In this document: positions 1 to 11,761 of the stretch, piece by piece
How positions within the stretch are numbered: the first letter of the stretch is position 1
Layout of the letters: each line of letters opens with the position of its first letter
Origin: a virus
Lineage: Duplodnaviria > Heunggongvirae > Uroviricota > Caudoviricetes
DNA: 11,761 nt
Virus record (IMG/VR): IMGVR_UViG_2585427768_000001
Location: 1-11,761 of that record
Strand: one strand, 5' to 3'
The notes under the pieces: model-generated
What the model saw: only the letters and a program-made list of their open reading frames with translations
The model's database searches: none
Told to the model about the DNA's origin: nothing
Position numbers and translations under genes: made by a program

Positions 1-2283
1 GCAGGGGATCCCCTGCCGTTCGTATGAACGGCGCAAAATCGTGTTGTCGAAGTTGGCTCCATTTCCCCAGACCTGAACAAAAAATTCACCGGAGTTTTCG
101 TCGATAAATTCCCGCAATTGTAACAGTGCATCATCTAACGGGATTTCATCGGTCATAATGGCAGATTGCGCTTCGCGTGATTGCTTAAGCCACCATTTAA
201 TGGTGTCCCGATCAATGACTCCGCCAGCAGTTTCCAGATCGATAGTCTTACTAAATTCCGGTCCCATATCTCCGGTTTGCGGATCGAAAAATATTGCACC
301 TATTGAGATGATCGGGGCATCAGGATTTTTTCCCATGGTTTCAAGGTCTATCATTAGATGGTCACACGTCCTGCTGGTGGATGTGATTACGTGATGACTG
401 TTCACCTTAATTGAGTGATTTGCCGTCTCGCCAGTTTCATTATCGCTATCGTGATGCTGATTGCCGCCAGTGTTCTCCTTGTGTGGATGTTCAGCGCCTT
501 CCATTTCCTCCGGATCATCTTCCTGAACTTCAACCTGATACTCTTCATCGAATGTTTCCTGGTATGTTGCGTCGCCCATCACCGCGCCACAATCAGGGCA
601 ATTGCCGCCGCCGGTCTGACCGCAGGCGGTGCAGACTTTTTCCACTTCCTGTTGCGCCACTGGTTCAGGCTGTTTCGTTTCTGGCTCGTTTTGTAACGCA
701 TTTGGGCTGTTTTGTTCCGCTTTTTGGTAGTTCCGTTCCGATTCATGCTGGTTCTGGTTTACAGAATCGCGGGTCTGGATCCCCTTAACCCATTTCGGAT
801 CATTCGGGTCGCTAATCCCTGCAACAAATTCTCCGCGAGAGGCAGCAAGCAACTTATCGGCGTCAGGCTGGCTGATATTGGCTGCCTGCATAATTTTGTT
901 TACTTCGTCAGCGGTAACTTTTACCGGCCCTGGTTGTGCGGTCGTGTCAGATGCACCAGTATTTTGTTGTGAACCTGAGTATGTACCGTTTTTGTGGGCG
1001 AAATATTCTTCTTTCGTGATTTCAGTAGCCCCGGCAGCCAGTGCCTTATCCAGACCAGAAAGTTTGTTTGCGCGACCGTATTTTTCGCCATCCTTGTCGG
1101 TGAAGAGGAAGTAGAACGGCCCCTCACGCTCTACAGATGGTTCGACTTCCACTTTGCATTCGGTTTTTTCGTTGTCCGGAATTGCCGTTTCCACTGCATC
1201 AGTTTCTGGTACTGGCGACGAGAGAGTATCAGTTGCGCTCTGATTTCTTCCTTCATCTTCAAACACGCCCTTTGTAGTCAGGTATTCAGTAATGTATTTG
1301 TTCAGTGCCACAGGGTCTTTGTGAATGTCGATCGGACGTTCACGGACAAGGCCAAAAATAGTCTGGCGGTCGTAGCGAAGGGCATCAGGCTGTTTGCGCA
1401 TTGATGCCGAGATACGCTTCCAGTCTTCGCGGTCGTTGTCGATAACTTCATTTTTTGCCCAGCGATGGATGCTGCCGTCAATGTTTCCGGCATCCACATC
1501 ACCAGGCCAGAGAGCGTAGGCCAGTTCGTCATCCAGTGTTTTCCATGTCTGCTTGTATTCGCGATGAATGGCAGCAATGACCAGGCTGATTTTTCCTGTT
1601 GAATTTTCAGTGTGCTGTTGATTGACTCTGGCGCGGGCGAGATCAACAACAGACGTGTATTTTCCGGTTTCCTTGCGTTCACCTTCGCGACGTTTTTTCC
1701 AGATGCGCATCTCTGCCTGAATTTCGGGCCATTTGGCACCAGGCTTACATTTATGCTTAACCCACCCGATGGCATGCAGCTTAAGCTCCGGATACATGGC
1801 GTTAACATCTGGCATTTTCATCAACGCTTCAACGATATGTCCGTCGAATGTTGCCATGTCTTCCTGCAACAATTCCTGTGCGCTAATAACCATATCAACG
1901 GTGATGTTTTCACATGTGTCGAACTTAACCATGACAGCGTTCTGTACTTCAGGGGCCAGCTTGTCAAAAGTGACGTTCATCGGATCGGATTCAGTCTCAA
2001 CCGGGACAAAGGAAGCAGACTCCTCATCCCAGCGGTTTTCCTGCATATATTCAGCATCCCAGGAATCGAGGGCAGGGCGGGGTATACCGGGTTTATCCTC
2101 GCAGACAAGAAATTTATAAGCGCAGTCCTGAGCAGCCGGATAATGTTCCAGGAATTGCCAGTGAAATTTTGCGCGGGCGCGACGTTCATCACCGGCTTCA
2201 ATGGCAGTGGCTACAGCGACGGCACCTTCTTCCTTTATTGCCTGTTCGTCCGGAATGGCGGCGCAAATAAAGACTTTACTCAT
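1..2283 (-). CDS. recE: RecE-like exodeoxyribonuclease VIII family protein, N-terminal 761 codons; C-terminus lies beyond the window start
   Basis: Minus-strand frame is open from the ATG at 2283..2281 (SD GAGG 9 nt upstream on the minus strand) to position 1; I scanned every plus-strand triplet in this frame and found no tta/cta/tca. Absent from the ORF track because no stop lies in the window. Translation begins MSKVFICAAIPDEQ and contains KLLAASRGEFVAGISDPNDPKWVKGIQTRD (recalled as RecE-like), a CxxC-N7-CxxC zinc-ribbon-like motif, an acidic linker, and DEDD-type exonuclease motifs (HLMIDLETMG; NGANFDNTIL). Sits upstream of racC/kilR-position genes as in Rac. Confidence 0.7.
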   Translation of the reverse strand, partial: MSKVFICAAIPDEQAIKEEGAVAVATAIEAGDERRARAKFHWQFLEHYPAAQDCAYKFLVCEDKPGIPRPALDSWDAEYMQENRWDEESASFVPVETESDPMNVTFDKLAPEVQNAVMVKFDTCENITVDMVISAQELLQEDMATFDGHIVEALMKMPDVNAMYPELKLHAIGWVKHKCKPGAKWPEIQAEMRIWKKRREGERKETGKYTSVVDLARARVNQQHTENSTGKISLVIAAIHREYKQTWKTLDDELAYALWPGDVDAGNIDGSIHRWAKNEVIDNDREDWKRISASMRKQPDALRYDRQTIFGLVRERPIDIHKDPVALNKYITEYLTTKGVFEDEGRNQSATDTLSSPVPETDAVETAIPDNEKTECKVEVEPSVEREGPFYFLFTDKDGEKYGRANKLSGLDKALAAGATEITKEEYFAHKNGTYSGSQQNTGASDTTAQPGPVKVTADEVNKIMQAANISQPDADKLLAASRGEFVAGISDPNDPKWVKGIQTRDSVNQNQHESERNYQKAEQNSPNALQNEPETKQPEPVAQQEVEKVCTACGQTGGGNCPDCGAVMGDATYQETFDEEYQVEVQEDDPEEMEGAEHPHKENTGGNQHHDSDNETGETANHSIKVNSHHVITSTSRTCDHLMIDLETMGKNPDAPIISIGAIFFDPQTGDMGPEFSKTIDLETAGGVIDRDTIKWWLKQSREAQSAIMTDEIPLDDALLQLREFIDENSGEFFVQVWGNGANFDNTILRRSYERQGIPC

Positions 2284-2375
2284 TTTGTTTTACCTCATTA
2301 CAGATTTAAGGGTGAACAAATCCCTGCCATTGCTGGCATATAAGAATGAAACCGGATATTTATTACGGAACTGTT

Positions 2376-2567
2376 TTAAAGACCTGCCGGGATTTCGTTA
2401 TTATCCTGGTGAATAACTTTATCGACCGGGTAACAGTTACCGGGAATTTTCTGTTCGGTTGCTGCAGTCACACACTCCTGCATTGTCCTGTGAACACTGA
2501 CTGCAATATCAACTGGCTCTCCGGAAACAAGAAAAACTGTCAGAACAAGTGCAAATGCTGTATTCAT
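2376..2567 (-). CDS. Hypothetical small protein (63 aa) with hydrophobic N-terminal segment; racC/ydaE-position gene
   Basis: ATG at 2567..2565 overlaps the TGA of the upstream gene (ATGA coupling), with AGGA 8 nt upstream. Product MNTAFALVLTVFLVSGEPVDIAVSVHRTMQECVTAATEQKIPGNCYPVDKVIHQDNNEIPAGL. The track's longer 2376..2621 ORF has a poorly spaced SD. Confidence 0.5.
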   Translation of the reverse strand: MNTAFALVLTVFLVSGEPVDIAVSVHRTMQECVTAATEQKIPGNCYPVDKVIHQDNNEIPAGL

Positions 2568-2752
2568 TGCCAGCATCCTTTTTGTATCGGACGTAAACGG
2601 GCCAGCATTGAAAGAATGCATATTTTATTTAATAGCTCCCGTTCGTGTTTTCTCTTGTTAATGGCATCTTCAGTAAATACAGGGTTACTGATATTGACAC
2701 CAATTTCAAAACAACCTTCAGACGTATTAACGTTTGGTAATAACGTTTCCAT
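2564..2752 (-). CDS. Hypothetical small protein (62 aa); kilR-position gene of the leftward early operon
   Basis: ATG at 2752..2750 preceded by GAGGA with 7-8 nt spacing on the minus strand; product METLLPNVNTSEGCFEIGVNISNPVFTEDAINKRKHERELLNKICILSMLARLRPIQKGCWQ; stop overlaps the start of the next gene. Confidence 0.5.
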   Translation of the reverse strand: METLLPNVNTSEGCFEIGVNISNPVFTEDAINKRKHERELLNKICILSMLARLRPIQKGCWQ

Positions 2753-3004
2753 TATCGCGTCCTCAACAATGAATTTTGTGATGCGGTGCCTGGTGCCTCC
2801 AGGTGACGTTAACCAGTTAACAATTAACGCCGGATACAGAGAATCCACCCATAACACTGTTTTTGGTTTTAACTGTTCCGCGTGCGCTCAGCCGCATTCA
2901 CCACATCACAAAATTCACTTTAAAAAGGGCGGCAGAGCAGTCACGGAGTAAAACTGATACCGCCAAACGTCACCAGAAAATTGATAACAGAGGGCGTTGC
3001 AGCG

Positions 3005-3041
3005 GGGTTGTCACTTAAGCGTATGGTCAACCTGACAACCC
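3005..3041. repeat. Perfect inverted repeat, 9-bp arms (GGGTTGTCA / TGACAACCC) with 19-bp spacer, in a 560-bp non-coding gap
   Basis: Read directly from the sequence; no flanking T-run on either strand, so not an intrinsic terminator. Candidate protein-binding site or RNA stem-loop. Confidence 0.5.
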
Positions 3042-3314
3042 GGTGTCCTCAACGGGGGAAGAAATACCCCCGCCATACTTACCGCCGCGCCATTTCGCGG
3101 ATTGCCACAACCGGAAGCGCACGGTCGACGAAAATTTAACGACAGGCTATCTATGAACCAGCTACCTCGCCGTGCGCTTTCGCGTTATGGTCTGACTTTT
3201 CAGGGAAATATCCTTTCAGTAAACTGTCAGTGCCGGATGCTCACCCGTGTCCGGCGCACGCACTCCACCTCACCCGTGGAGAACTCCTTAATCACCAACC
3301 CTCAGGAGGGTGAA

Positions 3315-3590
3315 ATGTCGACTGAAAATGATGAAATCATTAACTCCCTGATACGCCAGATTAATAATTTTGATAAAGCATTGCAACATGCTGCGGCGCG
3401 TAGTGATATAACTCTTTTAGCAATTTCATTTCTTGCATCTGTTATGGATAAAAATGAAGTCGTACGACAGAGTCTTGTTGATTATATCGACTCGCTTCAA
3501 CCCGGCACTTTCAATCATGAGAGCTTCAATCATGAGAAAGAGCATGTTAAGTCTGTAATTAATTCTCTTATTTTGAATCAAAAGAATTAA
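3315..3590 (+). CDS. Hypothetical protein (91 aa), AT-rich gene in sieB position
   Basis: ATG 3315 preceded by AGGAGG 5 nt upstream; in frame with track ORF 3102..3590, whose upstream extension is GC-rich, Arg-rich and has no SD. Product MSTENDEIINSLIRQINNFDKALQHAAARSDITLLAISFLASVMDKNEVVRQSLVDYIDSLQPGTFNHESFNHEKEHVKSVINSLILNQKN. Contains a 15-bp in-frame tandem duplication (3510..3539). Confidence 0.6.
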   Translation: MSTENDEIINSLIRQINNFDKALQHAAARSDITLLAISFLASVMDKNEVVRQSLVDYIDSLQPGTFNHESFNHEKEHVKSVINSLILNQKN

Positions 3591-3900
3591 TGCTTTTTGT
3601 TGCAAAGTAATTTTCAAGGGGTTCTATTCGAATCCCTTTCTTTTTCATTAACAAGCCAAACCCCTTATCAATGATGTCCATTAGATCCAGGAAGTATTTT
3701 TCATGTAAATCCTGGTTATAAGAGAGCTGCTTCTCTTCGTACAGCCCGATAAAGGCTCGGCGTACGTTACCGGATATATTGTCGATGGTTTCTTTTTCTA
3801 CGGTACTCAGGTCAAGAGTCGCCAGTTGAGAGCGAACCACATTCGATGCCATTTCCTGGAATGGGACTGGTAAATCTTTAAATTCCATCGTCAACCTCAT
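3568..3900 (-). CDS. Hypothetical protein (110 aa); second gene of the leftward pL-like early operon
   Basis: Track ORF; ATG 3900..3898 overlaps the TGA of the upstream 77-aa gene (ATGA coupling); alternative start MEFKDLP 12 nt downstream. The 3' end overlaps the convergent 91-aa gene by 23 bp. Confidence 0.55.
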   Translation of the reverse strand: MRLTMEFKDLPVPFQEMASNVVRSQLATLDLSTVEKETIDNISGNVRRAFIGLYEEKQLSYNQDLHEKYFLDLMDIIDKGFGLLMKKKGIRIEPLENYFATKSINSFDSK

Positions 3901-4133
3901 CAGTCAGTGTTTCTGGTTAACCAGCGACGTGCGCCAGCTTCAGTTTTAAACGTTTTGCTTCTGGTATATGTCATCGCGGTAAACGTGCCGTCCTGGTTGG
4001 GAAACACGCCGCATACCAGAGATTCGTTGTTGCCAAGCTCGATAGTATCCATGCTGACCTCATTTCCCCTTAACGCCGGGGTAGCGGAACAAAAACCTGC
4101 TGCATAGTTATTAAAGTTGAACCCTGCCGTCAT
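3900..4133 (-). CDS. Hypothetical protein (77 aa); first gene downstream of the leftward pL-like promoter (ydaG/ydaF position)
   Basis: Track ORF; ATG 4133..4131 with GAGG 9 nt upstream on the minus strand; product MTAGFNFNNYAAGFCSATPALRGNEVSMDTIELGNNESLVCGVFPNQDGTFTAMTYTRSKTFKTEAGARRWLTRNTD. Confidence 0.5.
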   Translation of the reverse strand: MTAGFNFNNYAAGFCSATPALRGNEVSMDTIELGNNESLVCGVFPNQDGTFTAMTYTRSKTFKTEAGARRWLTRNTD

Positions 4134-4232
4134 GTTCTTACGCCTCGGGCTGGCTACTTAACCCCTGACCACTGCCTGGTAACTCGAGGTATTGCCCTGT
4201 ATTGTGTGGGACGGGATGGGTTGGTATGGGAA

Positions 4233-4276
4233 AACTATAGGAAATGCCTAATTACTTGTCAATAGGCTATGCCTAA
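4233..4276 (-). promoter_or_regulatory. Leftward pL-like sigma70 promoter with operator palindrome (OL-like)
   Basis: On the minus strand: -35 TTGACA (4262..4257), 17-nt spacer, -10 TATAGT (4239..4234). Palindrome TAGGCTATGCCTA at 4263..4275 and GCCTA half-site at 4246..4250. Segment 4255..4276 is the exact reverse complement of 4899..4920 on the other side of racR. Confidence 0.6.
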
Positions 4277-4370
4277 TAATTTGGGCGCAACCTAATAGGT
4301 GATGGTTTGTGGGAGAGGTAGTAGGAGTTAACTAACGGGAACTAGGAATTTCCCGTCGGACCATATAAGT

Positions 4371-4847
4371 TTAAGTTCCTGTCTTGGTGATGTTCTGGCT
4401 TTTCCGTTTTGATTCTTGATTTTTCAGATAGTTAGCTACCTTCATTTCCATTGCGGCAATGTAGGCGCGAACGTCATGATCAACCCAACTAGGCTCCGTA
4501 GCATTTCCAGATAAGATGAAAGCCACAATTGCTCTTTTTTCATCAGAGGCGGCTTGATAAAGGCTGTTTATGTCTAAAAGTTCACTTTTTGTATCTGAAG
4601 TGGATGGGGTTGGTATGGGGTATTCGTTAAGCCCCCAATGCTCTGGACCAACCACATCAGAAAAGAAACGCCATAGTTCTGGAAGTTTGTCTTTACTTAT
4701 CGAACCTTTCTTAATCCAGTCATGGATTGATGGTGGTTGGACTTTGAAATGACGTGCGATTTCCGCCTTTGATTTGACGGCTCCTGATGCAATTTTTTTG
4801 TTAATGGCCTGCTCTATCGCTCGGCCTAAGTCTTTACCACTAAGCAT
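4371..4847 (-). CDS. racR: Prophage repressor, RacR-like (158 aa, HTH)
   Basis: Track ORF MLSGKDLGRAIEQAINKK...; HTH-like segment KSKAEIARHFKVQPPSIHDWIKKG; divergent from the ydaS/ydaT-like genes, flanked by operator repeats. Size and organisation match Rac racR from memory, not verified by search. Confidence 0.7.
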   Translation of the reverse strand: MLSGKDLGRAIEQAINKKIASGAVKSKAEIARHFKVQPPSIHDWIKKGSISKDKLPELWRFFSDVVGPEHWGLNEYPIPTPSTSDTKSELLDINSLYQAASDEKRAIVAFILSGNATEPSWVDHDVRAYIAAMEMKVANYLKNQESKRKSQNITKTGT

Positions 4848-4898
4848 TGCTTAATAGTCTCCTATGCGCATCGCGTTAGGCAATCCCTACTCTCGATG

Positions 4899-4944
4899 TA
4901 TTAGGCATAGCCTATTGACAATTTCATTAGGCTAAGCCTAATAT
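4899..4944 (+). promoter_or_regulatory. Rightward pR-like sigma70 promoter with two operator palindromes (OR-like)
   Basis: -35 TTGACA 4915..4920, 18-nt spacer, -10 TAATAT 4939..4944. Palindromes TAGGCATAGCCTA (4902..4914) and TAGGCTAAGCCTA (4928..4940), centres 26 bp apart, overlapping the -35 and spacer. Confidence 0.6.
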
Positions 4945-4971
4945 TGTTGCGTGTTTTTTGGAGTTCATTCG

Positions 4972-5295
4972 ATGAAAAAAGATAACTATTCATTCAAACG
5001 AGCTTGTGCTGTTGTCGGTGGGCAATCAGCAATGGCTAGGCTTTTAGGTGTATCTCCTCCAAGCGTAAATCAATGGATCAAAGGTGTACGTCAGTTACCT
5101 GCTGAGAGATGTCCTGCGATTGAACGAGCAACAAAAGGTGGTGTCCTGTGTGAAGAACTTCGTCCTGATGTTGATTGGACATACTTACGACGCTCGTCAT
5201 GTTATTCGCAGAATATGTCGATGAAGCAACCAAATGACGAAAACGATCATACCCGAAGCATCAAGAGGCAAATGATTCATGAAAATCAAACATGA
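4972..5295 (+). CDS. ydaS: Cro/YdaS-like HTH protein (107 aa)
   Basis: ATG 4972 with GGAG 8 nt upstream; in frame with track ORF 4951..5295. Product MKKDNYSFKRACAVVGGQSAMARLLGVSPPSVNQWIKGVRQLPAERCPAIERATKGG... has the YdaS/Cro-like HTH pattern; first gene from the pR-like promoter. Confidence 0.7.
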   Translation: MKKDNYSFKRACAVVGGQSAMARLLGVSPPSVNQWIKGVRQLPAERCPAIERATKGGVLCEELRPDVDWTYLRRSSCYSQNMSMKQPNDENDHTRSIKRQMIHENQT

Positions 5296-5704
5296 GCACA
5301 TCCGCATGGCGATGAATGCCTGGGCATACCCTGATGGTGAGAAAGTTCCTGCAGCTGAAATAGCCCGGACTTATTTCGAACTGGGGATGACGTTCCCTGA
5401 ACTGTACGACGACAGCCATCCGGAAGCCCTGGCCCGTAATACCCAGAAAATTTTCCGTTGGCTGGATAAAGACACCCCTGATGCTGTTGAAAAAATGCAG
5501 GCTCTGTTACCGGCGATCGAAAAGGCGATGCCGCCTTTGCTGGTGGCCCGTATGCGCAGCCACAGTTCTGAATATTACCGTGAGATCGTCGAACGGAGGG
5601 ATCGGCTGGGGAAGGATGTCGATGATTTTGTTGCGTCAGCGGTTGTTTTGTATGACCAGATGAATCGCGGCGGCCCGGCAGGGAATGCTGTGGTGATGCA
5701 CTAA
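5279..5704 (+). CDS. ydaT: YdaT-like protein (141 aa)
   Basis: Track ORF MKIKHEHIRMAMNAWAYPDGEKVPAAEIARTYFELGMTFPELYDD...; overlaps the 3' end of the ydaS-like gene by 17 nt; position and size match Rac ydaT. Confidence 0.65.
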   Translation: MKIKHEHIRMAMNAWAYPDGEKVPAAEIARTYFELGMTFPELYDDSHPEALARNTQKIFRWLDKDTPDAVEKMQALLPAIEKAMPPLLVARMRSHSSEYYREIVERRDRLGKDVDDFVASAVVLYDQMNRGGPAGNAVVMH

Positions 5705-5726
5705 AAGCACGGTGTTCGGGGGTTTT

Positions 5727-6689
5727 ATGAGCAGCAAGCTTCATGGTCTTGTCTGGGAAGGGTGCGCCTTCACCGGCATGATCTTATCCAGGGTGGCGGT
5801 TATGGCCCGTCTTGCAGACTACAGCAATGACGAGGGCGTGTCATGGCCTGCCATTGAAACTATCCGGCGTCAGATCGGTGCAAGAAGTGAATCCACAGTG
5901 AAATCGGCTATTGCAGAACTGGCGAAAGAGGGCTGGCTGACGAAGGAAGAGCGTAAGGTCGGTGGGCGTAATGTAAGCAATATCTATCGGCTTAATGTGG
6001 AAAAACTCGAAGCAGCTGCGGCGGCGGCGCGTGAGTCATATAAACCGAAAAGAAAAATTAGCCCGGCAAAAAATGACCCGTTAACAGTTGACCCGTCAAA
6101 TATTGACCCCTCAACGGTTGACCCGTCAAATTTTGATGGATCAACTGTTGATAAAAAACTGCCGATTAGGGGGGCGATGATTAACCCCGATCCGTCAGTA
6201 TTAAAACCTGATCCGTCAGATAAAAGATCTTCTTGTCCGGACGCTTCGCAACCGGACCCGCAGACGGCTGAACAGGATTTTTTAACCCGACACCCTGACG
6301 CGGTTGTGTTCAGTGCGAAAAAACGCCAGTGGGGAAGTCAGGAAGATTTGGTGTGCGCACAGTGGATCTGGGGACGAATCGTGAGTCTTTACGAGCAGGC
6401 GGCCAGCGATGATGGCGAGATCACTAGACCGAAAGAACCCAACTGGACAGCATGGGCCAATGACGTTCGCACAATGCGGATGCTGGATGGCAGAACTCAC
6501 AGACAAATTTGTGAAATGTTTGGGCGTCTCCAGCGGGATTCGTTCTGGGTAAAAAACATCATGAGTCCGGCAAAACTCCGGGAAAAATGGGATGAACTGG
6601 TTATCCGCCTGGGGCGTTCGCCTGCGCAGCGTTGCGTGAATCACATTTCTGAACCGGACACTGAAATTCCGCCGGGCTTCAGGGGGTAA
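5727..6689 (+). CDS. Phage replication initiator, O-like (N-terminal winged-helix DNA-binding domain), about 320 aa
   Basis: ATG 5727 with GGGGG 4 nt upstream (track uses GTG 5712). N-terminus MSSKLHGLVWEGCAFTGMILSRVAVMARLADYSNDEGVSWPAIETIRRQIGARSESTVKSAIAELAKEGWL resembles phage replication-initiator HTH domains. A DPS-repeat linker coincides with DNA-level iterons, as in lambda O. Confidence 0.65.
   Translation: MSSKLHGLVWEGCAFTGMILSRVAVMARLADYSNDEGVSWPAIETIRRQIGARSESTVKSAIAELAKEGWLTKEERKVGGRNVSNIYRLNVEKLEAAAAAARESYKPKRKISPAKNDPLTVDPSNIDPSTVDPSNFDGSTVDKKLPIRGAMINPDPSVLKPDPSDKRSSCPDASQPDPQTAEQDFLTRHPDAVVFSAKKRQWGSQEDLVCAQWIWGRIVSLYEQAASDDGEITRPKEPNWTAWANDVRTMRMLDGRTHRQICEMFGRLQRDSFWVKNIMSPAKLREKWDELVIRLGRSPAQRCVNHISEPDTEIPPGFRG
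6073..6148. repeat. Five tandem 15-bp-spaced iterons (core TTGAC-N2-GTCAA), putative prophage ori
   Basis: ATGACCCGTTAA (6073), TTGACCCGTCAA (6088), TTGACCCCTCAA (6103), TTGACCCGTCAA (6118), TTGATGGATCAA (6133), then an A-rich tract ATAAAAAA (6149..6158) and two more GATCCGTCAG copies (6189, 6211). Confidence 0.6.
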
Positions 6690-6729
6690 GTGTTAATTTC
6701 TGGTCATGAGGTAATTTTCAGGAGGGCTT

Positions 6730-7152
6730 GTGGCAAAAGTTTTTACACAAGAAGAGCGGGAAAAAATTAAAGGGCAGGTTGTTGAACTCGTACGCCAGAG
6801 TGGGCGCGAGACGTTACGACAACTGGAAACTAAAACTGGGGCAACAAGATATCTGATGAGCGTTCTGGCCAGAGAGCTGGTTGCCAGTGGCGATGTATAC
6901 AACTCTGGTTACGGGTTATTCCCGTCTGAACAGGCGCGTAAGGACTGGCAAAATGCCCGTAAAAAGCTCTCAAGGGCAAAGCTGAAGAAACCATCTGCGG
7001 TTGATCCGGACCTTATCTGGTCATTACCTGACGGAGAAATACGTCGCTACGACAGGCGTCAGAACATAATCTGTCGCGAGTGCCGGAAGAGCGAAGTTAT
7101 GCAGCGCATATTGTCGTTTTATCAGGGTAATTTTCAGAAGGTGCTGTTGTGA
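6730..7152 (+). CDS. Hypothetical protein (140 aa) downstream of the O-like initiator; no Walker A motif
   Basis: GTG 6730 preceded by AGGAGGG 3 nt upstream; product MAKVFTQEEREKIKGQVVELVRQSGRETLRQLETKTGATRYLMSVLARELVASGDVYNSGYG..., with CxxC near the C-terminus (CRECRK). Confidence 0.6.
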   Translation: MAKVFTQEEREKIKGQVVELVRQSGRETLRQLETKTGATRYLMSVLARELVASGDVYNSGYGLFPSEQARKDWQNARKKLSRAKLKKPSAVDPDLIWSLPDGEIRRYDRRQNIICRECRKSEVMQRILSFYQGNFQKVLL

Positions 7153-7257
7153 GCCAAATTAACAATCGGAACTTCGTGAAGAGAAAGCATAATCCAAATC
7201 TGAATAATTAAGTTCAGCACTGTAAATAAAATTTAATCCTTAACTGGAGGTATATCT

Positions 7258-7470
7258 ATGTCAAATACACAGAAAATTATTAACACTGAAAAATATAACG
7301 AGTGGGTGAAAAAATTCTCTGAACAGATTTTTAAAATTACTGGCGACGAGAATGTGGCAAAAAATGAATTAGAACCGTGGACACCTGAAGGAAACGCACC
7401 AAATTATTGCTGGTGGGAAGTTGATCCGGTTGATGCTGCAAATGAAGCCATGAGTTACCACAACGATTAA
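7258..7470 (+). CDS. Hypothetical small protein (70 aa), AT-rich accessory gene
   Basis: ATG 7258 with GGAGG 7 nt upstream; product MSNTQKIINTEKYNEWVKKFSEQIFKITGDENVAKNELEPWTPEGNAPNYCWWEVDPVDAANEAMSYHND. Confidence 0.6.
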   Translation: MSNTQKIINTEKYNEWVKKFSEQIFKITGDENVAKNELEPWTPEGNAPNYCWWEVDPVDAANEAMSYHND

Positions 7471-7479
7471 TGTCGGGAG

Positions 7480-7497
7480 GCCGCCCGAAAGGGCGGT
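7480..7497 (+). other. Stem-loop with GAAA tetraloop (CCGCCC-GAAA-GGGCGG) between an SD-like GGGAGG and the next start codon
   Basis: Read from sequence at 7481..7496; GGGAGG at 7475..7480; next ATG at 7503; no T-run after the stem. Confidence 0.5.
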
Positions 7498-7502
7498 AAG
7501 AA

Positions 7503-7721
7503 ATGACTACATTATTCAGAAAAGAATATCCGCAAAAAAGTAGAGCGACAGAATTTTTGTTTCTCATTCTGTTTATCGTATTGATGATACCGATATCCCC
7601 TCTAATTTTTGTCTGGGCAATCGGGAAAATAATTGAGCCAGTTACTGAATTGTATACCGACGTTGTATGGGCGTCGTTCAACACACTGCACAATAAAATT
7701 AATCCGTATAAGGAAAACTGA
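7503..7721 (+). CDS. Hypothetical single-pass membrane protein (72 aa)
   Basis: Track ORF; hydrophobic stretch FLFLILFIVLMIPISPLIFVWAIG; stop TGA 7719..7721 lies 1 nt before the next ATG. Confidence 0.55.
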   Translation: MTTLFRKEYPQKSRATEFLFLILFIVLMIPISPLIFVWAIGKIIEPVTELYTDVVWASFNTLHNKINPYKEN

Positions 7722-7722
7722 T

Positions 7723-7986
7723 ATGGCAACTTTGACAAAAAAAGAACGGGCATGGTTGAACGAATTACAGGAAGTTCTTGATCGCTGTCCATCACCGAAA
7801 AAAATTGGCTTTTACACCATTGGCGATAAAAGCATTTACCTGTATGACCTACGCCGCATGGATGAAATCATGGAGGCTCTTGATAATCGTTCGTCGATGG
7901 ATTGGTGTGTTGCTGTTCATGATATGAATGCAGGGTTTGATGAAAAGATTTTGTTCCCCTCATCAGTTGAAAGCACTGCGGGTTAA
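7723..7986 (+). CDS. Hypothetical protein (87 aa)
   Basis: ATG 7723 with AGGA 8 nt upstream; in frame with track ORF 7633..7986; product MATLTKKERAWLNELQEVLDRCPSPKKIGFYTIGDKSIYLYDLRRMDEIMEALDNRSSMDWCVAVHDMNAGFDEKILFPSSVESTAG. Confidence 0.6.
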   Translation: MATLTKKERAWLNELQEVLDRCPSPKKIGFYTIGDKSIYLYDLRRMDEIMEALDNRSSMDWCVAVHDMNAGFDEKILFPSSVESTAG

Positions 7987-7996
7987 GGAGTAACAC

Positions 7997-8164
7997 ATGA
8001 CCACTATTACCAAAGAACGTATTGAATTGTTCATTAAAAACCCGCTTGAAAACGGGCTTACCCGTGGTGAACAAATGGAACTGGCACGGATTGCGCTGGC
8101 ATCGCTGGAAGCAGAGCCGGTTGTGTTCTGGTTTGAAAAATATCAAGAAGGGGCTACGGCATGA
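7997..8164 (+). CDS. Hypothetical small protein (55 aa), short paralogue of the downstream 114-aa protein
   Basis: Below the track's 60-aa limit; found by hand. ATG 7997 with AAGGAG 6 nt upstream; product [55 protein letters not shown]; stop TGA 8162..8164 overlaps the next ATG (ATGA). Confidence 0.5.
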
Positions 8165-8505
8165 CGACTTTTACCAGAGAGCAGTTAATAGCTCACGCAG
8201 AGGAGACTATTGAAGCACAGAGACTGTGCATACCGGGCACAATCGACCATGACATCATCCGCACATATAAGATGGATATTGCTGTTCTGGAAATCGCACT
8301 GGTATCGCTGGCAGCAGAGCCAGCCGGTAAATTGCATGAATACAAACCAGTGGGATATCAGCGTCTGGTCGATGAGTTAACCATGCTGGTAAAGCAGTTA
8401 ACCTGGCAACTGAGGAAAGCGAAGCCAGACTGCAAATTACCGGATAAGGCGATGAGTTATCTGGAGCGGAACGGACTGATAAGCGTGGAGGATATTTTAC
8501 GATGA
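8161..8505 (+). CDS. Hypothetical protein (114 aa), paralogue of the upstream 55-aa protein
   Basis: Track ORF; shares the N-terminal MTTxT(K/R)E and the motif I-A-L-x-S-L-x-A-E-P with the 55-aa protein; DNA-level similarity about 80% over about 25 nt (8093..8119 vs 8304..8330). Confidence 0.6.
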
Positions 8506-8585
8506 CCTGGCCTGAAGCATTAACAACGGTAGGAATTGCGATGGCGGTGGCGCTGGTGGTGTATTCGATTTGCCGCTGGGGATAA
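8502..8585 (+). CDS. Possible hydrophobic micropeptide (27 aa), translationally coupled to the 114-aa gene
   Basis: ATG 8502 overlaps the upstream TGA (ATGA); product [27 protein letters not shown]; no strong SD; too short to judge from sequence alone. Confidence 0.3.
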
Positions 8586-8796
8586 AAACGGTTTGCGGGA
8601 AAAGGAGAGTTAAGTAGAATTGCAGCGGGTGCTTGAGGCTATCTGTCTCAGGCATGAACACCAAAAGGCAGATAGAGAAAAGCCCCAGTTAACATTACGC
8701 GTCCGGCAAGACGCTTAACATTAATCTGAGGCCATATCTATGCTCTACACACGTAGGTTAGCCTCTTACGTGCCGAAAGGCAAGGAGAAGCAGGCT

Positions 8797-8952
8797 ATGA
8801 AGCAGCAAAAGGCGATGCTAATCGCCCTGATCGTCATCTGTTTAACCGTCATTGTGACGGCACTGGTAACGAGGAAAGACCTCTGCGAGGTACGAATCCG
8901 AACCGGCCAGACGGAGGTCGCTGTCTTCACAGCTTACGAACCTGAGGAGTAA
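8797..8952 (+). CDS. hok: Hok/Gef-family type I toxin (51 aa), HokD/RelF-like
   Basis: Product MKQQKAMLIALIVICLTVIVTALVTRKDLCEVRIRTGQTEVAVFTAYEPEE matches the Hok family signature; AAGGAG 9 nt upstream of ATG 8797. An in-frame upstream ATG at 8740 with its own GAGG SD gives the track's 70-aa form. Confidence 0.85.
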   Translation: MKQQKAMLIALIVICLTVIVTALVTRKDLCEVRIRTGQTEVAVFTAYEPEE

Positions 8953-9020
8953 GAGACCTGGCGGGGGAGAAATCCCTCGCCACCTCTGATGTGTCAGGCA
9001 TCCTCAACGCACCCGCACTT

Positions 9021-9049
9021 AACCCGCTTCGGCGGGTTTTGTTCTTTTT
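9021..9049 (+). terminator. Rho-independent terminator after hok
   Basis: AACCCGC-TTCG-GCGGG followed by TTTTGTTCTTTTT; GC stem, tetraloop and T-run read directly. Confidence 0.7.
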
Positions 9050-9196
9050 GTGAAAAAAATTCCCTTAAAGGAGATTTTTTTAACTAAAAAGGTTTACTTT
9101 GCTTTCGTATATGGTAAATTTTAGGAATTAGAATTTAAGCGCCCATCAGGCTTGCGTTAGGCAAGTCTGCTAAATCAACAAATTGAGGATAAAATC

Positions 9197-9556
9197 ATGG
9201 CACTCACTGAATTCGGTAAGGCCGTTAGAAAAGCGAGGATCGATACTGACAGTACTCTTCTGACTATGTCTCAAGAACTGGGCACTACGCCAGCGTTTCT
9301 TAGCGGTTTAGAAACTGGTAGCAAAAAAATACCTCTGAAGTGGGTTAAGAAGATTGATTCTTACTTCAAGGCCAAAGGTGTAGAAATTGAAGGGTTACAG
9401 GAGCTAGCGGCAGTTGCGAATGACTCAGTTCCAGTAAACGGTTTGTCTCAGCAACAGAAAATGCTTGTAGCGGGATTCGCTAAGTCGCAGTTTACGCCGG
9501 AACAGCTAAAGAGTTTTGCAGATTTATTGCAAAAGATTAATAACAATGAGGGGTAA
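9197..9556 (+). CDS. XRE-family helix-turn-helix transcriptional regulator (119 aa)
   Basis: ATG 9197 with GAGG 8 nt upstream; N-terminal HTH_3-like segment LTEFGKAVRKARIDTDSTLLTMSQELGTTPAFLSGLETG followed by an extension of about 60 aa. Confidence 0.75.
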   Translation: MALTEFGKAVRKARIDTDSTLLTMSQELGTTPAFLSGLETGSKKIPLKWVKKIDSYFKAKGVEIEGLQELAAVANDSVPVNGLSQQQKMLVAGFAKSQFTPEQLKSFADLLQKINNNEG

Positions 9557-9558
9557 TT

Positions 9559-10035
9559 ATGTATCAAATGAGAGGTAACAGGGTGTCACCGATGCAAGAA
9601 GAAGAAATAGCCTACAGAGCTATAAACTTCTGTAATGCTATTGGTCTTACAGCCTCAAAGCGCAAAAGAAAGCGTTATGATATGTTCTTTGAAAGCCTGT
9701 CAATTTATGGGGTTACTCTTGACGTCAGGACCGACAAAGAGTGGGAGGCTCTGACGTATGATCTAACTATCGGACATTGTGACCCCGCTTCTCTAACAAT
9801 TACGGTTCCCAATAAAATATATGTGAATGCTTGCCTTGGGGAAGAGCATGCACTTGCTGTTATCTTCCACGAGCTAGGTCATTTGCTTCTTGGACACAAA
9901 GCAGTTTTACACTTTTCAGTTAAAGAACCTACTCGTATTGAGGATGCAGAATGGCAGGCAGATACATTTGCGGATATCGTACTGGAAACAATTGGCGTGA
10001 GAACACAACAGATGTCGTTCGATTTTTATATGTAA
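9559..10035 (+). CDS. ImmA/IrrE-family zinc metallopeptidase (158 aa; HExxH)
   Basis: ATG 9559 is 2 nt after the HTH gene stop, with GAGGGG 5 nt upstream; HExxH motif in HELGHLLLGH plus a downstream E/D-rich segment, typical of the ImmA/IrrE family. Confidence 0.75.
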   Translation: MYQMRGNRVSPMQEEEIAYRAINFCNAIGLTASKRKRKRYDMFFESLSIYGVTLDVRTDKEWEALTYDLTIGHCDPASLTITVPNKIYVNACLGEEHALAVIFHELGHLLLGHKAVLHFSVKEPTRIEDAEWQADTFADIVLETIGVRTQQMSFDFYM

Positions 10036-10036
10036 A

Positions 10037-10060
10037 AGCCCTGCGCTAACAGGGCTTTTA
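10037..10060 (+). terminator. Probable intrinsic terminator after the peptidase gene
   Basis: AGCCCTG-CGCTAA-CAGGGCT followed by TTTTA; the T-run is short. Confidence 0.5.
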
Positions 10061-10164
10061 GGGACGGAAAGTGCGCTAACACATTCCGTAGTGTATGGAG
10101 ATAATCCAATCACAACACTTTTTGTAGACAAGCGAAGTGTAGTGGTTCTCCCAACAAAGTGCAA

Positions 10165-10182
10165 CCTGTGTGGATTCACAGG
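10165..10182. promoter_or_regulatory. Inverted repeat CCTGTG-N6-CACAGG upstream of the Cys-rich ORF; candidate operator
   Basis: Perfect 6-bp arms read directly; lies 21 nt upstream of ATG 10203. Confidence 0.35.
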
Positions 10183-10202
10183 TGAGCAGGGAAAACGAAA
10201 TC

Positions 10203-10352
10203 ATGGCAATGGGTACCTGTCGCAAATGTGGCTGTCCATGTGAGATCATTTTTCGCTACTCTGTGTGTGTAGATGGTGTAATGCGCCACGCGAAAAAAGG
10301 GAAGCCTTTCCCGATCCCACTTTGCAGTTGTAGTGGCAAGCACGCAGCTTGA
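10203..10352 (+). CDS. Cys-rich mini-protein (49 aa; 7 Cys), putative metal-binding
   Basis: ATG 10203 with AGGGAA 9-10 nt upstream; product MAMGTCRKCGCPCEIIFRYSVCVDGVMRHAKKGKPFPIPLCSCSGKHAA; the track's 60-aa form starts at GTG 10170 inside the inverted repeat. Confidence 0.45.
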   Translation: MAMGTCRKCGCPCEIIFRYSVCVDGVMRHAKKGKPFPIPLCSCSGKHAA

Positions 10353-10366
10353 TATTCAGTACTGAC

Positions 10367-10398
10367 AAAACCCGCTTCGGCGGGGTTTGTTTTTTTTT
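10367..10398 (+). terminator. Rho-independent terminator after the Cys-rich ORF; core identical to the hok terminator
   Basis: AAAACCCGC-TTCG-GCGGGGTTT followed by GTTTTTTTTT; the 16-nt AACCCGCTTCGGCGGG is identical to 9021..9036. Confidence 0.7.
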
Positions 10399-10467
10399 GG
10401 CATTCAGGTTTACAATTCGCACGTCAGCCTGAACAACTGGCACCTGCTGCGCCAGCAGAGAAAGACG

Positions 10468-10746
10468 ATGGCGCACAATACCAAATCACACAATTCTGAT
10501 AATTCAGCTGTCTTTGCCAGCAGGCACGGGCGGCGTTCCCGCACATTCAAATCTGATTGGTACCAGCATCCCCCATGTACTGAAGAACAAGCTGAATGGC
10601 TAATTCAGTGCTACCGCAGACACGGATACGAGATTAAGAAAGCCCTCAGCCTCGATTATCGTCACTGGATAATCTCCGTCAGGCTTCCTTACTCTGAACG
10701 CCCACCGCGTCCGTCCCGCACATTCCAGCAACGCATCTGGAGGTAA
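10468..10746 (+). CDS. Hypothetical protein (92 aa), rem-position gene
   Basis: In frame with track ORF 10387..10746 (which starts in the terminator T-run); ATG 10468 with a weak GAGAAAG SD; product MAHNTKSHNSDNSAVFASRHGRRSRTFKSDWYQHPPCTEEQAEWLIQCYRRHGYEIKK... Confidence 0.45.
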   Translation: MAHNTKSHNSDNSAVFASRHGRRSRTFKSDWYQHPPCTEEQAEWLIQCYRRHGYEIKKALSLDYRHWIISVRLPYSERPPRPSRTFQQRIWR

Positions 10747-10747
10747 C

Positions 10748-11291
10748 GTGCGGGTATTACTTCGACCTGTTCTGGTACCGGAACTCGGGCTGGTGATCGT
10801 TAAGCCGGGCCGTGAATCCATGCCGGTATTCCACAATACCCGGGTACTGGTGGAGCCGGAACCGAAAAGCATGCGTAATCTGTCGTCCGGGGTCGTTCCT
10901 GCCGTTCGCCAGCCGCTGGCGGAGGATAAATCATTACTGCCATTTTTCAGCGACGAACGAGTGATTCGTGCTGCTGGTGGCGCTGGCGCATTGTCTGACT
11001 GGTTACTGCGCCATGTTAAATCCTGCCAGTGGCCACACGGCGATTATCACCACAGTGAAACCGTCATTCACCGTTATGGTACCGGCGCAATGGTGTTGTG
11101 CTGGCACTGCGACAACCAGCTGCGCGACCAGACCTCCGAATCACTCGGGCAACTTGCTCACCAAAACCTGTCTGCATGGATGATTGACGTCATACGCCAT
11201 GCAATGAATGGCTCGCAGGAACGGGAATTATCGCTGGCTGAATTATCCTGGTGGGCGGTCCGCAATCAGGTGGCGGACGCGCTACCGGAAG
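10748..11291 (+). pseudogene. DUF968-like (YdfU-like) Cys/His-rich protein gene, 3' part removed by IS insertion
   Basis: GTG 10748 with GGAGG 4 nt upstream, overlapping the upstream stop; Cys/His motif CQWPHGDYHH...CWHCDNQ; the frame runs into the IS terminal repeat at 11292, so the track ORF tail after ...ADALPEV is IS-derived. Confidence 0.55.

Positions 11292-11761
<470 letters not shown>

Follow-up and report, generated by a model that had tools for sequence, protein, structure and literature searches.

Two overlapping small genes on the minus strand

Within positions 2376–2752 of the window (the whole stretch of 11,761 nucleotides analysed here, from IMG/VR virus record IMGVR_UViG_2585427768_000001), the minus strand carries exactly two coding sequences, 2752..2564 (62 amino acids plus stop) and 2567..2376 (63 amino acids plus stop), which overlap by the 4-nt sequence ATGA at 2567..2564. 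Translation of both showed that the coordinates, the sizes, and the ATGA coupling given in the original prediction are exact. The first gene encodes METLLPNVNTSEGCFEIGVNISNPVFTEDAINKRKHERELLNKICILSMLARLRPIQKGCWQ (62 aa) and the second MNTAFALVLTVFLVSGEPVDIAVSVHRTMQECVTAATEQKIPGNCYPVDKVIHQDNNEIPAGL (63 aa), each preceded by a Shine–Dalgarno-like site (GAGGA, 7 nt 5′ of the ATG of the former, and AAGGA, 8 nt 5′ of the ATG of the latter). Longer in-frame versions of 97 aa (with a GTG start) and 81 aa (with an upstream ATG) appear in a program-made list of open reading frames, but the family profiles of Pfam extend over exactly the 62-aa and 63-aa forms. The Pfam E values (9.9e-37 for DicB and 3.7e-25 for DUF1482, both full length) far exceed what would be expected of chance reading frames. 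The ATGA overlap would couple translation of the second gene to that of the first.

The first product is the cell-division inhibitor DicB (gene dicB, 2564..2752, minus strand), matching Pfam PF05358 over residues 1–62 of 62 (124.9 bits; cutoff, 27) and NCBIfam NF049927, "cell division inhibition protein DicB" (130 bits; cutoff, 100), and the gene is annotated as dicB in near-identical RefSeq genomes. The second is the DUF1482 lysis protein YdfD (gene ydfD, 2376..2567, minus strand), with a match to Pfam PF07358 (DUF1482) over residues 4–61 of 63 (88 bits; cutoff, 25) and assignment to PHROG 1092 (2e-37); both proteins of the pair have PHROG families. No NCBIfam model was matched by YdfD, for which the RefSeq names are "ydfD: DUF1482 family protein" or "lysis protein YdfD". 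DicB and YdfD are 87% and 94% identical, respectively, to the characterised K-12 proteins, so the earlier statement that neither could be matched to a known protein no longer stands; the functions given below are those of the K-12 orthologues and would apply to the alleles of the window by homology. The three cysteines that had been ascribed to the second protein belong in fact to DicB (C14, C45, and C60), YdfD having two (C32 and C45). Searches of PDB sequences with DicB and with a YdfD profile gave no solved relatives, and the PADLOC defence models had no match for DicB, YdfD, or the neighbouring orphan proteins.

In K-12, DicB binds MinC and brings it to the septal ring through ZipA, leading to depolymerisation of the Z ring and filamentation, and, also through MinC, prevents mannose uptake and the ManYZ-dependent entry of phage DNA (PMC6832061). 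The allele of the window differs from that of K-12 by eight substitutions, four of which lie within residues 55–62 and one of which is K2E, while the N-terminal METLL includes L5, which is required for activity. As K-12 DicB remains active with K2A, K2G, or K2R, needs L5, and can lose its last eight residues without loss of toxicity (PMC4967827), the retention of L5, the tolerance of residue 2, and the location of four of the eight changes in the dispensable tail indicate that the allele is probably active.

Expression of YdfD in K-12 causes rapid lysis of dividing cells (PMC8835842, PMC11430063), which is prevented by co-expressed DicB or SulA (PMC8835842; PMC11430063). The protein has been reported to target IspG of the MEP isoprenoid pathway, binding and inhibiting it, and lysis is rescued by ispG overexpression or by a pathway product; this mechanism comes from pull-down, ITC, FRET, and rescue experiments of one laboratory, without enzyme kinetics (PMC8835842). 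Homologues with 36–50% identity are found with the frame intact in phages of Klebsiella, Salmonella, and Citrobacter. Among eight homologues from four genera, L7, V8, G16, C32, and C45 are invariant, and YdfD of the window keeps every invariant residue including both cysteines, a conserved pair already remarked on in the literature (PMC8835842).

Layout of the leftward operon

Upstream of dicB on the same strand, at a distance of 174 nt, lies the gene of the small RNA DicF (2927..2978, minus strand), complete with a terminator hairpin and T-run. It matches the full length of Rfam RF00039 (model positions 1–52 of 52; 76.7 bits; gathering score, 48) and is identical in alignment to K-12 dicF, the product of which base-pairs with ftsZ mRNA and represses its translation (PMC6832061). 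The intervening leader (2753..2926, minus strand) is conserved across kil cassettes, its 174 nt being ~80% identical to the leader between kilS and kilR of K-12 Rac, with the similarity ending around the start codon.

The operon would begin at a leftward promoter and run through a DUF1391 gene, a gene for a 106-aa protein, DicF, the leader, dicB, ydfD, and an exonuclease gene, in this order. The DUF1391 gene (3900..4052, minus strand; Pfam E value, 9.3e-28), with its start taken as annotated in RefSeq for the near-identical strain JKHS016, encodes a protein 88% identical to YdfA and 84% identical to YdaF. The hypothetical 106-aa protein (3568..3888, minus strand) belongs to PHROG 6937 (1.2e-65; function unknown) and has no match in Pfam, NCBIfam, or PADLOC; blastn of the region 3300–3920 against Qin and Rac of K-12 found no match. 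Downstream of ydfD, the exonuclease gene (1..2283, minus strand) is represented by its 5′ 761 codons and runs off the window. The C-terminal part of this product contains a Pfam Rv2179c-like 3′–5′ exonuclease domain (7.4e-42), and a stretch of 367 aa is 40% identical to RecE, so that the protein is chimeric relative to RecE. In close relatives the exonuclease gene is followed directly by xis and int, without recT, and the prophage adjoins ompW.

A plus-strand open reading frame of 91 aa (3315–3590) lies antisense inside the operon, in the slot of Rac sieB. It starts right where the homology to Qin stops, has a strong AGGAGG site 5 nt before its ATG, and is accompanied by a terminator-like hairpin at 3616–3638 (plus strand). 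RefSeq gives a longer, 145-aa hypothetical form. The 91-aa product, without a match in Pfam, NCBIfam, PHROGs, or PADLOC, could be that of a moron or exclusion gene.

RacR-type immunity region and candidate operators

The immunity region on the upstream side of the operon is of the Rac type. The repressor gene (4371..4847, minus strand; 158 aa) scores 246.3 bits against the NCBIfam RacR equivalog (cutoff, 200), and its product is 91% identical to K-12 RacR; YdaS shares 85% identity with YdaS of K-12, and positions 4065–5302 share 86% DNA identity with Rac. Downstream of the repressor gene, a candidate leftward (PL-like) promoter with near-consensus elements (TTGACA-17-TATAGT, 11 of 12 positions, at 4262..4234 of the minus strand) is overlapped by three operator-like palindromes, TTAGGC-N3-GCCTAA, at 4237, 4262, and 4281, the whole element spanning 4234..4297. 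A second, OR-like cluster in the divergent region between racR and ydaS (4876..4941) contains palindromes at 4876, 4901, and 4927, which overlap a promoter-like site on the plus strand (4915–4944). These six sites in two clusters compare with 0.33 expected in the window, and none of 200 shuffled sequences reached six. In addition, a 23-nt stretch of the leftward cluster is an exact inverted copy of 4899–4921, and K-12 Rac carries the same two clusters.

The K-12 operon has the promoter dicBp, which DicA represses (PMC10448788), and further promoters are placed upstream of dicF and dicB (RegulonDB-derived; PMC11430063). DicA is absent here, and the RacR-type repressor is present instead. Binding of RacR to multiple operators in the racR–ydaS intergenic region of Rac has been published (PMC11879457). 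Based on the RacR equivalog match, the palindromes shared by both promoters, the corresponding clusters in Rac, and this published binding, we infer that the RacR-type repressor silences DicF, DicB, and YdfD through the OL/OR-like candidate operators. Silencing of the module would then fall to the RacR-type repressor next to it and not to DicA, through the three predicted operators over the leftward promoter, and findings on the loss of RacR in such strains, with prophage induction and toxicity, would concern DicF, DicB, and YdfD and not KilR.

Comparison with the Qin and Rac prophages

The arrangement resembles the dicBF operon of the K-12 Qin prophage (ydfABC-dicF-dicB-ydfD-ydfE), which likewise consists of a DUF1391 gene, dicF, a leader, dicB, ydfD overlapping it by 4 nt, and an exonuclease gene. 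Positions 1517–3300 of the window, corresponding to the part of Qin from just after ydfC through dicF, dicB, and ydfD to the ydfE remnant, share 96.4% DNA identity with K-12. Outside this stretch the two differ considerably: the repressor and operators are RacR-type in the window and those of DicA/DicC in Qin; ydfB and ydfC are replaced in the window by an unrelated 620-bp segment containing the 106-aa gene and the plus-strand 91-aa reading frame; and the exonuclease gene is intact in the window, whereas its K-12 Qin counterpart is the pseudogene ydfE, cut by IS2. From these data the pair is, with high probability, dicB and ydfD, which close the series of small genes in a dicBF operon of the Qin type, an operon that forms the early-left (PL-like) unit of transcription in a lambdoid prophage. 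Two features that may limit how much transcription arrives at dicB and ydfD count against this explanation, namely the terminator that ends DicF and the plus-strand reading frame between the promoter and dicF.

The kil region of Rac (kilS-kilR-ydaE-racC) has the same type of immunity, with the same palindromes at the left and right promoters, and the same layout of slots, in which a small RNA and a homologous leader precede a small division inhibitor, an overlapping small second gene, and an exonuclease gene. In the window, the positions of kilS, kilR, and ydaE are taken by dicF, dicB, and ydfD, respectively. The assignment of the pair to the Rac kil position, made in the original prediction, is borne out: the RacR-type neighbour, the identity of YdaS, and the kilR-like leader, conserved up to the ATG, together place dicB in the kilR slot. 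By analogy with its K-12 orthologue, DicB is a Z-ring antagonist in that slot, as KilR is. The proteins themselves are unrelated, with KilR (73 aa) showing no detectable similarity to DicB, and the zinc-binding YdaE (56 aa) none to YdfD. Permissive BLASTP against K-12 KilR, YdaE, and RacC gave a best E value of 7.8 (YdfD to KilR) and zero matches of DicB to any of the three, in agreement with the earlier view that neither protein is one of them, and identity of the pair with the Rac kil proteins was ruled out on this ground. Furthermore, the window has no equivalent of racC, and RecE/RecT of Rac are replaced by the exonuclease with the Rv2179c-like 3′–5′ domain.

The occupation of the kilR slot behind a Rac-type immunity region, with no similarity to KilR, YdaE, or RacC, would by itself agree with a host-interaction pair unrelated to known proteins, as had been suggested at first. 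This possibility retains almost no probability in view of the curated full-length family matches, the 87% and 94% identities to K-12 DicB and YdfD, which already refute it, and the 96% DNA identity to Qin. Identity to Rac products, which would have made the pair ordinary, is lacking; the plain identity with products of Qin takes away the novelty to the same degree. Both genes, named in RefSeq, are Qin-type genes that have been studied experimentally (PMC6832061, PMC4967827, PMC8835842). Indeed, dicB, ydfD, and dicF are all already known: they have been characterised, most E. coli genomes contain them, and standard annotation gives them the correct names. As a discovery the pair therefore matters little, and its modest value lies in the context, a toxic dicBF-ydfD module wired behind a Rac-type immunity switch.

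Distribution among E. coli genomes and phages

Of 5426 complete E. coli genomes, 3826 (~70%) contained a match to a 901-nt query around the pair at a coverage of at least 80%, and the junction of the Qin-type dicBF module with Rac-type immunity was found in 74. The same dicF-dicB-ydfD-exonuclease-xis-int block is carried by the viable lambdoid phage mEp460, with 99.1% identity and an identical YdfD, and by Tritos, PhiR42_1, and other phages. Unlike the window with its RacR-type repressor, mEp460 has a repressor of the C2/DicA type, and in strain 55989 the dicBF block is likewise joined to C2/DicA-type immunity. Placement of a Qin-type dicBF-ydfD module behind Rac-type immunity is thus routine lambdoid mosaicism. 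The PPompW prophages share with close relatives of the window the integration site at ompW, and they carry diverged alleles, with a YdfD 50% identical and a DicB that differs in the C-terminal half.

It could be argued that the pair consists of inert leftovers of a cryptic prophage in decay, with expression or function already lost, since the K-12 module sits in the defective Qin prophage and an IS3-family element cuts a downstream phage gene in the window. We consider this very improbable: both reading frames are intact and preceded by ribosome-binding sites, YdfD matches that of the viable phage mEp460 with 100% identity, the block is kept in the ~70% of genomes mentioned above, and the K-12 copies are potent when expressed (PMC6832061, PMC8835842).

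Outside E. coli, phages of Salmonella, Citrobacter, and Klebsiella have a DUF1482 gene just upstream of the exonuclease gene and overlapping the preceding reading frame (neighbourhoods compared in phage sequences L009, 1391–1856; L010, 1391–1856; and L008, 1301–1698). The preceding frame is not DicB, but an unrelated frame of 66 aa in Salmonella and Citrobacter phages and of 37–40 aa in Klebsiella phages; the latter was tried as a mini-DicB and ruled out, as no alignment was obtained. From these non-DicB partners, the DicB–YdfD pairing appears to be specific to cassettes of the E. coli type. As the YdfD slot is kept across genera while the upstream partner changes, YdfD may work independently of DicB. 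In Klebsiella phages, a YdaE-like zinc-binding gene was also observed downstream of the DUF1482 gene, YdfD and YdaE co-occurring there and not replacing each other.

Hydrophobic N-terminus of YdfD

The N-terminus of the second protein is hydrophobic as originally predicted, with a run of ~13 residues at positions 3–15, TAFALVLTVFLVS. Its further description as signal-peptide-like or transmembrane is weakly supported at best: the run is short, the best 19-residue segment of YdfD has a Hessa-scale sum of +6.2 as compared with −4.7 for HokD encoded in the window, and a structure model has a β-strand in this region. The first five residues contain neither Lys nor Arg, leaving no basic residue ahead of the run. 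In the model (single-sequence AlphaFold; pLDDT, 67; pTM, 0.42), which is of moderate confidence and taken as a hint, residues 5–12 form a β-strand paired with residues 18–26 in a β-β-α-β fold. A textbook signal-peptide or transmembrane segment is therefore not well supported, and the modeled fold suggests that the hydrophobic residues may form a buried β-strand and not a segment in the membrane. Lu et al. take residues 1–28 as the IspG-binding domain (PMC8835842).

If YdfD instead acted from the envelope, its N-terminal run would represent a signal peptide or an anchor in the membrane, the cysteine pair a periplasmic disulfide, and lysis a result of interference with the septal wall or the lipid carrier, not of cytoplasmic IspG binding. 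The run at residues 3–15 has the length of a signal-peptide core, V-S-G stands ahead of E17, the two cysteines are invariant across genera, and the original YdfD paper of Masuda et al. in 2016 reportedly proposed membrane association. The requirement of ongoing division for lysis (PMC8835842, PMC11430063) is also compatible with such a location. We nevertheless find it unlikely, because of the missing basic residue, the unfavourable Hessa score, and the modeled β-strand, together with the findings that cysteine mutants still bind IspG and that ispG overexpression or the pathway product rescues lysis (PMC8835842).

A small RNA and leader common to kil cassettes

Comparison of the small RNA–leader regions of the window (2753–2978, minus strand) and of the K-12 Rac sequence (L004, 7231–7503, minus strand) revealed that kilS, the small RNA gene of Rac, resembles a diverged DicF, with a score (39.1 bits; E value, 1.4e-6) below the gathering score; a literature search for KilS found nothing. 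The leader of the window gave a sub-threshold match to Rfam STnc100 (38.7 bits; gathering score, 47), and sub-threshold matches to this family were also obtained with Rac, a PPompW phage, and a Klebsiella phage. The leader element is also located 5′ of the DUF1482 cassette in Klebsiella phage Kp4865-4. The DicF-like kilS, the ~80% identical leader, and the sub-threshold STnc100 matches in the window, Rac, and phages suggest a conserved scaffold of small RNA plus leader on which different kil genes get swapped.

Taken together with the preceding sections, these similarities lead us to a tentative proposal, the probability of which we place slightly below even. The kil regions of the Rac and Qin types would be interchangeable cassettes on one scaffold, composed of a DicF-family small RNA (DicF or KilS) and then an STnc100-like leader, and would be exchanged where the coding sequence of the division inhibitor starts, at its start codon. 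In the window, a RacR-type repressor rather than DicA would gate the three toxic products DicF, DicB, and YdfD, and YdfD, possibly with a buried β-strand at its N-terminus, would act without dependence on DicB. A scaffold common to the Rac and Qin kil cassettes would be a tidy example of lambdoid module exchange.

Other features of the window

A complete type I toxin–antitoxin locus of the hok/sok type is present at 8627–8952 (plus strand), with a sok RNA scoring 117 bits and a HokD-like toxin of 51 aa, the DNA for which is 97% identical to the hokD region of Qin. At 9197–10035 (plus strand), the prophage encodes a second regulator pair, consisting of a 119-aa helix-turn-helix (HTH) protein followed by a 158-aa ImmA/IrrE (Peptidase_M78) metalloprotease. 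Such a pair is typical of switches in which a protease cleaves the repressor, and it lies apart from the RacR-type immunity region. Homology to near-identical prophages ends at 11291, inside a DUF968 gene, beyond which (~11291–11761) the minus strand reads as a fragment of an IS3-family transposase gene. An insertion sequence has therefore broken into this copy of the prophage.

Follow-up and report, generated by a model that had tools for sequence, protein, structure and literature searches.

The extra genes that Hendrix and Juhala described as morons each carry their own promoter and terminator and interrupt gene pairs that are neighbors in related phages. The superinfection exclusion gene sieB encodes a membrane protein with hydrophobic segments, which in Rac is 162 amino acids (aa) long. 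Type I toxin-antitoxin modules consist of a small hydrophobic toxin and an overlapping antisense RNA. Leaders that gate a ribosome-binding site (RBS) are exemplified by repZ of the IncI-alpha/IncB plasmids and by the ROSE and fourU RNA thermometers.

In T4-type phages, short promoter and stem-loop motifs (PeSL) flank small ORFans in variable regions. They occur in several copies per genome, serve as homologous anchors for modular shuffling, and contain stem-loops that are terminators for the upstream gene (PMC2839356, PMC4122927). In the Qin prophage of Escherichia coli K-12, the dicBF operon has a long untranslated region that published work has treated only as the - strand precursor of DicF, with the opposite strand given no function, structure, or transcript (PMC5069750, PMC10448788). 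Here, we describe a small rightward gene in a dicBF-type operon and the structured leader that precedes it.

A lone rightward gene in a dicBF-type operon

The window, by which we mean the whole 11,761-nucleotide (nt) stretch of DNA that was analyzed, is a Rac/Qin-like lambdoid prophage. Its leftward dicBF-type operon has the gene order racR, ydfA, a 110-aa gene, a + strand 91-aa gene, DicF, dicB, ydfD, and exo, and the 91-aa open reading frame (ORF; 3315 to 3590) is the only + strand gene within it. In the RefSeq annotation of a 99.7% identical prophage, this ORF is the sole + strand gene from int to racR. GC content is 0.357 over positions 3301 to 3600, compared with roughly 0.41 to 0.56 in most other stretches of the window. 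Neighbors and composition therefore agree with an initial, sequence-only reading, which had described a lone AT-rich rightward gene at the sieB position, and the gene does have the placement of sieB, on the opposite strand of an early-left operon near kil/dicB. Positions 2900 to 3300 are 97.8% identical to K-12 Qin (ydfC to dicB), and this homology ends at about 3300, immediately 5' of the Shine-Dalgarno (SD) sequence. A search of the whole window against Rfam 15 at an E value of ≤1 returned sok, DicF, STnc100, isrK, and mir-250 as the only matches; the window does contain a genuine hok/sok copy, at another location.

The 91-aa ORF runs on the + strand from an ATG at 3315 to a TAA at 3588 to 3590 and has a perfect AGGAGG as its SD. 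On the evidence of dN/dS and homologs, it is a real protein-coding gene, carried as the cargo of a cassette. Its dN/dS is 0.28 to 0.31 in the annotated frame versus 0.44 to 1.62 in the other five, and the frame is uninterrupted in alleles that are 15% diverged in DNA. A family of 92- to 93-aa homologs in E. coli and Salmonella shares 26 to 32% identity with it, is equal in length and matching in position, and keeps both the + orientation and the convergent overlap; the Salmonella homolog has the same synteny as the window. Residues R29, D31, L34, S38, R51, I58, and N67 are conserved across these homologs. The ORF is present in 198 genomes and its flanking module in more than 3,000, with K-12 Qin and phage 640R1 among those that lack the ORF. 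The 145-aa RefSeq model that starts at 3153 and swallows the leader is an artifact, since 19 of 37 leaders have an in-frame stop, and a recurrent misannotation is corrected here. We also rejected an upstream ORF or leader peptide (an SD-ATG pair in L122) on account of its poor spacing.

The maximum Kyte-Doolittle value over any 19-residue window of the protein is 1.43, so it has no transmembrane segment. A Pfam scan found no family at an E value of ≤0.01, and PHROG and PADLOC gave nothing significant, SieB being included in each case. These results concur with the earlier view that the protein is neither membrane-like nor SieB-like, and we rejected SieB as its identity because it has neither sequence similarity nor a membrane segment. 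A PDB sequence search and a phmmer search against 1.84 billion representatives yielded no function, and Foldseek found no fold match in the PDB for either of two AlphaFold2 models, which have three to four helices at a pLDDT of 65 to 67. The best subsignificant values were an E value of 0.014 for BrxA and one of 0.78 in Foldseek. The product is predicted to be an orphan, acidic, all-helical, soluble protein, and as a hydrophilic cargo it does not fit a type I (hok/sok-like) toxin-antitoxin system. We consider it most likely that the protein is a small binder in the cytoplasm and that the repressed prophage expresses it; our guess is that it is used in phage-phage or phage-host conflict.

Within the gene, a 15-bp tandem unit (encoding FNHES/FNHEK) is present in two copies at 3510 to 3537, with TTCAATCATGAGA at 3510 to 3522 and again at 3525 to 3537 (period of 15). 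The perfect 13-bp direct repeat first reported from the sequence is thus there, but its proposed origin in recent slippage is not borne out: two units also occur in a 79% identical variant, which together with the length of the 26 to 32% identical homologs indicates that the two-copy state is ancestral. Comparison of copy numbers, as the sequence-only reading had suggested, found alleles with one, two, or three units. Two-copy alleles are the majority, while one-copy alleles (86 aa; L003 from ABU 83972, and L235) and a three-copy allele (96 aa; L234) are rare, and every change in copy number is in frame. As judged from these alleles, the repeat is a slippage-prone, in-frame variable-number tandem repeat in which one and three copies are derived.

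The convergent 110-aa ORF (- strand, 3568 to 3900; modeled in RefSeq as 106 aa from 3888) is mosaic. It has a conserved N-terminal domain (MEFKDLP...GLYEEK), to which the matches of phrog_6937 and three other PHROGs are confined (55 to 65 residues), and a C-terminal tail that enters the cassette. One convergent ORF body was found with different + strand cargos and with a different tail each time. Its overlap with the 91-aa ORF (23 bp, 3568 to 3590) had been singled out as a possible basis for antisense interference. The overlap exists but is not special to this gene: every cargo ORF at the locus overlaps the convergent ORF by 11 to 68 bp, because the convergent ORF simply continues into the cassette as far as the first stop. 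It is plausible that antisense interaction extends over the whole transcript and not only these 23 bp. We rejected a toxin-immunity style pairing of the + strand protein with the variable convergent C terminus, since the same body occurs with different cargos; related cargos also occur with different convergent ORFs.

Two conserved hairpins and an RBS module precede the gene

Folding of the + strand predicts two hairpins upstream of the SD. H1 (3230 to 3257) has an 11-bp stem, formed by 3230 to 3240 with 3247 to 3257 and including three G.U pairs, around the loop UCACCC (3241 to 3246); within its core, GCCGGA (3232 to 3237) pairs with TCCGGC (3250 to 3255). H2 (3263 to 3281) has a 6-bp stem, CUCCAC/GUGGAG (CTCCAC at 3263 to 3268 with GTGGAG at 3276 to 3281), and its loop, CUCACCC, holds a second copy of the anti-RBS hexamer discussed below. 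Both stem-loops had been noticed in the sequence and both are real and strongly conserved, although H2 had been drawn one base too far, to 3282. The 66-nt leader folds on the + strand at -29.2 kcal/mol (z = -4.3), and none of 200 shuffles was as stable. H1 is 98% paired across 42 unique sequences. In a second class of leader (class II), the place of H2 is taken by a 9-bp hairpin of different sequence, with changes on both sides in five of the nine pairs and a covariation score of 0.342, compared with 0.100 for shuffles (0 of 500 reached 0.342). The folding and covariance comparison that had been proposed thus comes out in favor of both hairpins. Rfam 15 gave no match at an E value of ≤1 over 3190 to 3320.

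The 10-nt motif CTCACCCGTG is presented by both stem-loops, as had been stated, with exact copies at 3240 to 3249 and 3269 to 3278. With one mismatch allowed, the window contains four matches versus 0.56 expected, and none of 200 shuffles reached four. Across 37 unique leaders, the H1 loop and the six nucleotides ahead of the AUG vary together. There is no need to read the motif as a binding site for a protein, displayed in two places; it is best explained, from this comparison, as an anti-RBS element whose loop would pair with the spacer before the AUG.

This covariation defines an RBS module at 3284 to 3314 on the + strand, composed of an anti-SD, the SD, and GGGUGA. The anti-SD CUCCU (3284 to 3288) pairs with AGGAG (3304 to 3308) of the SD (AGGAGG, 3304 to 3309), and GGGUGA (3308 to 3313) is complementary to the loops of both H1 and H2; a third UCACC occurs at 3292 to 3296 in the window's leader variant. 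The two duplexes have energies of -8.7 and -5.3 kcal/mol. The leader sequence CUCCUUAA, which we take to be boxA-like, is better explained as the anti-SD. Across the 37 leaders, the H1 loop-to-spacer helix is 96% paired over five counted pairs, with pairs 13-89 and 15-87 changing from C-G to U-A in 16 to 21 of them. The complementary loop/spacer states are UCACCC/GGGUGA, UUACCC/GGGUAA, and UUAUCC/GGAUAA, and Salmonella has an intermediate state. The anti-SD:SD helix (55-61/79-85 in alignment A6) is 92% paired, and two of its pairs flip between leader classes (U-A to A-U and A-U to U-A). The covariation score is 0.179; shuffles give 0.081, with 0 of 500 reaching the observed score, and slid controls do not exceed 0.076. 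Most of these events separate two or three leader classes, so they amount to few independent events, and the covariation could in part be linkage in a mosaic region. In a pseudoknot-free partition function, the SD was not less accessible than in shuffles (unpaired probability of 0.29 versus 0.20), and in pseudoknot-free folding its accessibility did not change and showed no melting trend over 25 to 42°C. Pairing of DicF with the leader loops was rejected, as it amounts to 5 bp at most and its complementarity is lost in class II loops.

The leader is shared by unrelated cargos

An 81-nt H1-H2 element (class I; about 95% or more identical) is present in 3,122 of 5,426 complete E. coli genomes, at 4,287 places and in up to five copies per genome, while the class II leader is found in 972 genomes. 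The class I leader is about 16 times as widespread as the 91-aa ORF (3,122 versus 198 genomes). Carriers include Stx phages, the O104:H4 outbreak phage family, and K-12, in whose Qin prophage the H1-H2 element is present without a + strand ORF. We compared 44 unique leaders and, behind them, 25 variants of the cargo N terminus; these cargo variants fall, in our grouping, into about 13 unrelated small-ORF families, and the cargos behind the leader (about 85 nt) are 57 to 112 aa long. Scans of the other cargo families found nothing beyond a subthreshold GhoS-like match (E = 1.2e-3). In 30 of 192 unique contexts, the leader has no dicF spacer. Away from dicF, the cassette is antisense to another operon and an SD and ORF still directly follow the leader; the replication region of phiSTEC1589, for example, has a second, unannotated leader-plus-cargo copy with no DicF nearby. 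The mosaic junctions are sharp: they coincide with the left base of H1 or lie immediately 5' of the SD. None of the RefSeq rows that we examined annotates the leader, and Rfam has no entry for it. It had been described as a feature of the 91-aa gene, a description that its distribution contradicts: it is a shared control cassette that stands before roughly twelve very small prophage genes with no relationship to one another, and the leader, not any single gene, is thus the unit of interest.

Candidate transcription signals

A weak promoter-like site on the + strand (3197 to 3225) precedes H1, with TTTTCA at 3197 to 3202 as its -35 element, a 17-nt spacer, and TAAACT at 3220 to 3225 as its -10 element. 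It matches 8 of 12 consensus positions and has a predicted start at about 3230 to 3232, at the base of H1. A promoter scan returned no site at threshold anywhere in the window, and this candidate falls below it. A -10-like hexamer lies at an equal distance from H1 in unrelated upstream contexts: TTGAGA-17-GATAAT in phiP27 (10 of 12) and TTAATA-17-TAAAAT in L248 (9 of 12) are strong sites at the same offset, and TAAGCT is the corresponding hexamer in phi367, P13374, and Salmonella. We take the TTTTCA-17-TAAACT site to be a putative promoter.

At the other end of the cassette, a hairpin at 3616 to 3646 on the + strand (nine pairs; AAGGGGTTC-TATTC-GAATCCCTT followed by TCTTTTTCAT) matches the consensus of an intrinsic terminator. 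It lies 26 nt 3' of the stop codon, within codons KKKGIRIEPL of the convergent gene, and would act only on the + strand. The hairpin is kept behind a diverged allele and behind a different cargo with the same convergent gene, and around half of the remaining cargos are likewise followed by terminator-like sites. Neither H1 nor H2 is followed by a U tract, and in one context a 143-aa ORF upstream of H1 has no terminator consensus.

Proposed role of the leader and alternative explanations

We estimate a probability of roughly 60% that the locus is a lineage-restricted moron cassette with a portable, translation-gating leader, placed antisense in an early-left dicBF-type operon. Under this model, the sigma-70 -10 hexamer just upstream would yield a + strand transcript that starts with H1. 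Both hairpins form, as their conservation and covariation show. The RBS would be held by the anti-SD CUCCU on AGGAG and by the H1 loop UCACCC on GGGUGA, the pairings for which covariation was found, and this may gate or repress translation. A one-directional terminator inside the convergent gene would then end the transcript. The near-invariant leader would also act as a homologous anchor at which cargos swap or vanish, and such a role would account for most copies, K-12 Qin included, keeping H1-H2 without an ORF. Where the ORF is missing, a short RNA antisense to ydfC is probably still transcribed from the leader; the K-12 reads over ydfC given below fit this.

Another possibility, which we hold tentatively and which is compatible with the moron cassette, is that a cis-antisense RNA from the H1 promoter is the main product and the ORF an optional passenger. 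The products of dicF, dicB, and ydfD are toxic, and in a lysogen such an RNA might curb their leaky expression through loop-loop kissing, RNase III cleavage of the duplex, or polymerase collision. Hairpins that are stable and expose their loops are a typical feature of antisense RNAs, the leader is far more widespread than the ORF and is kept without it, and the convergent geometry is maintained for all cargos. [quoted passage not shown] Antisense reads thus lie over ydfC, where they exceed sense reads and the double-stranded RNA is RNase III dependent, and not over dicF or dicB. However, the counts are low, at several RPM, and no start site can be mapped from them, and a terminator after H2 is not evident in the K-12 arrangement. 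The well-placed SD and the loop-RBS covariation point instead to selection on translation of the cargo.

It is unlikely that the hairpins act chiefly in the leftward, - strand dicBF RNA, in its processing or stability, with the + strand ORFs borrowing the anchor and 5' untranslated region (UTR). They might, for example, protect the 3' end of the ydfA-side fragment after an adjacent RNase III cut. The leader does lie within the long untranslated region upstream of dicF, beside an RNase III site, so part of its conservation could serve the - strand RNA. A long-range stem in the window (3112-3124/3170-3182) matches the inferred 5' end (about 3116) of an RNase III-dependent, 190-nt DicF species; in addition, loss of RNase III destabilizes the upstream mRNA, and K-12 Qin, which has no cargo, retains the element. 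The loop-RBS helix also leans this way, since all six leaders with a single mismatch have C.A on the + strand, which would be G.U on the - strand, and at two mismatch positions the helix is 100% paired on the - strand versus 89 to 95% on the + strand. The hairpins themselves tell against it. The H1 wobble pairs are kept in 38 to 42 of 42 sequences on the + strand versus 0 to 6 on the - strand, and of the one-sided changes in H0, H1, and H2, the majority leave pairing intact on the + strand alone. The 66-nt leader folds no better than shuffles on the - strand (z = -0.6). This unremarkable fold, together with the better explanation of the boxA-like CUCCUUAA as an anti-SD, also led us to reject antitermination in the leftward RNA through an N-utilization or put-like site. 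Consensus folding energies favor the + strand in both class I (-26.2 versus -23.5) and class II (-32.2 versus -22.9). Cassettes away from dicF still have an SD and ORF directly after the leader, and a helix over the RBS of a + strand gene has an obvious role only in + strand RNA. The wobble pairs in particular favor the + strand as the structured one, short of proof.

A more speculative and doubtful extension would make the leader a mobile riboregulatory platform with a dual output, an antisense RNA and a clamp on the RBS of the cargo. The antisense RNA of the 5' hairpins would kiss the complementary hairpins of the early transcript, with RNase III setting the level of DicF/DicB; in K-12 Qin, this would be an unrecognized regulatory RNA. 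A loop left unengaged would clamp the RBS of whichever small conflict gene is plugged in behind the leader, so that translation of the cargo might be coupled, inversely or directly, to the activity of the early operon.

It is highly improbable that the 91-aa ORF is unexpressed, AT-rich filler whose frame is open by chance: the lack of a family, fold, or defense-system match, the low-confidence structure model, and the weak local promoter would suit this explanation, but the frame-specific dN/dS of about 0.3, the strong SD, the frame kept open in diverged alleles and in distant homologs of equal length, and the consistently in-frame repeat changes argue against it. It is scarcely credible that the inverted repeats act as DNA, whether as operators for a dimeric regulator or as an integron-like capture site, despite their common direct-repeat core and the sharp junctions that coincide with the left base of H1 and with the point immediately before the SD, given that G.U-type variation and compensatory changes fit RNA pairing, that H2 keeps its geometry with a wholly changed sequence (unexpected for an operator), that no recombinase is associated with the cassette, and that the right-hand boundary has no sequence matching the junction site and hence no pair of recombination sites, on which ground we rejected integron-like capture.

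If the leader is both a translation-gating 5' UTR and an anchor, it would provide a new searchable marker for a hot spot of small-ORFan "conflict" genes in lambdoid prophages and would stand beside the T4 PeSL shuffling cassettes as their counterpart in lambdoid phages. It would also point to a possible unrecognized antisense transcript beside the much-studied dicF/dicB.

Comparison with known systems

The 91-aa gene resembles sieB of lambda, P22, and Rac as a lone opposite-strand gene in a leftward early operon. The positions are syntenic, Rac sieB lying between kil and the repressor-proximal genes and the 91-aa gene between DicF/dicB and ydfA/racR, and by analogy the 91-aa gene is presumably expressed from the repressed prophage. 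It differs in that its protein is half the size of Rac SieB and is one of several interchangeable cargos behind a common leader.

The cassette is also moron-like. It is polymorphic in presence or absence among collinear prophages, is AT-rich, has a promoter-like site before it, and is followed by a terminator-like hairpin that matches the factor-independent consensus. Classical morons carry individual control signals, whereas here unrelated cargos share a near-identical structured 5' UTR and RBS, and the 91-aa cassette and its relatives are antisense to their host operon.

In its RBS module, the leader resembles those that sequester an RBS: a loop is complementary to SD-adjacent bases, an upstream CUCCU pairs with the SD, and both co-vary. 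The anti-SD:SD pairing is kept, as is the loop-to-RBS pairing, on either the + or the - strand. Unlike the known examples, the lambdoid leader has no leader peptide, no thermometer consensus, and no Rfam entry. The dicBF untranslated region of Qin is the same DNA as the leader in the window, with DicF and the RNase III stem present.

Among the systems compared, PeSL offers a likeness in organization. Like PeSL, the lambdoid leader is repeated at variable sites and marks recombination junctions beside ORFans. The two belong to unrelated phage groups and have no sequence relationship, and H1 and H2, which have no U tract and lie in a 5' UTR, do not have the form of the PeSL terminators. To the arrangement seen in T4-type phages, the lambdoid leader adds elements that pair with the RBS.

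A 91-aa gene, probably a moron, in a leftward dicBF-type operon

The window is a Rac/Qin-type lambdoid prophage of E. coli, and its segment 2900-3950, used as a query, aligns across its length at 99.7% identity with the prophage next to ompW in E7476. On the minus strand, racR (4371-4847) and an 11/12 sigma-70 promoter match from the promoter scan (4262-4234) are followed by the ydfA/DUF1391 gene (3900-4133), a 110-aa ORF (3568-3900), a non-coding spacer, a full-length DicF small RNA directly downstream of it (2927-2978; Rfam RF00039, 76.7 bits, E = 6.6e-16), dicB (2564-2752), a ydfD-like DUF1482 gene (2376-2567), and finally the exonuclease VIII gene. A sub-threshold STnc100 match (2720-2929, minus strand; 38.7 bits, gathering score 47) spans the 5' region of dicB, immediately downstream of DicF. 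The sole plus-strand gene within this leftward series is the 91-aa ORF at 3315-3590, whose leader lies in the spacer.

Toward the right of the window there is a copy of a hok/sok-type type I toxin-antitoxin system (8627-8802 and 8740-8952, plus strand; sok RF01794, 117 bits; Hok/Gef ORF, Pfam E = 2.9e-23), followed by a weak isrK-like match under the gathering score (8961-9042, 27 bits). Within the nin region, two neighboring plus-strand ORFs, at 9197-9556 (119 aa, helix-turn-helix per the E7476 annotation) and 9559-10035 (158 aa, an ImmA-like Peptidase_M78/IrrE domain containing the motif HELGH), resemble a regulator pair of the XRE/ImmA type. The prophage is interrupted at the right end of the window, where a fragment includes an IS3-family transposase with an rve integrase core (11334-11744, minus strand); E7476 has IS1A at the equivalent point.

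The sequence-only reading had described the 91-aa gene as AT-rich and as neither membrane-like nor SieB-like. Every feature of that reading is present, the ORF included, and its interpretation holds in part. The GC fraction across 3301-3600 is 0.357, and the acidic product, which is not SieB-like, has neither a transmembrane segment nor a family match. We conclude with good confidence that the gene is genuine; comparison of the window allele with one that differs by 15% in DNA gives dN/dS of 0.28-0.31 for the annotated frame and 0.44-1.62 for the remaining five. A profile search led to a family of 92-93 aa in E. coli and Salmonella (26-32% identity), the same length as the window protein, in which R29, D31, L34, S38, R51, I58, and N67 are invariant. 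The Salmonella homolog sits at the equivalent location, on the plus strand, and shares 41 bp with a small convergent ORF. A phmmer search of 1.84 billion representatives returned six truncated or internally deleted entries of the gene's own family and, as one further weak hit, a 1168-aa protein (E = 6e-5), while Pfam, PHROG, PADLOC, and PDB searches gave none. AlphaFold2 models three to four helices (pLDDT 65-67), for which the best Foldseek E value was 0.78. The protein is an orphan, and its gene is probably an ordinary small moron.

A longer gene model, the 145-aa RefSeq protein WP_001351093.1, starts at ATG 3153 (3153-3590, plus strand) and takes in the leader, whose successive hairpins we call H0, H1, and H2; the N-terminal 54 residues of this PGAP model are translated leader hairpins. 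We reject it as an artifact because 19 of 37 unique leaders interrupt its frame with a stop codon after H1, ahead of the SD-proximal start. A single H2-loop base change in other copies, CTCACCC to CTGACCC, gives a stop in the 145-aa frame.

The coding sequence contains the perfect 13-bp direct repeat noted earlier (3510 and 3525, 15-bp period), which had been taken to suggest recent slippage. Among the fetched loci, alleles with one, two, and three units encode 86, 91, and 96 aa, all in frame; one unit occurs in ABU 83972 and one viral contig, three units in one contig, and two units in the great majority. A 79% identical allele already has two units that differ at one codon (FNPES/FNHEK), and the N67-to-H77 distance in the 26-32% identical family equals that of the two-unit form. 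The two-unit state is therefore ancestral, and the repeat is no recent duplication but a small VNTR slipping both ways.

One leader precedes many unrelated small genes

The leader had been presented as a feature of the 91-aa gene, yet this structured cassette, which carries no annotation, is very widespread. Within a set of 5426 complete E. coli genomes, the 91-aa ORF is found in 198, whereas the 81-nt H1-H2 block is found in 3122, at 4287 places and up to five per genome, with at least 95% identity in nearly all copies and no annotated feature on it among the annotations listed. Window positions 2900-3300 are homologous to K-12 Qin (97.8%), and this homology ends just before the SD; the next K-12 feature is the ydfC 3' end, on the opposite strand.

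Scanning viral contigs and phage records with exact patterns for the leader, we found many different ORFs, here called cargos, that share this leader together with its SD and start position. The 44 unique leaders precede 25 N-terminal cargo variants, which we grouped into about 13 families of 57-112 aa; several are PHROGs annotated as "unknown", and one has a sub-threshold GhoS-like match. The window leader belongs to class I. A second class, in 972 genomes, differs in the H1 loop, the H2 sequence, and the pre-AUG spacer but retains the architecture. The cassette is independent of dicF, and the dicF spacer is absent from 30 of 192 unique leader contexts.

In two loci (L065, 2014-2445; L018, 379-810), a 143-aa plus-strand ORF with CPxC...CPxC zinc-ribbon motifs lies directly left of H1, where it takes the place of H0 and the -10 region, so that H1-H2 fall in its 3' UTR; ydfC is next, on the opposite strand. 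Cargo insertion is therefore possible on either side of H1-H2. The phage phiSTEC1589-Stx1c has a second copy (L371, 1508-1900; about 14.4-14.8 kb of the record), placed in the replication/nin region antisense to its neighbors, with the H1 loop UUACCC, a 9-bp H2, a weakened SD (GAAGGA), and an unannotated 96-aa cargo (MDKKLNQARW...). A deleted remnant of this cargo sits behind the H1 element of the O104:H4 phage P13374 (L369, 1800-1930), and related elements occur in phiP27 and O104:H4-type Stx phages.

The 23-bp overlap of the 91-aa and 110-aa ORFs, earlier offered as a route to antisense interference, is real, and every cargo ORF examined overlaps a convergent ORF, by 11-68 bp. Convergent ORFs are mosaic, with a conserved N-domain (MEFKDLP...) or a "ELKHIIALLLEDAK" domain. 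The overlap is incidental, produced when the leftward ORF runs on into whichever cassette is there, because the same convergent body is found beside unrelated cargos and its tail varies with the cassette; the first of these observations also disfavors a specific protein pair. The leftward family represented at 3568-3900 (minus strand) and in L005, L007, L096, and L101 consists of proteins of 106-187 aa, its ~60-aa N-domain MEFKDLP...GLYEEK (phrog_6937, 1363, 2151, and 9419) being fused to unrelated C-terminal parts.

Leader structure and covariation

Both inverted repeats (3232-3255 and 3263-3281) were confirmed, as were the two copies of the 10-mer CTCACCCGTG at 3240 and 3269. With up to one mismatch the 10-mer has 4 matches versus 0.56 expected, and its recurrence is non-random. 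The plus strand folds at -29.2 kcal/mol (z = -4.3; minus strand, z = -0.6), and H1 extends beyond the repeat to 11 pairs (3230-3240 with 3247-3257), 3 of them G.U. Across 42 unique class I sequences, H0 (3190-3205), H1, and H2 are 96% paired, which none of 500 shuffles matched, and RNAalifold finds H1 and H2 again.

H1 and H2 are near-invariant within class I, and it is therefore the comparisons between classes that carry information. In class II and two further variants, the H2 position holds a 9-bp hairpin of markedly different sequence, with a one-base bulge. Its pairing is 93.5%, both sides change in 5 of 9 pairs, and the covariation score is 0.342 (shuffles 0.100, 0/500; slid controls at most 0.087). 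Six bases ending 1-2 bases before the start codon are complementary to the H1 loop, and the two change together: UCACCC/GGGUGA in class I (window 3241-3246 and 3308-3313), UUACCC/GGGUAA in Salmonella and one E. coli type, and UUAUCC/GGAUAA in class II. This loop-RBS helix is 96% paired in 37 unique leaders, with C-G to U-A at two pairs. The sequence CUCC(U/A)U after H2 (window 3284-3288) pairs with the SD (A/U)GGAG (3304-3308), and at two positions the pair flips. Together the two helices score 0.179 (shuffles 0.081, 0/500; slid controls at most 0.076). All such class differences amount to few independent events in a recombining region.

Judged from these sequence comparisons, the leader would gate, or at least contact, the RBS. 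The 10-nt motif said to be presented by both hairpins does exist in both, but is most simply read as an anti-RBS hexamer, present once in every class, in the H1 loop, with a second copy in the class I H2 loop. The window leader adds a third UCACC at 3292-3296; its partner in the MFE fold is GGUGA. In pseudoknot-free partition functions, SD accessibility was no lower than that of shuffled leaders, and a temperature series gave no melting trend.

Farther upstream, a 13-bp long-range inverted repeat (3112-3124/3170-3182) is 92% complementary around a variable 45-nt loop and shows one compensatory change (G-C to A-U), in loci L122 and L171. The stem would be where RNase III cuts to give the 190-nt DicF species reported for K-12, whose 5' end we place near 3116. 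Its variable loop in L122 and L171, ~60 nt upstream of H0, contains AAAGGGAGGAATG, which is SD-like with an ATG only 1 nt off; the frame closes at a TGA just before the cargo ATG and is probably non-functional.

Strand and transcription

The leader more likely functions on the plus strand. The H1 wobble pairs form on that strand in 38-42 of 42 sequences, and on the other in 0-6. As we read the tables for individual pairs, a one-sided transition in H0/H1/H2 stays paired as G.U at ~7 class I sites versus 1-2, and in class II H2 in 8 cells versus 2-3. Consensus folding energies run the same way (-32.2 versus -22.9 for class II; -26.2 versus -23.5 for class I), and an SD and ORF always follow on the plus strand, outside the dicF context too. 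On the other side, all six single-mismatch loop-RBS leaders are C.A on the plus strand and would be G.U on the minus strand. The leader also sits in the dicBF untranslated region, adjoining the putative RNase III stem. A role in the minus-strand RNA, or an interaction of the two RNAs, is a less likely but plausible alternative.

For the favored plus strand, the promoter scan found no promoter in 2979-3314. By eye, TTTTCA-17-TAAACT (3197-3225) matches at 8/12 and would place the start at the H1 base, and a -10-like hexamer recurs at the same offset from H1 in unrelated upstream contexts. The corresponding sites in phiP27 (TTGAGA-17-GATAAT, 10/12) and locus L248 (TTAATA-17-TAAAAT, 9/12) pass the scan. 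In independent wild-type K-12 total RNA-seq (Huang et al., Table S1c, PMC7373196), sense and antisense RPM are 3.1 and 7.2 for ydfC, 6.6 and 0.08 for dicF, 3.3 and 0.08 for dicB, and 5.3 and 0.34 for ydfB; p19-captured RNase III double-stranded RNA is higher at ydfC than at its neighbors (PMC7373196). This pattern, from low counts at a cargo-less copy with the start site not mapped, fits an antisense transcript with its start in the dicF-ydfC interval that holds H1. The leader may make antisense RNA beside dicF and dicB. At the other end, a terminator-like 9-pair hairpin followed by TCTTTTTCAT (3616-3646, plus strand) lies 26 nt past the stop codon, within the convergent gene's KKKGIRIEPL codons; its U tract is on the plus strand only, and it is kept behind the diverged allele and behind another cargo.

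The leader marks a hotspot for swapping small ORFan genes in lambdoid prophages. Conceptually, its closest described analog comes from T4-type phages: the PeSL cassette (PMC2839356).

What the first reader, a model, noticed from the sequence alone, without database searches (positions are those of the whole stretch)
3568..4133. Two unknown genes as the first cargo of the pL-like leftward operon
The 77-aa and 110-aa ORFs are ATGA-coupled and lie immediately downstream of the leftward repressor-controlled promoter, where lambdoid phages place immediate-early functions such as antiterminators, host-takeover or anti-defence genes. Neither protein resembles one I recognise, and both are larger than the short ydaG/ydaF ORFs I recall at this position in K-12 Rac.
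Basis: inference. Interest (0 to 1): 0.45.

Follow-up and report, generated by a model that had tools for sequence, protein, structure and literature searches.

The report
Two ordinary early prophage genes, over-extended

Summary
The ORFs exist at the stated coordinates, downstream of a leftward promoter covered by RacR-type operators. Several details are wrong.

- **ORF 1 (77 aa).** Residues 28-76 are 88% identical to K-12 YdfA and 84% identical to YdaF (Pfam DUF1391, 96 bits). The true start is the ATG at 4052, giving 50 aa. The 27 extra codons are a leader uORF that a 1-nt C-run difference fuses in frame in this allele. They show no coding constraint (pN/pS 0.78, against 0.18 for the core).
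- **ORF 2 (110 aa).** It really starts at 3888, giving 106 aa (MEFKDLP…). It belongs to a narrow enterobacterial phage family (PHROG 6937) with a conserved ~52-aa N-terminal helical hairpin and swapped C-termini. It has no Pfam, NCBIfam, PADLOC or fold match.
- **Junction.** The ORFs meet as TGATG, not ATGA. The real genes are 11 nt apart with a GAGG Shine-Dalgarno between them.
- **Operon.** The operon continues into DicF, dicB and a ydfD-like gene, so this is a dicBF-type operon under RacR control. The same layout occurs in the viable phage mEp460 and in hundreds of E. coli genomes.
- **Function.** I found no arginine-rich motif and no nut site. Published induction of K-12 ydfABC is not toxic. 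Function remains unknown.

Low novelty.

The parts
4234..4262 (-). pL-like sigma-70 promoter (TTGACA-17-TATAGT) driving the leftward early operon
   Evidence: Consensus scan, 11 of 12 matches. The K-12 Rac counterpart region aligns. K-12 ydaF and ydaG rise about 40-fold when racR expression falls (PMC6765115).
4234..4278 (.). Two RacR-type operator copies (4234-4253 and 4259-4278; TTAGGC-N4-GCCTAA cores) overlapping the -10 and -35 hexamers of pL
   Evidence: Repeat family D1, and the 23-nt perfect inverted copy I2 shared with the pR region at 4899-4921.
4053..4133 (-). 27-codon leader uORF (MTAGFNFNNYAAGFCSATPALRGNEVS), fused in frame to the DUF1391 gene in this allele. Probably not part of the functional protein.
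   Evidence: In other RacR-type leaders the same ATG opens an 18-20-codon uORF that stops at TAA in CGGCGTTAAGGGG. Fusion or separation depends on a CCC/CCCC run. The extension is absent or stopped in DicA-type leaders and in K-12. pN/pS is 0.78 against off-frame controls of 0.65 and 1.84.
3900..4052 (-). DUF1391 gene (YdfA/YdaF orthologue), 50 aa plus stop, preceded by a conserved translation-initiation region CCGGCGTTAAGGGGAAATGAGGTCAGC-ATG
   Evidence: Pfam PF07151, 96.1 bits against a cut-off of 27.3, matching residues 29-75 of the 77-aa ORF. 88% identity to YdfA and 84% to YdaF from their first residue. PGAP aa in the 99.9% identical E7476. pN/pS 0.18. AF2 model of four strands plus a helix, pLDDT 90.5.
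3889..3899 (-). 11-nt intergenic spacer TGAGGTTGACG carrying the GAGG Shine-Dalgarno of the second gene
   Evidence: This exact spacer is present in 72 of 84 junctions examined.
3568..3888 (-). 106-aa phage protein (MEFKDLP…) with a conserved N-terminal helical hairpin of about 52 aa and a variable C-terminal part
   Evidence: PHROG 6937 at E 1.2e-65, with all five PHROG matches starting at residue 5 of the 110-aa ORF. Family alignments. Homologues in other contexts have no in-frame upstream ATG. AF2 helices 8-23 and 32-55 at pLDDT about 87. pN/pS 0.47 and 0.34.
3315..3590 (+). Convergent gene on the opposite strand. Likely 91 aa from ATG 3315 with AGGAGG upstream; PGAP aa from 3153. It overlaps the 3' end of the 106-aa gene by 23 nt and sits where sieB sits in K-12 Rac.
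   Evidence: No Pfam, NCBIfam or PADLOC match.
3616..3638 (+). Terminator-like hairpin with a T-run for the convergent + strand gene, embedded in the coding sequence of the 106-aa gene. It has no U-tract on the - strand.
2927..2978 (-). DicF sRNA, downstream in the same leftward transcription unit
   Evidence: Rfam RF00039, 76.7 bits against a gathering score of 48, full length.
2564..2752 (-). dicB, followed by a ydfD-like DUF1482 gene at 2376-2567 and a RecE-like exonuclease gene
   Evidence: NCBIfam CellDivInhibDicB, 130 bits against a cut-off of 100. PGAP annotation of E7476.
4371..4847 (-). racR repressor gene
   Evidence: NCBIfam equivalog TransRepsrRacR, 246 bits against a cut-off of 200.

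Best explanation
**What it is (shown).** The interval holds the two promoter-proximal protein genes of a RacR-repressed, dicBF-type early-left operon in a Rac/Qin-hybrid lambdoid prophage.
- Gene 1 is the orthologue of K-12 YdfA/YdaF (DUF1391). It is 50 aa and folds as a compact four-strand-plus-helix domain. The 27-codon N-terminal extension is a leader uORF that happens to be fused in frame in this allele.
- Gene 2 is a 106-aa member of a narrow enterobacterial phage family. The family has a constant N-terminal helical hairpin of about 52 aa and mosaic, exchangeable C-termini.

**How it is expressed (shown for the sequence features; the transcript behaviour is inferred from K-12).** RacR operators cover the promoter, so both genes should be silent in the lysogen. 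On derepression or infection they would be made first. They form the 5' part of a polycistronic transcript that runs on, antisense through a convergent moron gene, into DicF, dicB, a ydfD-like gene and the recombination genes.

**What they do (inferred, about 30% confidence).** Both are non-toxic accessory proteins that act by binding other macromolecules, most likely host or rival-phage proteins, as their operon mates DicB and KilR do. They are not N-type antiterminators. They work independently of each other, because each gene occurs without the other in other phages.
For: **Identity of gene 1**
- Pfam DUF1391, 96 bits.
- 84-88% identity to YdaF and YdfA, starting from their Met1.
- PGAP aa in a 99.9% identical genome.
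- The start context is conserved across 84 loci while the upstream frame varies.
- pN/pS is 0.18 for the core and 0.78 for the extension.

**Identity of gene 2**
- PHROG 6937, E 1e-65, aligned from residue 5.
- 230 clusters at 90% identity, all 'hypothetical' and almost all from Escherichia, with one Salmonella cluster among the 120 rows listed.
- 43 representatives among 1.84 billion proteins.
- Conserved N-terminus with variable C-termini.

**Operon**
- Promoter and operators, RacR, DicF, DicB.
- No leftward intrinsic terminator was found between 5100 and 2500.
- The viable phage mEp460 has the same order: repressor, DUF1391, an 11-nt gap, the N-domain gene, a convergent gene, then dicB.
- In Serratia phage OS31, DUF1391 is the first gene after cI.

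**Literature**
- The ydfABC-dicF transcript is the DicF precursor (PMC10448788).
- ydaF and ydaG rise about 40-fold when racR expression falls (PMC6765115).
- Inducing ydfABC without dicF and dicB does not inhibit growth (PMC5069750).

**Independence of the two genes**
- PPompW_EH2246 and TL-2011c carry the N-domain gene with no DUF1391 in the regions fetched.
- Bas97, OS31 and Nafs113 carry DUF1391 without it.
Against: - No experiment or homology assigns a molecular function to either protein.
- 'Acts by binding proteins' rests on size, lack of catalytic motifs, operon company and non-toxicity. It is not directly supported.
- The non-toxicity data are for K-12 YdfA with YdfB and YdfC, not for the 106-aa protein.
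- The upstream ATG at 4133 has a GAGG 9 nt before it, and the fused frame is the commonest RacR-type allele. A 77-aa isoform cannot be excluded.
Confidence: 0.8

Rival explanations
1. One reading: two novel proteins of 77 and 110 aa, ATGA-coupled, possibly an N-like antiterminator or a host-takeover or anti-defence pair.
For: - The position directly after the repressor-controlled leftward promoter is right.
- Neither protein has a known function.
- DUF1391 keeps the first position after the repressor in three different immunity types: RacR, DicA/C2 and a LexA-like cI.
Against: - ORF 1 is YdaF/YdfA.
- Both starts are over-extended.
- The junction is TGATG.
- There is no arginine-rich motif. The N-termini are MDTIELGNNES and MEFKDLPVPFQ.
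- BoxA-like matches number 8 against 8.5 expected, and none is in the leader. The leader is not structured.
- DUF1391 also occurs in a 76-kb Pantoea phage, inside a run of small early-type genes, and as the second gene after a helicase in Bas97.
- There are no PADLOC hits.
Confidence: 0.1
2. DUF1391 is a small AP2/ERF-like (three-strand-plus-helix) DNA-binding regulator and acts as an extra early transcription or recombination-directionality factor.
For: - Several HNH-endonuclease hits appear in BFVD. That these carry AP2 domains is from my own knowledge.
- The KTFKTEAGARRWL segment resembles the G-F-T-x-EEA-x-x-Y helix start of AP2.
Against: - Profile-profile comparison with an AP2 alignment gives 3.7% probability.
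- A Pfam scan at E up to 1 lists no AP2 or arm-binding family.
- The strand segments named by the AF2 secondary-structure assignment (ESLVCGVF, FTAM, SKTF) contain a single lysine and none of the Arg or Trp residues that contact DNA in AP2 (read from the sequence). The protein has 6 acidic and 6 basic residues.
Confidence: 0.1
3. The 77-aa fused form is a real, functional long isoform of DUF1391 and is made alongside the 50-aa form.
For: - ATG 4133 has a GAGG 9 nt upstream.
- The fused 76/77-aa frame is the commonest RacR-type leader allele among the IMG/VR loci.
- PHROG 751 (70 profile positions) aligns from residue 10 of the 77-aa ORF.
Against: - One base in a C-run switches between the fused form and a separate 18-20-aa uORF.
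- K-12 Rac, Qin, DicA-type leaders and the distant phages lack the extension.
- The peptide sequence of the extension changes through frameshifting indels while the DNA stays similar. pN/pS is 0.78.
- The PHROG and long database entries can simply reflect longest-ORF gene calling.
Confidence: 0.15
4. The 106-aa protein and the convergent opposite-strand gene form a toxin/immunity-like or exclusion pair. The variable C-terminus would be matched to a lysogen-expressed partner.
For: - Several C-terminal types are each followed by a different small convergent gene that overlaps their 3' end: -23 nt here, -41, -11 and 0 nt elsewhere.
- The same pattern occurs in mEp460 and PPompW_EH2246.
- The convergent gene sits where the exclusion gene sieB sits in K-12 Rac.
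Against: - Co-variation is not strict. The 106/124-aa C-terminal type occurs with at least three downstream contexts, including none.
- Linkage within a mosaic module explains the pattern.
- There is no PADLOC or Pfam support.
Confidence: 0.07

Closest known systems
E. coli K-12 YdfA (Qin prophage) and YdaF (Rac prophage), Pfam DUF1391 (PF07151)
   Same: 84-88% identity over 49 residues, the same start, the same length (50 aa against 51), and the same promoter-proximal place in a repressor-controlled leftward operon. Function is unknown in all cases.
   Different: In this allele the leader uORF is fused in frame, which creates a 77-aa ORF. In K-12 Rac, ydaG is inserted between the shared initiation region and ydaF.
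The dicBF operon of Qin (ydfA-ydfB-ydfC-dicF-dicB-ydfD)
   Same: The same gene order at both ends: DUF1391 first, then DicF, dicB and a ydfD-like gene. In K-12 the long transcript is the DicF precursor (PMC10448788).
   Different: The repressor is RacR rather than DicA. ydfB and ydfC are replaced by the unrelated 106-aa gene plus a convergent opposite-strand gene.
PHROG 6937, with 1363, 2151 and 9419 sharing only the N-terminal domain
   Same: Full-length match to PHROG 6937 (E 1.2e-65). The N-terminal 55-65 residues also match the other three.
   Different: All of these are 'unknown function'. The C-terminal parts are unrelated between the families, so the gene is mosaic.
Lambda N, the first gene of pL
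   Same: Position only: the first gene after the leftward early promoter.
   Different: No arginine-rich motif, no boxA/boxB in the leader, and a folded beta/alpha domain instead of a disordered basic protein.
K-12 YdaG, YdfB and YdfC
   Same: Small genes in the equivalent slot between the first gene and the sRNA/division-inhibitor genes.
   Different: No detectable sequence similarity to the 106-aa protein (best BLASTP E values above 0.1).

Membership tests
DUF1391 / YdfA-YdaF family (PF07151) | Match to the Pfam model above its gathering score | tested here: met
   96.1 bits against 27.3, covering profile positions 1-47 of 48.
DUF1391 / YdfA-YdaF family (PF07151) | Close identity to the named K-12 members over their whole length, from their start codon | tested here: met
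   88% to YdfA residues 1-49 and 84% to YdaF residues 1-49, aligned to residues 28-76 of the 77-aa ORF.
DUF1391 / YdfA-YdaF family (PF07151) | A protein of about 50 aa | tested here: met
   Met with the start at 4052 (50 aa): conserved start context, PGAP call and pN/pS. The 77-aa ORF as drawn does not fit.
dicBF-type operon | DicF sRNA and dicB downstream on the same strand, under a CI-like repressor | tested here: met
   DicF at 76.7 bits, DicB at 130 bits, RacR with operators over the promoter. That they form a single transcript is inferred from K-12 (PMC10448788), not shown here.
PHROG 6937 (N-terminal hairpin phage protein family) | Full-length profile match | tested here: met
   E 1.2e-65, residues 5-110 aligned to profile positions 1-106 of 124.
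Lambda N-type antiterminators | An N-terminal arginine-rich RNA-binding motif | tested here: not met
   The N-termini are MDTIELGNNES and MEFKDLPVPFQ. DUF1391 has 6 basic and 6 acidic residues (read from the sequence).
Lambda N-type antiterminators | A nut site (boxA plus a boxB hairpin) in the early leader | tested here: not met
   BoxA-like matches number 8 against 8.5 expected, with none in 4053-4228. The leader fold z-score is +1.29.
AP2/ERF-like DNA-binding domains | A three-stranded sheet packed on a helix with significant structural similarity | tested here: inconclusive
AP2/ERF-like DNA-binding domains | Profile-level sequence homology and conserved Arg/Trp DNA contacts on the sheet | tested here: not met
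   hhalign probability 3.7%. The predicted strand segments contain one lysine and no Arg or Trp (read from the sequence and the secondary-structure assignment).
YdaG / YdfB / YdfC | Sequence similarity to the 106-aa protein | tested here: not met
   BLASTP with word size 2 found nothing better than E 0.18, and that hit is for another ORF.
Known anti-phage defence components (PADLOC) | A profile match | tested here: not met
   No family at E up to 0.1 for either protein or their neighbours.

The most novel reading that the evidence does not exclude
The N-terminal-hairpin family could be a set of polymorphic immediate-early effectors. A constant ~52-aa adaptor domain would be joined to rapidly exchanged C-terminal specificity modules. 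With DUF1391, it would be used by N-less Rac/Qin/mEp460-type lambdoid phages to neutralise host or resident-prophage functions, for example as counter-defence, in the first minutes after derepression. DUF1391's conserved first position across three immunity types would then reflect a need to be made first.
Probability: 0.12. Interest if true: 0.55.

Novelty: already known. Interest (0 to 1): 0.17.

Why it matters
- **Practical value.** The 77-aa and 110-aa ORFs should be annotated as 50 aa and 106 aa. The first one is YdfA/YdaF. A spurious 'head-DNA stabilization protein D' label seen on this gene in some phage records should not be propagated.
- **Biological point.** DUF1391 and the hairpin family are among the commonest prophage early genes of E. 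coli. The DUF1391 allele is in at least 28% of complete genomes and the hairpin N-domain in 27%. They head the operon that makes DicF and DicB, yet nobody knows what they do.
- **A usable system.** The viable phage mEp460 carries the same arrangement, which makes genetic tests straightforward.
- **Limits.** Nothing found here points to a new kind of mechanism.

Tried and rejected
1. **N-like antiterminator or nut site.** A boxA pattern search and a leader fold were both negative. Neither protein has an arginine-rich motif.
2. **Fold-based function for the 106-aa protein.** The AF2 model has mean pLDDT 69.5. Foldseek against PDB gave a best E of 2.6, which is uninformative.
4. **AP2-domain homology.** hhalign gave 3.7% probability, so I rejected it as a membership claim.
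5. **PDB sequence search with the DUF1391 profile.** It returned only a 19-residue chance match to a phage head-decoration protein.
6. **Family libraries for the 106-aa protein.** Pfam on 20 diverse family members, including the long C-terminal variants, found nothing significant. NCBIfam and PADLOC found nothing.
7. **Homology of the 106-aa protein to YdaG, YdfB or YdfC.** None.
8. **Obligate DUF1391/hairpin partnership.** Rejected, because each gene occurs without the other.
9. **Toxin/immunity reading of the 106-aa gene and the convergent gene.** Co-variation is not strict.
10. **Domain fusions of DUF1391.** The 120 best rows of the wider profile search are all 50-103 aa and carry no second Pfam domain. 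The other 877 hits were not listed.
11. **Literature.** Searches by peptide strings found nothing. Searches by gene name found only statements that the function is unknown.

Full report
**Context.**
- The window is a Rac-like lambdoid prophage of E. coli.
- A 1.1-kb stretch around the finding is 99.9% identical to E. coli E7476 and other strains.
- In E7476 the prophage lies next to ompW. PGAP annotates, leftward from racR, a 50-aa 'DUF1391 family protein', a 106-aa hypothetical protein, a convergent hypothetical gene, dicB, a DUF1482 gene, an exonuclease, an excisionase and an integrase.
- In window coordinates RacR is at 4371-4847 (NCBIfam equivalog, 246 bits).
- Rfam finds DicF at 2978-2927 on the minus strand (76.7 bits). 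NCBIfam finds DicB at 2564-2752.
- The leftward operon is therefore a Qin-type dicBF operon placed under Rac-type immunity.

**The observation.**
- The two ORFs exist as listed.
- A near-consensus promoter (TTGACA-17-TATAGT, 4262->4234) lies upstream.
- It is overlapped by two copies of a TTAGGC-N4-GCCTAA palindrome. The same palindrome recurs at the rightward promoter, including a 23-nt perfect inverted copy that contains the -35 hexamer. 'Repressor-controlled leftward promoter' is therefore well founded.
- In K-12, ydaF and ydaG rise about 40-fold when racR expression falls (PMC6765115).
- The stated ATGA overlap is wrong. The sequence is …GAC TGA TGAGGTTGACG ATG GAA…, so the long ORFs share one base (TGATG).

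**ORF 1 is YdfA/YdaF with an over-extended start.**
- Pfam DUF1391 matches residues 29-75 at 96 bits.
- Residues 28-76 are 88% identical to Qin YdfA and 84% identical to Rac YdaF, aligned from their first methionine.
- Upstream of that methionine lies a conserved initiation region, CCGGCGTTAAGGGGAAATGAGGTCAGC-ATG. It is present in all leader types across 80 IMG/VR loci plus K-12.
- The in-frame upstream sequence is variable. It is absent or stopped in DicA-type leaders.
- In RacR-type leaders the ATG at 4133 opens one of two things: a separate 18-20-codon uORF that ends at the TAA inside CGGCGTTAAGGGG, or a 76/77-aa fusion. Which one occurs depends on a CCC versus CCCC run.
- K-12 Rac has the separate uORF. 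There, ydaG is inserted directly after the shared initiation region.
- Nei-Gojobori counts give pN/pS 0.18 for the 49-codon core, against off-frame controls of about 1.9-2.0. The 27-codon extension gives 0.78, against controls of 0.65 and 1.84.
- The functional product is therefore most likely 50 aa. A minor long isoform cannot be excluded.

**ORF 2 is a 106-aa member of a narrow phage family.**
- All five PHROG matches start at residue 5 of the 110-aa ORF.
- The 11-nt spacer TGAGGTTGACG, with its GAGG, is invariant in 72 of 84 junctions.
- In other contexts (Stx2 phage TL-2011c and PPompW_EH2246) the MEFKDLP/MQFKDLP start follows a GGAGG/GAGG and has no in-frame upstream ATG.
- The family is small. 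There are 230 clusters at 90% identity, all unnamed, and 43 representatives among 1.84 billion proteins.
- The first ~52 residues are conserved: MEFKDLP..IQ.IAA..L…K..IDN..RNVR.AF.GLY. The C-terminal parts fall into unrelated types of 106 to 212 aa.
- Both halves show purifying selection (pN/pS 0.47 and 0.34).
- AF2 predicts a helical hairpin (helices 8-23 and 32-55, pLDDT about 87) and a less confident third helix.
- I found no structural neighbour and no Pfam, NCBIfam or PADLOC match, even for the long variants.
- It is not related to YdaG, YdfB or YdfC.

**DUF1391 structure.**
- AF2 gives a confident four-strand-plus-helix domain (pLDDT 90.5).
- A profile-profile comparison with AP2 sequences gives 3.7% probability.
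- The predicted strand segments carry none of the Arg or Trp residues that AP2 uses for DNA contact.
- I treat the AP2 resemblance as an untested lead, not as membership.

**Distribution and context.**
- The 106-aa gene is present at 80% coverage or more in 724 of 5426 complete E. coli genomes. Its N-terminal part is in 1442.
- This DUF1391 allele is in at least 1537 genomes, with up to four copies per genome.
- The viable lambdoid phage mEp460 has the same order: repressor, DUF1391, an 11-nt gap, the hairpin gene, a convergent gene, dicB, then the exonuclease.
- In Serratia phage OS31, DUF1391 is the first gene after a LexA-like cI.
- In Bas97 it follows a helicase gene. In the 76-kb Pantoea phage Nafs113 it sits among small early-type genes.
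- The two genes are separable.

**Mechanism.**
- Shown: the coding status, the gene boundaries, the promoter and operators, and the operon company.
- Taken from the literature on the K-12 homologues:
  - The long transcript starting upstream of ydfA is the DicF precursor (PMC10448788).
  - Inducing ydfABC without dicF and dicB is not growth-inhibitory (PMC5069750).
  - The functions are unknown as of 2023-2024.
- Inferred: both are non-toxic, immediate-early accessory proteins that work by binding other macromolecules.
- There is no arginine-rich motif, no nut-like element and no defence-system match.
- My confidence in the identity and architecture is high. My confidence in the functional class is about 0.3.

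**Verdict.** This is an ordinary, widespread and already catalogued gene pair whose coordinates and description needed correction. Function is unknown but not anomalous. Interest is low.

Noticed in passing
window 4053-4133 (-), and loci L004-L083: In RacR-type leaders, a leader uORF (ATGACGGC…) is switched between a separate 18-20-codon uORF and an in-frame fusion to DUF1391. The separate form ends at the TAA inside the main gene's initiation region. The switch is the length of a C-run (CCC, CCCC, or longer). It could be a mutational on/off or coupling switch, or just noise.
   Followed up: partly
window 3315-3590 (+), with a terminator-like hairpin at 3616-3638 (+): A convergent opposite-strand gene overlaps the 3' end of the 106-aa gene by 23 nt. 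It is likely 91 aa with a strong AGGAGG; PGAP aa. It sits where sieB sits in K-12 Rac and has no family match. Different small convergent genes occupy this spot in related prophages, in mEp460 and in PPompW phages. It may be a lysogen-expressed moron transcribed antisense to the early operon.
   Followed up: partly
window 2927-2978 (-), 2564-2752 (-) and 2376-2567 (-): DicF sRNA, dicB and a ydfD-like DUF1482 gene lie downstream. The prophage therefore combines Rac-type immunity (RacR, YdaS-like, YdaT-like) with the Qin-type dicBF cargo.
   Followed up: yes
window 8627-8802 (+) and 8740-8952 (+): A hok/sok type I toxin-antitoxin locus sits in the rightward region. Rfam sok scores 117 bits and Pfam Hok/Gef E 2.9e-23; PGAP calls it hokD in E7476.
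   Followed up: partly
window 9197-9556 (+) and 9559-10035 (+): An adjacent pair with a 2-nt gap: a 119-aa protein that PGAP labels helix-turn-helix, and a 158-aa IrrE/ImmA-like M78 metallopeptidase (HELGH motif; Pfam Peptidase_M78, 24.6 bits). This looks like an ImmR/ImmA-style antirepressor module or a defence-associated pair inside the prophage.
   Followed up: partly
window 11334-11744 (-): A fragment of an rve-type (IS3-family-like) transposase abuts or interrupts the 234-aa ORF at 10748-11452. E7476 instead has an IS1 upstream of a DUF6645 pseudogene in the same region, so different IS insertions have hit this region in different strains.
   Followed up: no
window 4218-4230 and 4607-4619: A perfect 13-nt direct repeat, GGGTTGGTATGGG, occurs twice: once at the predicted start of the leftward transcript and once inside racR. 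It is not conserved in K-12 Rac. Its significance is unknown and it may be chance.
   Followed up: no
phage records ON470580, PV340562, ON470583 and others: Some deposited phage genomes label the DUF1391 gene 'head-DNA stabilization protein D'. This probably comes from a 19-residue chance similarity to a phage head-decoration protein (PDB 1td0, E 0.06) and looks like an annotation error.
   Followed up: partly
L084 (phage TL-2011c) 4001-4396, and 31 Stx2a-converting phage records: Hairpin-family genes about 40% identical over the N-terminal 65 aa occur in inducible Stx2a phages, including the O104:H4 outbreak phage phiON-2011. In TL-2011c, the one context examined, the gene lies after the recombination genes and a DUF2303 gene, not after DUF1391.
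   Followed up: partly

Follow-up and report, generated by a model that had tools for sequence, protein, structure and literature searches.

Genes, operators and promoters around racR

The window (the whole stretch analysed, 11,761 nucleotides of the virus record IMGVR_UViG_2585427768_000001) holds a racR repressor gene. Its product matches the NCBIfam equivalog NF049929 at 246 bits (cut-off 200) and is 91% identical to RacR of E. coli K-12 over 158 aa; searches of Pfam, PHROG and PDB returned no match for it. In published models, the N-terminal domain of RacR is a helix-turn-helix (HTH). Divergent from racR lie ydaS and then ydaT, the arrangement of a RacR-type immunity module, and on its other side follows a leftward operon. 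The genes concerned are the following:

4371..4847, minus strand: racR, repressor gene, 158 aa
4972..5295, plus strand: ydaS-like Cro analogue (PF15943, 4e-30; P22_Cro, 1e-8; phrog_35)
5279..5704, plus strand: ydaT-like CII analogue (PF06254, 3e-10; phrog_163, CII-like)
3900..4052, minus strand: first leftward gene, 50-aa YdfA/YdaF-family DUF1391 protein (PGAP CDS in locus L002; phrog_751)
3568..3900, minus strand: second leftward gene, 106-110-aa phage protein of unknown function (phrog_6937, 1e-65)
2927..2978, minus strand: DicF, a small RNA of the leftward operon (RF00039; 76.7 bits against a gathering score of 48)
2564..2752, minus strand: dicB of the leftward operon, encoding a cell-division inhibitor (annotated in strain E7476, 99.9% identical)

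An earlier note on this DNA had called the leftward genes unknown. Domain, annotation, Rfam and PHROG matches identify them instead as an early operon of the dicBF type, composed of the YdfA-family DUF1391 protein, the 106-110-aa phage protein, DicF RNA, dicB and a DUF1482 gene. The 77-aa gene which the same note placed first does exist as an open reading frame, mechanically extended to 4133, but the PF07151 match covers its aa 29-75 and the protein probably has 50 aa, starting at 4052.

racR is the only gene between the arms of a 23-nt, 100% complementary inverted repeat, identified by a repeat search at 4256-4278 (TTGTCAATAGGCTATGCCTAATA) and 4899-4921. It exceeds every other exact inverted repeat of the window (11.7 kb); the longest ones in 100 first-order Markov surrogates measured 13 nt on average and 18 at most. 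The TAGGC-N3-GCCTA motif, with at most one mismatch, has five matches in the window (starts 4238, 4263, 4877, 4902 and 4928), all in two clusters, one on either side of racR. Shuffled sequences give an expectation of 0.18 at this threshold, and five matches were reached in 0 of 200 shuffles. Two mismatches admit two further sites: 4282-4294, left of racR, and 4841-4853, which covers the racR start codon. The sites and the promoters next to them are:

4256..4278: left arm of the 23-nt repeat; pL -35, OL2 and 3 flanking nt
4899..4921: right arm of the 23-nt repeat; OR2 and pR -35
4238..4250: OL1, TAGGAAATGCCTA, 1 mismatch; 2 nt in common with the pL -10; position conserved in relatives
4263..4275: OL2, TAGGCTATGCCTA, perfect half-sites; abuts the pL -35
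4282..4294: possible OL3, uncertain, TGGGCGCAACCTA, 2 mismatches; weak site or half-site
4841..4853: weak site covering the start codon of racR, TAAGCATTGCTTA; counterpart of the published K-12 operator 3 (PMC9638921)
4877..4889: OR3, TAGGCAATCCCTA, 1 mismatch
4902..4914: OR2, TAGGCATAGCCTA; abuts the pR -35
4928..4940: OR1, TAGGCTAAGCCTA; overlaps the pR -10 by 2 nt
4234..4262, minus strand: predicted pL, TTGACA 4262..4257, 17-nt spacer, TATAGT 4239..4234; 11/12 consensus positions
4915..4944, plus strand: pR (PydaS), TTGACA 4915-4920, 18-nt spacer, TAATAT 4939-4944; 10/12
4053..4228, minus strand: predicted 175-nt leader of the leftward transcript

The earlier description of the repeat needs some correction. 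A perfect inverted repeat is indeed present, but the arms given for it (22 bp, 4255..4276 and 4899..4920) are not exact reverse complements: the pairing is offset by 1-2 nt and the repeat is one base longer. The "13-bp palindrome" of each arm is symmetric in its 5+5 half-sites and not in its N3 centre. Finally, both sides do share one operator type, present not once on each but at least twice on the left (perhaps three times) and three times on the right plus one weak site.

Each arm combines one operator that abuts an outward TTGACA with a second site 25-26 bp further out, over the -10. OL2 and OR2 are identical in the window, including their N3 spacer. The half-site mismatch of OL1 (TAGGA in the window, ACCTA in K-12) counts against the proposed left unit, and the ATTAGGT half of the possible OL3 (cctattaggtt) is conserved in E. 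coli-type loci only. The anticipated outward, near-consensus promoters are borne out: they are the two best sigma-70 matches in a scan of 3500-5400, flanking racR in mirror-image geometry. The -10 and -35 of pL stand in the same register to the operators as those of the proven PydaS, and the predicted start falls at about 4227; converted to K-12, this is about position 2655 of locus L001, or roughly 1,419,619 in U00096.

The 5′ end of the leader is C-rich and G-poor. We rejected a structured RNA element or a nut site there: the leader folds no better than its shuffles (z +1.29), no Rfam family matches between 2978 and 8627, and inspection of the leader found no boxA-like CGCTCTT(T)A.

Conservation of the left unit and limits of the immunity cassette

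Fourteen loci of RacR homologues, 5-6.5 kb each, were gathered via the protein, and the set is therefore unbiased for the operator motif. Ten of them carry a pair of sites spaced by 25 nt downstream of the racR homologue; the pair is absent within 2.5 kb in Klebsiella sp. R390, a Nitrosomonas MAG and an Aeromonas MAG. Apart from one isolated downstream match in Proteus, matches with at most one mismatch are confined in these loci to clusters up- and downstream of racR. The left unit as a whole, in the order site, TTGAC, site and -10, recurs downstream of RacR homologues of 57-64% identity (Mixta, Proteus, a Klebsiella phage) and also beside Achromobacter homologues that match only the N-terminal half of RacR. 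It reads TAGGCnnnGCCTA-TTGAC(A/T)-N6-7-TAGGCnnnnCCTA-(a/t)a/t.t in Mixta, Proteus, a Pseudomonadota MAG, two Achromobacter and Klebsiella phage KpF5, at a distance of 90-2300 nt from the racR homologue and with unrelated flanks. Twenty-two non-redundant segments yield about 2 bits per column in the half-sites and the -35, against 0.2-0.4 bits in the flanks: TTGAC and a TA...T -10 persist from genus to genus, unlike the spacer and flanks. In Mixta and Proteus the unit is followed by long genes of the same orientation (DUF2303), as it is in KpF5 (rdgC), where an HSDR_N gene separates the repressor from OL. A further 80 viral loci were retrieved with the operator/-35 pattern, which leaves their second cluster and geometry as the only independent evidence they give. 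The alignment of Rac-like loci that the earlier note had proposed thus finds the left unit kept, in diverged relatives too.

The repeat itself is less constant. Among 49 E. coli-type relatives the longest exact repeat between OL and OR measures 12 to 23 nt and is anchored on TTGTCAATAGGC throughout; the perfect 23-nt length is therefore one allele state, and we rejected it as a functional requirement.

The leader 4053..4228 is 92-95% shared with heteroimmune E. coli prophages, and over 4065-4228 it is shared with K-12 Rac. In four heteroimmune E. coli prophages, homology to the window breaks at 4221-4228 and resumes at 5271-5273, which delimits an exchanged block:

4229..5272: immunity-specific cassette with OL/pL, racR, OR/pR and ydaS; block-replaced in heteroimmune prophages

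ydaT lies outside the cassette. Past the leader, the heteroimmune prophages carry operators of their own, and in three of the four a motif of the prophage's own can be seen by eye on either side of its repressor. As homology breaks at the predicted +1 of pL, the left operators and promoter belong to the immunity cassette. By these alignments, operators and repressor are exchanged together as a single immunity cassette, and its limits of about 4229-5272 may aid in typing heteroimmune Rac/Qin-like prophages.

Control of the leftward genes

RacR counts among the few transcription factors that are essential to E. coli K-12; present models of its action take in only the racR-ydaS sites. On that side the expected binding of RacR to the racR-ydaS region and repression of ydaS are published for K-12 (PMC5700373, PMC9638921): EMSA detected RacR binding (PMC5700373); the start of PydaS (TTGACA / TAATAT) was mapped by primer extension and its -10 mutagenized; and DNase I footprinting yielded the consensus T/A-TAGGC-n3-GCCTA-T/A, with the PydaS region protected at the lowest RacR concentration (PMC9638921). 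The published module contains RacR operators O1-O3, also described as four inverted repeats, PydaS and PracR1-3. The right unit is already known, in other words, and the left operator of RacR seems unreported: the literature searched has no RacR site pair downstream of racR, and older literature or curated databases may hold one.

Published K-12 RNA-seq data also bear on the left side. Lowering RacR through the C protein induces leftward Rac genes (PMC6765115), and RacR depletion raises ydaG, ydaF, ydaE, kilR, racC and recE 40-70-fold or more (PMC6765115; preprint 10.64898/2026.09.06.749655). Cascade bound at +3/+58 of racR increases the leftward genes while racR mRNA drops 11-20-fold (preprint 10.64898/2026.09.06.749655), which argues for an independent promoter downstream of racR. 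The Rac recombination genes are moreover known for zygotic induction (PMC5917428). Part of the leftward induction could be secondary to the action of YdaS/YdaT or to excision. The identification of a dicBF-type early operon and the induction in K-12 both support the earlier suggestion that the leftward genes are co-regulated early genes.

It is possible to regard the left sites as auxiliary operators only, which would aid repression at OR or autoregulation by looping, with no working leftward promoter and the leftward genes transcribed by read-through from the racR promoters. racR is co-oriented with these genes and no intrinsic terminator was detected between them; RacR has been reported as an octamer (PMC11014345); and trac, a Rho-dependent terminator within racR, is needed to keep K-12 kil silent, implying such read-through (PMC4150792). 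What makes this account improbable is the 11/12 promoter match in the register of PydaS, with its -35 and -10 kept across genera, together with the rise of leftward transcripts under falling racR mRNA and a heteroimmune mosaic joint placed at the predicted +1.

We consider it very improbable that the left unit, taken as a real promoter, answers mainly to YdaS, the Cro analogue, or to another factor rather than to RacR. YdaS and RacR reportedly compete for the intergenic operators (PMC11014345), and in CP-933P the left promoter PL933P is regulated by both PaaR2 and YdaS (PMC8630535). The left sites, however, are no worse a fit than the right ones to the RacR consensus derived from footprints, and they follow RacR homologues across genera. 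Regulation by YdaS is thus more a complement of RacR control than a rival to it.

A repeat with no regulatory role, left behind by duplication or gene conversion or forming the terminal inverted repeats of a small racR mobile cassette, is largely refuted and retains next to no probability. A perfect 23-nt repeat does bracket a single gene, and the right operators of E. coli type have one extra 25-26-bp operator/-35 unit compared with other genera; this unit is the right arm, so duplication or conversion probably contributed to the exact identity of the arms. Against terminal repeats of a mobile element, which we rejected, no transposase is encoded between the arms, RacR matches a DNA-binding repressor equivalog, the cassette boundaries with heteroimmune prophages (4228 and 5272) lie away from the arms, and the bases just outside these differ by eye (aattac / tttcat), indicating no target duplication. 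Against a mere by-product, the half-sites and -35 stay fixed among alleles of varying repeat length, and the left unit is found at such different distances from racR in relatives.

Altogether, we read the window as a RacR-specific lambdoid prophage immunity region, built like lambda OL/pL - cI - OR/pR, with a probability of roughly 0.87. It combines a RacR orthologue, divergent ydaS and ydaT and the right operators and promoter of a RacR-type module with the dual-operator layout of lambdoid phages, namely motif clusters on the two sides only and, by sequence, outward promoters with co-oriented early operons. For the left unit, OL/pL of this region is the best reading on account of four independent lines: its conservation by diverged homologues, the homology break at +1, the induction in K-12 and the design of CP-933P and Qin. 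With the right half established in K-12, the mirror-image plan first proposed from the letters is supported. We infer from it RacR binding at OL, the activity and start of pL and any binding of YdaS at OL.

In the proposed mechanism, RacR dimers would recognise operators of about 17 bp, (A/T)TTAGGC-N3-GCCTAA(T/A), and on each side of racR an outward sigma-70 promoter would be sandwiched between two of them. As the operators sit on the -35 edge and over the -10, bound RacR would exclude RNA polymerase. The right unit (OR1-OR3 and the weak site at the racR ATG) would silence pR and with it ydaS/cro, ydaT/cII and the replication genes, and would also autoregulate racR. The left unit (OL1, OL2 and perhaps a weak OL3) would silence pL, whose transcript would start near 4227 and pass through the 175-nt leader into the early-left operon, ordered as a ydfA-like gene, the 110-aa gene, DicF, dicB and the DUF1482 gene, then exonuclease, xis and int.

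If correct, RacR control of pL would provide a direct mechanism for the 40-70-fold induction of kilR, recET, ralR and the xis/int-side genes upon RacR failure, and a conserved left operator and promoter would explain the classical zygotic induction of recE. More tentatively, and with the odds somewhat against it, a RacR octamer may bridge an OL1-OL2 tetramer and an OR1-OR2 tetramer, as lambda CI does, enclosing racR in a very short loop of about 640 bp. Both toxic arms, ydaS/T to the right and kilR or dicB/DicF to the left, would then be repressed more tightly, and the autoregulation of racR would be tuned. On this reading, RacR bound at OL would also block transcripts that read through from the racR promoters, in addition to trac. 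Looping would give the RacR octamer a different reading, and a compact 640-bp natural system for its study.

Comparison with K-12 Rac, Qin, CP-933P and lambda

K-12 Rac is one of the closest known systems: in addition to its closely similar RacR and divergent ydaS/ydaT, it has the same right operators and TTGACA/TAATAT promoter, and a left unit too, TTGACA-17-TATAGT with the sites TAGGCTATGCCTA and TAGGTAATGCCTA. In K-12, in contrast to the window, OL2 and OR2 differ by one base, and the left operon is ydaG-ydaF-kilR-racC-recE instead of the dicBF type.

The left operon of the window is homologous to that of Qin (ydfA, DicF, dicB, ydfD), and dicBp is the analogue of pL. This promoter is repressed by DicA, and operators have been described on both sides of dicA (PMC10448788). 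DicA and its operators are different, however, and the window has neither the promoter and operators nor most of the leader in common with Qin. Only 3921-4090 is shared, homology ending at 4090; the Qin promoter cannot be aligned for this reason, and we dropped dicBp as an anchor for the pL start.

CP-933P of E. coli O157:H7 offers the same gene frame of repressor, ydaS and ydaT with matching left and right promoters. There, PL933P lies downstream of the repressor operon, has the -35 and -10 of the right promoter and carries OL1-3; its repression has been shown, and the repressor is an octamer (PMC8630535). It differs in the repressor and the operator (GTTTAGTAA-type repeats), and a toxin-antitoxin pair, paaA2-parE2, stands between repressor and OL. 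A PaaR2-type locus (L018) shares the leader of the window up to 4223 and ydaT from 5273.

The distance between OL and OR is 2.3-2.4 kb in lambda and 639 bp in the window, which has two strong left sites where lambda has three. Inspection of the leader showed no boxA-like nut site, and no N gene was identified; N/nut antitermination is a defining feature of lambda, and lambdoid prophages need not all have it. No sequence relation between RacR and CI could be detected, nor does RacR have an S24 autocleavage domain; with no Peptidase_S24 match, we rejected its membership in the LexA/CI S24-peptidase family, and it would work like CI from outside that family. The likeness to lambda lies in the plan: one repressor gene between two operator clusters of the same motif, which overlap outward early promoters; analogues of cro and cII in the right arm, with recombination, kil-like and int genes in the left; an octameric repressor (PMC11014345); and a slot between repressor and OL that holds cargo in relatives, the HSDR_N gene of KpF5 recalling rexAB. 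Conceptually, no new principle is involved: another repressor has taken the place of CI in the lambda design, and the modest news is the seemingly unreported left operator.

Mirror-image units around racR

The prophage repressor gene racR lies between the arms of an exact inverted repeat, longer than any other in the window. Direct reading and a repeat scan place its 23-nt arms at 4256-4278 (TTGTCAATAGGCTATGCCTAATA) and 4899-4921; 100 first-order Markov surrogates gave longest inverted repeats of 13 nt on average and at most 18. The repeat described in the earlier note (22 nt, 4255..4276 and 4899..4920) is real, though its coordinates are shifted by 1-2 nt. Five matches to TAGGC-N3-GCCTA, one mismatch allowed, stand in 11.7 kb, where 0.18 would be expected; none of 200 shuffles has as many as five. 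The five matches form two clusters, left (4238, 4263) and right (4877, 4902, 4928); with two mismatches allowed, 4282-4294 joins the left one and 4841-4853 appears across the start codon of racR. A consensus promoter scan of 3500-5400 returned three sites, a number not above shuffles; the two best are the outward-facing TTGACA promoters already noticed on both sides of the gene.

4371-4847, minus: racR, 91% identical to K-12 RacR, passing the NCBIfam RacR equivalog model
4262..4257 and 4239..4234, minus: predicted leftward promoter pL, TTGACA, 17-nt spacer, TATAGT, 11 of 12 in the consensus scan
4238-4250: predicted left operator OL1, overlapping the first two -10 bases of pL
4263-4275: predicted left operator OL2, abutting the pL -35
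4902-4914: right operator OR2, abutting the pR -35
4928-4940: right operator OR1, overlapping the first two -10 bases of pR
4915-4920 and 4939-4944, plus: pR (PydaS), TTGACA, 18-nt spacer, TAATAT, 10 of 12

The left and right units, with racR between them, are mirror images, and in each the outer operator lies 25-26 bp from the one abutting the -35. With its conserved AT flanks the operator measures ~17 bp; its half-site centres stand one helical turn apart, which would fit a helix-turn-helix dimer. RacR found no match in Pfam, PHROG or PDB, and its membership of the CI/LexA S24 family was ruled out on that ground.

Among 49 E. coli-type loci, the longest exact OL/OR repeat takes lengths of 12, 14, 15, 21, 22 or 23 nt and is in every case anchored on TTGTCAATAGGC, and the N3 spacer differs between the K-12 arms. 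Since arm length varies among alleles and the K-12 spacer differs, selection acts on the half-sites and the -35, and the window's perfect 23 nt are one allele state.

A known right half and a conserved left half

The right-hand layout is the same in K-12 Rac, where published shifts and footprints bear out the binding of RacR between racR and ydaS stated in the earlier note. A 123-bp intergenic fragment is shifted in three steps by RacR (PMC5700373). DNase I footprinting defined operators of the form T/A-TAGGC-n3-GCCTA-T/A, the ydaS promoter region being protected first, and primer extension located PydaS (TTGACA / TAATAT), whose activity is lost on mutation of the -10 (PMC9638921). The octamer as which RacR runs is tied by its authors to the four intergenic inverted repeats (PMC11014345). 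We found no mention of sites downstream of racR in the accessible literature, whose coverage stops short of some older work.

The left unit, with TTGACA-17-TATAGT, TAGGCTATGCCTA and TAGGTAATGCCTA, is present in K-12 Rac. RacR homologues gathered by protein search, blind to the motif, gave 14 loci of 5-6.5 kb; full-length ones (Mixta, Proteus mirabilis, a Pseudomonadota MAG, Klebsiella phage KpF5) share 57-64% identity with RacR, while two from Achromobacter match only its N-terminal half, at 77-78%. Ten of these 14 loci carry, downstream of the gene, two sites with a 25-nt spacing. Matches with at most one mismatch are restricted there to clusters upstream and downstream of racR, except for one isolated downstream in Proteus. 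All six loci named keep the unit TAGGCnnnGCCTA-TTGAC(A/T)-N6-7-TAGGCnnnnCCTA, then a TA..T hexamer, in otherwise unrelated sequence, and in relatives it lies anywhere between ~90 nt and 2.3 kb from the repressor gene. Scanning viral contigs with the pattern added 80 loci, in which the first unit is present by construction; all 69 that have a RacR homologue and both flanks hold a second cluster across the gene from the first, in opposite orientation, with none inside the gene. A profile of 22 non-redundant left segments gives ~2 bits per column in TTGAC and the half-sites, and 0.2-0.4 bits in the flanks. In Mixta and Proteus (DUF2303) and in KpF5 (rdgC), the unit is followed by long genes of its own orientation; in the MAG a host-like antiporter gene comes next, suggesting that the locus is a truncated relic.

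The window shares 92-95% identity, up to 4221-4228, with four heteroimmune E. coli prophages (one of a LexA-family CI type, one of a PaaR2-toxin-antitoxin type, two of other types), so that the left joint coincides with the predicted +1 (~4227); the match resumes at 5271-5273, the ydaT start. By our own reading, three of the four repeat their own motif on either side of the repressor gene. These prophages and the window appear, from the alignments, to make one leader from immunity-specific promoters.

Expression in K-12 points the same way. When C protein lowers RacR, ydaF, ydaG, ydaE, racC, kilR, ralA and ydaC rise 40-70-fold and racR falls (PMC6765115). Cascade placed at +3 or +58 of racR lowers its mRNA 11-20-fold and derepresses ydaG, ydaE, kilR, racC, recE, recT, ralR, xisR and intR (preprint 10.64898/2026.09.06.749655). 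Because a block inside racR should stop read-through, a separate RacR-sensitive promoter downstream of racR would be the simplest explanation. That the Rac recombination genes undergo zygotic induction has been known since 1973 (PMC5917428). Altogether, we give the reading of the left unit as the OL/pL of the RacR-type immunity region a probability of a little under nine in ten.

A dicBF-type operon to the left

4053-4228, minus: predicted leader of the leftward transcript, 175 nt
3900-4133, minus: 77-aa ORF containing the YdfA/YdaF-family DUF1391 gene (ATG 4052; 50 aa by PGAP)
Left arm, co-oriented with pL: phage gene of 106-110 aa
3102-3590, plus: opposite-strand ORF inside the operon, at the position of sieB in K-12 Rac
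2927-2978, minus: DicF RNA (Rfam, 76.7 bits)
2564-2752, minus: dicB, with a DUF1482 gene alongside

The leftward genes, formerly taken as unknown, are on these matches a dicBF-type early-left operon. The annotation of strain E7476, 99.9% identical to the window over 3500-5750, continues beyond DUF1482 with exonuclease, excisionase and integrase genes. The 77-aa ORF is probably an over-extension of a 50-aa protein: PGAP annotates the short form in that strain, Pfam DUF1391 spans only aa 29-75, and in K-12 the upstream ATG opens, as we read it, a short ORF in another frame. The prophage thus joins a Qin-like dicBF left arm to Rac-type immunity, which presumably places two cell-division inhibitors under RacR. 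The opposite-strand ORF (145 aa per PGAP, 3153-3590, or 162 aa from an upstream TTG) has no Pfam match in its 162-aa form and no PHROG match in its 145-aa form. The ORF finishes at the hairpin 3616-3638, the sole terminator-like one detected in the region.

The leader is 92-95% conserved in prophages of at least four other immunity types; K-12 Rac keeps the part 4065-4228, after which the first gene differs (ydaG). It is unstructured (z +1.29) with no nut-like element visible, and Rho-dependent attenuation would be a guess at its role. A 13-nt sequence, GGGTTGGTATGGG, is directly repeated without mismatch, with one copy at the leader's 5' end, on the heteroimmune breakpoint (4218-4230), and one in racR, in the linker-coding YPIPTP stretch (4607-4619). 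Both read CCCATACCAACCC(C)CATCC on the transcript strand, C-rich and G-poor; they may be chance (~0.02 expected in 1.6 kb by our estimate) or Rho-loading-type tracts.

To the right of the units lie YdaS/Cro-like, YdaT/CII-like, replication-initiator-like and DUF977 genes. Further along the right arm, a sok antitoxin RNA (8627-8802, plus; Rfam, 117 bits) overlaps a hokD-type toxin ORF, a type I toxin-antitoxin locus.

Proposed control and the lambdoid design

RacR dimers on O1 and O2 would bracket each outward promoter and occlude it. For the right side, published work in K-12 has RacR silencing the replication genes along with ydaS and ydaT, and autoregulating racR with the help of OR3 and the ATG site; on the left it would silence the dicBF-type operon, then the exo, xis and int genes. 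YdaS competes with RacR for the right-side sites (PMC11014345) and probably uses the same sites as RacR, on the left by extension. A RacR octamer may bridge OL and OR across only 639 bp.

As racR points towards pL, transcription from its promoters must be kept from reading through. In non-E. coli relatives, OL2 is immediately preceded by a hairpin and T-run (KpF5 locus L016, 4835-4873; L011, 4997-5036; several viral loci), to all appearance the repressor-operon terminator. The E. coli type has no such terminator, only a 7-bp hairpin without T-run at ~4330-4352, and K-12 relies on the Rho-dependent terminator trac (PMC4150792). Speculatively, OL-bound RacR could add a roadblock.

E. coli-type loci have four right operators (-93, -67, -42 and a weak fourth at the ATG; window 4841-4940), against three (-66, -41, -6) in the Mixta, Proteus, Klebsiella and Achromobacter types (loci L007-L013, L016). 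The extra 25-26-bp operator/-35 unit is the right arm, identical to OL2 and its -35; it plausibly arose by past duplication or conversion from OL.

The original observation is thus confirmed and its interpretation supported: the right half was already known, and the left half appears newly described, predictable from the lambdoid design. The proposed likeness to lambda holds well, its OL/pL-cI-OR/pR design being that of the units around racR. In KpF5, a 384-aa HSDR_N-domain (restriction-enzyme N-terminal-like) gene (L016, 3649-4803), possibly defence cargo expressed from the lysogen, lies between the RacR homologue and OL, the slot of rexAB in lambda. The design has been demonstrated in the same gene frame in CP-933P, where PL933P has OL1-3 (PMC8630535), and in Qin, at dicBp (PMC10448788).

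Follow-up and report, generated by a model that had tools for sequence, protein, structure and literature searches.

The window, that is, the whole stretch of 11,761 nucleotides that was analysed, contains a plus-strand gene for an O-like replication initiator of 320 amino acids (5727-6689), which holds a repeat array and every other sub-element described here except the DUF977 gene. The coding sequence, which belongs to a Rac-like prophage of E. coli, is annotated in RefSeq as a "helix-turn-helix domain-containing protein", and its product was matched to Pfam HTH_36 (residues 25-71) and to PHROG 391, "replication initiation O-like" (3.7e-115). A search of NCBIfam gave no match for the initiator, the DUF977 protein or the YdaT-like protein. 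The exact module is present in about 414 complete E. coli genomes, and homologues of the module were found in about 60 species of Enterobacterales as well as in phages that form plaques, PhiR49_1 and mEp460 among them.

Domains of the initiator and neighbouring genes

The N-terminal winged-helix domain (residues 1-104, encoded at 5727-6038 on the plus strand) was analysed with AlphaFold2 and Foldseek. In the model, it consists of helices and a beta-hairpin wing (E71-78, E81-89), with pLDDT values of 73-87. Foldseek returned generic winged-helix matches only, to dimeric wHTH regulators from the ArsR/SmtB, MarR and PadR families, and part of the matched proteins have been solved on operator DNA. 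The domain is presumed to be the iteron-binding module. No homology to lambda O was detected in the N-terminal domain by hhalign.

The C-terminal domain (6267-6614, plus strand) was identified as homologous to the C-terminal domain of lambda O by tblastn and hhalign. The tblastn identity was 38.7% to the O proteins of lambda and 933W (E 1e-18) and 36.3% to gp15 of phi80, while the hhalign comparison with residues 170-294 of lambda O gave a probability of 99.7% (E 1.5e-25). AlphaFold2 predicts the domain to be helical (pLDDT 70-89). The linker between the winged-helix and the helical domain, which is encoded by the repeats, has pLDDT values of 31-45. A sequence search of the PDB with the initiator recovered no solved relative of the N- or C-terminal domain, the only match being to the tail of DnaT. 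By these sequence comparisons, the part of the initiator gene for the C-terminal domain is genuinely homologous to lambda O and is combined with a different winged-helix N-terminal domain, and the PHROG and hhalign scores uphold the preliminary description of this DNA, in which the gene had been called O-like. Many phage and E. coli matches to the query 5400-7200 begin at its base 823, which places a mosaic junction at position 6222. The sequence to the left of the junction (N-terminal domain and repeats) recombines independently of that to the right (C-terminal domain and DUF977) among E. coli prophages and phages, and the initiator gene of mEp460 shows the junction directly.

The initiator ends with a DnaT-like tail, AQRCVNHISEPDTEIPPGFRG (6624-6686, plus strand), which in a phmmer search of the PDB matched the final ~21 residues of DnaT from E. 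coli (2ru8, 6aep, 9zbt) with E values of 0.01-0.03. A study of the DnaT preprimosome gives the extreme C-terminal residues of DnaT no partner (PMC13377028). Among the homologues, a P gene follows the initiator gene in 8 out of 8 cases with lambda-like tails and never in those with an ...IPxGFRG tail as in the window. The place of P in lambda is here taken by the DUF977 gene, also referred to as LygF or "Ren-like" (6730-7152, plus strand; Pfam DUF977, 1.5e-31; PHROG 142), which does not represent a helicase loader family. Neither a P-type helicase loader gene nor a DnaC-like gene adjoins the initiator gene, and in many relatives a Dam-type methylase is encoded directly after it. The YdaT-like (83% identical) and DUF977 neighbours also flank an unrelated initiator without such repeats, and the array thus tracks the N-terminal domain rather than the neighbouring genes. 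Downstream of the initiator in the source prophage are an IS1 element and a truncated gene, so this prophage copy looks defective, and an origin located here may therefore be unused in the strain.

Geometry of the repeat array and its flank

The core of the array (6088-6144) consists of four exact TTGA-N4-TCAA palindromes of 12 bp each, which start at 6088, 6103, 6118 and 6133 and are separated by 3-bp spacers, giving a start-to-start distance of exactly 15 bp. The units at 6088-6099 and 6118-6129 read TTGACCCGTCAA, the unit at 6103-6114 reads TTGACCCCTCAA, and that at 6133-6144 reads TTGATGGATCAA, the G-rich centre of which indicates an orientation opposite to that of the other units. Two decayed units in the same 15-bp register, TTAGCCCGGCAA (6058) and ATGACCCGTTAA (6073-6084), form the left edge of the array (6058-6084), with 2-3 mismatches to TTGA-N4-TCAA. 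Five 12-bp near-palindromes at 15-bp intervals had been described previously; the spacing is indeed exact and four of the five are exact palindromes, but the unit at 6073 is degenerate, with two mismatches. To the right, alignment of the homologues identified two degenerate units, TTAGGGGGGCGA (6166) and TTAACCCCGATC (6181), which are 15 bp apart (6166-6192) and match codon for codon TTAAGGGGTCAA and TTGACCCCGATC in the homologues of Erwinia, Edwardsiella and Mixta.

The exact pattern TTGANNNNTCAA has four matches in the 11.7-kb window, all within the array, as compared to an expected number of 0.41, and four matches were reached in none of 200 dinucleotide-preserving shuffles. Tandem Repeats Finder reported a period of 15 (5 copies) and a period of 30 (score 101) at 6062-6136, and the identical 15-bp register was recovered in an independent repeat search. 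As a whole, the array is an inverted repeat with 33-nt arms. It occupies codons 116-140 of the initiator, and the translation, NDPLT VDPSN IDPST VDPSN FDGST VDKKL ... PDPSVLKPDPSDK, agrees with the DP(S/L)xx pentapeptide-repeat linker of the preliminary description, which is here predicted to be disordered. The FNR consensus is TTGAT-N4-ATCAA, and an FNR site was rejected as an explanation for TTGAT...ATCAA because the spacer in the array is 2 bp shorter.

Next to the array, TTGATAAAAAAC (6148-6159) combines half a unit with a run of A and is locally the least stable duplex beside it. The 30-bp stretch from 6130 has 73% A+T (97th percentile of the window), the least stable 30-mers by the array have 67-73% A+T (92nd-97th percentile), and the minimum GC in stretches of 60 bp is 0.38. 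The A-rich tract noted earlier does exist, but it comprises just six A and its instability is no more than moderate, at the 97th percentile; the A/T-rich element beside the array is weak.

A conserved distal block (6187-6229) was identified in the alignment of 62 homologues and consists of CCGATCCGTCAG (6187) and the palindrome CTGA-TCCG-TCAG (6208), each with A/T-rich bases after it; at these same two positions are the two further copies of CYGATCCGTCAG that had already been pointed out. The palindrome at 6208 keeps the phase of the array, as it lies 5 x 15 bp beyond 6133, and the two copies of GATCCGTCAG, at 6189-6198 and at 6210-6219, are offset by 21 bp. The block contains three GATC sites (6189, 6210, 6226), and its Asp codon is GAT, as compared to GAC in the array. 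Most of the 62 homologues show hardly any change in the sequence GGGGATCCGTCAGTAA ... GATCC(A/G)TCAGATAAAA, and a few, namely L092, L121 and L137, depart from it. Stretches of 30 bp at 6196-6208 are in the 88th-94th percentile of instability. The GATC sites fall in codons ~154-168, which are conserved at the nucleotide level and are located where lambda has its A/T tract. The block is a candidate for an unwinding or methylation-sensitive element, or for a set of extra initiator sites.

DnaA boxes were also considered as part of an origin. A single exact match to the relaxed consensus is located at 5996-6004, and a DnaA-box-like sequence with one mismatch, TTATCAACA, on the minus strand at 6146-6154, overlaps the half unit and the A-run. 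They were rejected because such matches are about as frequent across the window as chance predicts, and the homologues do not conserve these sites.

Conservation of the repeats as DNA

Codon usage in the repeat units was analysed in 62 homologues from about 60 species of Enterobacterales, obtained in a genome scan with alignment; a search for related viral loci had yielded 99-100% identical copies only, which were uninformative for this purpose. The units were selected by their protein pattern only and not by the DNA core. Ser1 is encoded by TCT in 151 of the 180 units (84%), as compared to 8% of the Ser codons elsewhere, and Ser4 by TCA in 149 of the 180 units (83%), as compared to 15% elsewhere. 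Likewise, Lys is encoded by AAA in 143 of 144 cases within the units and in 62% elsewhere. In the subgroup to which the window belongs, Ile is always ATT (16/16) and Val always GTT (15/15) in the units. At conserved residues of the N-terminal domain in the same genes, which served as a control, the commonest codon is present in just 0.44-0.64 of the sequences.

The amino acids of the array vary while the nucleotides are fixed, such that V, I and F always have xTT codons and the codons for N and T always begin with A. In some relatives, TTGACCCCTCAA, which encodes Asp-Pro-Ser, takes turns with TTGAGGGGTCAA, its reverse complement, which encodes Glu-Gly-Ser. Units in Edwardsiella, Erwinia and Morganella read TTGACCCC(C/T)CAA (Asp-Pro-Pro/Ser) and TTGAGGGGT(C/T)AA (Glu-Gly-Ser/Leu), which are mutual reverse complements and encode unrelated peptides; selection thus acts on the DNA. 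Unit 5 of the window (6133) is likewise of the flipped type. The homologue with the most divergent N-terminal domain, L098, has units of the type GTGA-N4-TCAC, and those of L100 read CTGAACGTTCAG, so that both arms of the palindrome are altered symmetrically in these two. In mosaic relatives, a different N-terminal domain goes with a different type of repeat. The units in the larger subgroup of homologues are mostly asymmetric (CTGA...TCAA), and binding of a dimer to a palindrome may therefore fail as a description of the whole family. The number of units is 2-5 or more among the relatives, differing in steps of five amino acids between close relatives, and natural E. coli variants with just 2-3 units exist.

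What is conserved in the repeats is the DNA and not the protein sequence. The comparison of DNA-level with protein-level conservation in homologues, which had been proposed in the preliminary description, gave a clear excess for the DNA, the opposite of a protein repeat kept with scrambled codons, which that description had set against an origin. Repeated duplication and gene conversion within the arrays, instead of selection, could account for part of the codon uniformity; they leave the orientation flips and the invariance across genera unexplained.

A probable origin within the initiator gene and its alternatives

We compared the layout of the initiator gene to those of other replication modules. 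In lambda O, the iterons were computed to span codons ~116-145 and the A/T tract codons 145-158, with the shared domain starting at 170, as compared to codons 116-140 for the array, ~154-168 for the GATC block and 181 for the shared domain in the window. As with the origins of lambda and 933W/P27, the array is located midway in the initiator gene, where the linker is encoded, and in the same codon interval before the homologous C-terminal domain, and to this extent the earlier suggestion of a lambda arrangement is supported. Further similarities to lambda are several closely placed sites with internal dyad symmetry, of which the window has four exact and several degenerate ones, the exchange of the N-terminal domain and the iterons as a single module, and a number of sites that varies among relatives, from 2 to 5 or more in the family of the window and from 4 in lambda to 6 in Stx phages (PMC7466680). 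The lambda iterons are 18-19 bp long (ATCCCTCAAAACGAGGGA) with a spacing of ~20-25 bp (PMC7466680, Table 1). The 12-bp sites of the window, spaced by 15 bp (~1.4 helical turns), are unlike these and unlike typical plasmid iterons. Also, lambda has a 40-bp A/T tract, whereas the window has a short A-run and a conserved GATC-containing block, and lambda O has a P-associated tail and a P gene, whereas the initiator of the window has a DnaT-like tail and no P.

The initiator genes of mEp460 and related E. coli prophages share with the window the C-terminal domain, the DnaT-like tail and the LygF/DUF977 gene at ~88% nucleotide identity, have repeats in the corresponding linker, and lack a P or DnaC gene. 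They differ in that the N-terminal domain of mEp460 is unrelated and that its repeats are five direct copies of CATCrGGTCAAAATG (23-bp repeats) at intervals of 23-24 bp, followed by three A-rich 12-mers, a more classical layout of iterons and DUE. In theta plasmids, winged-helix initiators of the RepA, pi and RepE type bind arrays of short repeats beside a melting region, and the number of iterons varies and can tune replication. Those iterons are direct repeats of ~17-22 bp that follow each other at about two helical turns in non-coding DNA, as a rule together with DnaA boxes. The sites in the window, by contrast, are palindromes within a gene that recur every 15 bp, and the DnaA-box-like sequences are not conserved.

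The Rac origin, to which the preliminary description had referred for comparison, turned out to belong to another replication module. K-12 Rac is similar to the window in prophage type and in the gene order racR, ydaS, ydaT and then the initiator, and ydaU also has mid-gene repeats (AAGCAGATGTTCAA x4), but these repeats are different, and YdaU (DUF1376) is not homologous to the initiator of the window, with its HTH_36 and lambda O C-terminal domains. In K-12, ydaU is followed by the DnaC-like ydaV, annotated as a putative ATP-binding protein, whereas the window has no such neighbour. For these reasons, that is, another protein family and different repeats, oriJ of K-12 Rac was rejected as being the same origin. 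The literature searched on Rac oriJ and ydaU contained passing mentions only.

We consider it likely that a lambda-type origin is located inside the O-like initiator gene of the prophage itself and that the array is the part of it to which the initiator binds. An origin is well supported in silico, and from this we infer initiator binding and origin activity; a literature search returned no experiment on whether any initiator of this family binds its repeats or fires an origin. For the protein that binds the sites, the place of duplex melting and the mode of helicase loading, we infer the following scheme. The winged-helix N-terminal domain would bind the 12-bp TTGA-N4-TCAA sites, probably as a dimer, and the packing of the sites at 15 bp, four exact with decayed ones on both sides, would lead to an "O-some"-like nucleoprotein complex. 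The duplex would open in the adjoining moderately A/T-rich, GATC-containing segment (6148-6229), and, with no phage P involved, the DnaT-like tail and the C-terminal domain that resembles lambda O would recruit the host helicase. A gene may tolerate the repeats in its coding sequence since the peptide that they specify is a disordered linker between two domains, the amino acid sequence of which is nearly free, so that selection acts on the DNA.

The position of the array, which is that of the lambda ori relative to the homologous C-terminal domain, the canonical layout of iterons and A-rich 12-mers at the corresponding place in mEp460, and the uniqueness of the TTGA-N4-TCAA array within the 11.7-kb window argue against a solely regulatory use of the sites, with the true origin elsewhere. 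In such a case, which we regard as improbable, binding of the initiator or another factor would serve as an autoregulatory roadblock, in copy-number control or handcuffing, or in the exclusion of related phages. Since the same iterons serve both the origin and its control in lambdoid phages, regulation by these sites would not be exclusive of an origin. It is to be considered here that the DNA-level constraint shows only that the DNA sequence matters and not for what purpose, that the origin-type A/T-rich element is weak in the window, and that cloned lambda ori iterons inhibit related phages according to one report (PMC3349717).

The codon analysis largely refutes the explanation of the array as a protein feature alone, in which a flexible DPSxx linker arose by recent tandem duplication and the DNA similarity and palindromy are by-products. 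The repeats are in frame, of low complexity and predicted to be disordered, the steps of five amino acids in copy number among close relatives are as slippage predicts, and a single palindromic founder unit would spread palindromy by duplication. This explanation is nevertheless very unlikely, given that amino acids vary over fixed nucleotides, that in about 60 species each of the two serines of the unit keeps a fixed codon of its own, with synonymous sites elsewhere being randomised, that an Asp-Pro-Ser unit read on the other strand is exactly a Glu-Gly-Ser unit, and that both palindrome arms have changed symmetrically in L098 and L100. Hardly any probability is assigned to a nucleic-acid structure, either a DNA cruciform or hairpins, or a structured mRNA that, for example, slows translation between the domains. 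A stretch of 161 nt folds better than shuffled sequences (z = -3.5 as ssDNA and -4.9 as RNA; 0 of 200 shuffles as good), and the array overall has the 33-nt-arm inverted repeat, but a row of palindromes folds well automatically. Moreover, the larger subgroup is asymmetric (CTGA...TCAA), centres and copy numbers vary, no long hairpin is conserved, and an Rfam search of the array gave no family match. RNA or DNA structure was therefore rejected as the primary reading.

A broader and more tentative proposal is that the origin represents a widespread class of P-less lambdoid replicons, in which tightly packed palindromic sites in either orientation at 15 bp might nucleate a filament of the initiator and the GATC block might make opening or its control sensitive to Dam and SeqA. 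The DnaT-mimic tail would plug the origin complex into the PriA/PriB/DnaT-DnaB-DnaC restart machinery of the host and thereby replace the loader P.

If confirmed, the origin and the initiator-site code would be defined for a very common replication module, in which the array is a clear natural case of the same bases serving as DNA element and as linker-coding sequence. The absence of P exactly where a DnaT-like tail is present provides a testable route to the recruitment of the host helicase in some lambdoid phages, and this link may help to clarify what the C-terminus of DnaT contacts. The module could also supply new compatible replicons and sharpen the prediction of replication competence in prophages.

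Repeat array and codon usage

A chromosomal segment of E. coli E7476 is 99.9% identical to the 11.7-kb window and represents a Rac-like prophage, in which an integrase, an excisionase, a RecE-type exonuclease, dicB, racR and a YdaS-like Cro are followed by a YdaT-like (CII-like) gene, a 320-aa gene, DUF977, small genes, IS1 and lysis genes. The 320-aa gene (ATG 5727 to stop 6689), annotated as "helix-turn-helix domain-containing protein", contains the repeat array. The early region of the near-identical E7476 prophage is followed downstream by an inserted IS1A and a truncated DUF6645 gene (window ~9690-11200, as converted from 10290-11772 of locus L001). The copy of the prophage is thus likely to be defective, and its putative origin may be vestigial in this strain.

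Direct reading of the sequence identified five 12-bp units with a period of exactly 15 bp: ATGACCCGTTAA at 6073, which is degenerate with two mismatches, TTGACCCGTCAA at 6088 and 6118, TTGACCCCTCAA at 6103, and a flipped unit, TTGATGGATCAA, at 6133, which encodes Asp-Gly-Ser. A half unit with an A-run (TTGATAAAAAAC, 6148) comes directly after these units, and two copies of GATCCGTCAG were found at 6189 and 6210. Decayed units at 6058, 6166 and 6181 flank the array, which thus fades at either end. TRF recovered periods of 15 (5 copies) and, more strongly, 30 (score 101), and a second repeat search of the window returned an identical 15-bp register. Exact matches to TTGA-N4-TCAA number four in the window, all within the array, as compared to 0.41 expected, and none of 200 shuffles of the window reached four. 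The near-palindromes at 15-bp intervals reported in the preliminary description were thus recovered, four of them exact but the first of the five degenerate; the A-run and the two further copies that it placed after them are also present, but the A/T tract is weak. Its DP(S/L)xx pentapeptide repeat is evident in the translation, NDPLT VDPSN IDPST VDPSN FDGST VDKKL. Different residues occur at the unit edges (V/I/F, N/T), but the palindrome-completing nucleotides (xTT, Axx) are constant.

As the decisive computational check, which the preliminary description had named, we compared DNA-level and protein-level conservation in 62 full genes extracted from 79 loci in different Enterobacterales species, which were identified by an alignment-based genome scan. 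Pentapeptide repeats in the linker are present in all 62 genes, among which there are two large subgroups, that of the window with the N-terminus MSSKLHGLVWEG and a larger one with the N-terminus MS(T/V)KL..YVWD and units of the form TCTGAC-NNN-TCAAAA, encoding SD(P/A/T)SK. Units were defined solely by the protein pattern S[DE]xS[KEN], and the rest of the same genes served as the baseline. The first Ser is encoded by TCT in 151 of 180 cases (84%, as compared to 8% elsewhere), the second Ser by TCA in 149 of 180 (83%; 15% elsewhere), Lys by AAA in 143 of 144 (62% elsewhere) and Asp by GAC in 79% (45% elsewhere). ATT encodes every Ile (16/16) and GTT every Val (15/15) in the subgroup of the window, with CCC for most Pro and GGG for most Gly. 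In a control at conserved N-domain residues of these genes, the commonest codon accounts on average for only 0.50, 0.44 and 0.64 of sequences for six-fold, four-fold and two-fold degenerate amino acids, and synonymous sites are thus randomised across these species everywhere but in the repeats. Rather than a protein repeat with scrambled codons, which would have spoken against an origin, we found fixed unit codons, a conservation beyond protein constraint.

Orientation flips point in the same direction. In Edwardsiella, Erwinia, Mixta and Morganella, TTGACCCC(C/T)CAA (Asp-Pro-Pro/Ser) alternates with its reverse complement TTGAGGGGT(C/T)AA (Glu-Gly-Ser/Leu), so that one duplex site encodes unrelated peptides, as is predicted by a double-stranded DNA site and not by a protein-only explanation. 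Taken together, these comparisons of homologous genes show that the array sites are under DNA-level selection.

Initiator domains and repeat type

The initiator matches phrog_391 "replication initiation O-like" over its whole length (PHROGs, 3.7e-115) and contains HTH_36 at aa 25-71 (Pfam). In tblastn searches of phages, aa 182-300 shared 38.7% identity (E 1e-18) with C-terminal O sequences from lambda, 933W and many Stx phages, and 36.3% with phi80 gp15. Lambda O residues 170-294 align with a profile of 64 initiator homologues at a probability of 99.7%, whereas the N-domain gave no alignment to lambda O in this comparison. An AlphaFold2 model built on the 64-homologue alignment predicts a winged-helix N-domain (aa 1-104, pLDDT 73-87), a disordered linker (aa 105-179, pLDDT 31-45) and a helical C-domain (aa 180-295), with disorder again in the tail. 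The N-domain matches dimeric winged-helix regulators of the ArsR/SmtB, MarR and PadR families (Foldseek). These searches identify the gene as a homologue of O whose DNA-binding head is of a different kind.

L098, the locus whose N-domain diverges most within the set, has four units of the form GTGA-N4-TCAC, and those of L100 are CTGAACGTTCAG; in both, the two unit arms are altered symmetrically. Many phage and E. coli matches start at window ~6222, directly after the second GATCCGTCAG. To the left of this junction, phage mEp460 has an N-domain unrelated to that of the window and a linker (L162 3355-3503) in which CATCrGGTCAAAATG recurs five times as a direct repeat, spaced 23-24 bp, ahead of three tandem A-rich 12-mers, TACAGAGAATAmAA; its C-domain and tail, and the LygF/DUF977 gene downstream, correspond to those of the window at ~88%. 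A YdaT-like gene (83% identical) and DUF977 also flank an unrelated initiator elsewhere, which has zero TTGA-N4-TCAA sites. The repeat type thus tracks the N-domain and not the C-domain or the neighbour genes, as expected for iterons cognate to their initiator, and these patterns show that the array sites are matched to the N-domain.

The mEp460 repeats resemble a second type of origin, more classical in layout, carried on the same C-domain. The module is a pronounced mosaic, in which N-domain plus repeats, C-domain, tail and DUF977 recombine separately (window 6222 and 6693), and one E. coli prophage (L164 677-1747) combines an unrelated N-domain and a third C-domain type with the same DnaT-like tail.

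Distal block and DnaT-like tail

Around two "DPS" motifs 3' of the array, the nucleotide sequence GGGGATCCGTCAGTAA ... GATCC(A/G)TCAGATAAAA hardly varies in most of the 62 genes, with departures in a few (L092, L121, L137). Asp is encoded by GAT in this distal block, which creates GATC, as compared to GAC in the array, and Val by GTA. The block includes CCGATCCGTCAG at 6187 and a palindrome, CTGA-TCCG-TCAG, at 6208 in phase with the array, both followed by A/T-rich bases, and GATC sites are located at 6189, 6210 and 6226. Duplex stability is only moderately low in the block and at 6130-6159 (92nd-97th percentile), and the minimum GC in 60-bp windows is 0.38. The region 6148-6229 is likely to be an opening or control region. 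DnaA-box-like sequences on the minus strand, TTTTCCACA at 5996-6004, ~70 bp upstream of the array, and TTATCAACA at 6146-6154, overlapping the half unit, belong to a class with near-chance counts across the window, and the latter site showed no conservation among homologues.

Two GATC sites of the block are present in most homologues. At many homologous loci, a gene for a phage Dam-type N6-adenine methyltransferase (PF05869) or an MT-A70 enzyme comes after the initiator, often overlapping its stop codon (L121, L122, L125, L132, L101, L148 and others). A link between methylation and this putative origin is possible.

No P, DnaC or DnaB gene was found after the initiator. The final 21 residues of the initiator, AQRCVNHISEPDTEIPPGFRG, match the very C-terminal end of E. 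coli DnaT (PDB 2ru8, 6aep, 9zbt); this tail (...SEPDTEIPPGFRG; aa 300-320, window 6624-6686) accounts for the label "Primosomal protein I" that phage records carry. Among the 62 loci, eight initiators have lambda-O-like tails (...HWNSPEAWENTL, ...TDWIDG...), and a lambda P homologue comes next in all eight (PF06992 was confirmed for that of L083), as compared to none of ~40 with DnaT-like ...IPxGFRG tails, next to which are genes for DUF977/PerC-like proteins, Dam-type or MT-A70 methylases, ParB-like proteins and KilA-N. This distribution suggests that the DnaT-like tail replaces the phage helicase loader. A DnaT_C motif was noted earlier in the O-related protein DopC (PMC5509034), and a recent preprimosome structure paper assigns no partner to the DnaT C-terminus (PMC13377028).

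Origin interpretation and known systems

Independent sequence evidence, from codon constraint, orientation flips, co-variation with the N-domain and position, supports the array as part of the prophage replication origin, as the preliminary description had considered probable. We infer three steps, binding, melting and helicase loading: the winged-helix N-domain, probably as a dimer, would bind the closely packed 12-bp sites, of which neighbours would face roughly opposite helix sides at the 15-bp spacing; the bound sites would build an O-some-like complex; the block beside the array would melt; and the C-domain and tail would recruit the host helicase.

Codon usage, orientation flips and symmetric changes in the unit arms all contradict a repeat that matters purely for the protein linker. 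As a nucleic-acid structure element would, the sequence folds remarkably well (z -3.5 as ssDNA, -4.9 as RNA), but any row of palindromes would do so, the folding lacks conservation in the asymmetric-unit subgroup, and no Rfam match was obtained. The main residual alternative is that the same sites are regulatory and not initiating; in lambdoid phages, control and initiation roles overlap.

Lambda has four iterons (sequences as in PMC7466680, Table 1) at O codons ~116-145, an A/T-rich tract at ~145-158 and the common domain from 170, as compared to array codons 116-140, the GATCCGTCAG block at ~154-168 and the domain common with lambda O from 181 in the window. The repeats are thus at an equivalent position, in the part coding for the flexible linker, and the distal block sits where lambda has its A/T tract. 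The "lambda arrangement" proposed earlier therefore holds for position and for the homologous protein frame, and the arrangement would work alike, but the window departs from it in several defining details: its sites differ in length and spacing, its A/T tract is weak, a GATC block is conserved, and a P gene is missing. The Rac origin, suggested as a comparator, proved unsuitable, since K-12 Rac carries a different module, DUF1376 YdaU plus DnaC-like YdaV. K-12 ydaU (L161 2972-3063), which is unrelated to the window's initiator, contains in its middle four copies of AAGCAGATGTTCAA, spaced 33, 33 and 12 bp, and an 11-bp perfect inverted repeat; these copies are candidate oriJ iterons.

No description of a TTGA-N4-TCAA origin was found in the literature searched, which left out most subscription journals; this absence is thus no proof of novelty. 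The main value of the finding lies in an uncharacterised yet very common replicon type, and in the dichotomy between a DnaT-like tail and P.

What the first reader, a model, noticed from the sequence alone, without database searches (positions are those of the whole stretch)
6730..7152. No recognisable helicase loader after the O-like initiator
Lambdoid replication modules normally pair the initiator with a P-like or DnaC-like loader, as I recall ydaV in K-12 Rac being DnaC-like. Here the next gene is a 140-aa protein with no Walker A motif and an N-terminal region that may be helix-turn-helix, followed directly by AT-rich accessory genes. Either the loader is absent, with the initiator recruiting host DnaC/DnaB, or this small protein is an unusual replication accessory factor.
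Basis: inference. Interest (0 to 1): 0.4.

Follow-up and report, generated by a model that had tools for sequence, protein, structure and literature searches.

The report
Loader-less lambdoid replication module, Ren-like gene
The 140-residue gene after the prophage's replication initiator is an ordinary relative of phage lambda's Ren protein and not a hidden helicase loader; the loader is really missing, as in about a tenth of lambda-like phages, and the initiator ends in a copy of the tail of the host protein DnaT, which may be how it borrows the host's loading machinery.

Summary
Window 6730-7152 (+) is a real 140-aa gene (GTG start, AGGAGG 4 nt upstream) with no P-loop and a confident N-terminal winged helix.

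It is not a loader. It is a full-length DUF977 / "LygF" / Ren-like protein. Profile comparison links it to lambda Ren (96.6%) and not to P, DnaC or DnaB (5% or less). It sits where ren sits.

No P, DnaC-like or DnaB-like sequence occurs in any frame of the window. Sister prophages with a 99.6%-identical initiator gene carry a dnaC-like gene plus a DUF1627 gene between the initiator and DUF977. The window is therefore a loader-less variant.

The same 40-nt initiator-DUF977 junction follows three different initiator bodies, including phage Tritos, which plaques on K-12. O-only modules are a published but unexplained class (34 of 314 lambdoids).

The new lead is the initiator's last 20 residues, which copy the host DnaT C-terminal tail. 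In my surveys this tail accompanied a dnaC-like gene or no loader at all, and never P.

My best reading is that the initiator recruits host DnaB-DnaC through this tail. This is an inference, not a demonstrated mechanism. The gene itself is ordinary; the tail lead is moderately interesting.

The parts
4371..4847 (-). racR-type prophage repressor (immunity region, left of the replication operon)
   Evidence: NCBIfam TransRepsrRacR E 1.2e-73, above its cut-off; RefSeq annotation of an identical locus
4972..5295 (+). ydaS / Cro-like HTH regulator, first gene of the rightward operon
   Evidence: Pfam YdaS_toxin E 4.6e-30 and P22_Cro E 1e-8; coordinates from RefSeq CDS in L093
5279..5704 (+). ydaT / CII-like protein
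   Evidence: Pfam YdaT_toxin E 3e-10; PHROG 163 'CII-like transcriptional activator' E 1e-46
5727..6689 (+). Replication initiator, 320 aa. It has an N-terminal HTH_36 winged helix, a Pro/Ser-rich linker encoded by the iterons, a lambda-O-like C-terminal domain and a DnaT-like tail.
   Evidence: PHROG 391 'replication initiation O-like' E 4e-115; Pfam HTH_36; residues 182-300 38.7% identical to lambda O, E 1e-18; C-terminal half also hits 'DnaD-like helicase loader' PHROGs 2514 and 1701
6068..6152 (.). Putative origin: 4-5 iterons of TTGACCCGTCAA-like sequence at 15-bp spacing, forming a 33-nt imperfect inverted repeat, inside the initiator gene as in lambda ori
   Evidence: the repeat finder families D1/D2 and inverted pair I1; lambda iterons lie inside O. 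Origin function is inferred.
6627..6686 (+). Codons for the last 20 residues QRCVNHISEPDTEIPPGFRG, a copy of the host DnaT C-terminal tail ([20 protein letters not shown])
   Evidence: BLASTP to K-12 DnaT 14/20 identical, E 1e-7; NCBIfam DnaT model positions 159-179 only; PDB DnaT chains 2ru8, 6aep and 9zbt match only here; DNA similarity to Tritos and Evi begins exactly at 6627
6690..6729 (+). 40-nt initiator-DUF977 junction with a three-codon mini-ORF ATG-AGG-TAA (6706-6714) and Shine-Dalgarno AGGAGG (6720-6725)
   Evidence: Read from the sequence. The junction is conserved with 4-8 substitutions in its 40 nt behind three different initiator bodies. Its 3' part aligns to the end of the dnaC-like gene plus its RBS in L295 (window 6707-6761, 81.8%) and its ATG context resembles the dnaC-like start. 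The 'deletion remnant' reading is an inference.
6730..7152 (+). The finding: a 140-aa DUF977 / LygF / Ren-like winged-helix protein, a positional and sequence homologue of lambda ren
   Evidence: Pfam PF06163 full length, 109.7 bits against a cut-off of 22.1; PHROG 142 E 2.8e-47; hhalign to the Ren alignment 96.6%, E 4.9e-10, over 89 columns; AlphaFold2 and Foldseek winged helix
7153..8505 (+). AT-rich block of five small accessory ORFs (70, 72 [DUF4014], 87, 55 and 114 aa). None resembles a replication protein.
   Evidence: Pfam, NCBIfam, PHROG and PADLOC scans; GC 0.35-0.45

Best explanation
The 140-aa gene encodes a Ren-family (DUF977/LygF) protein. It has an N-terminal winged helix and the conserved C-terminal 'CRECRxS..MQRIL.FY' helix shared with lambda Ren, and it occupies the ren position at the end of the replication operon. 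It is not a helicase loader. By homology its likely role is an optional accessory of the phage replication complex: anti-exclusion (Ren-like) or DNA binding. The replication module here is truly loader-less, an 'O-only' module. The initiator binds the iterons inside its own gene through its N-terminal winged helix. It has a lambda-O/replisome-organiser-type C-terminal domain, and it ends in a 19-20-residue peptide that copies the C-terminal tail of host DnaT (R-[DC]-[VPI]-N-x-[IV]-S-x-P-D-x-x-[IV]-P-x-G-F-R-G-COOH). I propose that this tail docks the initiator-origin complex onto the host DnaB-DnaC helicase-loader complex, so that host DnaC does the job done in sister prophages by a phage-encoded DnaC paralogue about 48% identical to DnaC. 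What is shown: family assignment, absence of a loader, existence of loader-containing sisters, occurrence of the same junction in viable phages, and the tail's association with DnaC-type or no loader. What is inferred: the tail's binding partner and the function of DUF977.
For: DUF977/Ren identity comes. There is no similarity to P, DnaC, DnaB or DnaT and no P-loop. The winged-helix model is, matching Kinch et al. 2009. Ren/DUF977 genes follow 38/50 P-type, 30/53 DnaC-type and 31/39 loader-less modules, so they are frequent but optional in every class. LygF also follows exoVIII in PhiR46_1, a phage with a primase-type gene. No loader is present in the window or in the int-to-Q region of an identical prophage. 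The sister locus L113 has an initiator gene 99.6% identical, followed by a 248-aa IstB_IS21/DnaC-family gene, a DUF1627 gene and then DUF977. The same 40-nt junction occurs in Tritos, Evi, HannyBb and mEp460_ev081, and Tritos forms plaques and was propagated on MG1655 hsdR- (PMC9928086). O-only modules are 34 of 314 lambdoids and 'not yet understood' (PMC12315714). The studied O-only phage LLS has an O protein ending ...VDTKIPEGFRG. On the tail: 14/20 residues are identical to DnaT. Positions not fixed by my search pattern (R-19, N-16, [IV]-14, S-13) are also conserved across 42 distinct tails. Of 111 tail-bearing initiators with enough downstream sequence, 67 are followed by a dnaC-like gene (start 3 nt before to 7 nt after the initiator's stop codon in nearly all; one truncated copy at 238 nt), 37 directly by DUF977, 7 by no loader, and none by P or DnaB. 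Among lambda-O-CTD initiators, the DnaT tail goes with P in 0/29 and the lambda-type end in 61/61 (unique CTDs 0/10 against 24/24). The host dnaT and dnaC genes are themselves adjacent with a 2-nt gap.
Against: No experiment or structure shows what the DnaT tail binds. The reviews state that no DnaT-DnaC interaction has been documented (PMC5778457). A 2026 cryo-EM paper suggests the DnaT N-terminal domain, not the tail, may recruit DnaB/DnaC. Removing DnaT residues 154-179 only modestly lowered ssDNA binding and cooperativity (PMC4132743). The surveys are pattern-selected, capped at 120 loci each, and dominated by related E. coli prophages, so the counts are not independent. The tail also occurs when a phage DnaC is present, so it does not by itself replace a loader. 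The Tritos test host, MG1655, carries Rac ydaV, so complementation by a resident prophage loader is not excluded. The function of DUF977 is inferred only from distant homology to Ren, whose own mechanism is unknown.
Confidence: 0.6

Rival explanations
1. The DnaT-like tail mimics DnaT within the restart preprimosome. It would dock the initiator-origin complex onto host PriA (or PriB), so that helicase loading proceeds through the PriA pathway rather than by direct contact with DnaB-DnaC.
For: In the 2026 preprimosome structures the DnaT C-terminal domain docks on PriA HD2/CTD through a conserved hydrophobic interface. The tail (acidic residues, then IP.GF near the C-terminus) loosely resembles the SSB C-terminal peptide ...DDDIPF that PriA binds (peptide quoted in PMC4129139; the resemblance is my own reading). 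A subset of phage initiators carries the whole DnaT C-terminal domain at 61-63% identity.
Against: The text of that paper does not say the extreme tail forms the PriA interface. The tail's tight linkage to translationally coupled dnaC-like genes points to the loader step. Most tail-bearing initiators, including this one, share only the tail with DnaT and not the ssDNA-binding helical bundle.
Confidence: 0.2
2. This particular prophage is simply replication-defective. It lost its dnaC-like and DUF1627 genes by deletion, and the arrangement has no functional meaning.
For: Sister prophages with a 99.6%-identical initiator gene keep the two genes. The junction contains a three-codon ATG-AGG-TAA mini-ORF that looks like the start joined to the end of a dnaC-like gene. 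The window's prophage shows other decay: an rve-type transposase fragment truncates the DUF968 gene, and ydfD has an internal stop in the identical relative.
Against: The same junction, diverged by 4-8 substitutions in its 40 nt and therefore old, lies behind three unrelated initiator bodies in isolated phages (Tritos, Evi, HannyBb, mEp460_ev081). Tritos plaques on K-12. O-only modules make up 11% of lambdoid phages, including the plaque-forming LLS. The DUF977 alleles flanking the two arrangements differ (89.6% identity), which indicates module exchange rather than a recent deletion.
Confidence: 0.15
3. The DUF977 protein is itself the missing replication partner: a non-AAA+ loader or adaptor comparable to lambda P or DciA that links the initiator to DnaB.
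For: It is the gene directly after the initiator and is preceded by a strong ribosome-binding site 40 nt after the initiator's stop codon. It is somewhat more frequent after loader-less modules (31/39) than after DnaC-type (30/53). Lambda ren is described as 'likely involved in DNA replication', and Ren and O interact with Rex proteins in two-hybrid tests (bioRxiv 2021.04.19.439022).
Against: hhalign probabilities to P, DnaC and DnaB are 5.2%, 0.2% and 0.3%. The same gene follows complete modules that already encode P or DnaC-like loaders. 8 of 39 loader-less modules lack it, including LLS, PhiR49_1 and Eeyore. The confidently modelled part (residues 1-83) is a generic winged-helix DNA-binding domain. 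From established knowledge, lambda ren is dispensable for lambda replication.
Confidence: 0.05

Closest known systems
Lambda Ren (ren, lambdap62; PHROG 142 'Ren-like exclusion protein')
   Same: Same position: last gene of the replication block, directly after the replication genes in the rightward operon. It shares the C-terminal motif (45% identity over 20 aa) and full-length profile homology (96.6%).
   Different: DUF977 is 140 aa against 96 aa for Ren, with about 45 extra residues between the winged helix and the C-terminal helix. Pairwise similarity outside the C-terminus is undetectable. Here it follows a loader-less module rather than P. Resistance to Rex exclusion was not tested.
LygF / DUF977 (PF06163) genes of Rac-SA53, Stx phage 75/02, Tritos and HannyBb
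   Same: 65-94% identical proteins of the same length and the same family. Tritos, Evi, HannyBb and ev081 have the identical initiator-tail / 40-nt / DUF977 junction.
   Different: In Rac-SA53 and 75/02 Stx the gene is separated from the initiator by a DnaC-like gene and a DUF1627 gene. In PhiR46_1 it follows an exonuclease VIII gene.
O-only lambdoid replication modules (phage LLS and 34 of 314 Enterobacteriales lambdoids; Genome Res 2025, PMC12315714)
   Same: A single O-family initiator with no P, DnaC-like or DnaB-like gene. LLS O has the same N-terminal HTH_36 domain and a tail of the same class...IPEGFRG.
   Different: LLS O is followed by a methyltransferase gene, not DUF977. Its C-terminal domain hits Pfam Phg_2220_C, which the window initiator does not reach. 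That paper does not mention DnaT (term count 0).
K-12 Rac ydaU-ydaV-ydaW
   Same: Same racR/ydaS/ydaT immunity context. YdaU ends in the same DnaT-like tail (13/19 identical).
   Different: YdaU is a DUF1376 protein otherwise unrelated to this initiator. K-12 Rac keeps the DnaC-like ydaV. K-12 ydaW is not similar to the 140-aa protein (E 8.7), and K-12 Rac is truncated after ydaW, so it has no DUF977 gene.
Host DnaT-DnaC (dnaT-dnaC operon)
   Same: The tail sequence is shared. The gene order 'tail-bearing protein, then a DnaC-family gene 2-7 nt later' is the same in the host and in sister prophages.
   Different: The window initiator shares only the last 20 residues or so with DnaT. It lacks the DnaT N-terminal domain and, by sequence, its ssDNA-binding bundle, and it has no adjacent dnaC-like gene.

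Membership tests
DUF977 (Pfam PF06163) / Ren-like exclusion protein (PHROG 142) | Full-length match to the family profile above the curated threshold | tested here: met
   PF06163: 109.7 bits against a cut-off of 22.1, residues 1-136 on profile positions 1-134 of 134. PHROG 142 E 2.8e-47.
DUF977 (Pfam PF06163) / Ren-like exclusion protein (PHROG 142) | Homology to lambda Ren itself | tested here: met
   BLASTP finds only the C-terminal 20 aa (45%, E 5e-6). hhalign of 95 DUF977 sequences against 23 Ren sequences gives 96.6% probability, E 4.9e-10, covering DUF977 15-132 and Ren 5-93.
DUF977 (Pfam PF06163) / Ren-like exclusion protein (PHROG 142) | N-terminal winged-helix fold | tested here: met
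   AlphaFold2 pLDDT 80-96 for residues 1-83 with H-H-H-wing-H topology. Foldseek top hits are winged-helix regulators, though only at E 0.018-0.1. This agrees with HHpred/COMPASS results in PMC2686095.
DUF977 (Pfam PF06163) / Ren-like exclusion protein (PHROG 142) | Protection of the phage from Rex-type exclusion (the phenotype that defines ren) | not testable with these tools
   This needs plating of a DUF977-deleted phage on rexAB+ lysogens.
Helicase loaders: DnaC/IstB AAA+ (PF01695), lambda P (PF06992), DnaB-type helicase | Sequence or profile similarity to the family, and a P-loop for the AAA+ or RecA-type members | tested here: not met
   No Pfam, NCBIfam or PHROG hit to these families. 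phmmer against P, DnaC, YdaV and DnaT gives E >= 0.3. hhalign gives 5.2% (P), 0.2% (DnaC) and 0.3% (DnaB). There is no P-loop. As a positive control, the sister-locus 248-aa protein hits IstB_IS21 at E 7e-19.
O-only lambdoid replication module (PMC12315714) | An O-family initiator is present and no helicase or loader gene lies in the module | tested here: met
   Initiator. Six-frame tblastn of the window with P, DnaC and DnaB references is negative. The RefSeq annotation from int to Q of an identical prophage lists no loader.
O-only lambdoid replication module (PMC12315714) | The phage is replication-competent without a phage-encoded loader | tested here: inconclusive
   This cannot be tested for this prophage. 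Phages sharing the junction (Tritos) or the class (LLS) form plaques on K-12, but K-12 carries Rac ydaV.
Lambda-O-type initiator | N-terminal origin-binding domain, iterons inside the gene, and a C-terminal O-like domain | tested here: met
   HTH_36; a 15-bp-spaced iteron array at 6068-6152; residues 182-300 are 38.7% identical to lambda O. The N-terminal domain is HTH_36, not Pfam Phage_rep_O as in lambda. It is therefore O-like in architecture and in its C-terminal domain only.
DnaT (primosomal protein I) | DnaT N-terminal domain, three-helix ssDNA-binding C-terminal domain, and C-terminal tail | tested here: not met
   Only the tail matches: NCBIfam DnaT model positions 159-179, 16.7 bits against a cut-off of 201; BLASTP covers 20 aa; PDB DnaT chains match only at residues 300-320. 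The 'primosomal protein I' labels in phage records reflect the tail.

The most novel reading that the evidence does not exclude
The conserved 19-20-residue C-terminal tail shared by host DnaT and many otherwise unrelated lambdoid initiators may be a portable helicase-recruitment peptide for the DnaC-type loading system. It would explain how O-only lambdoid phages replicate, by plugging straight into host DnaB-DnaC. It would also identify the still-unknown element by which DnaT hands off to DnaB-DnaC in replication restart. A further implication is that the host dnaT-dnaC operon descends from a phage 'initiator-tail + dnaC' module.
Probability: 0.4. Interest if true: 0.7.

Novelty: new member of a known kind. 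Interest (0 to 1): 0.4.

Why it matters
The gene in the finding is ordinary: an already annotated DUF977/Ren-like gene. The context, however, touches two explicitly open questions. A 2025 survey states that replication of O-only lambdoid phages (11% of its panel) is 'not yet understood'. Reviews and a 2026 cryo-EM paper state that how DnaT recruits DnaB-DnaC is unknown. In my surveys a DnaT-type tail occurred only with DnaC-type loaders or with none, and a lambda-type end only with P. This gives both questions a short, directly testable candidate element. It also shows that loader genes are exchangeable cassettes between a conserved tail and a conserved Ren/DUF977 gene.

Tried and rejected
1. 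Direct comparison of the 140-aa protein with K-12 YdaW found no similarity (E 8.7). K-12 'ydaW' is the DUF1627-type gene, not DUF977.

2. PDB sequence search with the 140-aa protein gave only chance hits (E >= 0.18).

3. PADLOC defence models gave no hit for DUF977 or the five small ORFs.

4. The promoter/terminator scan of 6500-7600 found nothing above the shuffled expectation.

5. The search for homologous proteins returned only relatives at 89% identity or more among the 120 listed. The structure was therefore modelled from a shallow alignment, and its C-terminal third is of low confidence.

6. Literature searches for the PPGFRG motif, YdaU/YdaV and 'initiator-solo' found no paper on the tail. 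The DnaT papers I read do not assign a partner to residues 154-179.

7. My first Walker-A pattern would have missed DnaC's GKN variant, so I repeated the scan with a relaxed pattern. It was still negative.

9. I considered and rejected the idea that a loader lies elsewhere in the prophage.
Full report
**What the window is.** The window is the immunity and early-right region of a Rac-like lambdoid prophage of E. coli. A 4.3-kb stretch around the finding is 100% identical to several complete E. coli chromosomes. In one of these, strain AST198, the prophage lies next to ompW. Its annotation reads, in order: integrase, excisionase, a 3'-5' exonuclease, dicB, racR, then rightward an HTH (ydaS-like) gene, a YdaT-family gene, a 320-aa 'helix-turn-helix domain-containing protein', a 'DUF977 family protein', five small hypothetical genes, hokD, an HTH/ImmA pair, DUF968, RusA and an antiterminator. 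My family scans agree with this: RacR (NCBIfam E 1e-73), YdaS/Cro-like, YdaT/CII-like and an O-like initiator (PHROG 391, E 4e-115).

**The observation.** The ORF at 6730-7152 is real. It starts with GTG, four bases after an AGGAGG at 6720-6725. Sister alleles start with ATG at the same codon, and RefSeq calls exactly this CDS. It has no P-loop, even under a relaxed pattern that accepts DnaC's GKN variant. No open frame longer than 23 aa anywhere in the window has one either.

An AlphaFold2 model has mean pLDDT 76.5, with residues 1-83 at 80-96 and the C-terminal third weak. It gives three helices, a beta wing and a fourth helix. The top Foldseek hits in the PDB are GntR, IclR, ArsR and MarR winged-helix regulators, though only at E 0.018-0.1. 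This matches an earlier HHpred/COMPASS assignment of DUF977 as a winged helix (PMC2686095). GC content drops to 0.35-0.41 just downstream.

**What the 140-aa protein is.** It is a full-length member of Pfam DUF977 (109.7 bits against a cut-off of 22.1) and of PHROG 142, 'Ren-like exclusion protein' (E 3e-47). Phage records call it LygF or Ren-like exclusion protein, and 24 phage genomes encode a copy at 65-98% identity.

Pairwise BLASTP to lambda Ren finds only the C-terminal 20 residues: NIICRECRKSEVMQRILSFY against NLVFKECRQSAAMKRVLAVY. I then compared a profile of 95 DUF977 sequences with a profile of 23 Ren sequences, all collected from the fetched loci. This gives 96.6% probability (E 5e-10) across essentially the whole of Ren. 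The same profile scores 5.2% against P, 0.2% against DnaC-like and 0.3% against DnaB. The protein is not similar to K-12 YdaW. The 256-aa 'ydaW-like' gene of related phages is a DUF1627 protein.

**Where the gene sits in other phages.** In lambda, ren directly follows P. Across the loci I surveyed, a Ren or DUF977 gene lies within 2.3 kb after the initiator in the following proportions:

| Module type | Loci with a Ren/DUF977 gene |
|---|---|
| P-type | 38 of 50 |
| DnaC-type | 30 of 53 |
| Loader-less | 31 of 39 |

In Rac-SA53 and Stx phage 75/02 the gene follows initiator + DnaC-like + DUF1627. In PhiR46_1 it follows an exonuclease VIII gene, in a phage whose replication gene is a large primase. 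Loader-less phages such as LLS, PhiR49_1 and Eeyore lack it altogether. A gene that is optional in every class, and that accompanies complete loader-containing modules, is not the loader. Its function is still unknown. One group describes lambda ren as 'likely involved in DNA replication' and reports two-hybrid interactions of Rex proteins with O and Ren. A replication-associated, anti-exclusion or DNA-binding accessory role is therefore the best guess.

**Is the loader really missing?** Yes. tblastn with lambda P, E. coli DnaC, Rac YdaV, a Stx-phage DnaC, E. coli DnaB and P22 gp12 finds nothing in any frame of the 11.8-kb window. The annotation of the identical prophage from int to Q lists no loader.

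The absence is also specific to this variant. Locus L113 has an initiator gene 99.6% identical to window 5700-6687. Its similarity to the window stops at the stop codon. It then carries a 248-aa IstB_IS21/DnaC-family gene starting 7 nt after the stop, a 256-aa DUF1627 gene, and then DUF977, whose allele is 89.6% identical at the DNA level to the window's. Among surveyed loci carrying this initiator type, 24 have the dnaC-like gene and 19 go straight to DUF977.

**The junction.** The window's 40-nt spacer reads GTGTTAATTTCTGGTCATGAGGTAATTTTCAGGAGGGCTT. It contains a three-codon ATG-AGG-TAA mini-ORF. Its 3' part aligns with the last codons, stop and ribosome-binding site of the dnaC-like gene in loci where DUF977 follows that gene directly. 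Its ATG context resembles the dnaC-like start. I read this as the scar of an old internal deletion of the loader gene. That is an inference.

The deletion is old and has been successful. The same spacer, with 4-8 substitutions in its 40 nt, lies behind three different initiator bodies: the window type, the HannyBb/mEp460_ev081 type, and the Tritos/Evi replisome-organiser type. For Tritos and Evi, similarity to the window begins exactly at the tail codons, at 6627. Tritos is a prophage of strain LF82 that produces virions, formed a plaque on MG1655 hsdR- and was propagated on that strain (PMC9928086). HannyBb's record names bird faeces as its source and E. coli as its host.

A 2025 survey states independently that the replication module of phage LLS contains only an O homologue.

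**The lead: a DnaT-like tail on the initiator.** The initiator has four parts:
- an N-terminal HTH_36 winged helix;
- a linker encoded by a 15-bp-spaced iteron array (6068-6152), which is the probable origin;
- a C-terminal domain 38.7% identical to that of lambda O, which also hits 'DnaD-like helicase loader / replisome organiser' PHROGs;
- a final 20 residues, QRCVNHISEPDTEIPPGFRG, matching the extreme C-terminus of host DnaT, [20 protein letters not shown] (14/20 identical).

These rest. Only the tail matches DnaT.

The same tail ends K-12 Rac YdaU (a DUF1376 protein), the Stx 75/02 'primosomal protein I', the Tritos replication protein, PhiR49_1 O, Eeyore and LLS O. Lambda O lacks it. Across 42 distinct tails the motif is R-[DC]-[VPI]-N-x-[IV]-S-x-P-D-x-x-[IV]-P-x-G-F-R-G-COOH. 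It includes four conserved positions that my search pattern did not fix.

**Two surveys of IMG/VR contigs.** Among loci carrying the lambda-O C-terminal motif PAKLR[DE]KW, every initiator with the lambda-type end (...TDWIYGVDL) is followed by P: 61 of 61 loci, or 24 of 24 distinct C-terminal sequences. None with the DnaT-type tail is: 0 of 29 loci, or 0 of 10 distinct sequences.

The second survey took 111 loci with a tail-bearing initiator of any body type and at least 900 nt of downstream sequence:

| Gene following the tail-bearing initiator | Loci |
|---|---|
| dnaC-like gene (start 3 nt before to 7 nt after the stop in nearly all; one truncated copy at 238 nt) | 67 |
| DUF977, directly | 37 |
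| No loader within 3.5 kb | 7 |
| P or a DnaB-type helicase | 0 |

The phage DnaC-like proteins have a median identity of about 48% to host DnaC. The host genes dnaT and dnaC are adjacent with a 2-nt gap, the same layout as 'tail-bearing initiator, then dnaC-like'.

These counts are pattern-selected, capped at 120 loci per scan and phylogenetically non-independent. They establish a consistent association, not a statistical proof.

**Mechanism proposed.** The terminal peptide of the initiator appears to be the loader-type specificity element. A lambda-type end couples to P. A DnaT-type end couples to the DnaC system. Where the phage has lost its own dnaC paralogue, as here, the same tail would let the origin-bound initiator engage the host DnaB-DnaC complex.

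The partner of the tail is not known. Reviews state that no DnaT-DnaC interaction has been documented and that how DnaT recruits DnaB-DnaC is unknown. Truncating DnaT residues 154-179 only modestly affected ssDNA binding. The 2026 preprimosome structures show the DnaT C-terminal domain docked on PriA, and those authors speculate that the N-terminal domain recruits DnaB-DnaC. The main rival is therefore that the tail targets PriA or PriB. A second rival is that this particular prophage is simply defective. It does show other decay: a transposase fragment truncates DUF968. However, the module itself works in plaque-forming phages.

**Verdict.** The finding's gene is an ordinary, already annotated Ren-family gene. 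The missing loader is real and belongs to a known but unexplained class of lambdoid replication modules. The most interesting result lies just outside the given coordinates, in the last 60 bases of the initiator gene.

Noticed in passing
window 6627-6686; also L005 (K-12 ydaU), L002, L003, L089, L092, L312: A conserved C-terminal peptide of about 20 residues (...R[DC]VNx[IV]SxPDxx[IV]PxGFRG-COOH) is shared by host DnaT and by phage initiators with at least four unrelated body types. It occurred with dnaC-like loaders or none, and never with P.
   Followed up: yes
L259, L277, L287 (about 270-aa ORFs ending at the tail); L251: Some viral contigs encode replisome-organiser-type proteins whose C-terminal 95 residues or so are 61-63% identical to the whole DnaT C-terminal domain (residues 83-179). 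In all, 28 of 123 tail-bearing initiators align to DnaT beyond the tail. This suggests that the DnaT C-terminal domain belongs to a phage-initiator domain family.
   Followed up: partly
window 6710-6725 and 7126-7141: A 16-nt direct repeat, GGTAATTTTCAGGAGG and GGTAATTTTCAGAAGG, lies just before the DUF977 start and again just before its stop (family D5). It looks like a recurring gene-boundary/RBS cassette that could mediate the module exchanges seen at these junctions.
   Followed up: partly
window 11334-11744 (-) and 10748-11452 (+): A fragment of an rve-type (IS3-like) transposase (Pfam rve E 3e-14) abuts the DUF968 gene. That gene is cut to 234 aa here, against 348 aa in the otherwise identical AST198 prophage. 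The window's prophage therefore carries an IS insertion.
   Followed up: partly
window 8627-8802 (+) and 8740-8952 (+): A hok/sok type I toxin-antitoxin locus: Rfam sok at 117 bits, overlapping a Hok/Gef-family ORF (Pfam E 3e-23).
   Followed up: no
window 2927-2978 (-), 2564-2857 (-), 2376-2621 (-): DicF antisense sRNA (Rfam 76.7 bits) lies upstream of dicB (Pfam DicB E 4e-36) and a DUF1482/ydfD gene. This is the Qin/Rac-type cell-division inhibition cassette.
   Followed up: no
L113 7087-7857 and equivalent positions in many loci: A 256-aa DUF1627 protein (Pfam E 1e-98) with N-terminal HTH-like segments lies between the dnaC-like gene and DUF977 in most loader-containing sister modules. Some modules have DUF977 directly after the dnaC-like gene instead (for example L276 and L295). 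It is lost together with the loader in the window's variant, and its function is unknown.
   Followed up: no
window 9197-9556 and 9559-10035 (+): An HTH / ImmA-IrrE metallopeptidase gene pair (Pfam Peptidase_M78; weak PADLOC capH/capP and RmrA hits) sits in the middle of the early-right operon. It could be a second regulatory or anti-defence switch.
   Followed up: no

Follow-up and report, generated by a model that had tools for sequence, protein, structure and literature searches.

Three unrelated small-gene families and a reused hairpin cassette in the early region of an Escherichia coli lambdoid prophage

Gene order, coding status and base composition

The window analysed here, meaning the whole stretch of 11,761 nt, represents the early region of an Escherichia coli prophage that is lambdoid and of the Qin/Rac type. 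The gene order begins with a cI-like repressor gene (4371–4847, minus strand), followed by a Cro-like gene, then a YdaT-like gene, and then an O-like replication gene (5712–6689, HTH_36/DnaD_N); Rfam also placed a DicF RNA at 2927–2978 on the minus strand. Downstream of the O-like gene is a DUF977 gene (6730–7152, plus strand; Pfam PF06163, E = 1.5e-31), which carries the PHROG label 'Ren-like exclusion protein' (phrog_142, E = 2.8e-47) and occupies the position of lambda ren. This gene lies outside the three genes studied here and marks their left context, and BLAST joints in related loci put the end of its module at 7153/7167.

A conserved, AT-rich leader of 70 bp (7188–7257, plus strand) ends with GGAGG 7 nt before the ATG of g1, the first of three small genes on the plus strand. 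All three were identical to genes in RefSeq: g1 (7258–7470, 70 aa) to WP_000072553 (hypothetical), g2 (7503–7721, 72 aa) to WP_000209148 (DUF4014) and g3 (7723–7986, 87 aa) to WP_000224233 (hypothetical). The gap between g1 and g2 is 32 nt and holds an element made up of GGGAGG, a GC hairpin and AAGAA (7475–7502, plus strand), which is both a putative translation-initiation cassette for g2 and a module joint. The gap between g2 and g3 is 1 nt (TGAtATG). The array of small genes runs on past g3 without a break, first, after 10 nt, into g4 (7997–8164, plus strand, 55 aa), a stand-alone N-module of the Ead/Ea22/EaA type (phrog_3323/phrog_60), and then into g5 (8161–8505, plus strand, 114 aa), in which the N-module is joined to a phrog_660 C-terminal part (E = 8e-43). 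The N-module of g4 starts with MTTITKE, and the consensus MT.ITKE is common to Ead/Ea22/EaA-type proteins; direct repeats at 8076–8118 and 8288–8321 represent the module that g4 and g5 have in common. After g5 come hokD with a sok RNA (8627–8802, Rfam), an HTH/M78-peptidase pair, a truncated DUF968 gene and an IS3-family transposase gene. Between 7100 and 8050, the Rfam search gave zero matches. Identical DNA for 7150–8000 was found in many complete genomes, for example in strain WP5-S17-ESBL-10, and the ATCC 25922 copy was 99.5% identical.

A first-pass annotation of this DNA had described three tightly packed rightward genes in an AT-rich stretch at a nin-like accessory position. The reading frames, their gaps of 32 and 1 nt and their identity to RefSeq genes confirmed the first part of this description, and the position is likewise as described, with the trio following the O-like and the DUF977/Ren-like genes. 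The AT-richness was borne out by calculation, with a GC content of 0.36–0.42 in the trio compared to 0.49–0.52 upstream (g1 0.371, g2 0.361 and g3 0.420; O-like gene 0.518 and DUF977 gene 0.487), and a GC3 of 0.35–0.41 compared to 0.50–0.57 in the upstream genes. Only 2.5% of the 729-bp segments in the sequence were as AT-rich as the trio, the minimum being the segment that starts at 7108, and the other AT-rich stretch of the window lies at about 3300–3750. The AT-richness is genuine, and its meaning differs gene by gene. The GC content of g3 homologs tracked that of the carrier genome, from 0.40 in phage Av-05 to 0.58 in a Chivirus, and the DUF4014 genes were AT-rich everywhere (GC 0.36–0.40), partly because of hydrophobic codons.

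Comparison with diverged copies showed that variable sites in g1, g2 and g3 were enriched at third codon positions and that dN/dS was 0.1–0.24 (0.09–0.24 for g2). Thus, all three reading frames are real protein-coding genes under purifying selection. A 152-aa reading frame on the opposite strand (7337–7795) had no family match and was rejected, as the codon-position pattern favoured the plus strand. Taken alone, the stretch is unremarkable, its three families of hypothetical proteins being already catalogued and each occurring in several hundred to about a thousand of the 5,426 complete E. coli genomes.

The g1, g2 and g3 families

The only family match for g1 was PHROG 4659, an entry that carries no function. 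Pfam, NCBIfam and PADLOC gave no match for g1, even at permissive thresholds and when every member of the alignment was scanned, and neither did sequence profiles of the PDB. Homologs were confined to Escherichia and Shigella, at 84% identity or above, and among phage records only eight had g1, all of them ArgO145-type Stx phages apart from one. When 1.8 billion representatives were searched exhaustively with HMMER, two true distant relatives were recovered, at about 46% identity. Three giant repeat proteins that the search also returned were rejected, since Pfam assigned them to the unrelated Ig/PKD and laminin-G families. The g1 protein is acidic (pI 4.5) and soluble, and the predicted model consists of three helices (pLDDT 82) with generic structural matches only. 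This narrow range and generic helical fold say little on the role of g1.

The g2 protein matched Pfam PF13198 (DUF4014) with E = 3.7e-26 and 91.8 bits, against a cut-off of 23.2, over profile positions 1–72 of 72, and it also matched phrog_1832. It was 93% identical to L0067 of phage 933W and about 51% identical to epsilon15 gp46, epsilon34 gp27 and ES18 gp39. The first-pass annotation had found none of the three proteins nameable; this was wrong for g2 inasmuch as it belongs to a Pfam family. The searches gave no homolog whose function is defined. The features of DUF4014 were all present in g2, namely a length of about 72 aa, one hydrophobic helix and an LHNK.NPY motif near the C-terminus. 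The single transmembrane helix proposed earlier for this middle protein was recovered, with a best Kyte–Doolittle 19-residue mean of 2.96 at residues 19–37 and a predicted single-pass helix at approximately residues 18–41. The N-terminus is basic (RK.YP.KSR), and the C-terminal 30 residues carry the motif W..F..LHNK.NP..E, the tail also being written F..LHNK.NPY.E. Among 16 family sequences, W56, F59, L62, H63, N64, K65, N67, P68 and E71 were invariant. By the positive-inside rule, the N-terminus would be cytoplasmic and the conserved C-terminal tail periplasmic.

Two names for DUF4014 proteins circulate in databases, 'released from the phage upon host infection' and 'acetyltransferase inhibitor'. 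The literature was searched for these names, and no publication behind either label was found, nor did a search on the family, on L0067 and on the RefSeq proteins yield anything relevant; the second name is absent from the current RefSeq record of epsilon15.

The g3 protein matched PHROG 1714, again an entry with no function attached. As for g1, Pfam, NCBIfam and PADLOC gave no match, even at permissive thresholds and with every alignment member scanned, and the same was true of PDB sequence profiles. Its distribution is a different one: homologs were found in 84 phage records, including temperate P22-like phages, lambdoid phages, virulent Chivirus and Vequintavirinae, and phages of Klebsiella, Serratia and Vibrio. 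An alignment of 47 sequences showed that C22, P23, G29, G34, Y41 and D42 are invariant. The protein is acidic (pI 4.9) and soluble, and the AlphaFold2 model, with a pLDDT of 92, has the order alpha-beta-beta-alpha-alpha-beta; a search found no solved or annotated relative of this fold. The confident predicted fold without a solved relative, together with the sharing between temperate and virulent phages, makes g3 a reasonable candidate for functional screens of accessory genes.

The genomic neighbours of g3 were compared among contexts from Escherichia, Salmonella, Klebsiella, Raoultella, Edwardsiella, Leclercia, Erwinia and the virulent phage Av-05. An HMM built from the neighbours was used to score the Ea-type N-module in 67 downstream reading frames. 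A reading frame with this module started 10–11 nt past the g3 stop codon in 46 of the 67 unique contexts and the upstream neighbour was variable, with DUF4014 in 17 of 65, although these fractions are rough because the way in which the loci were collected biased the sample. The downstream proteins are annotated as Ead/Ea22-like, DUF550 or DUF551. A g3 homolog also sits in the ea region of ST64T, and others are found in early gene clusters of virulent Chivirus and of Av-05. As judged from gene neighbourhood, the partner of g3 is mainly the downstream Ead/Ea22-type gene, here g4, rather than g1 or g2.

Joints, leader and hairpin cassette

None of the phage records covered 80% or more of positions 7150–8000 and none carried all three genes; g1, g2 and g3 were matched separately. 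Among 5,426 complete E. coli genomes, 445 had g1, 1003 had g2, 979 had g3 and 401 had the whole trio. Thus, in E. coli g1 usually occurs with the other two genes, whereas g2 and g3 mostly occur without g1. The linkage of the trio was confined to E. coli prophage lineages, with no co-inheritance across diverse genomes. In related loci the BLAST joints fell at 7153/7167, 7188, 7473/7504 and 7719/7723, all of which are gene borders. Some loci have the DUF977 gene followed directly by g3, with both g1 and g2 absent, and in ArgO145 a DUF7167 gene comes next after g1, the DUF4014 gene being 1 kb further on. In epsilon15, MG40 and 933W the DUF4014 gene lies in the early-left ea region, flanked by an Ead/Ea22-like gene on one side and by EaA/DUF551 on the other. 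The possibility that g1 and g3 are diverged equivalents of the genes that flank DUF4014 in 933W was rejected, as BLASTP found no similarity. The genes g1, g2 and g3 belong to three unrelated families with very different phylogenetic ranges and different partners. About 90% of the g1 genomes (401/445) carry the whole trio, so that g1 may act together with g2 and g3; clonal spread of one prophage lineage explains this linkage equally well.

The leader before g1 is itself portable: in related prophages it was found behind no fewer than five different genes. Its left joint is at 7188, and within the same prophage family a copy with 83% identity stands in front of a different gene. Alignment of 44 variants gave the core CTGAATAA.TAA.TT.AG..CTGT.A..AAAAT..AATCCTTAAC.GGAGG. 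A promoter in the leader (7188–7257) was considered and rejected, since neither manual inspection nor the scan gave an acceptable –35/–10 pair.

The ribosome-binding sites were found to differ among the three genes. The first-pass annotation had credited all of them with good Shine–Dalgarno sites, which is accurate for g1 (GGAGG, 7 nt before the ATG) and g3 (AGGA, 8 nt before the ATG) and not for g2. Here GGGAGG (7475–7480) lies 22 nt upstream of the AUG with the GC hairpin in between, and there is no Shine–Dalgarno site at normal spacing. The hairpin consists of a stem at 7480–7497 with a GAAA loop, and it is followed by the 5-nt spacer AAGAA and the AUG at 7503. The predicted folding energy of the cassette RNA was –20.3 kcal/mol (z = –3.5), and that of the hairpin alone –14.4 kcal/mol. 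Thus, the geometry of a split ribosome-binding site, with a Shine–Dalgarno sequence beyond functional distance and a hairpin that restores the spacing, is present at g2. Such a site has been described for T4 gene 38, where a hairpin cuts the spacing from 22 nt to 5 nt (PMC3014915). Two other assignments of the g2 hairpin were rejected: a nut/boxB site, as a boxA is missing and the position does not fit, and an intrinsic terminator, as there is no T-run.

The cassette occurs once in the window, compared to 0.04 copies expected. The exact 23-mer GGAGGCCGCCCGAAAGGGCGGTA was found in at least 119 IMG/VR stretches, and all 204 instances in the loci that were examined sit 2–7 nt before a start codon. 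The genes behind it belong to at least five unrelated families, and the upstream flank is always one of two, either the 3′ end of g1 or the leader. Variants of the hairpin stem are few (CCGTCC and CCGCCT), and they keep G·U pairing in the sense RNA. In ATCC 25922 a second copy of the leader runs straight into the same hairpin, with a DUF7167 gene behind it; by comparison with this arrangement, g1 has the appearance of an insertion that separates leader from hairpin. We infer that the element before g2 is a portable translation-initiation cassette that doubles as a recombination joint. The reused leader and hairpin cassettes are a specific case in which the expression of small early genes, and their exchange between prophages, can be put to the test.

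A consensus scan found no sigma-70-like promoter or intrinsic terminator bracketing 7258–7986, and the numbers of promoter and terminator sites were at the level of shuffled sequence. The sole consensus-grade terminator-like site on the plus strand was at 9021, after hokD (7 pairs, 5 of them G–C, with a T-run tail), and a weak terminator-like site of 5 pairs lies at 8104–8121 inside g4. This is weak negative evidence because the scan was a crude consensus search and could have overlooked a promoter in the conserved AT-rich leader that is weak or does not depend on sigma-70.

Proposed roles and comparison with known systems

With moderate confidence, we favour a model in which g1–g5 are an array of small, independently shuffled early accessory genes rather than a dedicated system, and in which their products act separately. 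The trio would have no promoter of its own and would be read from pR, within the delayed-early rightward transcript, when the phage grows lytically or is induced and not while the prophage is repressed. The single base between g2 and g3, together with the start of g4 so close behind g3, points to read-through from pR and to translational coupling of g3 to g2. Translation of g1 would start from the strong AT-rich leader and its GGAGG, and translation of g2 would use the split ribosome-binding site, the GC hairpin bringing GGGAGG from 22 nt to 5 nt of the AUG. The products could be non-essential modulators of the host or of the lysis–lysogeny decision, each acting separately. The site of g2 action would be the inner membrane, with the conserved C-terminal tail as the acting part; g1 and g3 would be small acidic proteins that work by binding, and g3 would probably cooperate with the adjoining downstream gene of the Ead/Ea22 type.

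A more far-reaching version, which we put forward only tentatively, has two independent parts. In the first, g3 would be the founder of an uncharacterised fold and would form a two-gene early module with the variable Ead/Ea22-type gene that follows it, used by temperate and virulent enterobacterial phages for host takeover or counter-defence. In the second, GGAGG, GC hairpin and AUG would together be a portable initiation cassette and a joint for homologous recombination, by which small early genes are shuffled among E. coli prophages.

Another possibility, to which we give about as little credence, is that g1 and/or g3 serve in counter-defence: these small, acidic proteins, made early, would disable an immune system of the host or some other host factor, and g2 would be unrelated. 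Both proteins are small, acidic and soluble, as noted above, g3 lies in early gene clusters and is spread over several genera of phages, both temperate and virulent, and its confident predicted fold has no solved or annotated relative. Screens of phage accessory genes repeatedly turn up proteins of this sort (PMC12373910). However, neither protein showed homology to a known anti-defence protein, and peptide strings of g1, g2 and g3 were absent from the supplements of one phage accessory-gene screen. Moreover, the narrow range and generic helices of g1 are uninformative here, and the proposal assigns a class by analogy.

The first-pass annotation had suggested moron cargo, that is, a horizontally acquired operon which the prophage expresses and in which soluble and membrane proteins jointly give superinfection exclusion or abortive infection. 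We consider this unlikely. The trio is AT-rich, lies at an accessory position next to a gene labelled 'Ren-like exclusion protein' and includes a small membrane protein; g1 and g2 are jointly missing in some related loci, which is an insertion/deletion polymorphism, and the trio is linked in 401 of the 445 g1 genomes. Small membrane proteins made early can block superinfection, and an exclusion role may be compatible with early expression. Against this, the crude consensus scan found no promoter or terminator that brackets the trio, and the array continues 10 nt after g3 into g4 and g5. What stands of the proposal is compositionally distinct, mobile accessory cargo at the nin-like position, with a single-pass membrane protein in the middle. 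The idea of a three-gene unit, or of a soluble-plus-membrane pair, did not hold either, as g1, g2 and g3 occur separately and assort independently in phages, the joints fall at their borders, and the partner of g3 is downstream. Exclusion or abortive infection as the function found no support, since searches of PADLOC (E ≤ 0.1) and NCBIfam gave no match to a known defence protein for any of the three, in other phages g2 and g3 belong to early lytic operons, and g3 is found in virulent phages as well, for which there is no lysogen to be protected. Two results had been named in advance as speaking against the proposal, confident homology to known nin-region proteins of defined function and no compositional difference from the flanking genes; both were looked for, and no such homology was found and the GC difference was clear. 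Proximity and AT-richness are insufficient for calling a defence operon.

Finally, it is highly improbable that g2 inhibits an O-antigen or sugar O-acetyltransferase, a serotype-conversion function, because, although NCBI records call some close homologs 'sugar acetyltransferase inhibitor' or 'O-polysaccharide acetyltransferase inhibitor', the homolog in phage MG40 is annotated 'acetyltransferase inhibitor', the serotype-converting phage epsilon15 carries a homolog, and a single-pass protein with a conserved, presumably extracytoplasmic tail could be a binding partner of a membrane acyltransferase, the literature search turned up no paper in support of the name, the epsilon15 RefSeq record does not use it, DUF4014 occurs in phages whose hosts have many different O antigens (933W, ES18, HK225 and P22-like), and the rival label, release from the phage upon infection, is just as unsupported in the literature.

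The favoured model, an array of separately acting accessory genes, can be compared with several known systems. Morons of lambdoid phages, such as HK97 gp15 and lambda bor and lom, are expressed from the prophage and have their own promoter and terminator. The trio is like them in its deviant base composition and in its presence/absence polymorphism between related prophages; it is unlike them in that no flanking promoter or terminator was detected and in that it is embedded in a continuous array of early genes. The DUF4014 proteins of 933W, epsilon15, epsilon34 and ES18 are the same as g2 in length, single transmembrane helix and C-terminal motif. The difference is in location, as the gene is in the early-left ea region of the known phages and in a rightward operon after the replication genes here. 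The same holds for g3 and its homolog ST64Tp10 (PHROG 1714): the two proteins are 59% identical over their full length and both genes have an Ead/Ea22/EaA-type N-module gene within 10–11 nt, whereas ST64Tp10 lies in the pL-side ea region and g3 lies after the replication genes.

The split sites of T4 genes 38 and 25 likewise combine a distant Shine–Dalgarno sequence (22 nt) with a stable hairpin, and the spacing numbers of gene 38 are equal to those of g2. Their sequence is unrelated to the cassette before g2, which in contrast is portable, is reused before several unrelated genes and also marks a recombination joint. The small reading frames of the lambda exo–xis and nin regions (orf60a, orf61, orf63, ea8.5, ea22 and the nin genes) form small, non-essential, early-transcribed mosaic arrays like g1–g5, and some of them modulate the lysis–lysogeny decision (PMC3824215, PMC7093339). 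The lambda proteins have no sequence similarity to g1, g2 or g3, and only g4 and g5 have the Ea22-type N-module. The g1–g5 array also resembles the ea region of P22.

Small genes from g3 to g5

The last of the three small genes, g3 (87 aa, PHROG 1714), was followed by Ead/Ea22/EaA-type genes within 7723-8505, and the same arrangement was found in the loci L087, L089, L211, L213, L215 and others. In 46 of the 67 non-redundant contexts, a gene with an Ead/Ea22/EaA-type N-terminal module began 10-11 nt past the stop codon of the g3 homolog. These contexts came from several genera and included one virulent phage, and the C-terminal parts of the partner genes varied widely. In the window, the 55-aa g4 (7997-8164) was a stand-alone copy of the N-terminal module, and the same module begins g5 (8161-8505). 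The module common to both genes shows up as direct repeats (8076-8118 and 8288-8321), and g4 has the look of a leftover from recombination within genes of the Ea22 type.

Flanking genes and RNAs

Upstream of the three small genes, the DUF977 protein (6730-7152) carried the PHROG label 'Ren-like exclusion protein'. Its gene occupies the position of lambda ren, and the ATCC 25922 copy contains an internal stop. For DUF4014 / phrog_1832, the family of the 72-aa g2 protein, databases propagate the product name 'released from the phage upon host infection' as well as 'sugar/O-polysaccharide acetyltransferase inhibitor'; the literature searched contained no publication backing either name.

Rfam identified DicF RNA on the minus strand at 2927-2978 (76.7 bits). 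On the plus strand it identified the sok antitoxin RNA at 8627-8802 (117 bits), and the hokD toxin ORF lies within 8740-8952. Downstream of hokD was an HTH regulator (9197-9556) paired with an M78 (ImmA/IrrE-type) metallopeptidase (9559-10035). The pair showed weak similarity to CapH/CapP in PADLOC, and was absent from both related prophage regions that were annotated (ATCC 25922 and WP5-S17-ESBL-10). A DUF968-like ORF (10748-11452) appears truncated or rearranged at the window's right end, where it adjoins an IS3-family transposase fragment (11334-11744, minus strand).

The AT-rich leader and the hairpin cassette

The 70-aa g1 was preceded by a conserved, AT-rich leader of 70 bp with GGAGG at its 3' end (7188-7257; L001 9306-9373). 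At least five different genes were found upstream of this leader. On its 3' side it was either followed by g1 or fused directly to the hairpin cassette, which in the window stands ahead of g2; g1 therefore has the appearance of having been inserted between the two elements. Within the leader, 15 nt (7199-7213) were complementary, with two mismatches, to the opening codons of g2 (7506-7520), and a complementary AATAATTA core was likewise present in the DUF7167 gene that follows the other copy of the leader. This complementarity may be due to chance in AT-rich sequence.

The cassette (7475-7502; L001 9390-9420) contained the exact 23-mer GGAGGCCGCCCGAAAGGGCGGTA, a Shine-Dalgarno sequence plus a GC hairpin with a GAAA loop, and was also present in the IMG/VR loci L090-L169. 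In E. coli prophages, at least five small genes unrelated to one another had an exact copy 2-7 nt ahead of the start codon, and the upstream flanks of the 23-mer were of only two kinds. The geometry of the cassette equals that of the split ribosome-binding site of T4 gene 38.

Follow-up and report, generated by a model that had tools for sequence, protein, structure and literature searches.

What is encoded by three very small, overlapping open reading frames (ORFs) that lie directly upstream of a hok toxin gene in a prophage? We analysed an 11,761-nucleotide stretch of a caudoviricete record (IMG/VR IMGVR_UViG_2585427768_000001, positions 1 to 11,761), hereafter the window. A first-pass annotation had described here a paralogous pair of genes for proteins of 55 and 114 amino acids (aa), followed by a possible 27-aa hydrophobic peptide, and had interpreted the pair as a toxin-antitoxin or abortive-infection module. 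The three ORFs are present as described, at 7997-8164, 8161-8505 and 8502-8585, and are joined by ATGA junctions in which stop and start codons overlap, at 8161-8164 and 8502-8505. What we observed directly is how the three ORFs are laid out and coupled, how modular and how conserved they are, and where the mosaic boundaries lie. We consider it probable that they belong to a shuffled, modular accessory array, made of N-terminal modules with swapped cargo, that is closed by a genuine gene for a 27-codon single-pass membrane peptide. The features of the region are the following.

7984-7990, plus strand: Shine-Dalgarno sequence TAAGGAG of the 55-aa ORF, 6 nt before its ATG, read from the sequence
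7997-8164, plus strand: 55-aa ORF, RefSeq WP_000207997.1, hypothetical protein
8090-8118, plus strand: direct repeat copy 1, recombination joint, 29 nt, 86% identical to 8293-8321
8120-8164, plus strand: codes for the tail of the 55-aa ORF and doubles as the 5' flank of the 114-aa gene, with its translation-initiation region
8161-8505, plus strand: 114-aa ORF, RefSeq WP_000206826.1, hypothetical protein; PHROG 660, E 8e-43
8293-8321, plus strand: direct repeat copy 2, 29 nt, 86% identical to 8090-8118
8487-8492, plus strand: Shine-Dalgarno sequence GGAGGA of the 27-codon ORF, 9 nt before its ATG and within the last codons of the 114-aa gene
8502-8585, plus strand: 27-codon micro-gene for a predicted single-pass membrane peptide, overlapping the upstream stop codon, with a conserved frame
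8552-8559, plus strand: Chi sequence GCTGGTGG, inside the micro-gene
8593-8620, plus strand: promoter-like TTGCGG-16 nt-TAGAAT, likely the hok mRNA promoter, read from the sequence
8627-8802, plus strand: 5' part of the hok mRNA and sok antisense region, Rfam RF01794, 117 bits, E 1e-26
8797-8952, plus strand: hok toxin gene, Pfam HOK_GEF E 1.2e-23, RefSeq name hokD

The window matches, with full identity, an annotated E. coli prophage that carries racR, ydaS/ydaT-like genes, an O-like gene, DUF977, DUF4014 and hokD. The array is part of the rightward early operon, where the replication genes precede it and hok follows, and its EaA/YfdT-type genes are those of the early-operon accessory arrays of lambdoid and P22-like (pro)phages. 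In our reading, the prophage is a Rac/Qin-like lambdoid prophage of E. coli, and the region is the distal end of an 'ea/exo-xis'-type array in which small accessory genes are tightly packed. The hok gene had been correctly recognized downstream of the cluster, and both the Hok/Gef peptide and the hok mRNA/sok RNA element were detected; a mok-type reading frame overlapping hok begins at 8740. The promoter-like element at 8593-8620, which falls below the threshold of our consensus promoter scan and is therefore unlisted there, marks the start of the next mosaic module.

We confirmed that the 55-aa and 114-aa proteins share the motifs MTTxT(K/R)E and IALxSLxAEP. Their similarity survives statistical alignment (pairwise BLASTP E = 1e-5, 18 of 54 residues identical), both proteins match PHROG families 660, 60, 3323 and 5117, and paralogy of the two genes over the N-terminal ~45-55 residues is supported by these sequence comparisons. 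The proposal that the pair arose by internal gene duplication did not hold up. Over window 7991-8116, the DNA for the N-module of the 55-aa ORF shares 93% identity with the 5' end of eaA in Salmonella phage P22, and the N-module of the 114-aa protein belongs to a different subtype with only 33% protein identity, a near-identical copy of which is fused to a DUF551 domain in protein P0066. Judged by these alignments, the similarity of the pair is that of two variants of a family-wide N-terminal module, not of a local tandem duplication.

In both ORFs the module starts at Met1 and runs over ~45-55 residues from MTTxT(K/R)E to IALxSLEAEP. It is common to P22 EaA, K-12 YfdT, N15 gp45 and many DUF551 and DUF550 proteins. 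A profile of the N-module together with the C-module of the 114-aa protein matched 1,635 cluster representatives (50% identity) of 55-457 aa, and in nearly all of the matches listed that contain the N-module it sits at residue 1. Among 130 cluster representatives scanned for cargo, 18 carry DUF551 and four carry a dATP/dGTP pyrophosphohydrolase domain. This EaA/YfdT-type module is covered by PHROGs 660, 3323, 60 and 5117, has no Pfam model yet, and is worth recognition by annotators.

The 55-aa ORF consists of an EaA-type N-module (residues 1-41) and a 14-aa tail (residues 42-55). It matches PHROG 3323 (E 1e-19) and 60 (E 4e-18), and its homologs are EaA, DUF551 and DUF550 proteins that have only the first ~41 residues in common with it. 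The tail contains an AAGGGG sequence at 8148-8153 that resembles a Shine-Dalgarno sequence for the 114-aa gene. In ArgO145-type phages the same 15 residues form the end of an HNH endonuclease gene, and in protein P0240 that of a different N-module variant. The 55-aa ORF would then be an exchange product, in which a cargo-less N-module runs into the 5' flank of the next gene, and it may be a non-functional by-product of recombination. Its own Shine-Dalgarno sequence overlaps the TAA stop codon of an upstream 87-aa gene. The ORF had been described as easy to miss; RefSeq already annotates it, as it does the 114-aa gene, under the accessions given above.

The 114-aa protein combines a variant N-module (aa 1-54, two helices), a low-confidence linker (aa 55-63) and an EaA-type C-module (aa 64-114, three helices). 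AlphaFold2 predicted helices at residues 6-26, 30-51, 64-87, 93-103 and 109-113 with a mean pLDDT of 83.5, and modelled the N-module as a helical hairpin (pLDDT about 90). EaA-like proteins of 190-200 aa and a DUF551 protein also terminate in this C-module. The 114-aa ORF would represent a short EaA-family protein in which the hairpin is joined to a conserved three-helix C-module. A Foldseek search of the PDB for a fold that would indicate function returned only generic helical hairpins, none below E 0.79, and a profile search of PDB sequences gave no match below E 0.35. Against BFVD, the only significant viral match of the model was N15 gp45, itself uncharacterised. In a search of genome contigs with the 114-aa protein, a single locus was found, on a Segatella MAG contig that is probably mis-binned.

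How such genes could be rebuilt is suggested by the 29-nt direct repeat, each copy of which encodes a 10-residue stretch. The 101-aa protein P0031, found in several genomes as a single gene, is an exact recombinant in which the N-module of the 55-aa ORF is joined to the 114-aa gene at the repeat-encoded motif, and proteins P0001 and P0002 are read-through fusions of the two genes. Recombination at the short conserved IALxSLEAEP-coding stretch would swap, fuse or delete cargo domains. The natural 167-aa fusion P0001 was modelled by AlphaFold2 with low confidence (pLDDT 54, pTM 0.42), partly as MAFFT had aligned 55-aa homologs to the second N-module, and this model carries no information on an interaction of the two proteins.

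These relationships bear directly on whether the slot that relBE occupies in K-12 Qin is filled here by a toxin-antitoxin or abortive-infection module made up of the 55-aa and 114-aa genes, alone or together with the 27-aa peptide. The layout fits such a module: a small gene precedes a larger one, and the stop codon of the first overlaps the start codon of the second. The position also has its parallel: relB-relE lies directly upstream of hokD in K-12 Qin, as had been stated, and the adjoining hok/sok is itself a type I toxin-antitoxin system. However, scans of all three ORFs with Pfam, NCBIfam and PADLOC for a toxin-antitoxin or defence identity found nothing, with no match at E ≤ 1 for either protein of the pair, and therefore lend this interpretation no support. 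No toxin or antitoxin fold was matched either (best PDB structural matches E > 0.7), and neither gene showed membership of a recognised family or fold of type II systems. Nor is the pair conserved across contexts. Upstream of the 114-aa gene, we counted an N-module stub at 73 of 103 loci, an HNH endonuclease gene at 26 and other genes at four; since the HNH endonuclease gene takes the place of the 55-aa gene elsewhere, the two are not an obligate pair. The stubs, in turn, also occur with different tails and different neighbours, and the recombinant P0031 and the fusions P0001 and P0002 exist as single genes. The ATGA overlaps join most genes of such arrays, for example EaA-like genes to DUF551 genes, and hence are not specific to toxin-antitoxin systems. 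Toxin-antitoxin partners that share the same N-terminal domain are unusual, and the 55-aa and 114-aa proteins do share one, which counts against the pair. None of the three ORFs has a feature of a toxin-antitoxin system, and the slot shared with relBE is a property of the mosaic insertion site, not evidence of common function. We consider a toxin-antitoxin or abortive-infection role very improbable, and the pair to be ordinary members of a large family of prophage accessory genes that are subject to shuffling, one already catalogued but uncharacterised.

The 27-codon ORF had been regarded as possibly a chance occurrence with a weak Shine-Dalgarno sequence. Instead, it turned out to be the best-supported new feature of the region: its Shine-Dalgarno sequence is the strong GGAGGA listed above, and its 27 codons, its overlap with the upstream gene and its hydrophobicity are all kept. 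In other contexts the Shine-Dalgarno sequence is AGGAGGTG, 6 nt upstream of the start codon. A start codon and ribosome-binding site with an ATGA or GTGA overlap were found in every context. The micro-gene overlaps the stop codon of whichever gene precedes it, from at least four unrelated upstream gene classes, and the junction at its start doubles as the start of a DUF551 gene in other prophages. Across five phage contexts, homology is lost at its stop codon or no more than a few bases away, and in at least a dozen downstream contexts it ends at that codon. A pattern scan of IMG/VR, which forced conservation of the last nine codons, found an intact micro-gene of exactly 27 codons in 72 of 79 distinct regions, although many of these loci are not independent, being from closely related prophages. 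The 79 regions comprise at least four upstream gene classes, 20 downstream octamers and 34 upstream/downstream combinations. Of 5,426 complete E. coli genomes, 1,369 (~25%) carry the micro-gene, with up to five copies per genome, and it also occurs in phage 933W.

Diverged homologs were found independently by tblastn in 933W, VT1-Sakai, TH18, PhiR5_1 and WGPS2 (59-78% identity) and in POCJ13 (56%). All of them have 27 codon positions and an ATGA overlap with the upstream stop codon, and all are open and hydrophobic except that of POCJ13, where codon 3 is a nonsense codon. Hydrophobicity of the peptide persists down to 55-63% identity. Residues 6-24, a stretch long enough to span a membrane, have a GRAVY of 2.1-2.8 in five diverged variants; W3 and W26 flank this stretch, with R25 at its C-terminal end. 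The peptide also has an invariant G11 and a nearly invariant A15, which form a small-xxx-small motif, and ends in R-W-G.

Length and frame are conserved together with an excess of synonymous change: 27 codons were kept in eight of eight diverged sequences (one with the nonsense codon), and pN/pS was 0.43 in the ORF frame, compared to 0.84 and 1.45 in the other sense frames, a moderate value that comes from eight short sequences. Variable sites number 21 at third codon positions and 14 and 12 at the others. Insertions and deletions of 6 nt are in frame, and the stop codon switches among TAA and TGA with the end point of the frame unchanged. One antisense frame, whose third positions coincide with those of the sense frame, gave a similar ratio of 0.46, and selection statistics by themselves thus cannot tell the two strands apart. 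We assign the gene to the sense strand because of its start codon, its Shine-Dalgarno sequence and its fixed length, and because the antisense frame in question has no ORF of 20 or more codons. A minority of copies is disrupted, by a 1-nt deletion after ATGA in about eight loci, by an ATA start codon in two and by nonsense codons in two, in addition to the one in POCJ13; these are signs of dispensability. The peptide clustered with DUF551 proteins of 121-185 aa, which we rejected as an artefact rather than a fusion, as those sequences do not contain the peptide. No RefSeq record inspected annotates the micro-gene, PHROGs and Pfam hold no family for the peptide, and its sequence was not found in the searchable literature. 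By its sequence conservation, the 27-codon ORF appears to be a real, conserved gene for a small membrane protein.

Could positions 8502-8585 instead be conserved as DNA or RNA, as a Chi hotspot, a 3' untranslated array element or a mosaic linker? Chi is retained inside the micro-gene in 97 of 119 pattern-selected copies, mosaic junctions lie on both sides of the segment, a few copies are frameshifted or lack the ATG, and RefSeq omits the gene throughout the records inspected. However, Chi is missing in all diverged homologs, which retain the 27-codon frame, the hydrophobic profile, W3, G11 and R25-W26, and we rejected it as a conserved feature of the ORF. In 8470-8630 we found no terminator-like site and no structured RNA beyond shuffled sequences, with the predicted structure being weaker than that of the shuffles (z = +1.9). 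A noncoding element would also not account for the strong Shine-Dalgarno sequence at the right distance and the ATGA/GTGA overlap, both of which are retained behind four unrelated types of upstream gene, nor for the in-frame indels, the stop-codon substitutions that keep the end point and the predominance of third-position changes. We regard conservation as DNA or RNA as unlikely. A 55-aa ORF on the minus strand at 8497-8664 matches phrog_7511 (E 2e-25) and phrog_19126 (E 3e-23), and similar minus-strand ORFs are annotated in POCJ13 (gp73) and Stx2 phage II (C38). We rejected it as the real gene despite these matches: its frame contains stop codons in three of eight diverged homologs and has a pN/pS of 1.23, and its N-terminal half covers the hok promoter module, which is replaced by other DNA in many contexts. 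It is therefore probable that phrog_7511 and phrog_19126 collect shadow ORFs, which were probably called as the sense ORF is too short, and that the minus strand carries the gene is the least credible reading of all, with hardly any probability left to it.

The 27-aa peptide could also act as a type I-like membrane toxin, or as a phage lysis or exclusion factor. Its size and hydrophobicity match those of known small membrane toxins and its gene adjoins hok. Translation of hok is coupled to that of mok, and the geometry read from the sequence suggests a similar coupling of the micro-gene to the upstream frame. Against this, Rfam gave no match in 8502-8585, so that neither an antisense RNA nor a structured regulatory leader of the kind expected of a type I toxin was detected, and no stable structure was predicted. 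The micro-gene ends an ordinary early operon as its last cistron, genomes tolerate as many as five copies, and the disrupted copies are few, with no pattern suggesting counter-selection. A toxin, lysis or exclusion role thus seems rather improbable. This reading overlaps with the one that we prefer, as it still supposes a real membrane peptide and differs only in activity.

In the reading that we prefer, a modular array closed by a membrane-peptide gene, the array would be assembled from interchangeable modules: an N-terminal helical hairpin, a variable C-terminal cargo and a terminal 27-codon gene. Ribosomes that end translation of the upstream gene would start the micro-gene by ATGA termination-reinitiation at its strong Shine-Dalgarno sequence. 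The peptide is presumably translated and inserted into the membrane, and by analogy to other small membrane proteins it may act by helix-helix contact with a membrane protein. We only tentatively suggest, as a possibility more doubtful than not, that the ORF is a functional and mobile 'terminal cassette' of E. coli/Shigella lambdoid and Stx-phage arrays, whose peptide, made in fixed coupling with the preceding EaA-, DUF551- or Ea22-type protein, would either serve these variable soluble proteins as a shared membrane partner or anchor or act by itself on a host membrane protein. If so, it would be a widespread phage gene omitted by RefSeq, present in a quarter of complete E. coli genomes, in 933W and in the Sakai Stx phages. 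Reports describe the exo-xis genes and yfdT as non-essential modulators that act early on host physiology, and by analogy we infer such a role for EaA-type proteins. Genes of the exo-xis/ea region are also reported to affect lysogeny and Stx-prophage induction, and the peptide, if translated, would add one more gene to these regions. The locus shows how lambdoid accessory genes are rebuilt, with recombination at the end of the N-module giving stubs, fusions and new domain combinations, and it yields a well-supported candidate small membrane protein in the medically important Stx phages. In several phage records, a spurious antisense ORF is annotated where this micro-gene lies.

Among known systems, relBE sits in the same place, immediately before hok, in the related prophage Qin of K-12, but has no sequence, family or fold relationship to the ORFs in the window. 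P22 eaA matches the 55-aa ORF over its ~41 first codons, with 93% DNA identity, and the C-module of the 114-aa protein also closes EaA-like proteins of 190-200 aa (P0090). Both EaA and the window genes are uncharacterised, non-structural accessory genes of early operons. They differ in that the window splits the modules over two short genes, without the central ~100 residues, and in that its array belongs to the rightward operon and comes after the replication genes, whereas eaA lies in the early-left 'ea' region between int and the recombination genes. K-12 YfdT, from the cryptic prophage CPS-53, has the same N-module (BLASTP E 8e-6, MTTFT...EIALVSLEVEP), is likewise without a Pfam domain, and is encoded after the DUF551 gene yfdS. 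It differs in its C-terminal half, and yfdT has no 27-codon ORF behind it. Multicopy yfdT or yfdS, together with yfdQR, suppresses over-initiation in hda-185 (PMC4776307). This suppression, an observation on the yfd genes, provides the only functional data, which are indirect. Ea22 variants of lambda and Stx phages combine a conserved N-terminal segment with swapped 'portable' C-terminal domains, including DUF551 (PMC10834534). They follow the same design principle as the N-module genes of the window, and an Ea22-like gene directly precedes the micro-gene in some phages, but their N-terminal family is Pfam Ead_Ea22 with a coiled coil and has no sequence similarity to the module described here. 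Finally, the micro-peptide resembles the small membrane proteins of E. coli (KdpF, AcrZ and MgtS; the class of Hemm et al. 2008) in having fewer than 50 aa and one hydrophobic helix, and its gene, like theirs, is of a kind usually missed by annotation and identified via conservation and a ribosome-binding site. It has no significant homology to this class (the KdpF model matches weakly, E 0.12), and differs from it in being phage-borne, mobile as a cassette and coupled by overlap to a variable upstream gene.

The 27-codon ORF at the end of this gene array is a mobile terminal cassette, coupled by overlap to the array's last gene and preceded by a strong Shine-Dalgarno sequence. It is the third of three consecutive ORFs joined by ATGA overlaps at 8161-8164 and 8502-8505, a layout recognized in the first-pass annotation and confirmed here. 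From the DUF4014 gene (7503) to 8585, genes overlap or are separated by at most 10 nt, forming one operon segment, and no promoter-like or terminator-like sites were found between 8164 and 8585.

Features of the three-ORF region and its downstream flank
7997-8164, + strand: 55-aa ORF (Shine-Dalgarno TAAGGAG, 6 nt to ATG)
8161-8505, + strand: 114-aa ORF (Shine-Dalgarno AAGGGG, 7 nt to ATG)
8502-8585, + strand: 27-codon ORF (Shine-Dalgarno GGAGGA, 9 nt to ATG)
8090-8118 and 8293-8321: 29-nt direct repeat (IALxSLEAEP stretch), 86% identical
8497-8664, - strand: antisense 55-aa ORF (matches phrog_7511 and phrog_19126)
8593-8620, + strand: likely hok mRNA promoter, TTGCGG-16 nt-TAGAAT, directly after the 27-codon ORF stop
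8627-8802: Rfam hok/sok match, downstream of the three ORFs
8797-8952: Hok, downstream of the three ORFs
9021-9038: terminator-like hairpin, downstream of hok

The GGAGGA element corrects the earlier description of the 27-codon start signal as weak. The likely hok promoter lies 7 nt ahead of the Rfam match, and a mosaic boundary falls between it and the 27-codon ORF stop. When five phage and prophage contexts were aligned, similarity ran through the 27-codon ORF and broke off at its stop codon or no more than a few bases away; beyond that point came, depending on the context, the hok promoter, a toxin/antitoxin pair on the opposite strand, or xis-int. We scanned IMG/VR with a degenerate pattern for the last nine codons and recovered 119 loci with 79 distinct 290-nt regions, 72 of which keep exactly 27 codons. 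At least four unrelated gene ends occur upstream (residues before the stop: EaA C-terminal module ...EDILR, DUF551 ...PEPPQEVNQ, Ea22-like ...NIEQEVNR, and ...GGHEEGDK), each overlapping the ORF start via ATGA or GTGA; with 20 different octamers downstream, there are 34 upstream/downstream combinations overall. A tblastn search with the peptide matched 91 phage records, mostly Escherichia, 'Enterobacteria' and Stx-converting phages with a few Shigella phages, and close variants were present in 1,369 of 5,426 complete E. coli genomes, at up to five copies per genome.

Diverged homologs of the 27-codon ORF
933W: 27 codons
VT1-Sakai: MNWPEAFTAVGVAIAVAFILYSLFRWG
TH18: MTWPEAFTTVGVVMAVAFAVYSVCRWG
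PhiR5_1: MSWPDAIVTLGVVFAAAFVVFSICRWG
WGPS2: MTWPDAFAIVGVAMSIALIVFAICRWG

All five diverged homologs have 27 codons. M1, W3, G11, R25 and W26 are invariant, P4 and A15 nearly so, and the strongly hydrophobic core is kept, in agreement with the membrane-like peptide proposed earlier. In the ORF's own frame pN/pS is 0.43, whereas the two other sense frames give 0.84 and 1.45; codon positions 1, 2 and 3 hold 14, 12 and 21 variable sites. In-frame 6-nt insertion and deletion variants exist, and the stop (TAA or TGA) is constant in position. The length retained in the IMG/VR regions, this pN/pS and the strong Shine-Dalgarno argue against the earlier caution that the ORF could be due to chance. A caveat is that one antisense frame gives a similar pN/pS (0.46); at this site it holds no ORF of at least 20 codons. 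An RNA element was rejected as the conserved feature, with structure weaker than in shuffled controls, and a Chi site inside the ORF (8552-8559) was rejected as the cause of conservation, the diverged homologs having no Chi there. A 1-nt deletion, an ATA start or a nonsense codon disrupts the gene in a minority of copies, and it is therefore dispensable in prophages.

RefSeq omitted the gene in every record checked. Other annotators have deposited the exact peptide on a few occasions, naming it 'prophage protein' or 'hypothetical protein' (CAL6704654.1, AOM45384.1 and ETI78407.1, among others). In ten inspected phage records the peptide match begins 4 nt ahead of the upstream CDS end; nine leave the ORF unannotated, and one, vB_EcoS-689R5, carries a frameshifted 36-aa version of it called by RAST. 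In 933W the unannotated ORF lies between L0139 and sokW/hokW. No family for the peptide was found in PHROG, Pfam or NCBIfam, and no mention in the searchable literature. Clustering at 90% protein identity placed it with 121-185-aa DUF551 proteins; this is misleading, because the link runs via partial, frame-extended ORFs, and the peptide is absent from those proteins. Equivalents of the antisense 55-aa ORF appear as annotated genes in certain phage records (POCJ13 gp73, Stx2 phage II C38). As a real gene it was rejected, with stop codons in three of eight diverged homologs and a pN/pS of 1.23; it is probably a shadow ORF picked by gene callers over the short sense gene, and phrog_7511 and phrog_19126 may therefore be artefacts.

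Ribosomes ending the upstream gene may reinitiate at the ATGA, in which case the peptide would be made together with the preceding EaA-, DUF551- or Ea22-type protein. With Trp at both ends of its hydrophobic stretch, the peptide would insert as a single helix, Arg25 being probably cytoplasmic by the positive-inside rule. Invariant G11 and nearly invariant A15 would line a small-xxx-small face, as is typical where helices pack together, which suggests possible oligomerisation or membrane-protein binding. Judged by its sequence conservation, the gene is a new, well-supported candidate in the small membrane protein class, and widespread.

The two preceding genes belong to a known, uncharacterised and un-modelled family. 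Their N-termini are related, as the first-pass annotation had noticed (BLASTP E=1e-5 over the first 54 residues), and both proteins match PHROGs 660, 60, 3323 and 5117. The local duplication proposed to explain this is rejected: the N-termini represent different subtypes of an EaA-type helical-hairpin module (N-module), each with close copies elsewhere. The opening ~41 residues of the 55-aa protein are found again, with little change, at the head of proteins named EaA, DUF551 or DUF550 and of many short proteins whose tails are unrelated; over its first 126 nt, P22 eaA shares 93% DNA identity with the 55-aa ORF. The 114-aa subtype has a near-identical copy joined to a DUF551 domain (protein P0066), and K-12 YfdT carries a relative (E=8e-6). 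A second portable module (C-module) makes up the final ~50 residues of the 114-aa protein and recurs at the C-terminus of 190-200-aa EaA-like proteins and of one DUF551 protein. A profile search with both N-module subtypes and the C-module (E<=0.001, 50%-identity cluster representatives) returned 1,635 representatives of 55 to 457 aa, and in nearly all listed hits containing the N-module it starts at residue 1. Among 130 representatives scanned, 18 carry DUF551 and 4 a dATP/dGTP pyrophosphohydrolase domain, the remainder having no Pfam domain. AlphaFold2 modelled the 114-aa protein (mean pLDDT 83.5) as two helices paired in a hairpin (6-26, 30-51), followed by a low-confidence linker (55-63) and a C-module of three helices. 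Comparison of this protein to the PDB gave no informative match, and its only significant viral match was N15 gp45, a family member.

The pair had been read as a toxin-antitoxin or abortive-infection module from its coupled small-then-larger layout and its place upstream of hok, where K-12 Qin carries relB-relE-hokD. The positional analogy is correct, but the functional step has no other support, and we consider such a module highly improbable. The pair shows no feature of a toxin-antitoxin module and matches no toxin or antitoxin family or fold. Its partners are not fixed, the gene upstream of the 114-aa gene being an N-module stub in 73 of 103 loci, an HNH endonuclease in 26 and another gene in 4, and fused forms of the two genes exist; a structure model of a natural 55+114 fusion was uninformative. 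Nor is the coupling distinctive, since ATGA overlaps are the rule throughout such arrays and EaA-like genes followed by DUF551 genes share the very same ...CGATGACC junction.

Several junctions document exchange between these genes. P0031, a 101-aa protein from several genomes, is the 55-aa N-module fused to the 114-aa gene precisely at the IALxSLEAEP motif. The 14-15-residue tail of the 55-aa ORF also ends an HNH endonuclease gene of ArgO145-type Stx phages and P0240, another N-module variant. This tail, common to unrelated genes, thus represents the 114-aa gene's 5' flank and includes that gene's ribosome-binding site; whichever gene recombination places upstream reads into it. P0017, of 120 aa and with 98 member sequences, opens with the first nine codons of a gene start like that of the 87-aa gene (MATLTKEER; compare window 7723-7986) and continues into the 114-aa gene from the T(K/R)E motif; conserved gene starts may therefore be a second recombination joint. 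We take the 55-aa ORF to be an N-module without a cargo domain, left by exchange, whose product may be functional or non-functional. The 114-aa gene recurs with 100% identity on a 1.8-kb contig binned as Segatella copri (JAJXBQ010000377.1, locus L006), and Actinobacillus phage vB_Apl-pPE4 (match H25) matches window 8374-8600 at 92.5%; in both cases the likely source is mis-binning or contamination, if not a recent transfer.

The window belongs to a Rac/Qin-like lambdoid prophage of E. coli, with 100% identity to strain E7476 and others across 7600-9100. The annotated order is recE-like exonuclease, DUF1482, dicB (with DicF RNA), racR, ydaS-like, ydaT-like, O-like gene, DUF977, 70-aa gene, DUF4014, 87-aa gene, 55-aa gene (WP_000207997.1), 114-aa gene (WP_000206826.1), hokD and HTH gene.

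Rac/Qin-type immunity and cell-division-inhibition region
2564-2752, - strand: dicB
2927-2978, - strand: DicF sRNA (Rfam, 76.7 bits)
4371-4847, - strand: racR
4972-5704, + strand: ydaS/ydaT-like pair (RefSeq label 'toxin YdaT family')

Directly downstream of hok (9197-10035, + strand), the 119-aa HTH gene is followed after 2 nt by a gene for a 158-aa HExxH protein with a Peptidase_M78/IrrE match (Pfam E 2.4e-5) and weak PADLOC matches to capH/capP and RmrA. A regulatory or defence role is more plausible for this XRE-HTH and ImmA-like peptidase pair than for the 55/114 pair. In E7476, an IS1 is inserted just past the HTH gene. At the window end, the C-terminal part of an IS3-family transposase (11334-11744, - strand; rve, rve_3 and rve_2 domains) breaks the prophage after a DUF968-like fragment (10748-11452). 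Chi (GCTGGTGG) occurs at 373, 5539, 7409, 8552 and 10973, five times on the + strand, compared to 0.36 expected from shuffles, and never on the - strand.

In conclusion, the region is no new kind of system; it is a clean case of module shuffling that yields a testable small-protein candidate. The sole experimental lead within the family comes from K-12, where yfdT, redundantly with yfdS, contributes with yfdQR to multicopy inhibition of replication initiation (PMC4776307). YfdT (CPS-53; 4874-5179 of locus L230) carries an EaA-type N-module (MTTFT...EIALVSLEVEP), whereas the literature describes it as lacking any motif; unlike the array in the window, yfdT has no 27-codon ORF downstream. EaA-type proteins are probably non-essential early modulators. 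Their genes share a design described for Ea22 variants, in which a conserved N-terminus is combined with swapped 'portable' C-terminal domains, including DUF551 (PMC10834534).

Follow-up and report, generated by a model that had tools for sequence, protein, structure and literature searches.

A hokD allele with its full leader: evidence that a Rac-like lambdoid prophage of Escherichia coli carries an intact hok/mok/sok locus

Two members of the hok/mok/sok family of type I toxin-antitoxin systems provide the experimental background against which any new copy has to be read. In plasmid R1, where hok/mok/sok (parB) has a demonstrated role in post-segregational killing, mutagenesis established that the start codon and the Shine-Dalgarno (SD) sequence of mok are required and defined the latter as a GAGG motif; TATGAT is validated there as the -10 hexamer of the hok promoter, and the logic of the tac, ucb and fbi elements holds (PMC9841398). 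In the Stx2 phages 933W and Sp5, the hokW-sokW pair has likewise been validated by experiment: HokW is toxic, the 51-residue protein being sufficient alone, and SokW is the antitoxin that it needs, a 71-nt antisense RNA with a promoter of its own and a dependence on both RNase III and Hfq. Northern blots detect it, and a mutation of its -10 hexamer abolishes antitoxin activity and unleashes HokW (PMC8621323; Takada et al. 2021). [quoted passage not shown] Transcription of an unstable Sok that represses mok/hok by way of cleavage by RNase III has been demonstrated for both loci (PMC8621323; PMC9841398). The toxin of R1 is only about 44% identical, a figure reported for HokW against Hok (PMC8621323). 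A further relative, relF (hokD) of E. coli K-12, is co-transcribed with relBE (PMC3598666).

The locus described here has its place among these systems. The window, by which we mean the whole stretch of 11,761 nt that was analysed, contains at 8592-9049 what we read, with a probability of about 0.93, as a type I toxin-antitoxin cassette of the hok/mok/sok family, intact in all its parts, a hokD allele that kept its full leader and has a close relative in hokW-mokW-sokW of 933W/Sp5 (Table 1). The Rfam family hok/sok (RF01794) matches positions 8627-8802 over the full model with 117.1 bits (E = 1e-26), which exceeds the gathering score of 59, and the Pfam family HOK_GEF (PF01848) matches residues 25-66 of the 70-residue open reading frame (E = 2.9e-23). 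When the window was read (8400-9300) and translated, all parts of the locus were found intact, with no IS insertion, frameshift or stop. A first-pass annotation, made from the letters of the sequence, had already recognized hok here, together with an upstream start resembling that of mok and an antisense gene resembling sok. This core reading was correct; the parts match the annotated mokW and sokW as well as mokC and sokC. The system is an already known one, a textbook cassette that brings little new biology.

The cassette belongs to the early-right region of an E. coli prophage that is lambdoid and Rac-like. Positions 1-11291 of the window are 99.9% identical to prophages of this kind, with a gene order that begins with int, xis, an exonuclease gene, dicB, DicF, racR, ydaS/T-like genes and replication genes, and continues with small open reading frames, hok, an HTH gene plus ImmA/IrrE, DUF968, rusA and the gene of antiterminator Q.

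Table 1. Features of the hok/mok/sok locus, in positions of the 11,761-nt window.
Feature	Positions	Strand	Remarks
hok mRNA promoter (inferred)	8592..8620	+	-10 TAGAAT 8615-8620, weak -35 (TTTGCG/TTGCGG) 8592-8598
Full-length hok (mok-hok) mRNA, about 421 nt (predicted ends)	8627..9047	+	RF01794 start, tac motif, terminator
tac (translational activator element) GGGUGCUUGAGG	8627..8638	+	paired with fbi when the full-length RNA is folded (MFE)
Leader stem-loop, 10 bp	8639..8675	+	8639-8648 pairs with 8666-8675
Metastable 5' hairpin, 3' arm	8645..8655	+	pairs with 8629-8639; predicted in nascent and truncated transcripts
sok antitoxin RNA gene (putative), 71 nt	8678..8748	-	single-stranded tail at the 5' end, then a long hairpin; ends in GGGGCUUUU
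ucb (upstream complementary box / anti-SD of mok)	8680..8688	+	pairs with mok SD region 8726-8732
mok Shine-Dalgarno GAGG	8728..8731	+	invariant in 38/38 sequences
mok reading frame	8740..8952	+	70 codons, in frame with hok, common stop; homologous to annotated mokW, mokC
sok promoter (predicted)	8755..8783	-	-35 TTGCCT 8783..8778, 17-nt spacer, -10 TAACCT 8760..8755
dcb (downstream complementary box) GCCUC	8761..8765	+	open form: pairs with mok SD GAGGC 8728-8732 (sokT hairpin)
hok Shine-Dalgarno AAGGAG	8782..8787	+	within hairpin 8759-8797
hok toxin gene	8797..8952	+	51 aa; HOK_GEF match; identical to K-12 HokD/RelF
fbi (fold-back inhibitory element) CCUCAACGCACCC	9002..9014	+	pairs with tac
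Intrinsic terminator of hok mRNA	9021..9049	+	stem 9021-9038, T run after; conserved in K-12 hokD

The predicted transcript was delimited at its 5' end by the start of the RF01794 model together with the invariant tac, and at its 3' end by the terminator. Between the -10 hexamer of the hok promoter and the conserved +1 that opens tac (GGGUGCUUGAGG) there are 6 nt, the spacing found for TATGAT of R1 and TATAAT of hokC, and the promoter segment is identical in 933W. Folded as a whole, the 421-nt RNA reaches -173.2 kcal/mol at its minimum free energy (MFE), with z = -7.9 against shuffles. In this fold tac and fbi form a 12-bp duplex that contains a 1-nt bulge and is worth -19.8 kcal/mol, the mean of shuffles being -10.6, and ucb positions 8682-8688 cover the mok SD region at 8726-8732. 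The hairpin that holds the hok SD folds at -15.7 kcal/mol. The alternative partners of tac are ucb and the segment 8645-8655: short 5' fragments fold either as the metastable hairpin or as a tac/ucb stem (8627-8634:8680-8686, -24.1 kcal/mol) in which the 10-bp leader stem is nested. The long-range pairings typical of hok mRNAs, to which the first-pass annotation had pointed, tac/fbi, ucb/mok-SD and tac/ucb, are all present in folds of the 8627-9047 transcript. The stem-loop that it had placed at 8649-8685 was displaced from the actual one, as that segment folds at only -2.9 kcal/mol. The pairing of the mok SD with dcb was taken from the Rfam alignment. In the 3'-truncated mRNA, where a tac/ucb structure was expected as the MFE, the metastable hairpin was kept and the enforced tac/ucb form was 2.1 kcal/mol less stable; because the open form lies above the MFE by this amount, thermodynamic prediction alone does not show the switch.

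These structures were compared between relatives. When each species was represented by one genome, a scan yielded 53 related loci; 38 distinct intact hok mRNAs, belonging to Escherichia, Kluyvera, Photorhabdus, Pantoea, Citrobacter and Pseudocitrobacter, were aligned from tac to fbi. The leader structures on which the first-pass reading depended are conserved across these 38 loci. For the full-length structure, 88.7% of the alignment cells are paired against 43-52% when the partners are slid, a control that is biased because the structures tested derive from the window sequence, and 29 pairs display compensatory changes. The 12-bp tac/fbi duplex is found in every one of the 38 homologues, again with compensatory changes, G12:C becoming A12:U and the pair at nucleotide 4 of tac being UA in 24 sequences and CG in 12. 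That nucleotide, U in Escherichia and C in Photorhabdus and Pantoea, covaries in the same proportions (UA:24, CG:12) with its partner in fbi and with its partner in the metastable hairpin, a double covariation that is the hallmark of an element taking part in more than one structure. In Photorhabdus the 3' half of the tac/fbi duplex seemed broken, an alignment artefact of a 1-nt bulge that folding of the duplex sequence by sequence resolved. The metastable hairpin is paired in 95.7% of cells (30-52% when slid) and the leader stem in 92.9%, each with three compensatory pairs. Between ucb and the mok SD, one GC and three CG pairs hardly vary or do not vary at all, being kept in 36-38 of 38 sequences, and covariation is seen at the adjacent pair (AU:26/GC:12). 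The tac/ucb pairing is formed at 99.2% across the 38 sequences and SD/dcb at 100%, with five pairs out of five in each sequence that has letters at both positions; being invariant, these two pairings provide no evidence from covariation. The helix of the hok SD hairpin (alignment columns 158-161/180-183) is paired at 99.3%. The anatomy of the locus and its conservation are in this way demonstrated.

A structurally complete cassette could still be a silent or decaying relic lodged in a cryptic prophage, neither killing its host nor taking part in phage release. Such a reading may be pleaded from the fate of other chromosomal copies: those of K-12 have been inactivated by IS elements or by truncation, and for the hokA, hokB and hokC loci it is reported, as summarized in a preprint, that they can bring about neither post-segregational killing nor rifampicin activation (bioRxiv 10.1101/2025.08.07.668861). 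The toxin itself gives some ground for suspicion, as it has Tyr47, encoded by UAC (with its A at 8936) followed by G, at a place where Cys, produced by TadA editing, reportedly matters for toxicity in relatives. We nevertheless hold this explanation to be rather unlikely. Every regulatory element of the window copy is intact and structurally conserved, no IS, frameshift or stop interrupts it, and hokW-sokW, 92% identical, is active in its native prophage (PMC8621323). Furthermore, of 5426 E. coli genomes that are complete, 4214 (about 78%) have kept the leader (8600-8800) at a coverage of at least 80%, often in multiple copies, with a median of two.

The cassette contains two nested reading frames. 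The in-frame ATG at 8740 and its GAGG, which the first-pass annotation had singled out, are real, and translation confirms that the 70-residue frame ends at 8952; 57 nt, that is 19 codons with no stop between them, separate this ATG from that of hok. The GAGG lies 8 nt 5' of ATG 8740 and the AAGGAG 9 nt 5' of ATG 8797. The assignment of the shorter product to HokD/RelF was well founded: RefSeq genomes with identical DNA annotate the 51-residue frame as hokD (WP_000813254.1), and the same protein is found in K-12 C600. It had further been suggested that such an arrangement may differ from classical hok/sok. It does differ from that of R1, where mok is out of frame with an offset of 58, but there is nothing unusual in it. 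Indeed, the mok ATG is placed 57 nt before that of hok, in frame, in 26 of the 38 loci, among them those of hokD/W type and hokC type and those of Photorhabdus, Pantoea and Citrobacter; the offset is 58 nt (+1 frame) in nine loci, which are those of R1 type, of P1-like plasmids and of Kluyvera, it is 56 nt in two, and the upstream start is absent from one. Judging from sequence comparison, in-frame mok is the commoner arrangement of chromosomal and prophage loci, long annotated as mokW in 933W and as mokC/hokC in MG1655. The distance is thus confined to 56-58 nt in 37 of 38 loci, while the frame has switched at least three times and is shifted in 11 of them, and a Hok frame of 49-52 residues is always retained, whatever the frame of mok. 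This drift fits the result obtained with R1, that translation of mok matters and not its product (PMC9841398).

These observations bear on two proposals that would give a more prominent role to the long frame. In the first, the 70-residue Hok, with its basic N-terminal extension of 19 residues, would be a functional isoform in its own right and not a by-product of translational coupling. If this were true the extension might, for example, alter membrane insertion or toxicity or endow the protein with a modulatory role, and the locus would encode two toxin isoforms in a ratio set by Sok; we find this quite improbable. Conservation of amino acids is not independent evidence for selection on the in-frame extension, because dcb, the Sok promoter and the hok SD all lie in the stretch that encodes the conserved peptide 'RLASY.PKGKE'. 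Which protein products arise from an in-frame mok is a general and minor question for the whole family, not one specific to this locus. The second proposal takes the frame that starts at 8740 as the single real toxin gene, ATG 8797 being a mere internal methionine and coupling between mok and hok being dispensed with. An uninterrupted frame, a good SD and the in-frame geometry of 26 out of 38 loci agree with it. It is very unlikely, as the Pfam Hok/Gef domain begins only at residue 25 of the long frame, a strong SD (AAGGAG) serves ATG 8797 separately, 11/38 loci have the upstream start in another frame (offset 58 or 56) and 1/38 lacks it while the 49-52-residue frame is always kept, K-12 hokD retains the 51-residue frame only, and the 51-residue HokW expressed alone is toxic (PMC8621323).

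On the opposite strand, the candidate antitoxin gene of the cassette has the expected layout of a cis-antisense Sok: a predicted promoter within mok, a 5' end that would overlap the start of mok, and a tail followed by a terminator hairpin. Its coordinates (8748 to 8678) were transferred from the annotation of sokW; transcription would start 7 nt downstream of the -10 hexamer, and the 5' end falls 9 nt inside mok, as does that of sokC in MG1655. Alignment of the leader with known sok genes, another of the checks that the first-pass annotation had proposed, places the putative RNA in register with the annotated 71-nt SokW, and also with SokC. It is SokW apart from six differences, all located in the first 17 nt; as the 5' tail differs at 6/17 nucleotides, its kinetic properties need not equal those of SokW. 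The RNA folds at -31.8 kcal/mol (z = -4.65) as a hairpin plus UUUU. By eye, and without anchoring of the position, a YUNR U-turn is visible in the Sok target loop of several relatives, for example CUGA in 933W. Inspected in the same manner, the target loop of the window, CUCUAC, displays no obvious U-turn of this type.

The hexamers of the minus-strand promoter had been located correctly, at positions that match the annotated 5' ends of sokW and sokC. Alone they are weak, with 7 of 12 consensus positions, and the region 8450-9150 contains 13 equally good sites against 7.3 +/- 3 in shuffles. A generic sigma-70/terminator scan calls neither the sok nor the hok promoter; its only calls are the hok terminator and one unrelated site on the plus strand. 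Since the scan calls neither promoter, our claims do not rest on the quality of the hexamers; support for the Sok promoter is comparative and, by way of sokW, experimental. The Sok promoter is retained in register in 38/38 loci, with a spacing of 17 nt, TTGNC(C) and mostly TANNCT, R1 displaying TTGCGC-17-TATCCT at the same columns of the alignment. The idea that translation of Hok starts at 8797 on its own account, and that the antisense promoter and ATG 8740 arose by chance and regulate nothing, could invoke hexamers no better than many chance sites and uncalled by the scan, together with a strong hok SD, and is yet extremely improbable in the face of an invariant mok SD, of a mok ATG at 56-58 nt in 37/38 loci, of a Sok promoter in register in all of them, of a hok SD sequestered in a conserved hairpin, of sokW and sokC annotated at the same place, the former seen on a northern blot and its promoter necessary, and of the requirement for the start and SD of mok established by mutagenesis in R1 (PMC9841398).

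It remains to consider how the intact cassette would work. The dynamics of this particular copy, its transcription, processing, coupling and toxicity, we infer from R1 and hokW, and the locus most likely operates as R1 hok/sok and hokW-sokW do. A constitutive promoter would produce a stable mRNA of about 421 nt starting at 8627. In the nascent RNA, tac would be held in the metastable hairpin (8629-8639:8645-8655). Once the RNA is full length, tac would pair with fbi (9002-9014), ucb (8682-8688) would mask the mok SD, and the hok SD would remain locked in its own hairpin; such an mRNA would be translationally silent and would not bind Sok. Slow trimming of the 3' end would then remove fbi, so that tac could pair with ucb, and the sokT hairpin would present both the SD and the start codon of mok. 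Ribosomes initiating at mok (8740) would open the hairpin of the hok SD, and Hok would be made through translational coupling; as mok is in frame here, ribosomes that initiated at mok would themselves make a 70-residue, N-extended Hok. The unstable 71-nt Sok, a minus-strand RNA (8748 to 8678) with a promoter of its own, would pair across the mok start, and RNase III would cut the duplex, keeping the toxin off for as long as Sok is resupplied. Hok, when made, would insert in the inner membrane and depolarise or lyse the cell. For a prophage, the likely roles would be retention, and lysis with release of phage after induction, when Sok vanishes, as was demonstrated for hokW-sokW.

Among described systems, hokW-mokW-sokW (AF125520) is a close relative; a search of a phage collection gave 92.4% DNA identity to 933W over positions 8502-9024 of the window. 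In the 933W record mokW and hokW share their stop and mokW is 57 nt longer, hence in frame, as in the window, and sokW is a 71-nt antisense RNA with its 5' end 9 nt inside mokW, in the same register as here. The hok promoter, tac and fbi are alike, both loci belong to lambdoid prophages, and both have a Sok hairpin that is 20 nt longer owing to a GCGUC...GACGC insert. Of the 51 residues of the toxin, four differ, and these are clustered at the C-terminus (TAYEPEE in the window, VDYESEK in HokW). The 3' flank and the terminator also differ, and the host prophage is here Rac-like and devoid of Stx, with the locus inserted between the replication genes and the HTH/ImmA pair, unlike in 933W.

The R1 locus shares with the window its architecture and the same set of alternatives (tac/fbi, ucb/SD, tac/ucb and the metastable hairpin), a Sok promoter that is placed and spaced alike, and an identical GAGG as the SD of mok. 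Its mok is also made of 70 codons, 19 of them before the ATG of hok, and yet, with an offset of 58 nt, it is in the +1 frame relative to hok, whereas the offset of 57 nt in the window keeps the two in frame; the Sok hairpin of R1 is also shorter. The chromosomal hokC (gef)/mokC/sokC locus, which matches RF01794 with 118 bits, reproduces the layout of the window: in MG1655 mokC (16751-16960) and hokC (16751-16903) share their stop, mokC being in frame and 57 nt longer, and sokC, on the opposite strand, overlaps the start of mokC by 9 nt. It is about 82% identical to the window, over part of the locus only, its leader is 20 nt shorter, and the K-12 copy has lost fbi because IS186 is inserted 20 nt downstream of the hokC stop.

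A further comparison is with hokD (relF) of K-12, which belongs to the relBEF operon of the Qin prophage and encodes the same 51-residue protein as the window. The absence of a relBE partner had been put forward in the first-pass annotation. Neither relB nor relE has a match in the window (tblastn, E > 1, with values of at least 1.5), so that this part of the claim stands; it is no anomaly, as it is relBE-hokD of K-12 that is truncated. The window is not organized as a relBEF operon, for it has a full leader and no relBE. RefSeq/PGAP labels only the 51-residue 'hokD' CDS in these prophages, and the omission of mok and sok can give the impression of an orphan toxin or of the relBEF context of K-12; the practical value of the present analysis lies in this matter of annotation. 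The prophage neighbourhoods are similar, hokD being followed in both by genes for a DUF968 protein and an antiterminator. A three-way alignment with 933W shows that the homology of K-12 hokD to the window begins about 14 nt 5' of the hok ATG and runs, as nearly identical DNA, through fbi and the terminator. Upstream, the K-12 copy has neither the hok promoter, nor tac, ucb, the mok start, the Sok gene and its promoter; the sequence of relE abuts instead, and RF01794 finds no match in relE-hokD of K-12. Because homology stops there, with relE upstream, the K-12 arrangement is a 5'-truncated derivative, and the locus of the window the complete ancestral form.

The segment of the window at 8733-8752, which codes for the 5' tail of Sok and at the same time forms the target region that surrounds the mok start, is where the locus reaches its maximum of variability among close relatives of the hokD/W type, with a mean pairwise identity of 0.68, as against 0.80 in the 3' UTR and 0.87-1.00 in the remaining segments. 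This concentration of change would fit a divergence of Sok specificity between several hok/sok copies of one genome. The Sok terminator stem also varies, by an insertion: at its tip, at window 8698-8714, stands an extra hairpin (GCGUC and GACGC closing the loop CGGCAA). This hairpin, of about 16-20 nt, is carried by the hokD/W, P1-like and Kluyvera loci; the hokC, R1 and Photorhabdus loci lack it. Sok is 71 nt long with the hairpin and about 59-64 nt without.

The mok frame, too, differs between locus types. In two hokC loci, L019 of E. ruysiae and L021 of E. whittamii, the mok offset is 56 nt. There mok stops after 19 codons, its TGA sharing bases with the start codon of hok (ATGA), and this arrangement is a third mok geometry, of a putative termination-reinitiation type.

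The RF01794 model (157 nt, with the hok AUG as its 3' limit) represents the sense strand of hok mRNA, although Rfam names it 'sok antitoxin', and in MG1655 it matches the mokC/hokC strand, opposite the annotated sokC. An RF01794 strand call therefore gives the strand of the hok leader, not that of the Sok RNA.

Features of the window, with one match in locus L061
Feature	Position	Strand	Remarks
DicF antisense sRNA	2927-2978	-	Rfam RF00039, 76.7 bits, full length
27-codon ORF, unannotated	8502-8585	+	GGAGGA SD
RF01794 match, window	8627-8802	+	Rfam model
Helix-turn-helix gene (119 aa), then 158-aa ORF	9197-10035	+	directly 3' of hok
RF01794 match, locus L061	502-654	-	Rfam model

Upstream of hok, the ATG of the 27-codon ORF overlaps the stop of the preceding 114-aa ORF (ATGA), while its 3' end lies about 7 nt upstream of the proposed hok -35; its hydrophobic product could be a small membrane peptide. 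Downstream, the ORF that follows the helix-turn-helix gene has a Peptidase_M78 (ImmA/IrrE) domain, and the RefSeq CDS uses a later start, giving 147 aa rather than 158 aa. The two genes thus differ from relBE and form a pair of the antirepressor type, whose Peptidase_M78 member is interrupted by an IS1 in strain E7476. The best whole-window matches align to 11291 only, leaving the last ~470 nt (11292-11761) uncovered, and this common stop suggests a mosaic junction within the DUF968 gene region. Elsewhere in the window DicF adjoins dicB, as in Qin/Rac-type immunity regions.

UACG is the recognition motif of TadA. The Tyr47 codon UAC and the G that follows it (window 8935-8938) are unchanged in all 38 aligned loci, and editing at A8936, if it occurs, would recode Tyr47 to Cys. 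According to a preprint (10.1101/2025.08.07.668861), A-to-I editing of the hokC, hokD and hokE mRNAs creates Cys46 (numbering of the preprint), a residue required for a disulfide.

Follow-up and report, generated by a model that had tools for sequence, protein, structure and literature searches.

An apparent moron-type insertion 3' of a prophage hok locus whose right junction lies within a generic terminator core

The window analyzed here is the whole stretch of 11,761 nucleotides of the caudoviricete record IMGVR_UViG_2585427768_000001. The locus under study appears to belong to the early-right part of an Escherichia coli lambdoid prophage of the Rac-like type, in which two separate transcription units would be arranged in the same orientation (Table 1). 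The first of these is a type I toxin-antitoxin locus, as both the Hok/Gef toxin reading frame and the sok antisense region are present, and hokD is annotated by RefSeq in a 99.9%-identical relative (L006). Comparable hok/sok loci are known from lambdoid prophages, such as hokD in Qin and hokW in 933W, and the left terminator of the window forms the 3' end of one of this type. In E. coli, matches to plasmid hok end short of this terminator (query 26-415), which suggests that it is specific to the prophage-type hok loci. A match to the Rfam isrK family across 8961-9042 scored 27 bits against a gathering threshold of 50, and was set aside as a resemblance of two hairpins rather than family membership. 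The second unit is a cassette of three genes, beyond which the right terminator is followed by a promoter-like region with a short gene, and the DUF968, RusA and antiterminator genes lie downstream.

Table 1. Features at the locus, with positions in the window
Feature	Positions	Strand	Basis and remarks
hok/sok regulatory region	8627..8802	+	Rfam RF01794 (sok), 117.1 bits against gathering threshold 59, E 2e-27
mok/hok reading frame	8740..8952	+	Pfam HOK_GEF, 2.9e-23; hokD proper 8797-8952
Left terminator, T_hok (predicted)	9021..9049	+	stem AACCCGC/GCGGGTT, UUCG loop, T-tract TTTTGTTCTTTTT
Inserted accessory (moron-type) cassette	9048..10368	+	missing from empty-site relatives
Predicted cassette promoter	9080..9120	+	read from sequence; columns conserved in relatives
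XRE-type helix-turn-helix protein, 119 aa	9197..9556	+	RefSeq HTH annotation; PADLOC HTH_VI 1.1e-6, weak capH
ImmA/IrrE (M78) metallopeptidase	9559..10035	+	PF06114, 2.4e-5, 24.6 bits against cut-off 22; annotation; RefSeq start 9592
Internal hairpin	10037..10060	+	just past the ImmA stop; GCCCTG/CAGGGC stem, then only four U
49-aa Cys-rich ORF, last cassette gene	10203..10352	+	conserved in relatives, with many third-position changes
Right terminator, T_cas (predicted)	10369..10398	+	5' flank GTACTGACAAAA cassette-type; core shared; T-tract onward hok-site type
Native hok-site continuation	10399..10746	+	promoter-like region (GGTTTACAATTCGCACG) and 279-nt gene at 10468-10746

The cassette is distinguished by a GC content of 37-45%, against 50-58% in its flanks. 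Its predicted promoter comprises an imperfect inverted repeat, TTAACT-AAAAA-GGTTTA, overlapping a -35-like TTTACT (9093-9098), and an extended -10 element, TGgTAAATT (9112-9120). These columns are kept in 82-85%-identical relatives from other contexts, and a strict consensus scan did not list them. The XRE-type protein yielded no Pfam match at E <= 0.01, and none of the cassette proteins could be assigned to a defence system, PADLOC returning only weak capH-, capP- and RmrA-like matches. Likewise, Pfam and PADLOC searches detected no transposase, integrase or recombinase in the cassette, but only the HTH protein and the M78 peptidase, with the 49-aa ORF remaining without a match. The hairpin between the peptidase gene and this ORF folds at -16.8 kcal/mol (z -3.8), and a Klebsiella phage (L005) retains its stem with a different loop; it is possibly an attenuator or a processing site.

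The two units end in the same motif. The 16-nt core AACCCGCTTCGGCGGG, followed by a T-run, is found exactly twice in the window, at 9021-9036 and 10369-10384 on the plus strand, just as the earlier note had reported, and no further match was recovered in the window with up to two mismatches tolerated. Its expected count is 0.01, and two or more hits were seen in 0 of 200 dinucleotide shuffles, a departure from chance that holds against shuffled sequence only; the core being a very common natural terminator, the proper null is the frequency of that terminator and not that of a random 16-mer. With a repeat finder the pair grew to 29 nt (93% identity), its copies being spaced 1348 nt apart. The exact repeat spans 23 nt, AACCCGCTTCGGCGGGTTTTGTT, with 26/27 overall, in 99.9%-identical relatives (JKHS016, i.e. 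L006, the IMG/VR record L252 and others), and the right copy of the window carries a T-to-G change giving GGGG. Both sites display a 5-7 bp GC stem with 5 GC pairs, a 4-nt UUCG loop and a T-run in a consensus promoter/terminator scan that served for anatomy only, being non-discriminating overall (13 terminator-like sites versus 12.6 expected). The left copy folds at -13.9 kcal/mol (z -3.4) and lies 69 nt past the hok stop (8952), and the right copy folds at -15.2 kcal/mol (z -3.6) and lies 17 nt past the stop of the Cys-rich ORF (10352). From the stem-loop, the T-tract and the position after a co-oriented gene, both copies are predicted Rho-independent terminators. T_hok would form the 3' hairpin of the hok toxin mRNA, and T_cas would end a unit made up of the promoter and the XRE, ImmA and Cys-rich ORF genes.

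This terminator is generic. Unrelated bacterial genomes yielded the exact 20-mer in at least 120 stretches, with 122 of the 123 matches not beside hok, and the sequence also occurs in about 90 unrelated phage contexts. The earlier note had taken the paired cores as a sign of insertion unless the same terminator recurred at many unrelated loci; it does recur, in bacteria, in phages and in all 5426 E. coli genomes, at a median of 7 places in each of the latter. By position, an identical sequence, AAAAAACCCGCTTCGGCGGGTTTTTTT, is the terminator of the rplM-rpsI operon in E. coli. It has the same generic C(UUCG)G-tetraloop sequence as the terminators in the window, but belongs to a core chromosomal operon and, unlike the hok site, is without an associated insertion polymorphism.

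Relatives lacking the cassette, in which the earlier note had suggested looking for a lone terminator, do carry one. In phage Evi (L001), 96_1414P (L011) and E. coli Z1323CEC0012 (L275) a single terminator joins the left and right flanks of the window, and the order of hok, one terminator and the same downstream gene recurs in many other genomes. The lone copy in these three empty sites has the sequence and hok flank of T_hok, which is thus native to the hok locus, and the promoter-like region with the 279-nt gene follows directly 3' of the single terminator in the empty sites. The left flank of Z1323CEC0012 is 98.7% identical to that of the window, and the alignment of the two breaks after 9047 and picks up at 10369, the extra DNA amounting to 1348 nt, i.e. 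the cassette and one repeat unit. Of 5426 complete E. coli genomes, 48 carry the cassette, in every case at least 98% identical and in the hok to DUF968 context. A synthetic empty junction returned contiguous matches in the same 5426 genomes; 2837 genomes covered at least 80% of it, a count that is an upper bound, as it includes some two-piece places with small cargos. Empty sites being far commoner and more diverse than filled ones, the empty state is likely to be ancestral. The direct repeat of 23-27 nt would permit a precise loss recreating the exact empty junction, and the cassette might accordingly have been ancestral at the hok site. We consider such a history highly improbable, given that the filled sites show at least 98% identity whereas the empty ones are found in many more genomes at 5-9% divergence, that the GC content of the cassette is deviant and that its relatives reside in other contexts. 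Further, no isogenic (at least 99%) empty junction was found among the 5426 genomes, and the best contiguous match, at 98.4%, gives no evidence of recent cassette loss.

The published definition of a moron asks only for its own promoter, its own terminator and a deviant GC content (PMC3594210). In the present case there is extra DNA between genes that are otherwise adjacent in L001, L011 and L275, its GC content is deviant, and the Cys-rich ORF is followed by the right terminator also in relatives that reside in other contexts, indicating that this terminator is the cassette's own. Judged by these features, the DNA between the terminators is a moron-type insertion, and a clear but fairly ordinary case of prophage accessory-gene exchange. 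It shares with the lambdoid morons of HK97 and HK022, under the Juhala/Hendrix definition (PMC3594210), the extra DNA, the deviant GC, a predicted promoter and an intrinsic terminator, and like them carries an accessory cargo, here a regulator/peptidase module. However, a repeat of the neighbor's terminator, which the earlier note had called the usual signature of a moron, does not figure in that definition; in this cassette the terminator is the same as that of the target, and the joint lies inside it.

The origin of the right copy can be traced through cassette relatives in non-hok contexts, namely L262-L265 (82-85% nucleotide identity) and L270-L271 (76%). These end in (C)AAACCCGCTTCGGCGGGTTTTTTTATG, such that the core CCCGCTTCGGCGGG already closes the cassette there, and 3' of it lies a LexA-box/dinI-like gene or other DNA instead of the hok site. 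In L263-L265 a terminator with the same core is also found upstream of the cassette, forming a 22-nt direct repeat in L263. On the 5' side of the right core the window and L264 alike read GTACTGACAAA; on the 3' side the window agrees with the empty site (TTTTGTTTTTTC.TGGCATTC) and differs from the relatives (TTTTTTTATG). The change from cassette-type to hok-site-type sequence takes place precisely inside the shared core of about 20 nt and nowhere else in the intergenic space, and the right junction thus maps inside that core. As the relatives outside hok end in the same core, the right copy was probably not made at insertion. The proposal of the earlier note that the cassette entered at a terminator-containing junction is hence upheld in part: empty sites with both flanks and the moron-like features speak for it, but the terminator is generic and the right copy is no simple duplicate of the hok terminator. 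A further candidate, AAAACCCGCTTCGGCGGG at 3800 in Klebsiella phage ST13-OXA48phi12.4 (L005), was dropped as the cassette's own terminator after base-level alignment. The cassette in this phage ends in a hairpin with a different loop (CCCGCATTATGCGGG), with a same-core terminator about 130 nt further on, and the case for a cassette-native core rests on the closer relatives L262-L265 and L270-L271. The left joint, 9047|9048, is placed where the hok T-tract ends, and has no homology with the cassette relatives. Between 9048 and 9073 there is no match to the empty sites or to the relatives, which align from 9074, and the T-tract of the left copy (TTTTGTTCTTT) is the L275 allele of the hok site.

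Other cargos are found at the hok terminator as well. Three further unrelated ones are laid out as hok, terminator, cargo, terminator and native continuation, each with a matching empty relative: a 393-nt ORF in L002 (empty counterpart L001), a 1.8-kb segment in L239, L139 and L150 (L004), and a Doc toxin-antitoxin pair in L236 (L215 and L223). The sequences 3' of the left copies are cargo-specific, only the terminator being repeated, and the length of the duplication varies with the cargo, between 13 and about 29 nt. Several additional cargos at the hok site (rem, L007, L138 and L009) lack a second copy, indicating that insertion at this site can do without terminator homology. The L239 cargo had no match among the phage records, the L002 cargo was found in only two phages, both in the hok context, and no non-hok context of these cargos was present among the 275 fetched loci either.

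These observations bear on two further accounts of the repeat. One invokes a process at the terminator hairpin, such as a staggered break, hairpin processing or template switching at a stalled fork, which copies T_hok upon capture of DNA. That four cargos share one site, all with a duplicated terminator starting (A)CCCGC, and that T-tract features of the hok-site type (TTTTGTT) are seen in both copies but are missing from the cassette relatives, agrees with such copying. Nevertheless, we regard it as rather improbable, since the core is native to the cassette family, the 5' flank of the right core in the window is cassette-type, the duplicated length is variable, the sole terminal inverted repeat is the terminator palindrome, and Pfam and PADLOC detect no enzyme of the transposase, integrase or recombinase type in the cassette. 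A transposon with target-site duplication is rejected on similar grounds, there being no transposase in these searches, no terminal inverted repeats beyond the terminator palindrome and no constant duplicated length. With the same 20-mer in every E. coli genome, a repeated terminator should not be read as a target-site duplication.

The other account is that a cassette with its own generic terminator was inserted illegitimately beside the hok terminator, the identical cores having played no part. Illegitimate recombination, as reportedly put forward by Hendrix and colleagues, is the classic model of moron acquisition, and the account fits with the extreme commonness of the terminator, its native presence in the cassette relatives, the lack of homology at the left joint and the hok-site cargos without a second copy. 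It would leave unexplained that the sequence type switches exactly inside the shared core. Moreover, as an E. coli genome has the core at just about 7 places, four such coincidences, counting the three other cargos of the same arrangement with their own empty sites, would be very implausible. On balance we hold this account to be unlikely.

We therefore consider it reasonably probable that a moron-type cassette was inserted after the hok terminator through short-homology recombination at a terminator that both partners already had. Before insertion, a single terminator would have directly preceded the next gene's promoter. The shared C(UUCG)G-tetraloop terminator would have predated the meeting of the partners, being present both at the empty hok site and in the cassette family of other phages. 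The cassette would then have entered once and fairly recently, immediately 3' of the hok terminator, by successive crossovers between co-resident lambdoid phages or by integration of a looped-out circle, with phage single-strand-annealing recombinases or RecA as the presumed pathway. Recombination between the terminator that the cassette brought along and that of hok would place the right joint within the shared core, and the left joint might be illegitimate or stem from a second terminator-terminator crossover. As the left T-tract is the L275 allele, simple integration of a circle would call for a crossover right where the T-tract ends, or for a donor with a hok-like terminator. The outcome would be the direct repeat of 23-29 nt, of which the left copy may keep the 3' end of the hok mRNA, and the right copy may shield the DUF968, RusA and antiterminator genes from the cassette promoter in the lysogen. 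Several points weigh against this explanation. The shared stretch of 16-27 nt does not exceed the minimal lengths published for efficient pairing, namely 23-27 bp with Red-beta and 31-34 bp with RecA (PMC3945230), and the nearest cassette relatives outside hok, at only 82-85% identity, are too distant to stand for the actual donor and its terminator. The unmatched stretch 9048-9073, the left joint devoid of homology with the cassette relatives, the L275-type left T-tract and the hok-site cargos lacking a second copy count against it as well.

The proposed short-homology exchange at terminators has a parallel in the promoter-early stem-loop (PeSL) cassettes of T4-type phages (PMC2839356, PMC4122927), in which stem-loop terminators are also repeated around small accessory ORFs. 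There, the junctions of insertion, deletion and replacement polymorphisms fall within the motif that is repeated, as is likewise seen at the hok site with its four cargos and matching empty sites, and recombination between the repeats, including circular intermediates, has been proposed (PMC2839356, PMC4122927). However, PeSL is a composite promoter and terminator motif specific to hyperplastic regions of virulent T4-like phages, whereas at the hok site the repeat consists solely of a generic terminator (16-27 nt), the promoter lies outside it and the hosts are temperate lambdoid prophages. A second parallel is the relaxed homologous recombination by Red-beta/RecT (PMC3945230), which produces mosaics of temperate phages and defective E. 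coli prophages with joints where the homology is short or diverged, and with which the Rac-like character of the present element is in keeping. That work measured homologies of hundreds of base pairs, whereas here the homology is a regulatory hairpin at or below the 23-27 bp limit. It makes no mention of terminators (0 occurrences) and reports that about 70% of lambdoid mosaic joints are without detectable flanking homology (PMC3945230).

The hok site thus offers a natural case in which filled and empty sites, the context of the donor family and the joints can be read at single-base resolution, and it suggests that a very common terminator hairpin, a regulatory element, can also provide the homology by which accessory genes are inserted into a prophage. 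More tentatively, and with some doubt, generic intrinsic terminators might act as portable, att-like patches of homology, with cassettes that end, and in some cases also begin, in such a hairpin hopping from one unrelated position to another by short-homology recombination or as loop-out circles, and with the hok terminator as a hotspot for at least four unrelated cargos. If true, this would constitute a temperate-phage counterpart of the PeSL system of T4 and would account for a part of the homology-less lambdoid mosaic joints (PMC3945230). If general, it would provide a mechanistic reason for the promoter-gene-terminator make-up of morons, explain the pile-up of accessory and defence-like genes at particular intergenic hotspots, and predict which cassettes fit which sites.

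The window is a Rac-like lambdoid prophage that encodes YdaS-type Cro-like, YdaT, DUF977 and DUF1391 proteins, with iterons and an inverted repeat that are presumably its replication origin (see the table). The sequence AACCCGCTTCGGCGGG occurs in it exactly twice, both times on the plus strand, with no further sites in the window at up to two mismatches; a two-copy outcome was seen in 0 of 200 shuffles of the window sequence. A repeat finder lengthened the match between the copies, which lie 1348 nt apart, to 29 nt (93% identity). Near-identical prophages (99-99.9%; E. coli JKHS016 (L006) and L252-L260) have an exact repeat of 23 nt, AACCCGCTTCGGCGGGTTTTGTT (26/27 overall). Both sites display intrinsic-terminator anatomy, namely a GC stem with a UUCG loop, followed by a T-run, with fold energies of -13.9 and -15.2 kcal/mol (z ~ -3.5). 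Thus, the exact-match scan, fold and anatomy bear out the earlier note's description of two terminators with an identical 16-nt core. The left one ends a hok/sok type I toxin locus (HOK_GEF 2.9e-23; sok RF01794, 117 bits). We rejected an assignment of 8961-9042, which spans the hok 3' UTR and terminator, to IsrK, a Salmonella prophage sRNA: the Rfam score of 27 bits falls short of the gathering score (50), and the match, which arises from a two-hairpin layout common to both, is no evidence of membership. Downstream of the right terminator lie a 279-nt gene and a DUF968 gene, and in relatives also rusA and a late antiterminator gene. From the break in the DUF968 gene onward, the rest of the window consists of an IS3-family element that recurs at many E. 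coli locations; the prophage therefore carries an IS insertion.

Features of the window and of related loci (window coordinates unless a locus is named)
Feature	Position	Detail
Iterons and adjacent inverted repeat	6053-6149	four 15-nt-spaced iterons (TGACCCGT-type; 6053-6127), within O-like replication gene
27-codon hydrophobic ORF	8502-8585	overlaps preceding gene's stop, just upstream of hok/sok; L264 and L265 have a different small hydrophobic ORF ahead of the cassette's upstream terminator
Left (hok) terminator	9021-9049	core 9021-9036
XRE-type HTH gene	9197-9556	between terminators
ImmA/IrrE M78 peptidase gene	9559-10035	PF06114, 24.6 bits
Hairpin directly 3' of ImmA stop	10037-10060	-16.8 kcal/mol, then only four U; stem kept, loop different in Klebsiella phage relative
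49-aa Cys-rich ORF	10203-10352	MAMGTCRKCGCPCEIIFRYSVCVDGVMRHAKKGKPFPIPLCSCSGKHAA; conserved in all cassette relatives
Right (cassette) terminator	10369-10398	core 10369-10384
DUF968 (ydfU-like) gene, frame lost	11285-11761	after ~residue 181, versus intact 329-aa gene in L006
'Mobile element protein' call, ~40 aa	L001 1886-2008; L002 2581-2694	minus strand, across hok terminator/empty site
Four-ORF cargo	L010 ~1915, ~3495	replaces hok terminator
IS66-family accessory genes	L264 3460-4220	inserted ~100 nt past cassette's right terminator

The feature is real, and insertion of the cassette (9048-10368) is the correct reading. In related phages and prophages both window flanks are joined through one terminator. 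In phage Evi (L001) the junction ...CACCCGCACgTAACCCGCTTCGGCGGGTTTTGTTTTTTCCTGGCATTCTGGTTTACAATTCGCACG... has the window's hok flank on its left and the window sequence after 10398 on its right. Among matches to a synthetic empty junction used as query, the best, in E. coli Z1323CEC0012 (L275), is contiguous at 98.4%; its alignment with the window runs at 98.7% up to 9047 and picks up again at 10369 at 92%, so the extra DNA amounts to 1348 nt, that is, the cassette and one repeat unit. Relatives without the cassette (Evi, L275) do, therefore, hold a single terminator copy at the empty site. The left T-tract, TTTTGTTCTTT, is exactly the L275 allele and the right flank (GGCATTC) is closer to that of Evi; the flanks thus derive from two separate alleles, as would follow from the involvement of more than one crossover. 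Of 5426 complete E. coli genomes, 48 carry a full-length cassette, every copy being at least 98% identical and lying in the hok-site context; empty sites are far commoner and 5-9% diverged.

The terminator is generic, an outcome that the earlier note had itself listed as counting against its reading. An exact 20-mer, AACCCGCTTCGGCGGGTTTT, is present in at least 120 stretches of one-genome-per-species bacterial contigs (~1 expected by chance), in hosts including Pseudomonas, Burkholderiales, Serratia and Saccharibacteria; among the matches listed there, 122 of 123 do not adjoin hok and have unrelated flanks, and among those listed from IMG/VR there are ~90 distinct non-hok contexts. All 5426 E. 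coli genomes contain it, at a median of 7 places, including the terminator of the rplM-rpsI ribosomal-protein operon (AAAAAACCCGCTTCGGCGGGTTTTTTT). Hence, an identical core need not be a duplication, and the evidence for insertion is unaffected.

Relatives of the cassette, found via the ImmA protein, are located in other phage contexts. L262-L265 are 82-85% identical in nucleotides to the window over 9074-10391 and L270-L273 ~76%, and what follows them is not the hok site but either a LexA-box/dinI-like gene or different DNA. The cassette ends with the same core, (C)AAACCCGCTTCGGCGGGTTTTTTTATG, in L262-L265 and L270-L271, and with loop variants in L272, L273 and Klebsiella phage ST13-OXA48phi12.4 (L005); in L263-L265 a same-core terminator also precedes it, with a 22-nt direct repeat in L263. 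The core thus pre-existed both in the cassette family and at the hok site. Of the earlier reading, the insertion, supported by empty sites, stands, and the duplicated terminator is to be corrected accordingly. On its 5' side, the right core of the window is preceded by sequence of cassette type (GTACTGACAAAA) that equals L264. From the T-tract onward the window follows the hok site (TTTTGTTTTTTC.TGGCATTC) and differs from the relatives, which read TTTTTTTATG, so that the right joint falls inside the shared stretch of ~20 nt. On the left the joint lies between 9047 and 9048, and 9048-9073 matches neither cassette relatives nor the hok site.

Past the hok terminator, sequences part company within its first few T's and lead into at least 12 distinct continuations. 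Three more unrelated cargos are laid out as hok, terminator, cargo, terminator and native continuation, the single terminator of an empty relative leading into the same continuation each time: a 393-nt ORF in L002 (copies 665 nt apart; empty relative Evi), a 1.8-kb cargo in L239/L139/L150 (1835 nt; L004, rem-type continuation) and a Doc-family toxin-antitoxin pair in L236 (840 nt; L215/L223). The left copy in L002 is truncated within the 3' arm, and the cargos rem, L007, L138 and L009 have no second copy. In E. coli Z0117EC0133 (L010) the left copy is deleted (joint CACCCGC/CATAAAG) and the sole copy, a CCTC loop variant, follows the cargo; hok mRNA there would thus be without its normal 3' hairpin. 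The core occurs at only ~7 places in each genome, which makes coincidence on four independent occasions implausible; the terminator takes a mechanistic part in at least some of the insertions at this site. The 'mobile element protein' annotated across it is probably spurious and could mislead automated mobile-element searches.

The cassette has a GC content of 37-45% against 50-58% in the flanks, and an upstream inverted repeat overlapping a -35-like hexamer and an extended -10, both kept in the 82-85%-identity relatives. By the published definition of a moron (PMC3594210), which asks for an own promoter and terminator, a deviant GC content and DNA that is extra when compared with related phages, it is moron-type, with a predicted promoter, and constitutes a well-resolved moron at a mosaic joint. 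The Cys-rich ORF, which most RefSeq genomes leave unannotated, probably encodes a real small zinc-binding protein, judging from its retention in every relative of the cassette, where most changes fall at third positions. The hairpin preceding it may be an attenuator or processing site that sets ImmA apart from this ORF. Weak PADLOC matches of the XRE/ImmA pair to CapH/CapP regulators, and the position of the cassette directly upstream of a LexA-box (TACTGTATAAATnTACAGT) and dinI-like gene in L263, L265, L270, L271 and L005, hint at a DNA-damage-responsive module.

The most economical reading is short-homology recombination between identical generic terminators, either by successive single crossovers among co-resident lambdoid elements or by a terminator-flanked cassette that might loop out as a circle and integrate at another terminator copy. 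Set against published minimal pairing lengths (Red-beta, 23-27 bp; RecA, 31-34 bp; PMC3945230), the 16-27-nt homology is marginal, though possibly sufficient. Among described systems the nearest analogue is PeSL of T4-type phages, in which repeated promoter/stem-loop cassettes drive modular shuffling and give rise to mini-circles (PMC2839356); unlike PeSL, the present case involves temperate phages and repeats the terminator alone. A transposon-like origin was rejected: Pfam and PADLOC found no recombinase in the cassette, it lacks terminal inverted repeats, and the duplicated length differs between cargos. On established lambda and hok/sok biology, the left copy presumably keeps the 3' hairpin of hok mRNA, and the right copy presumably shields downstream genes and the late antiterminator from the cassette's predicted promoter in the lysogen. 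We consider it possible, rather than probable, that generic terminators act as portable recombination sites in lambdoid prophages.
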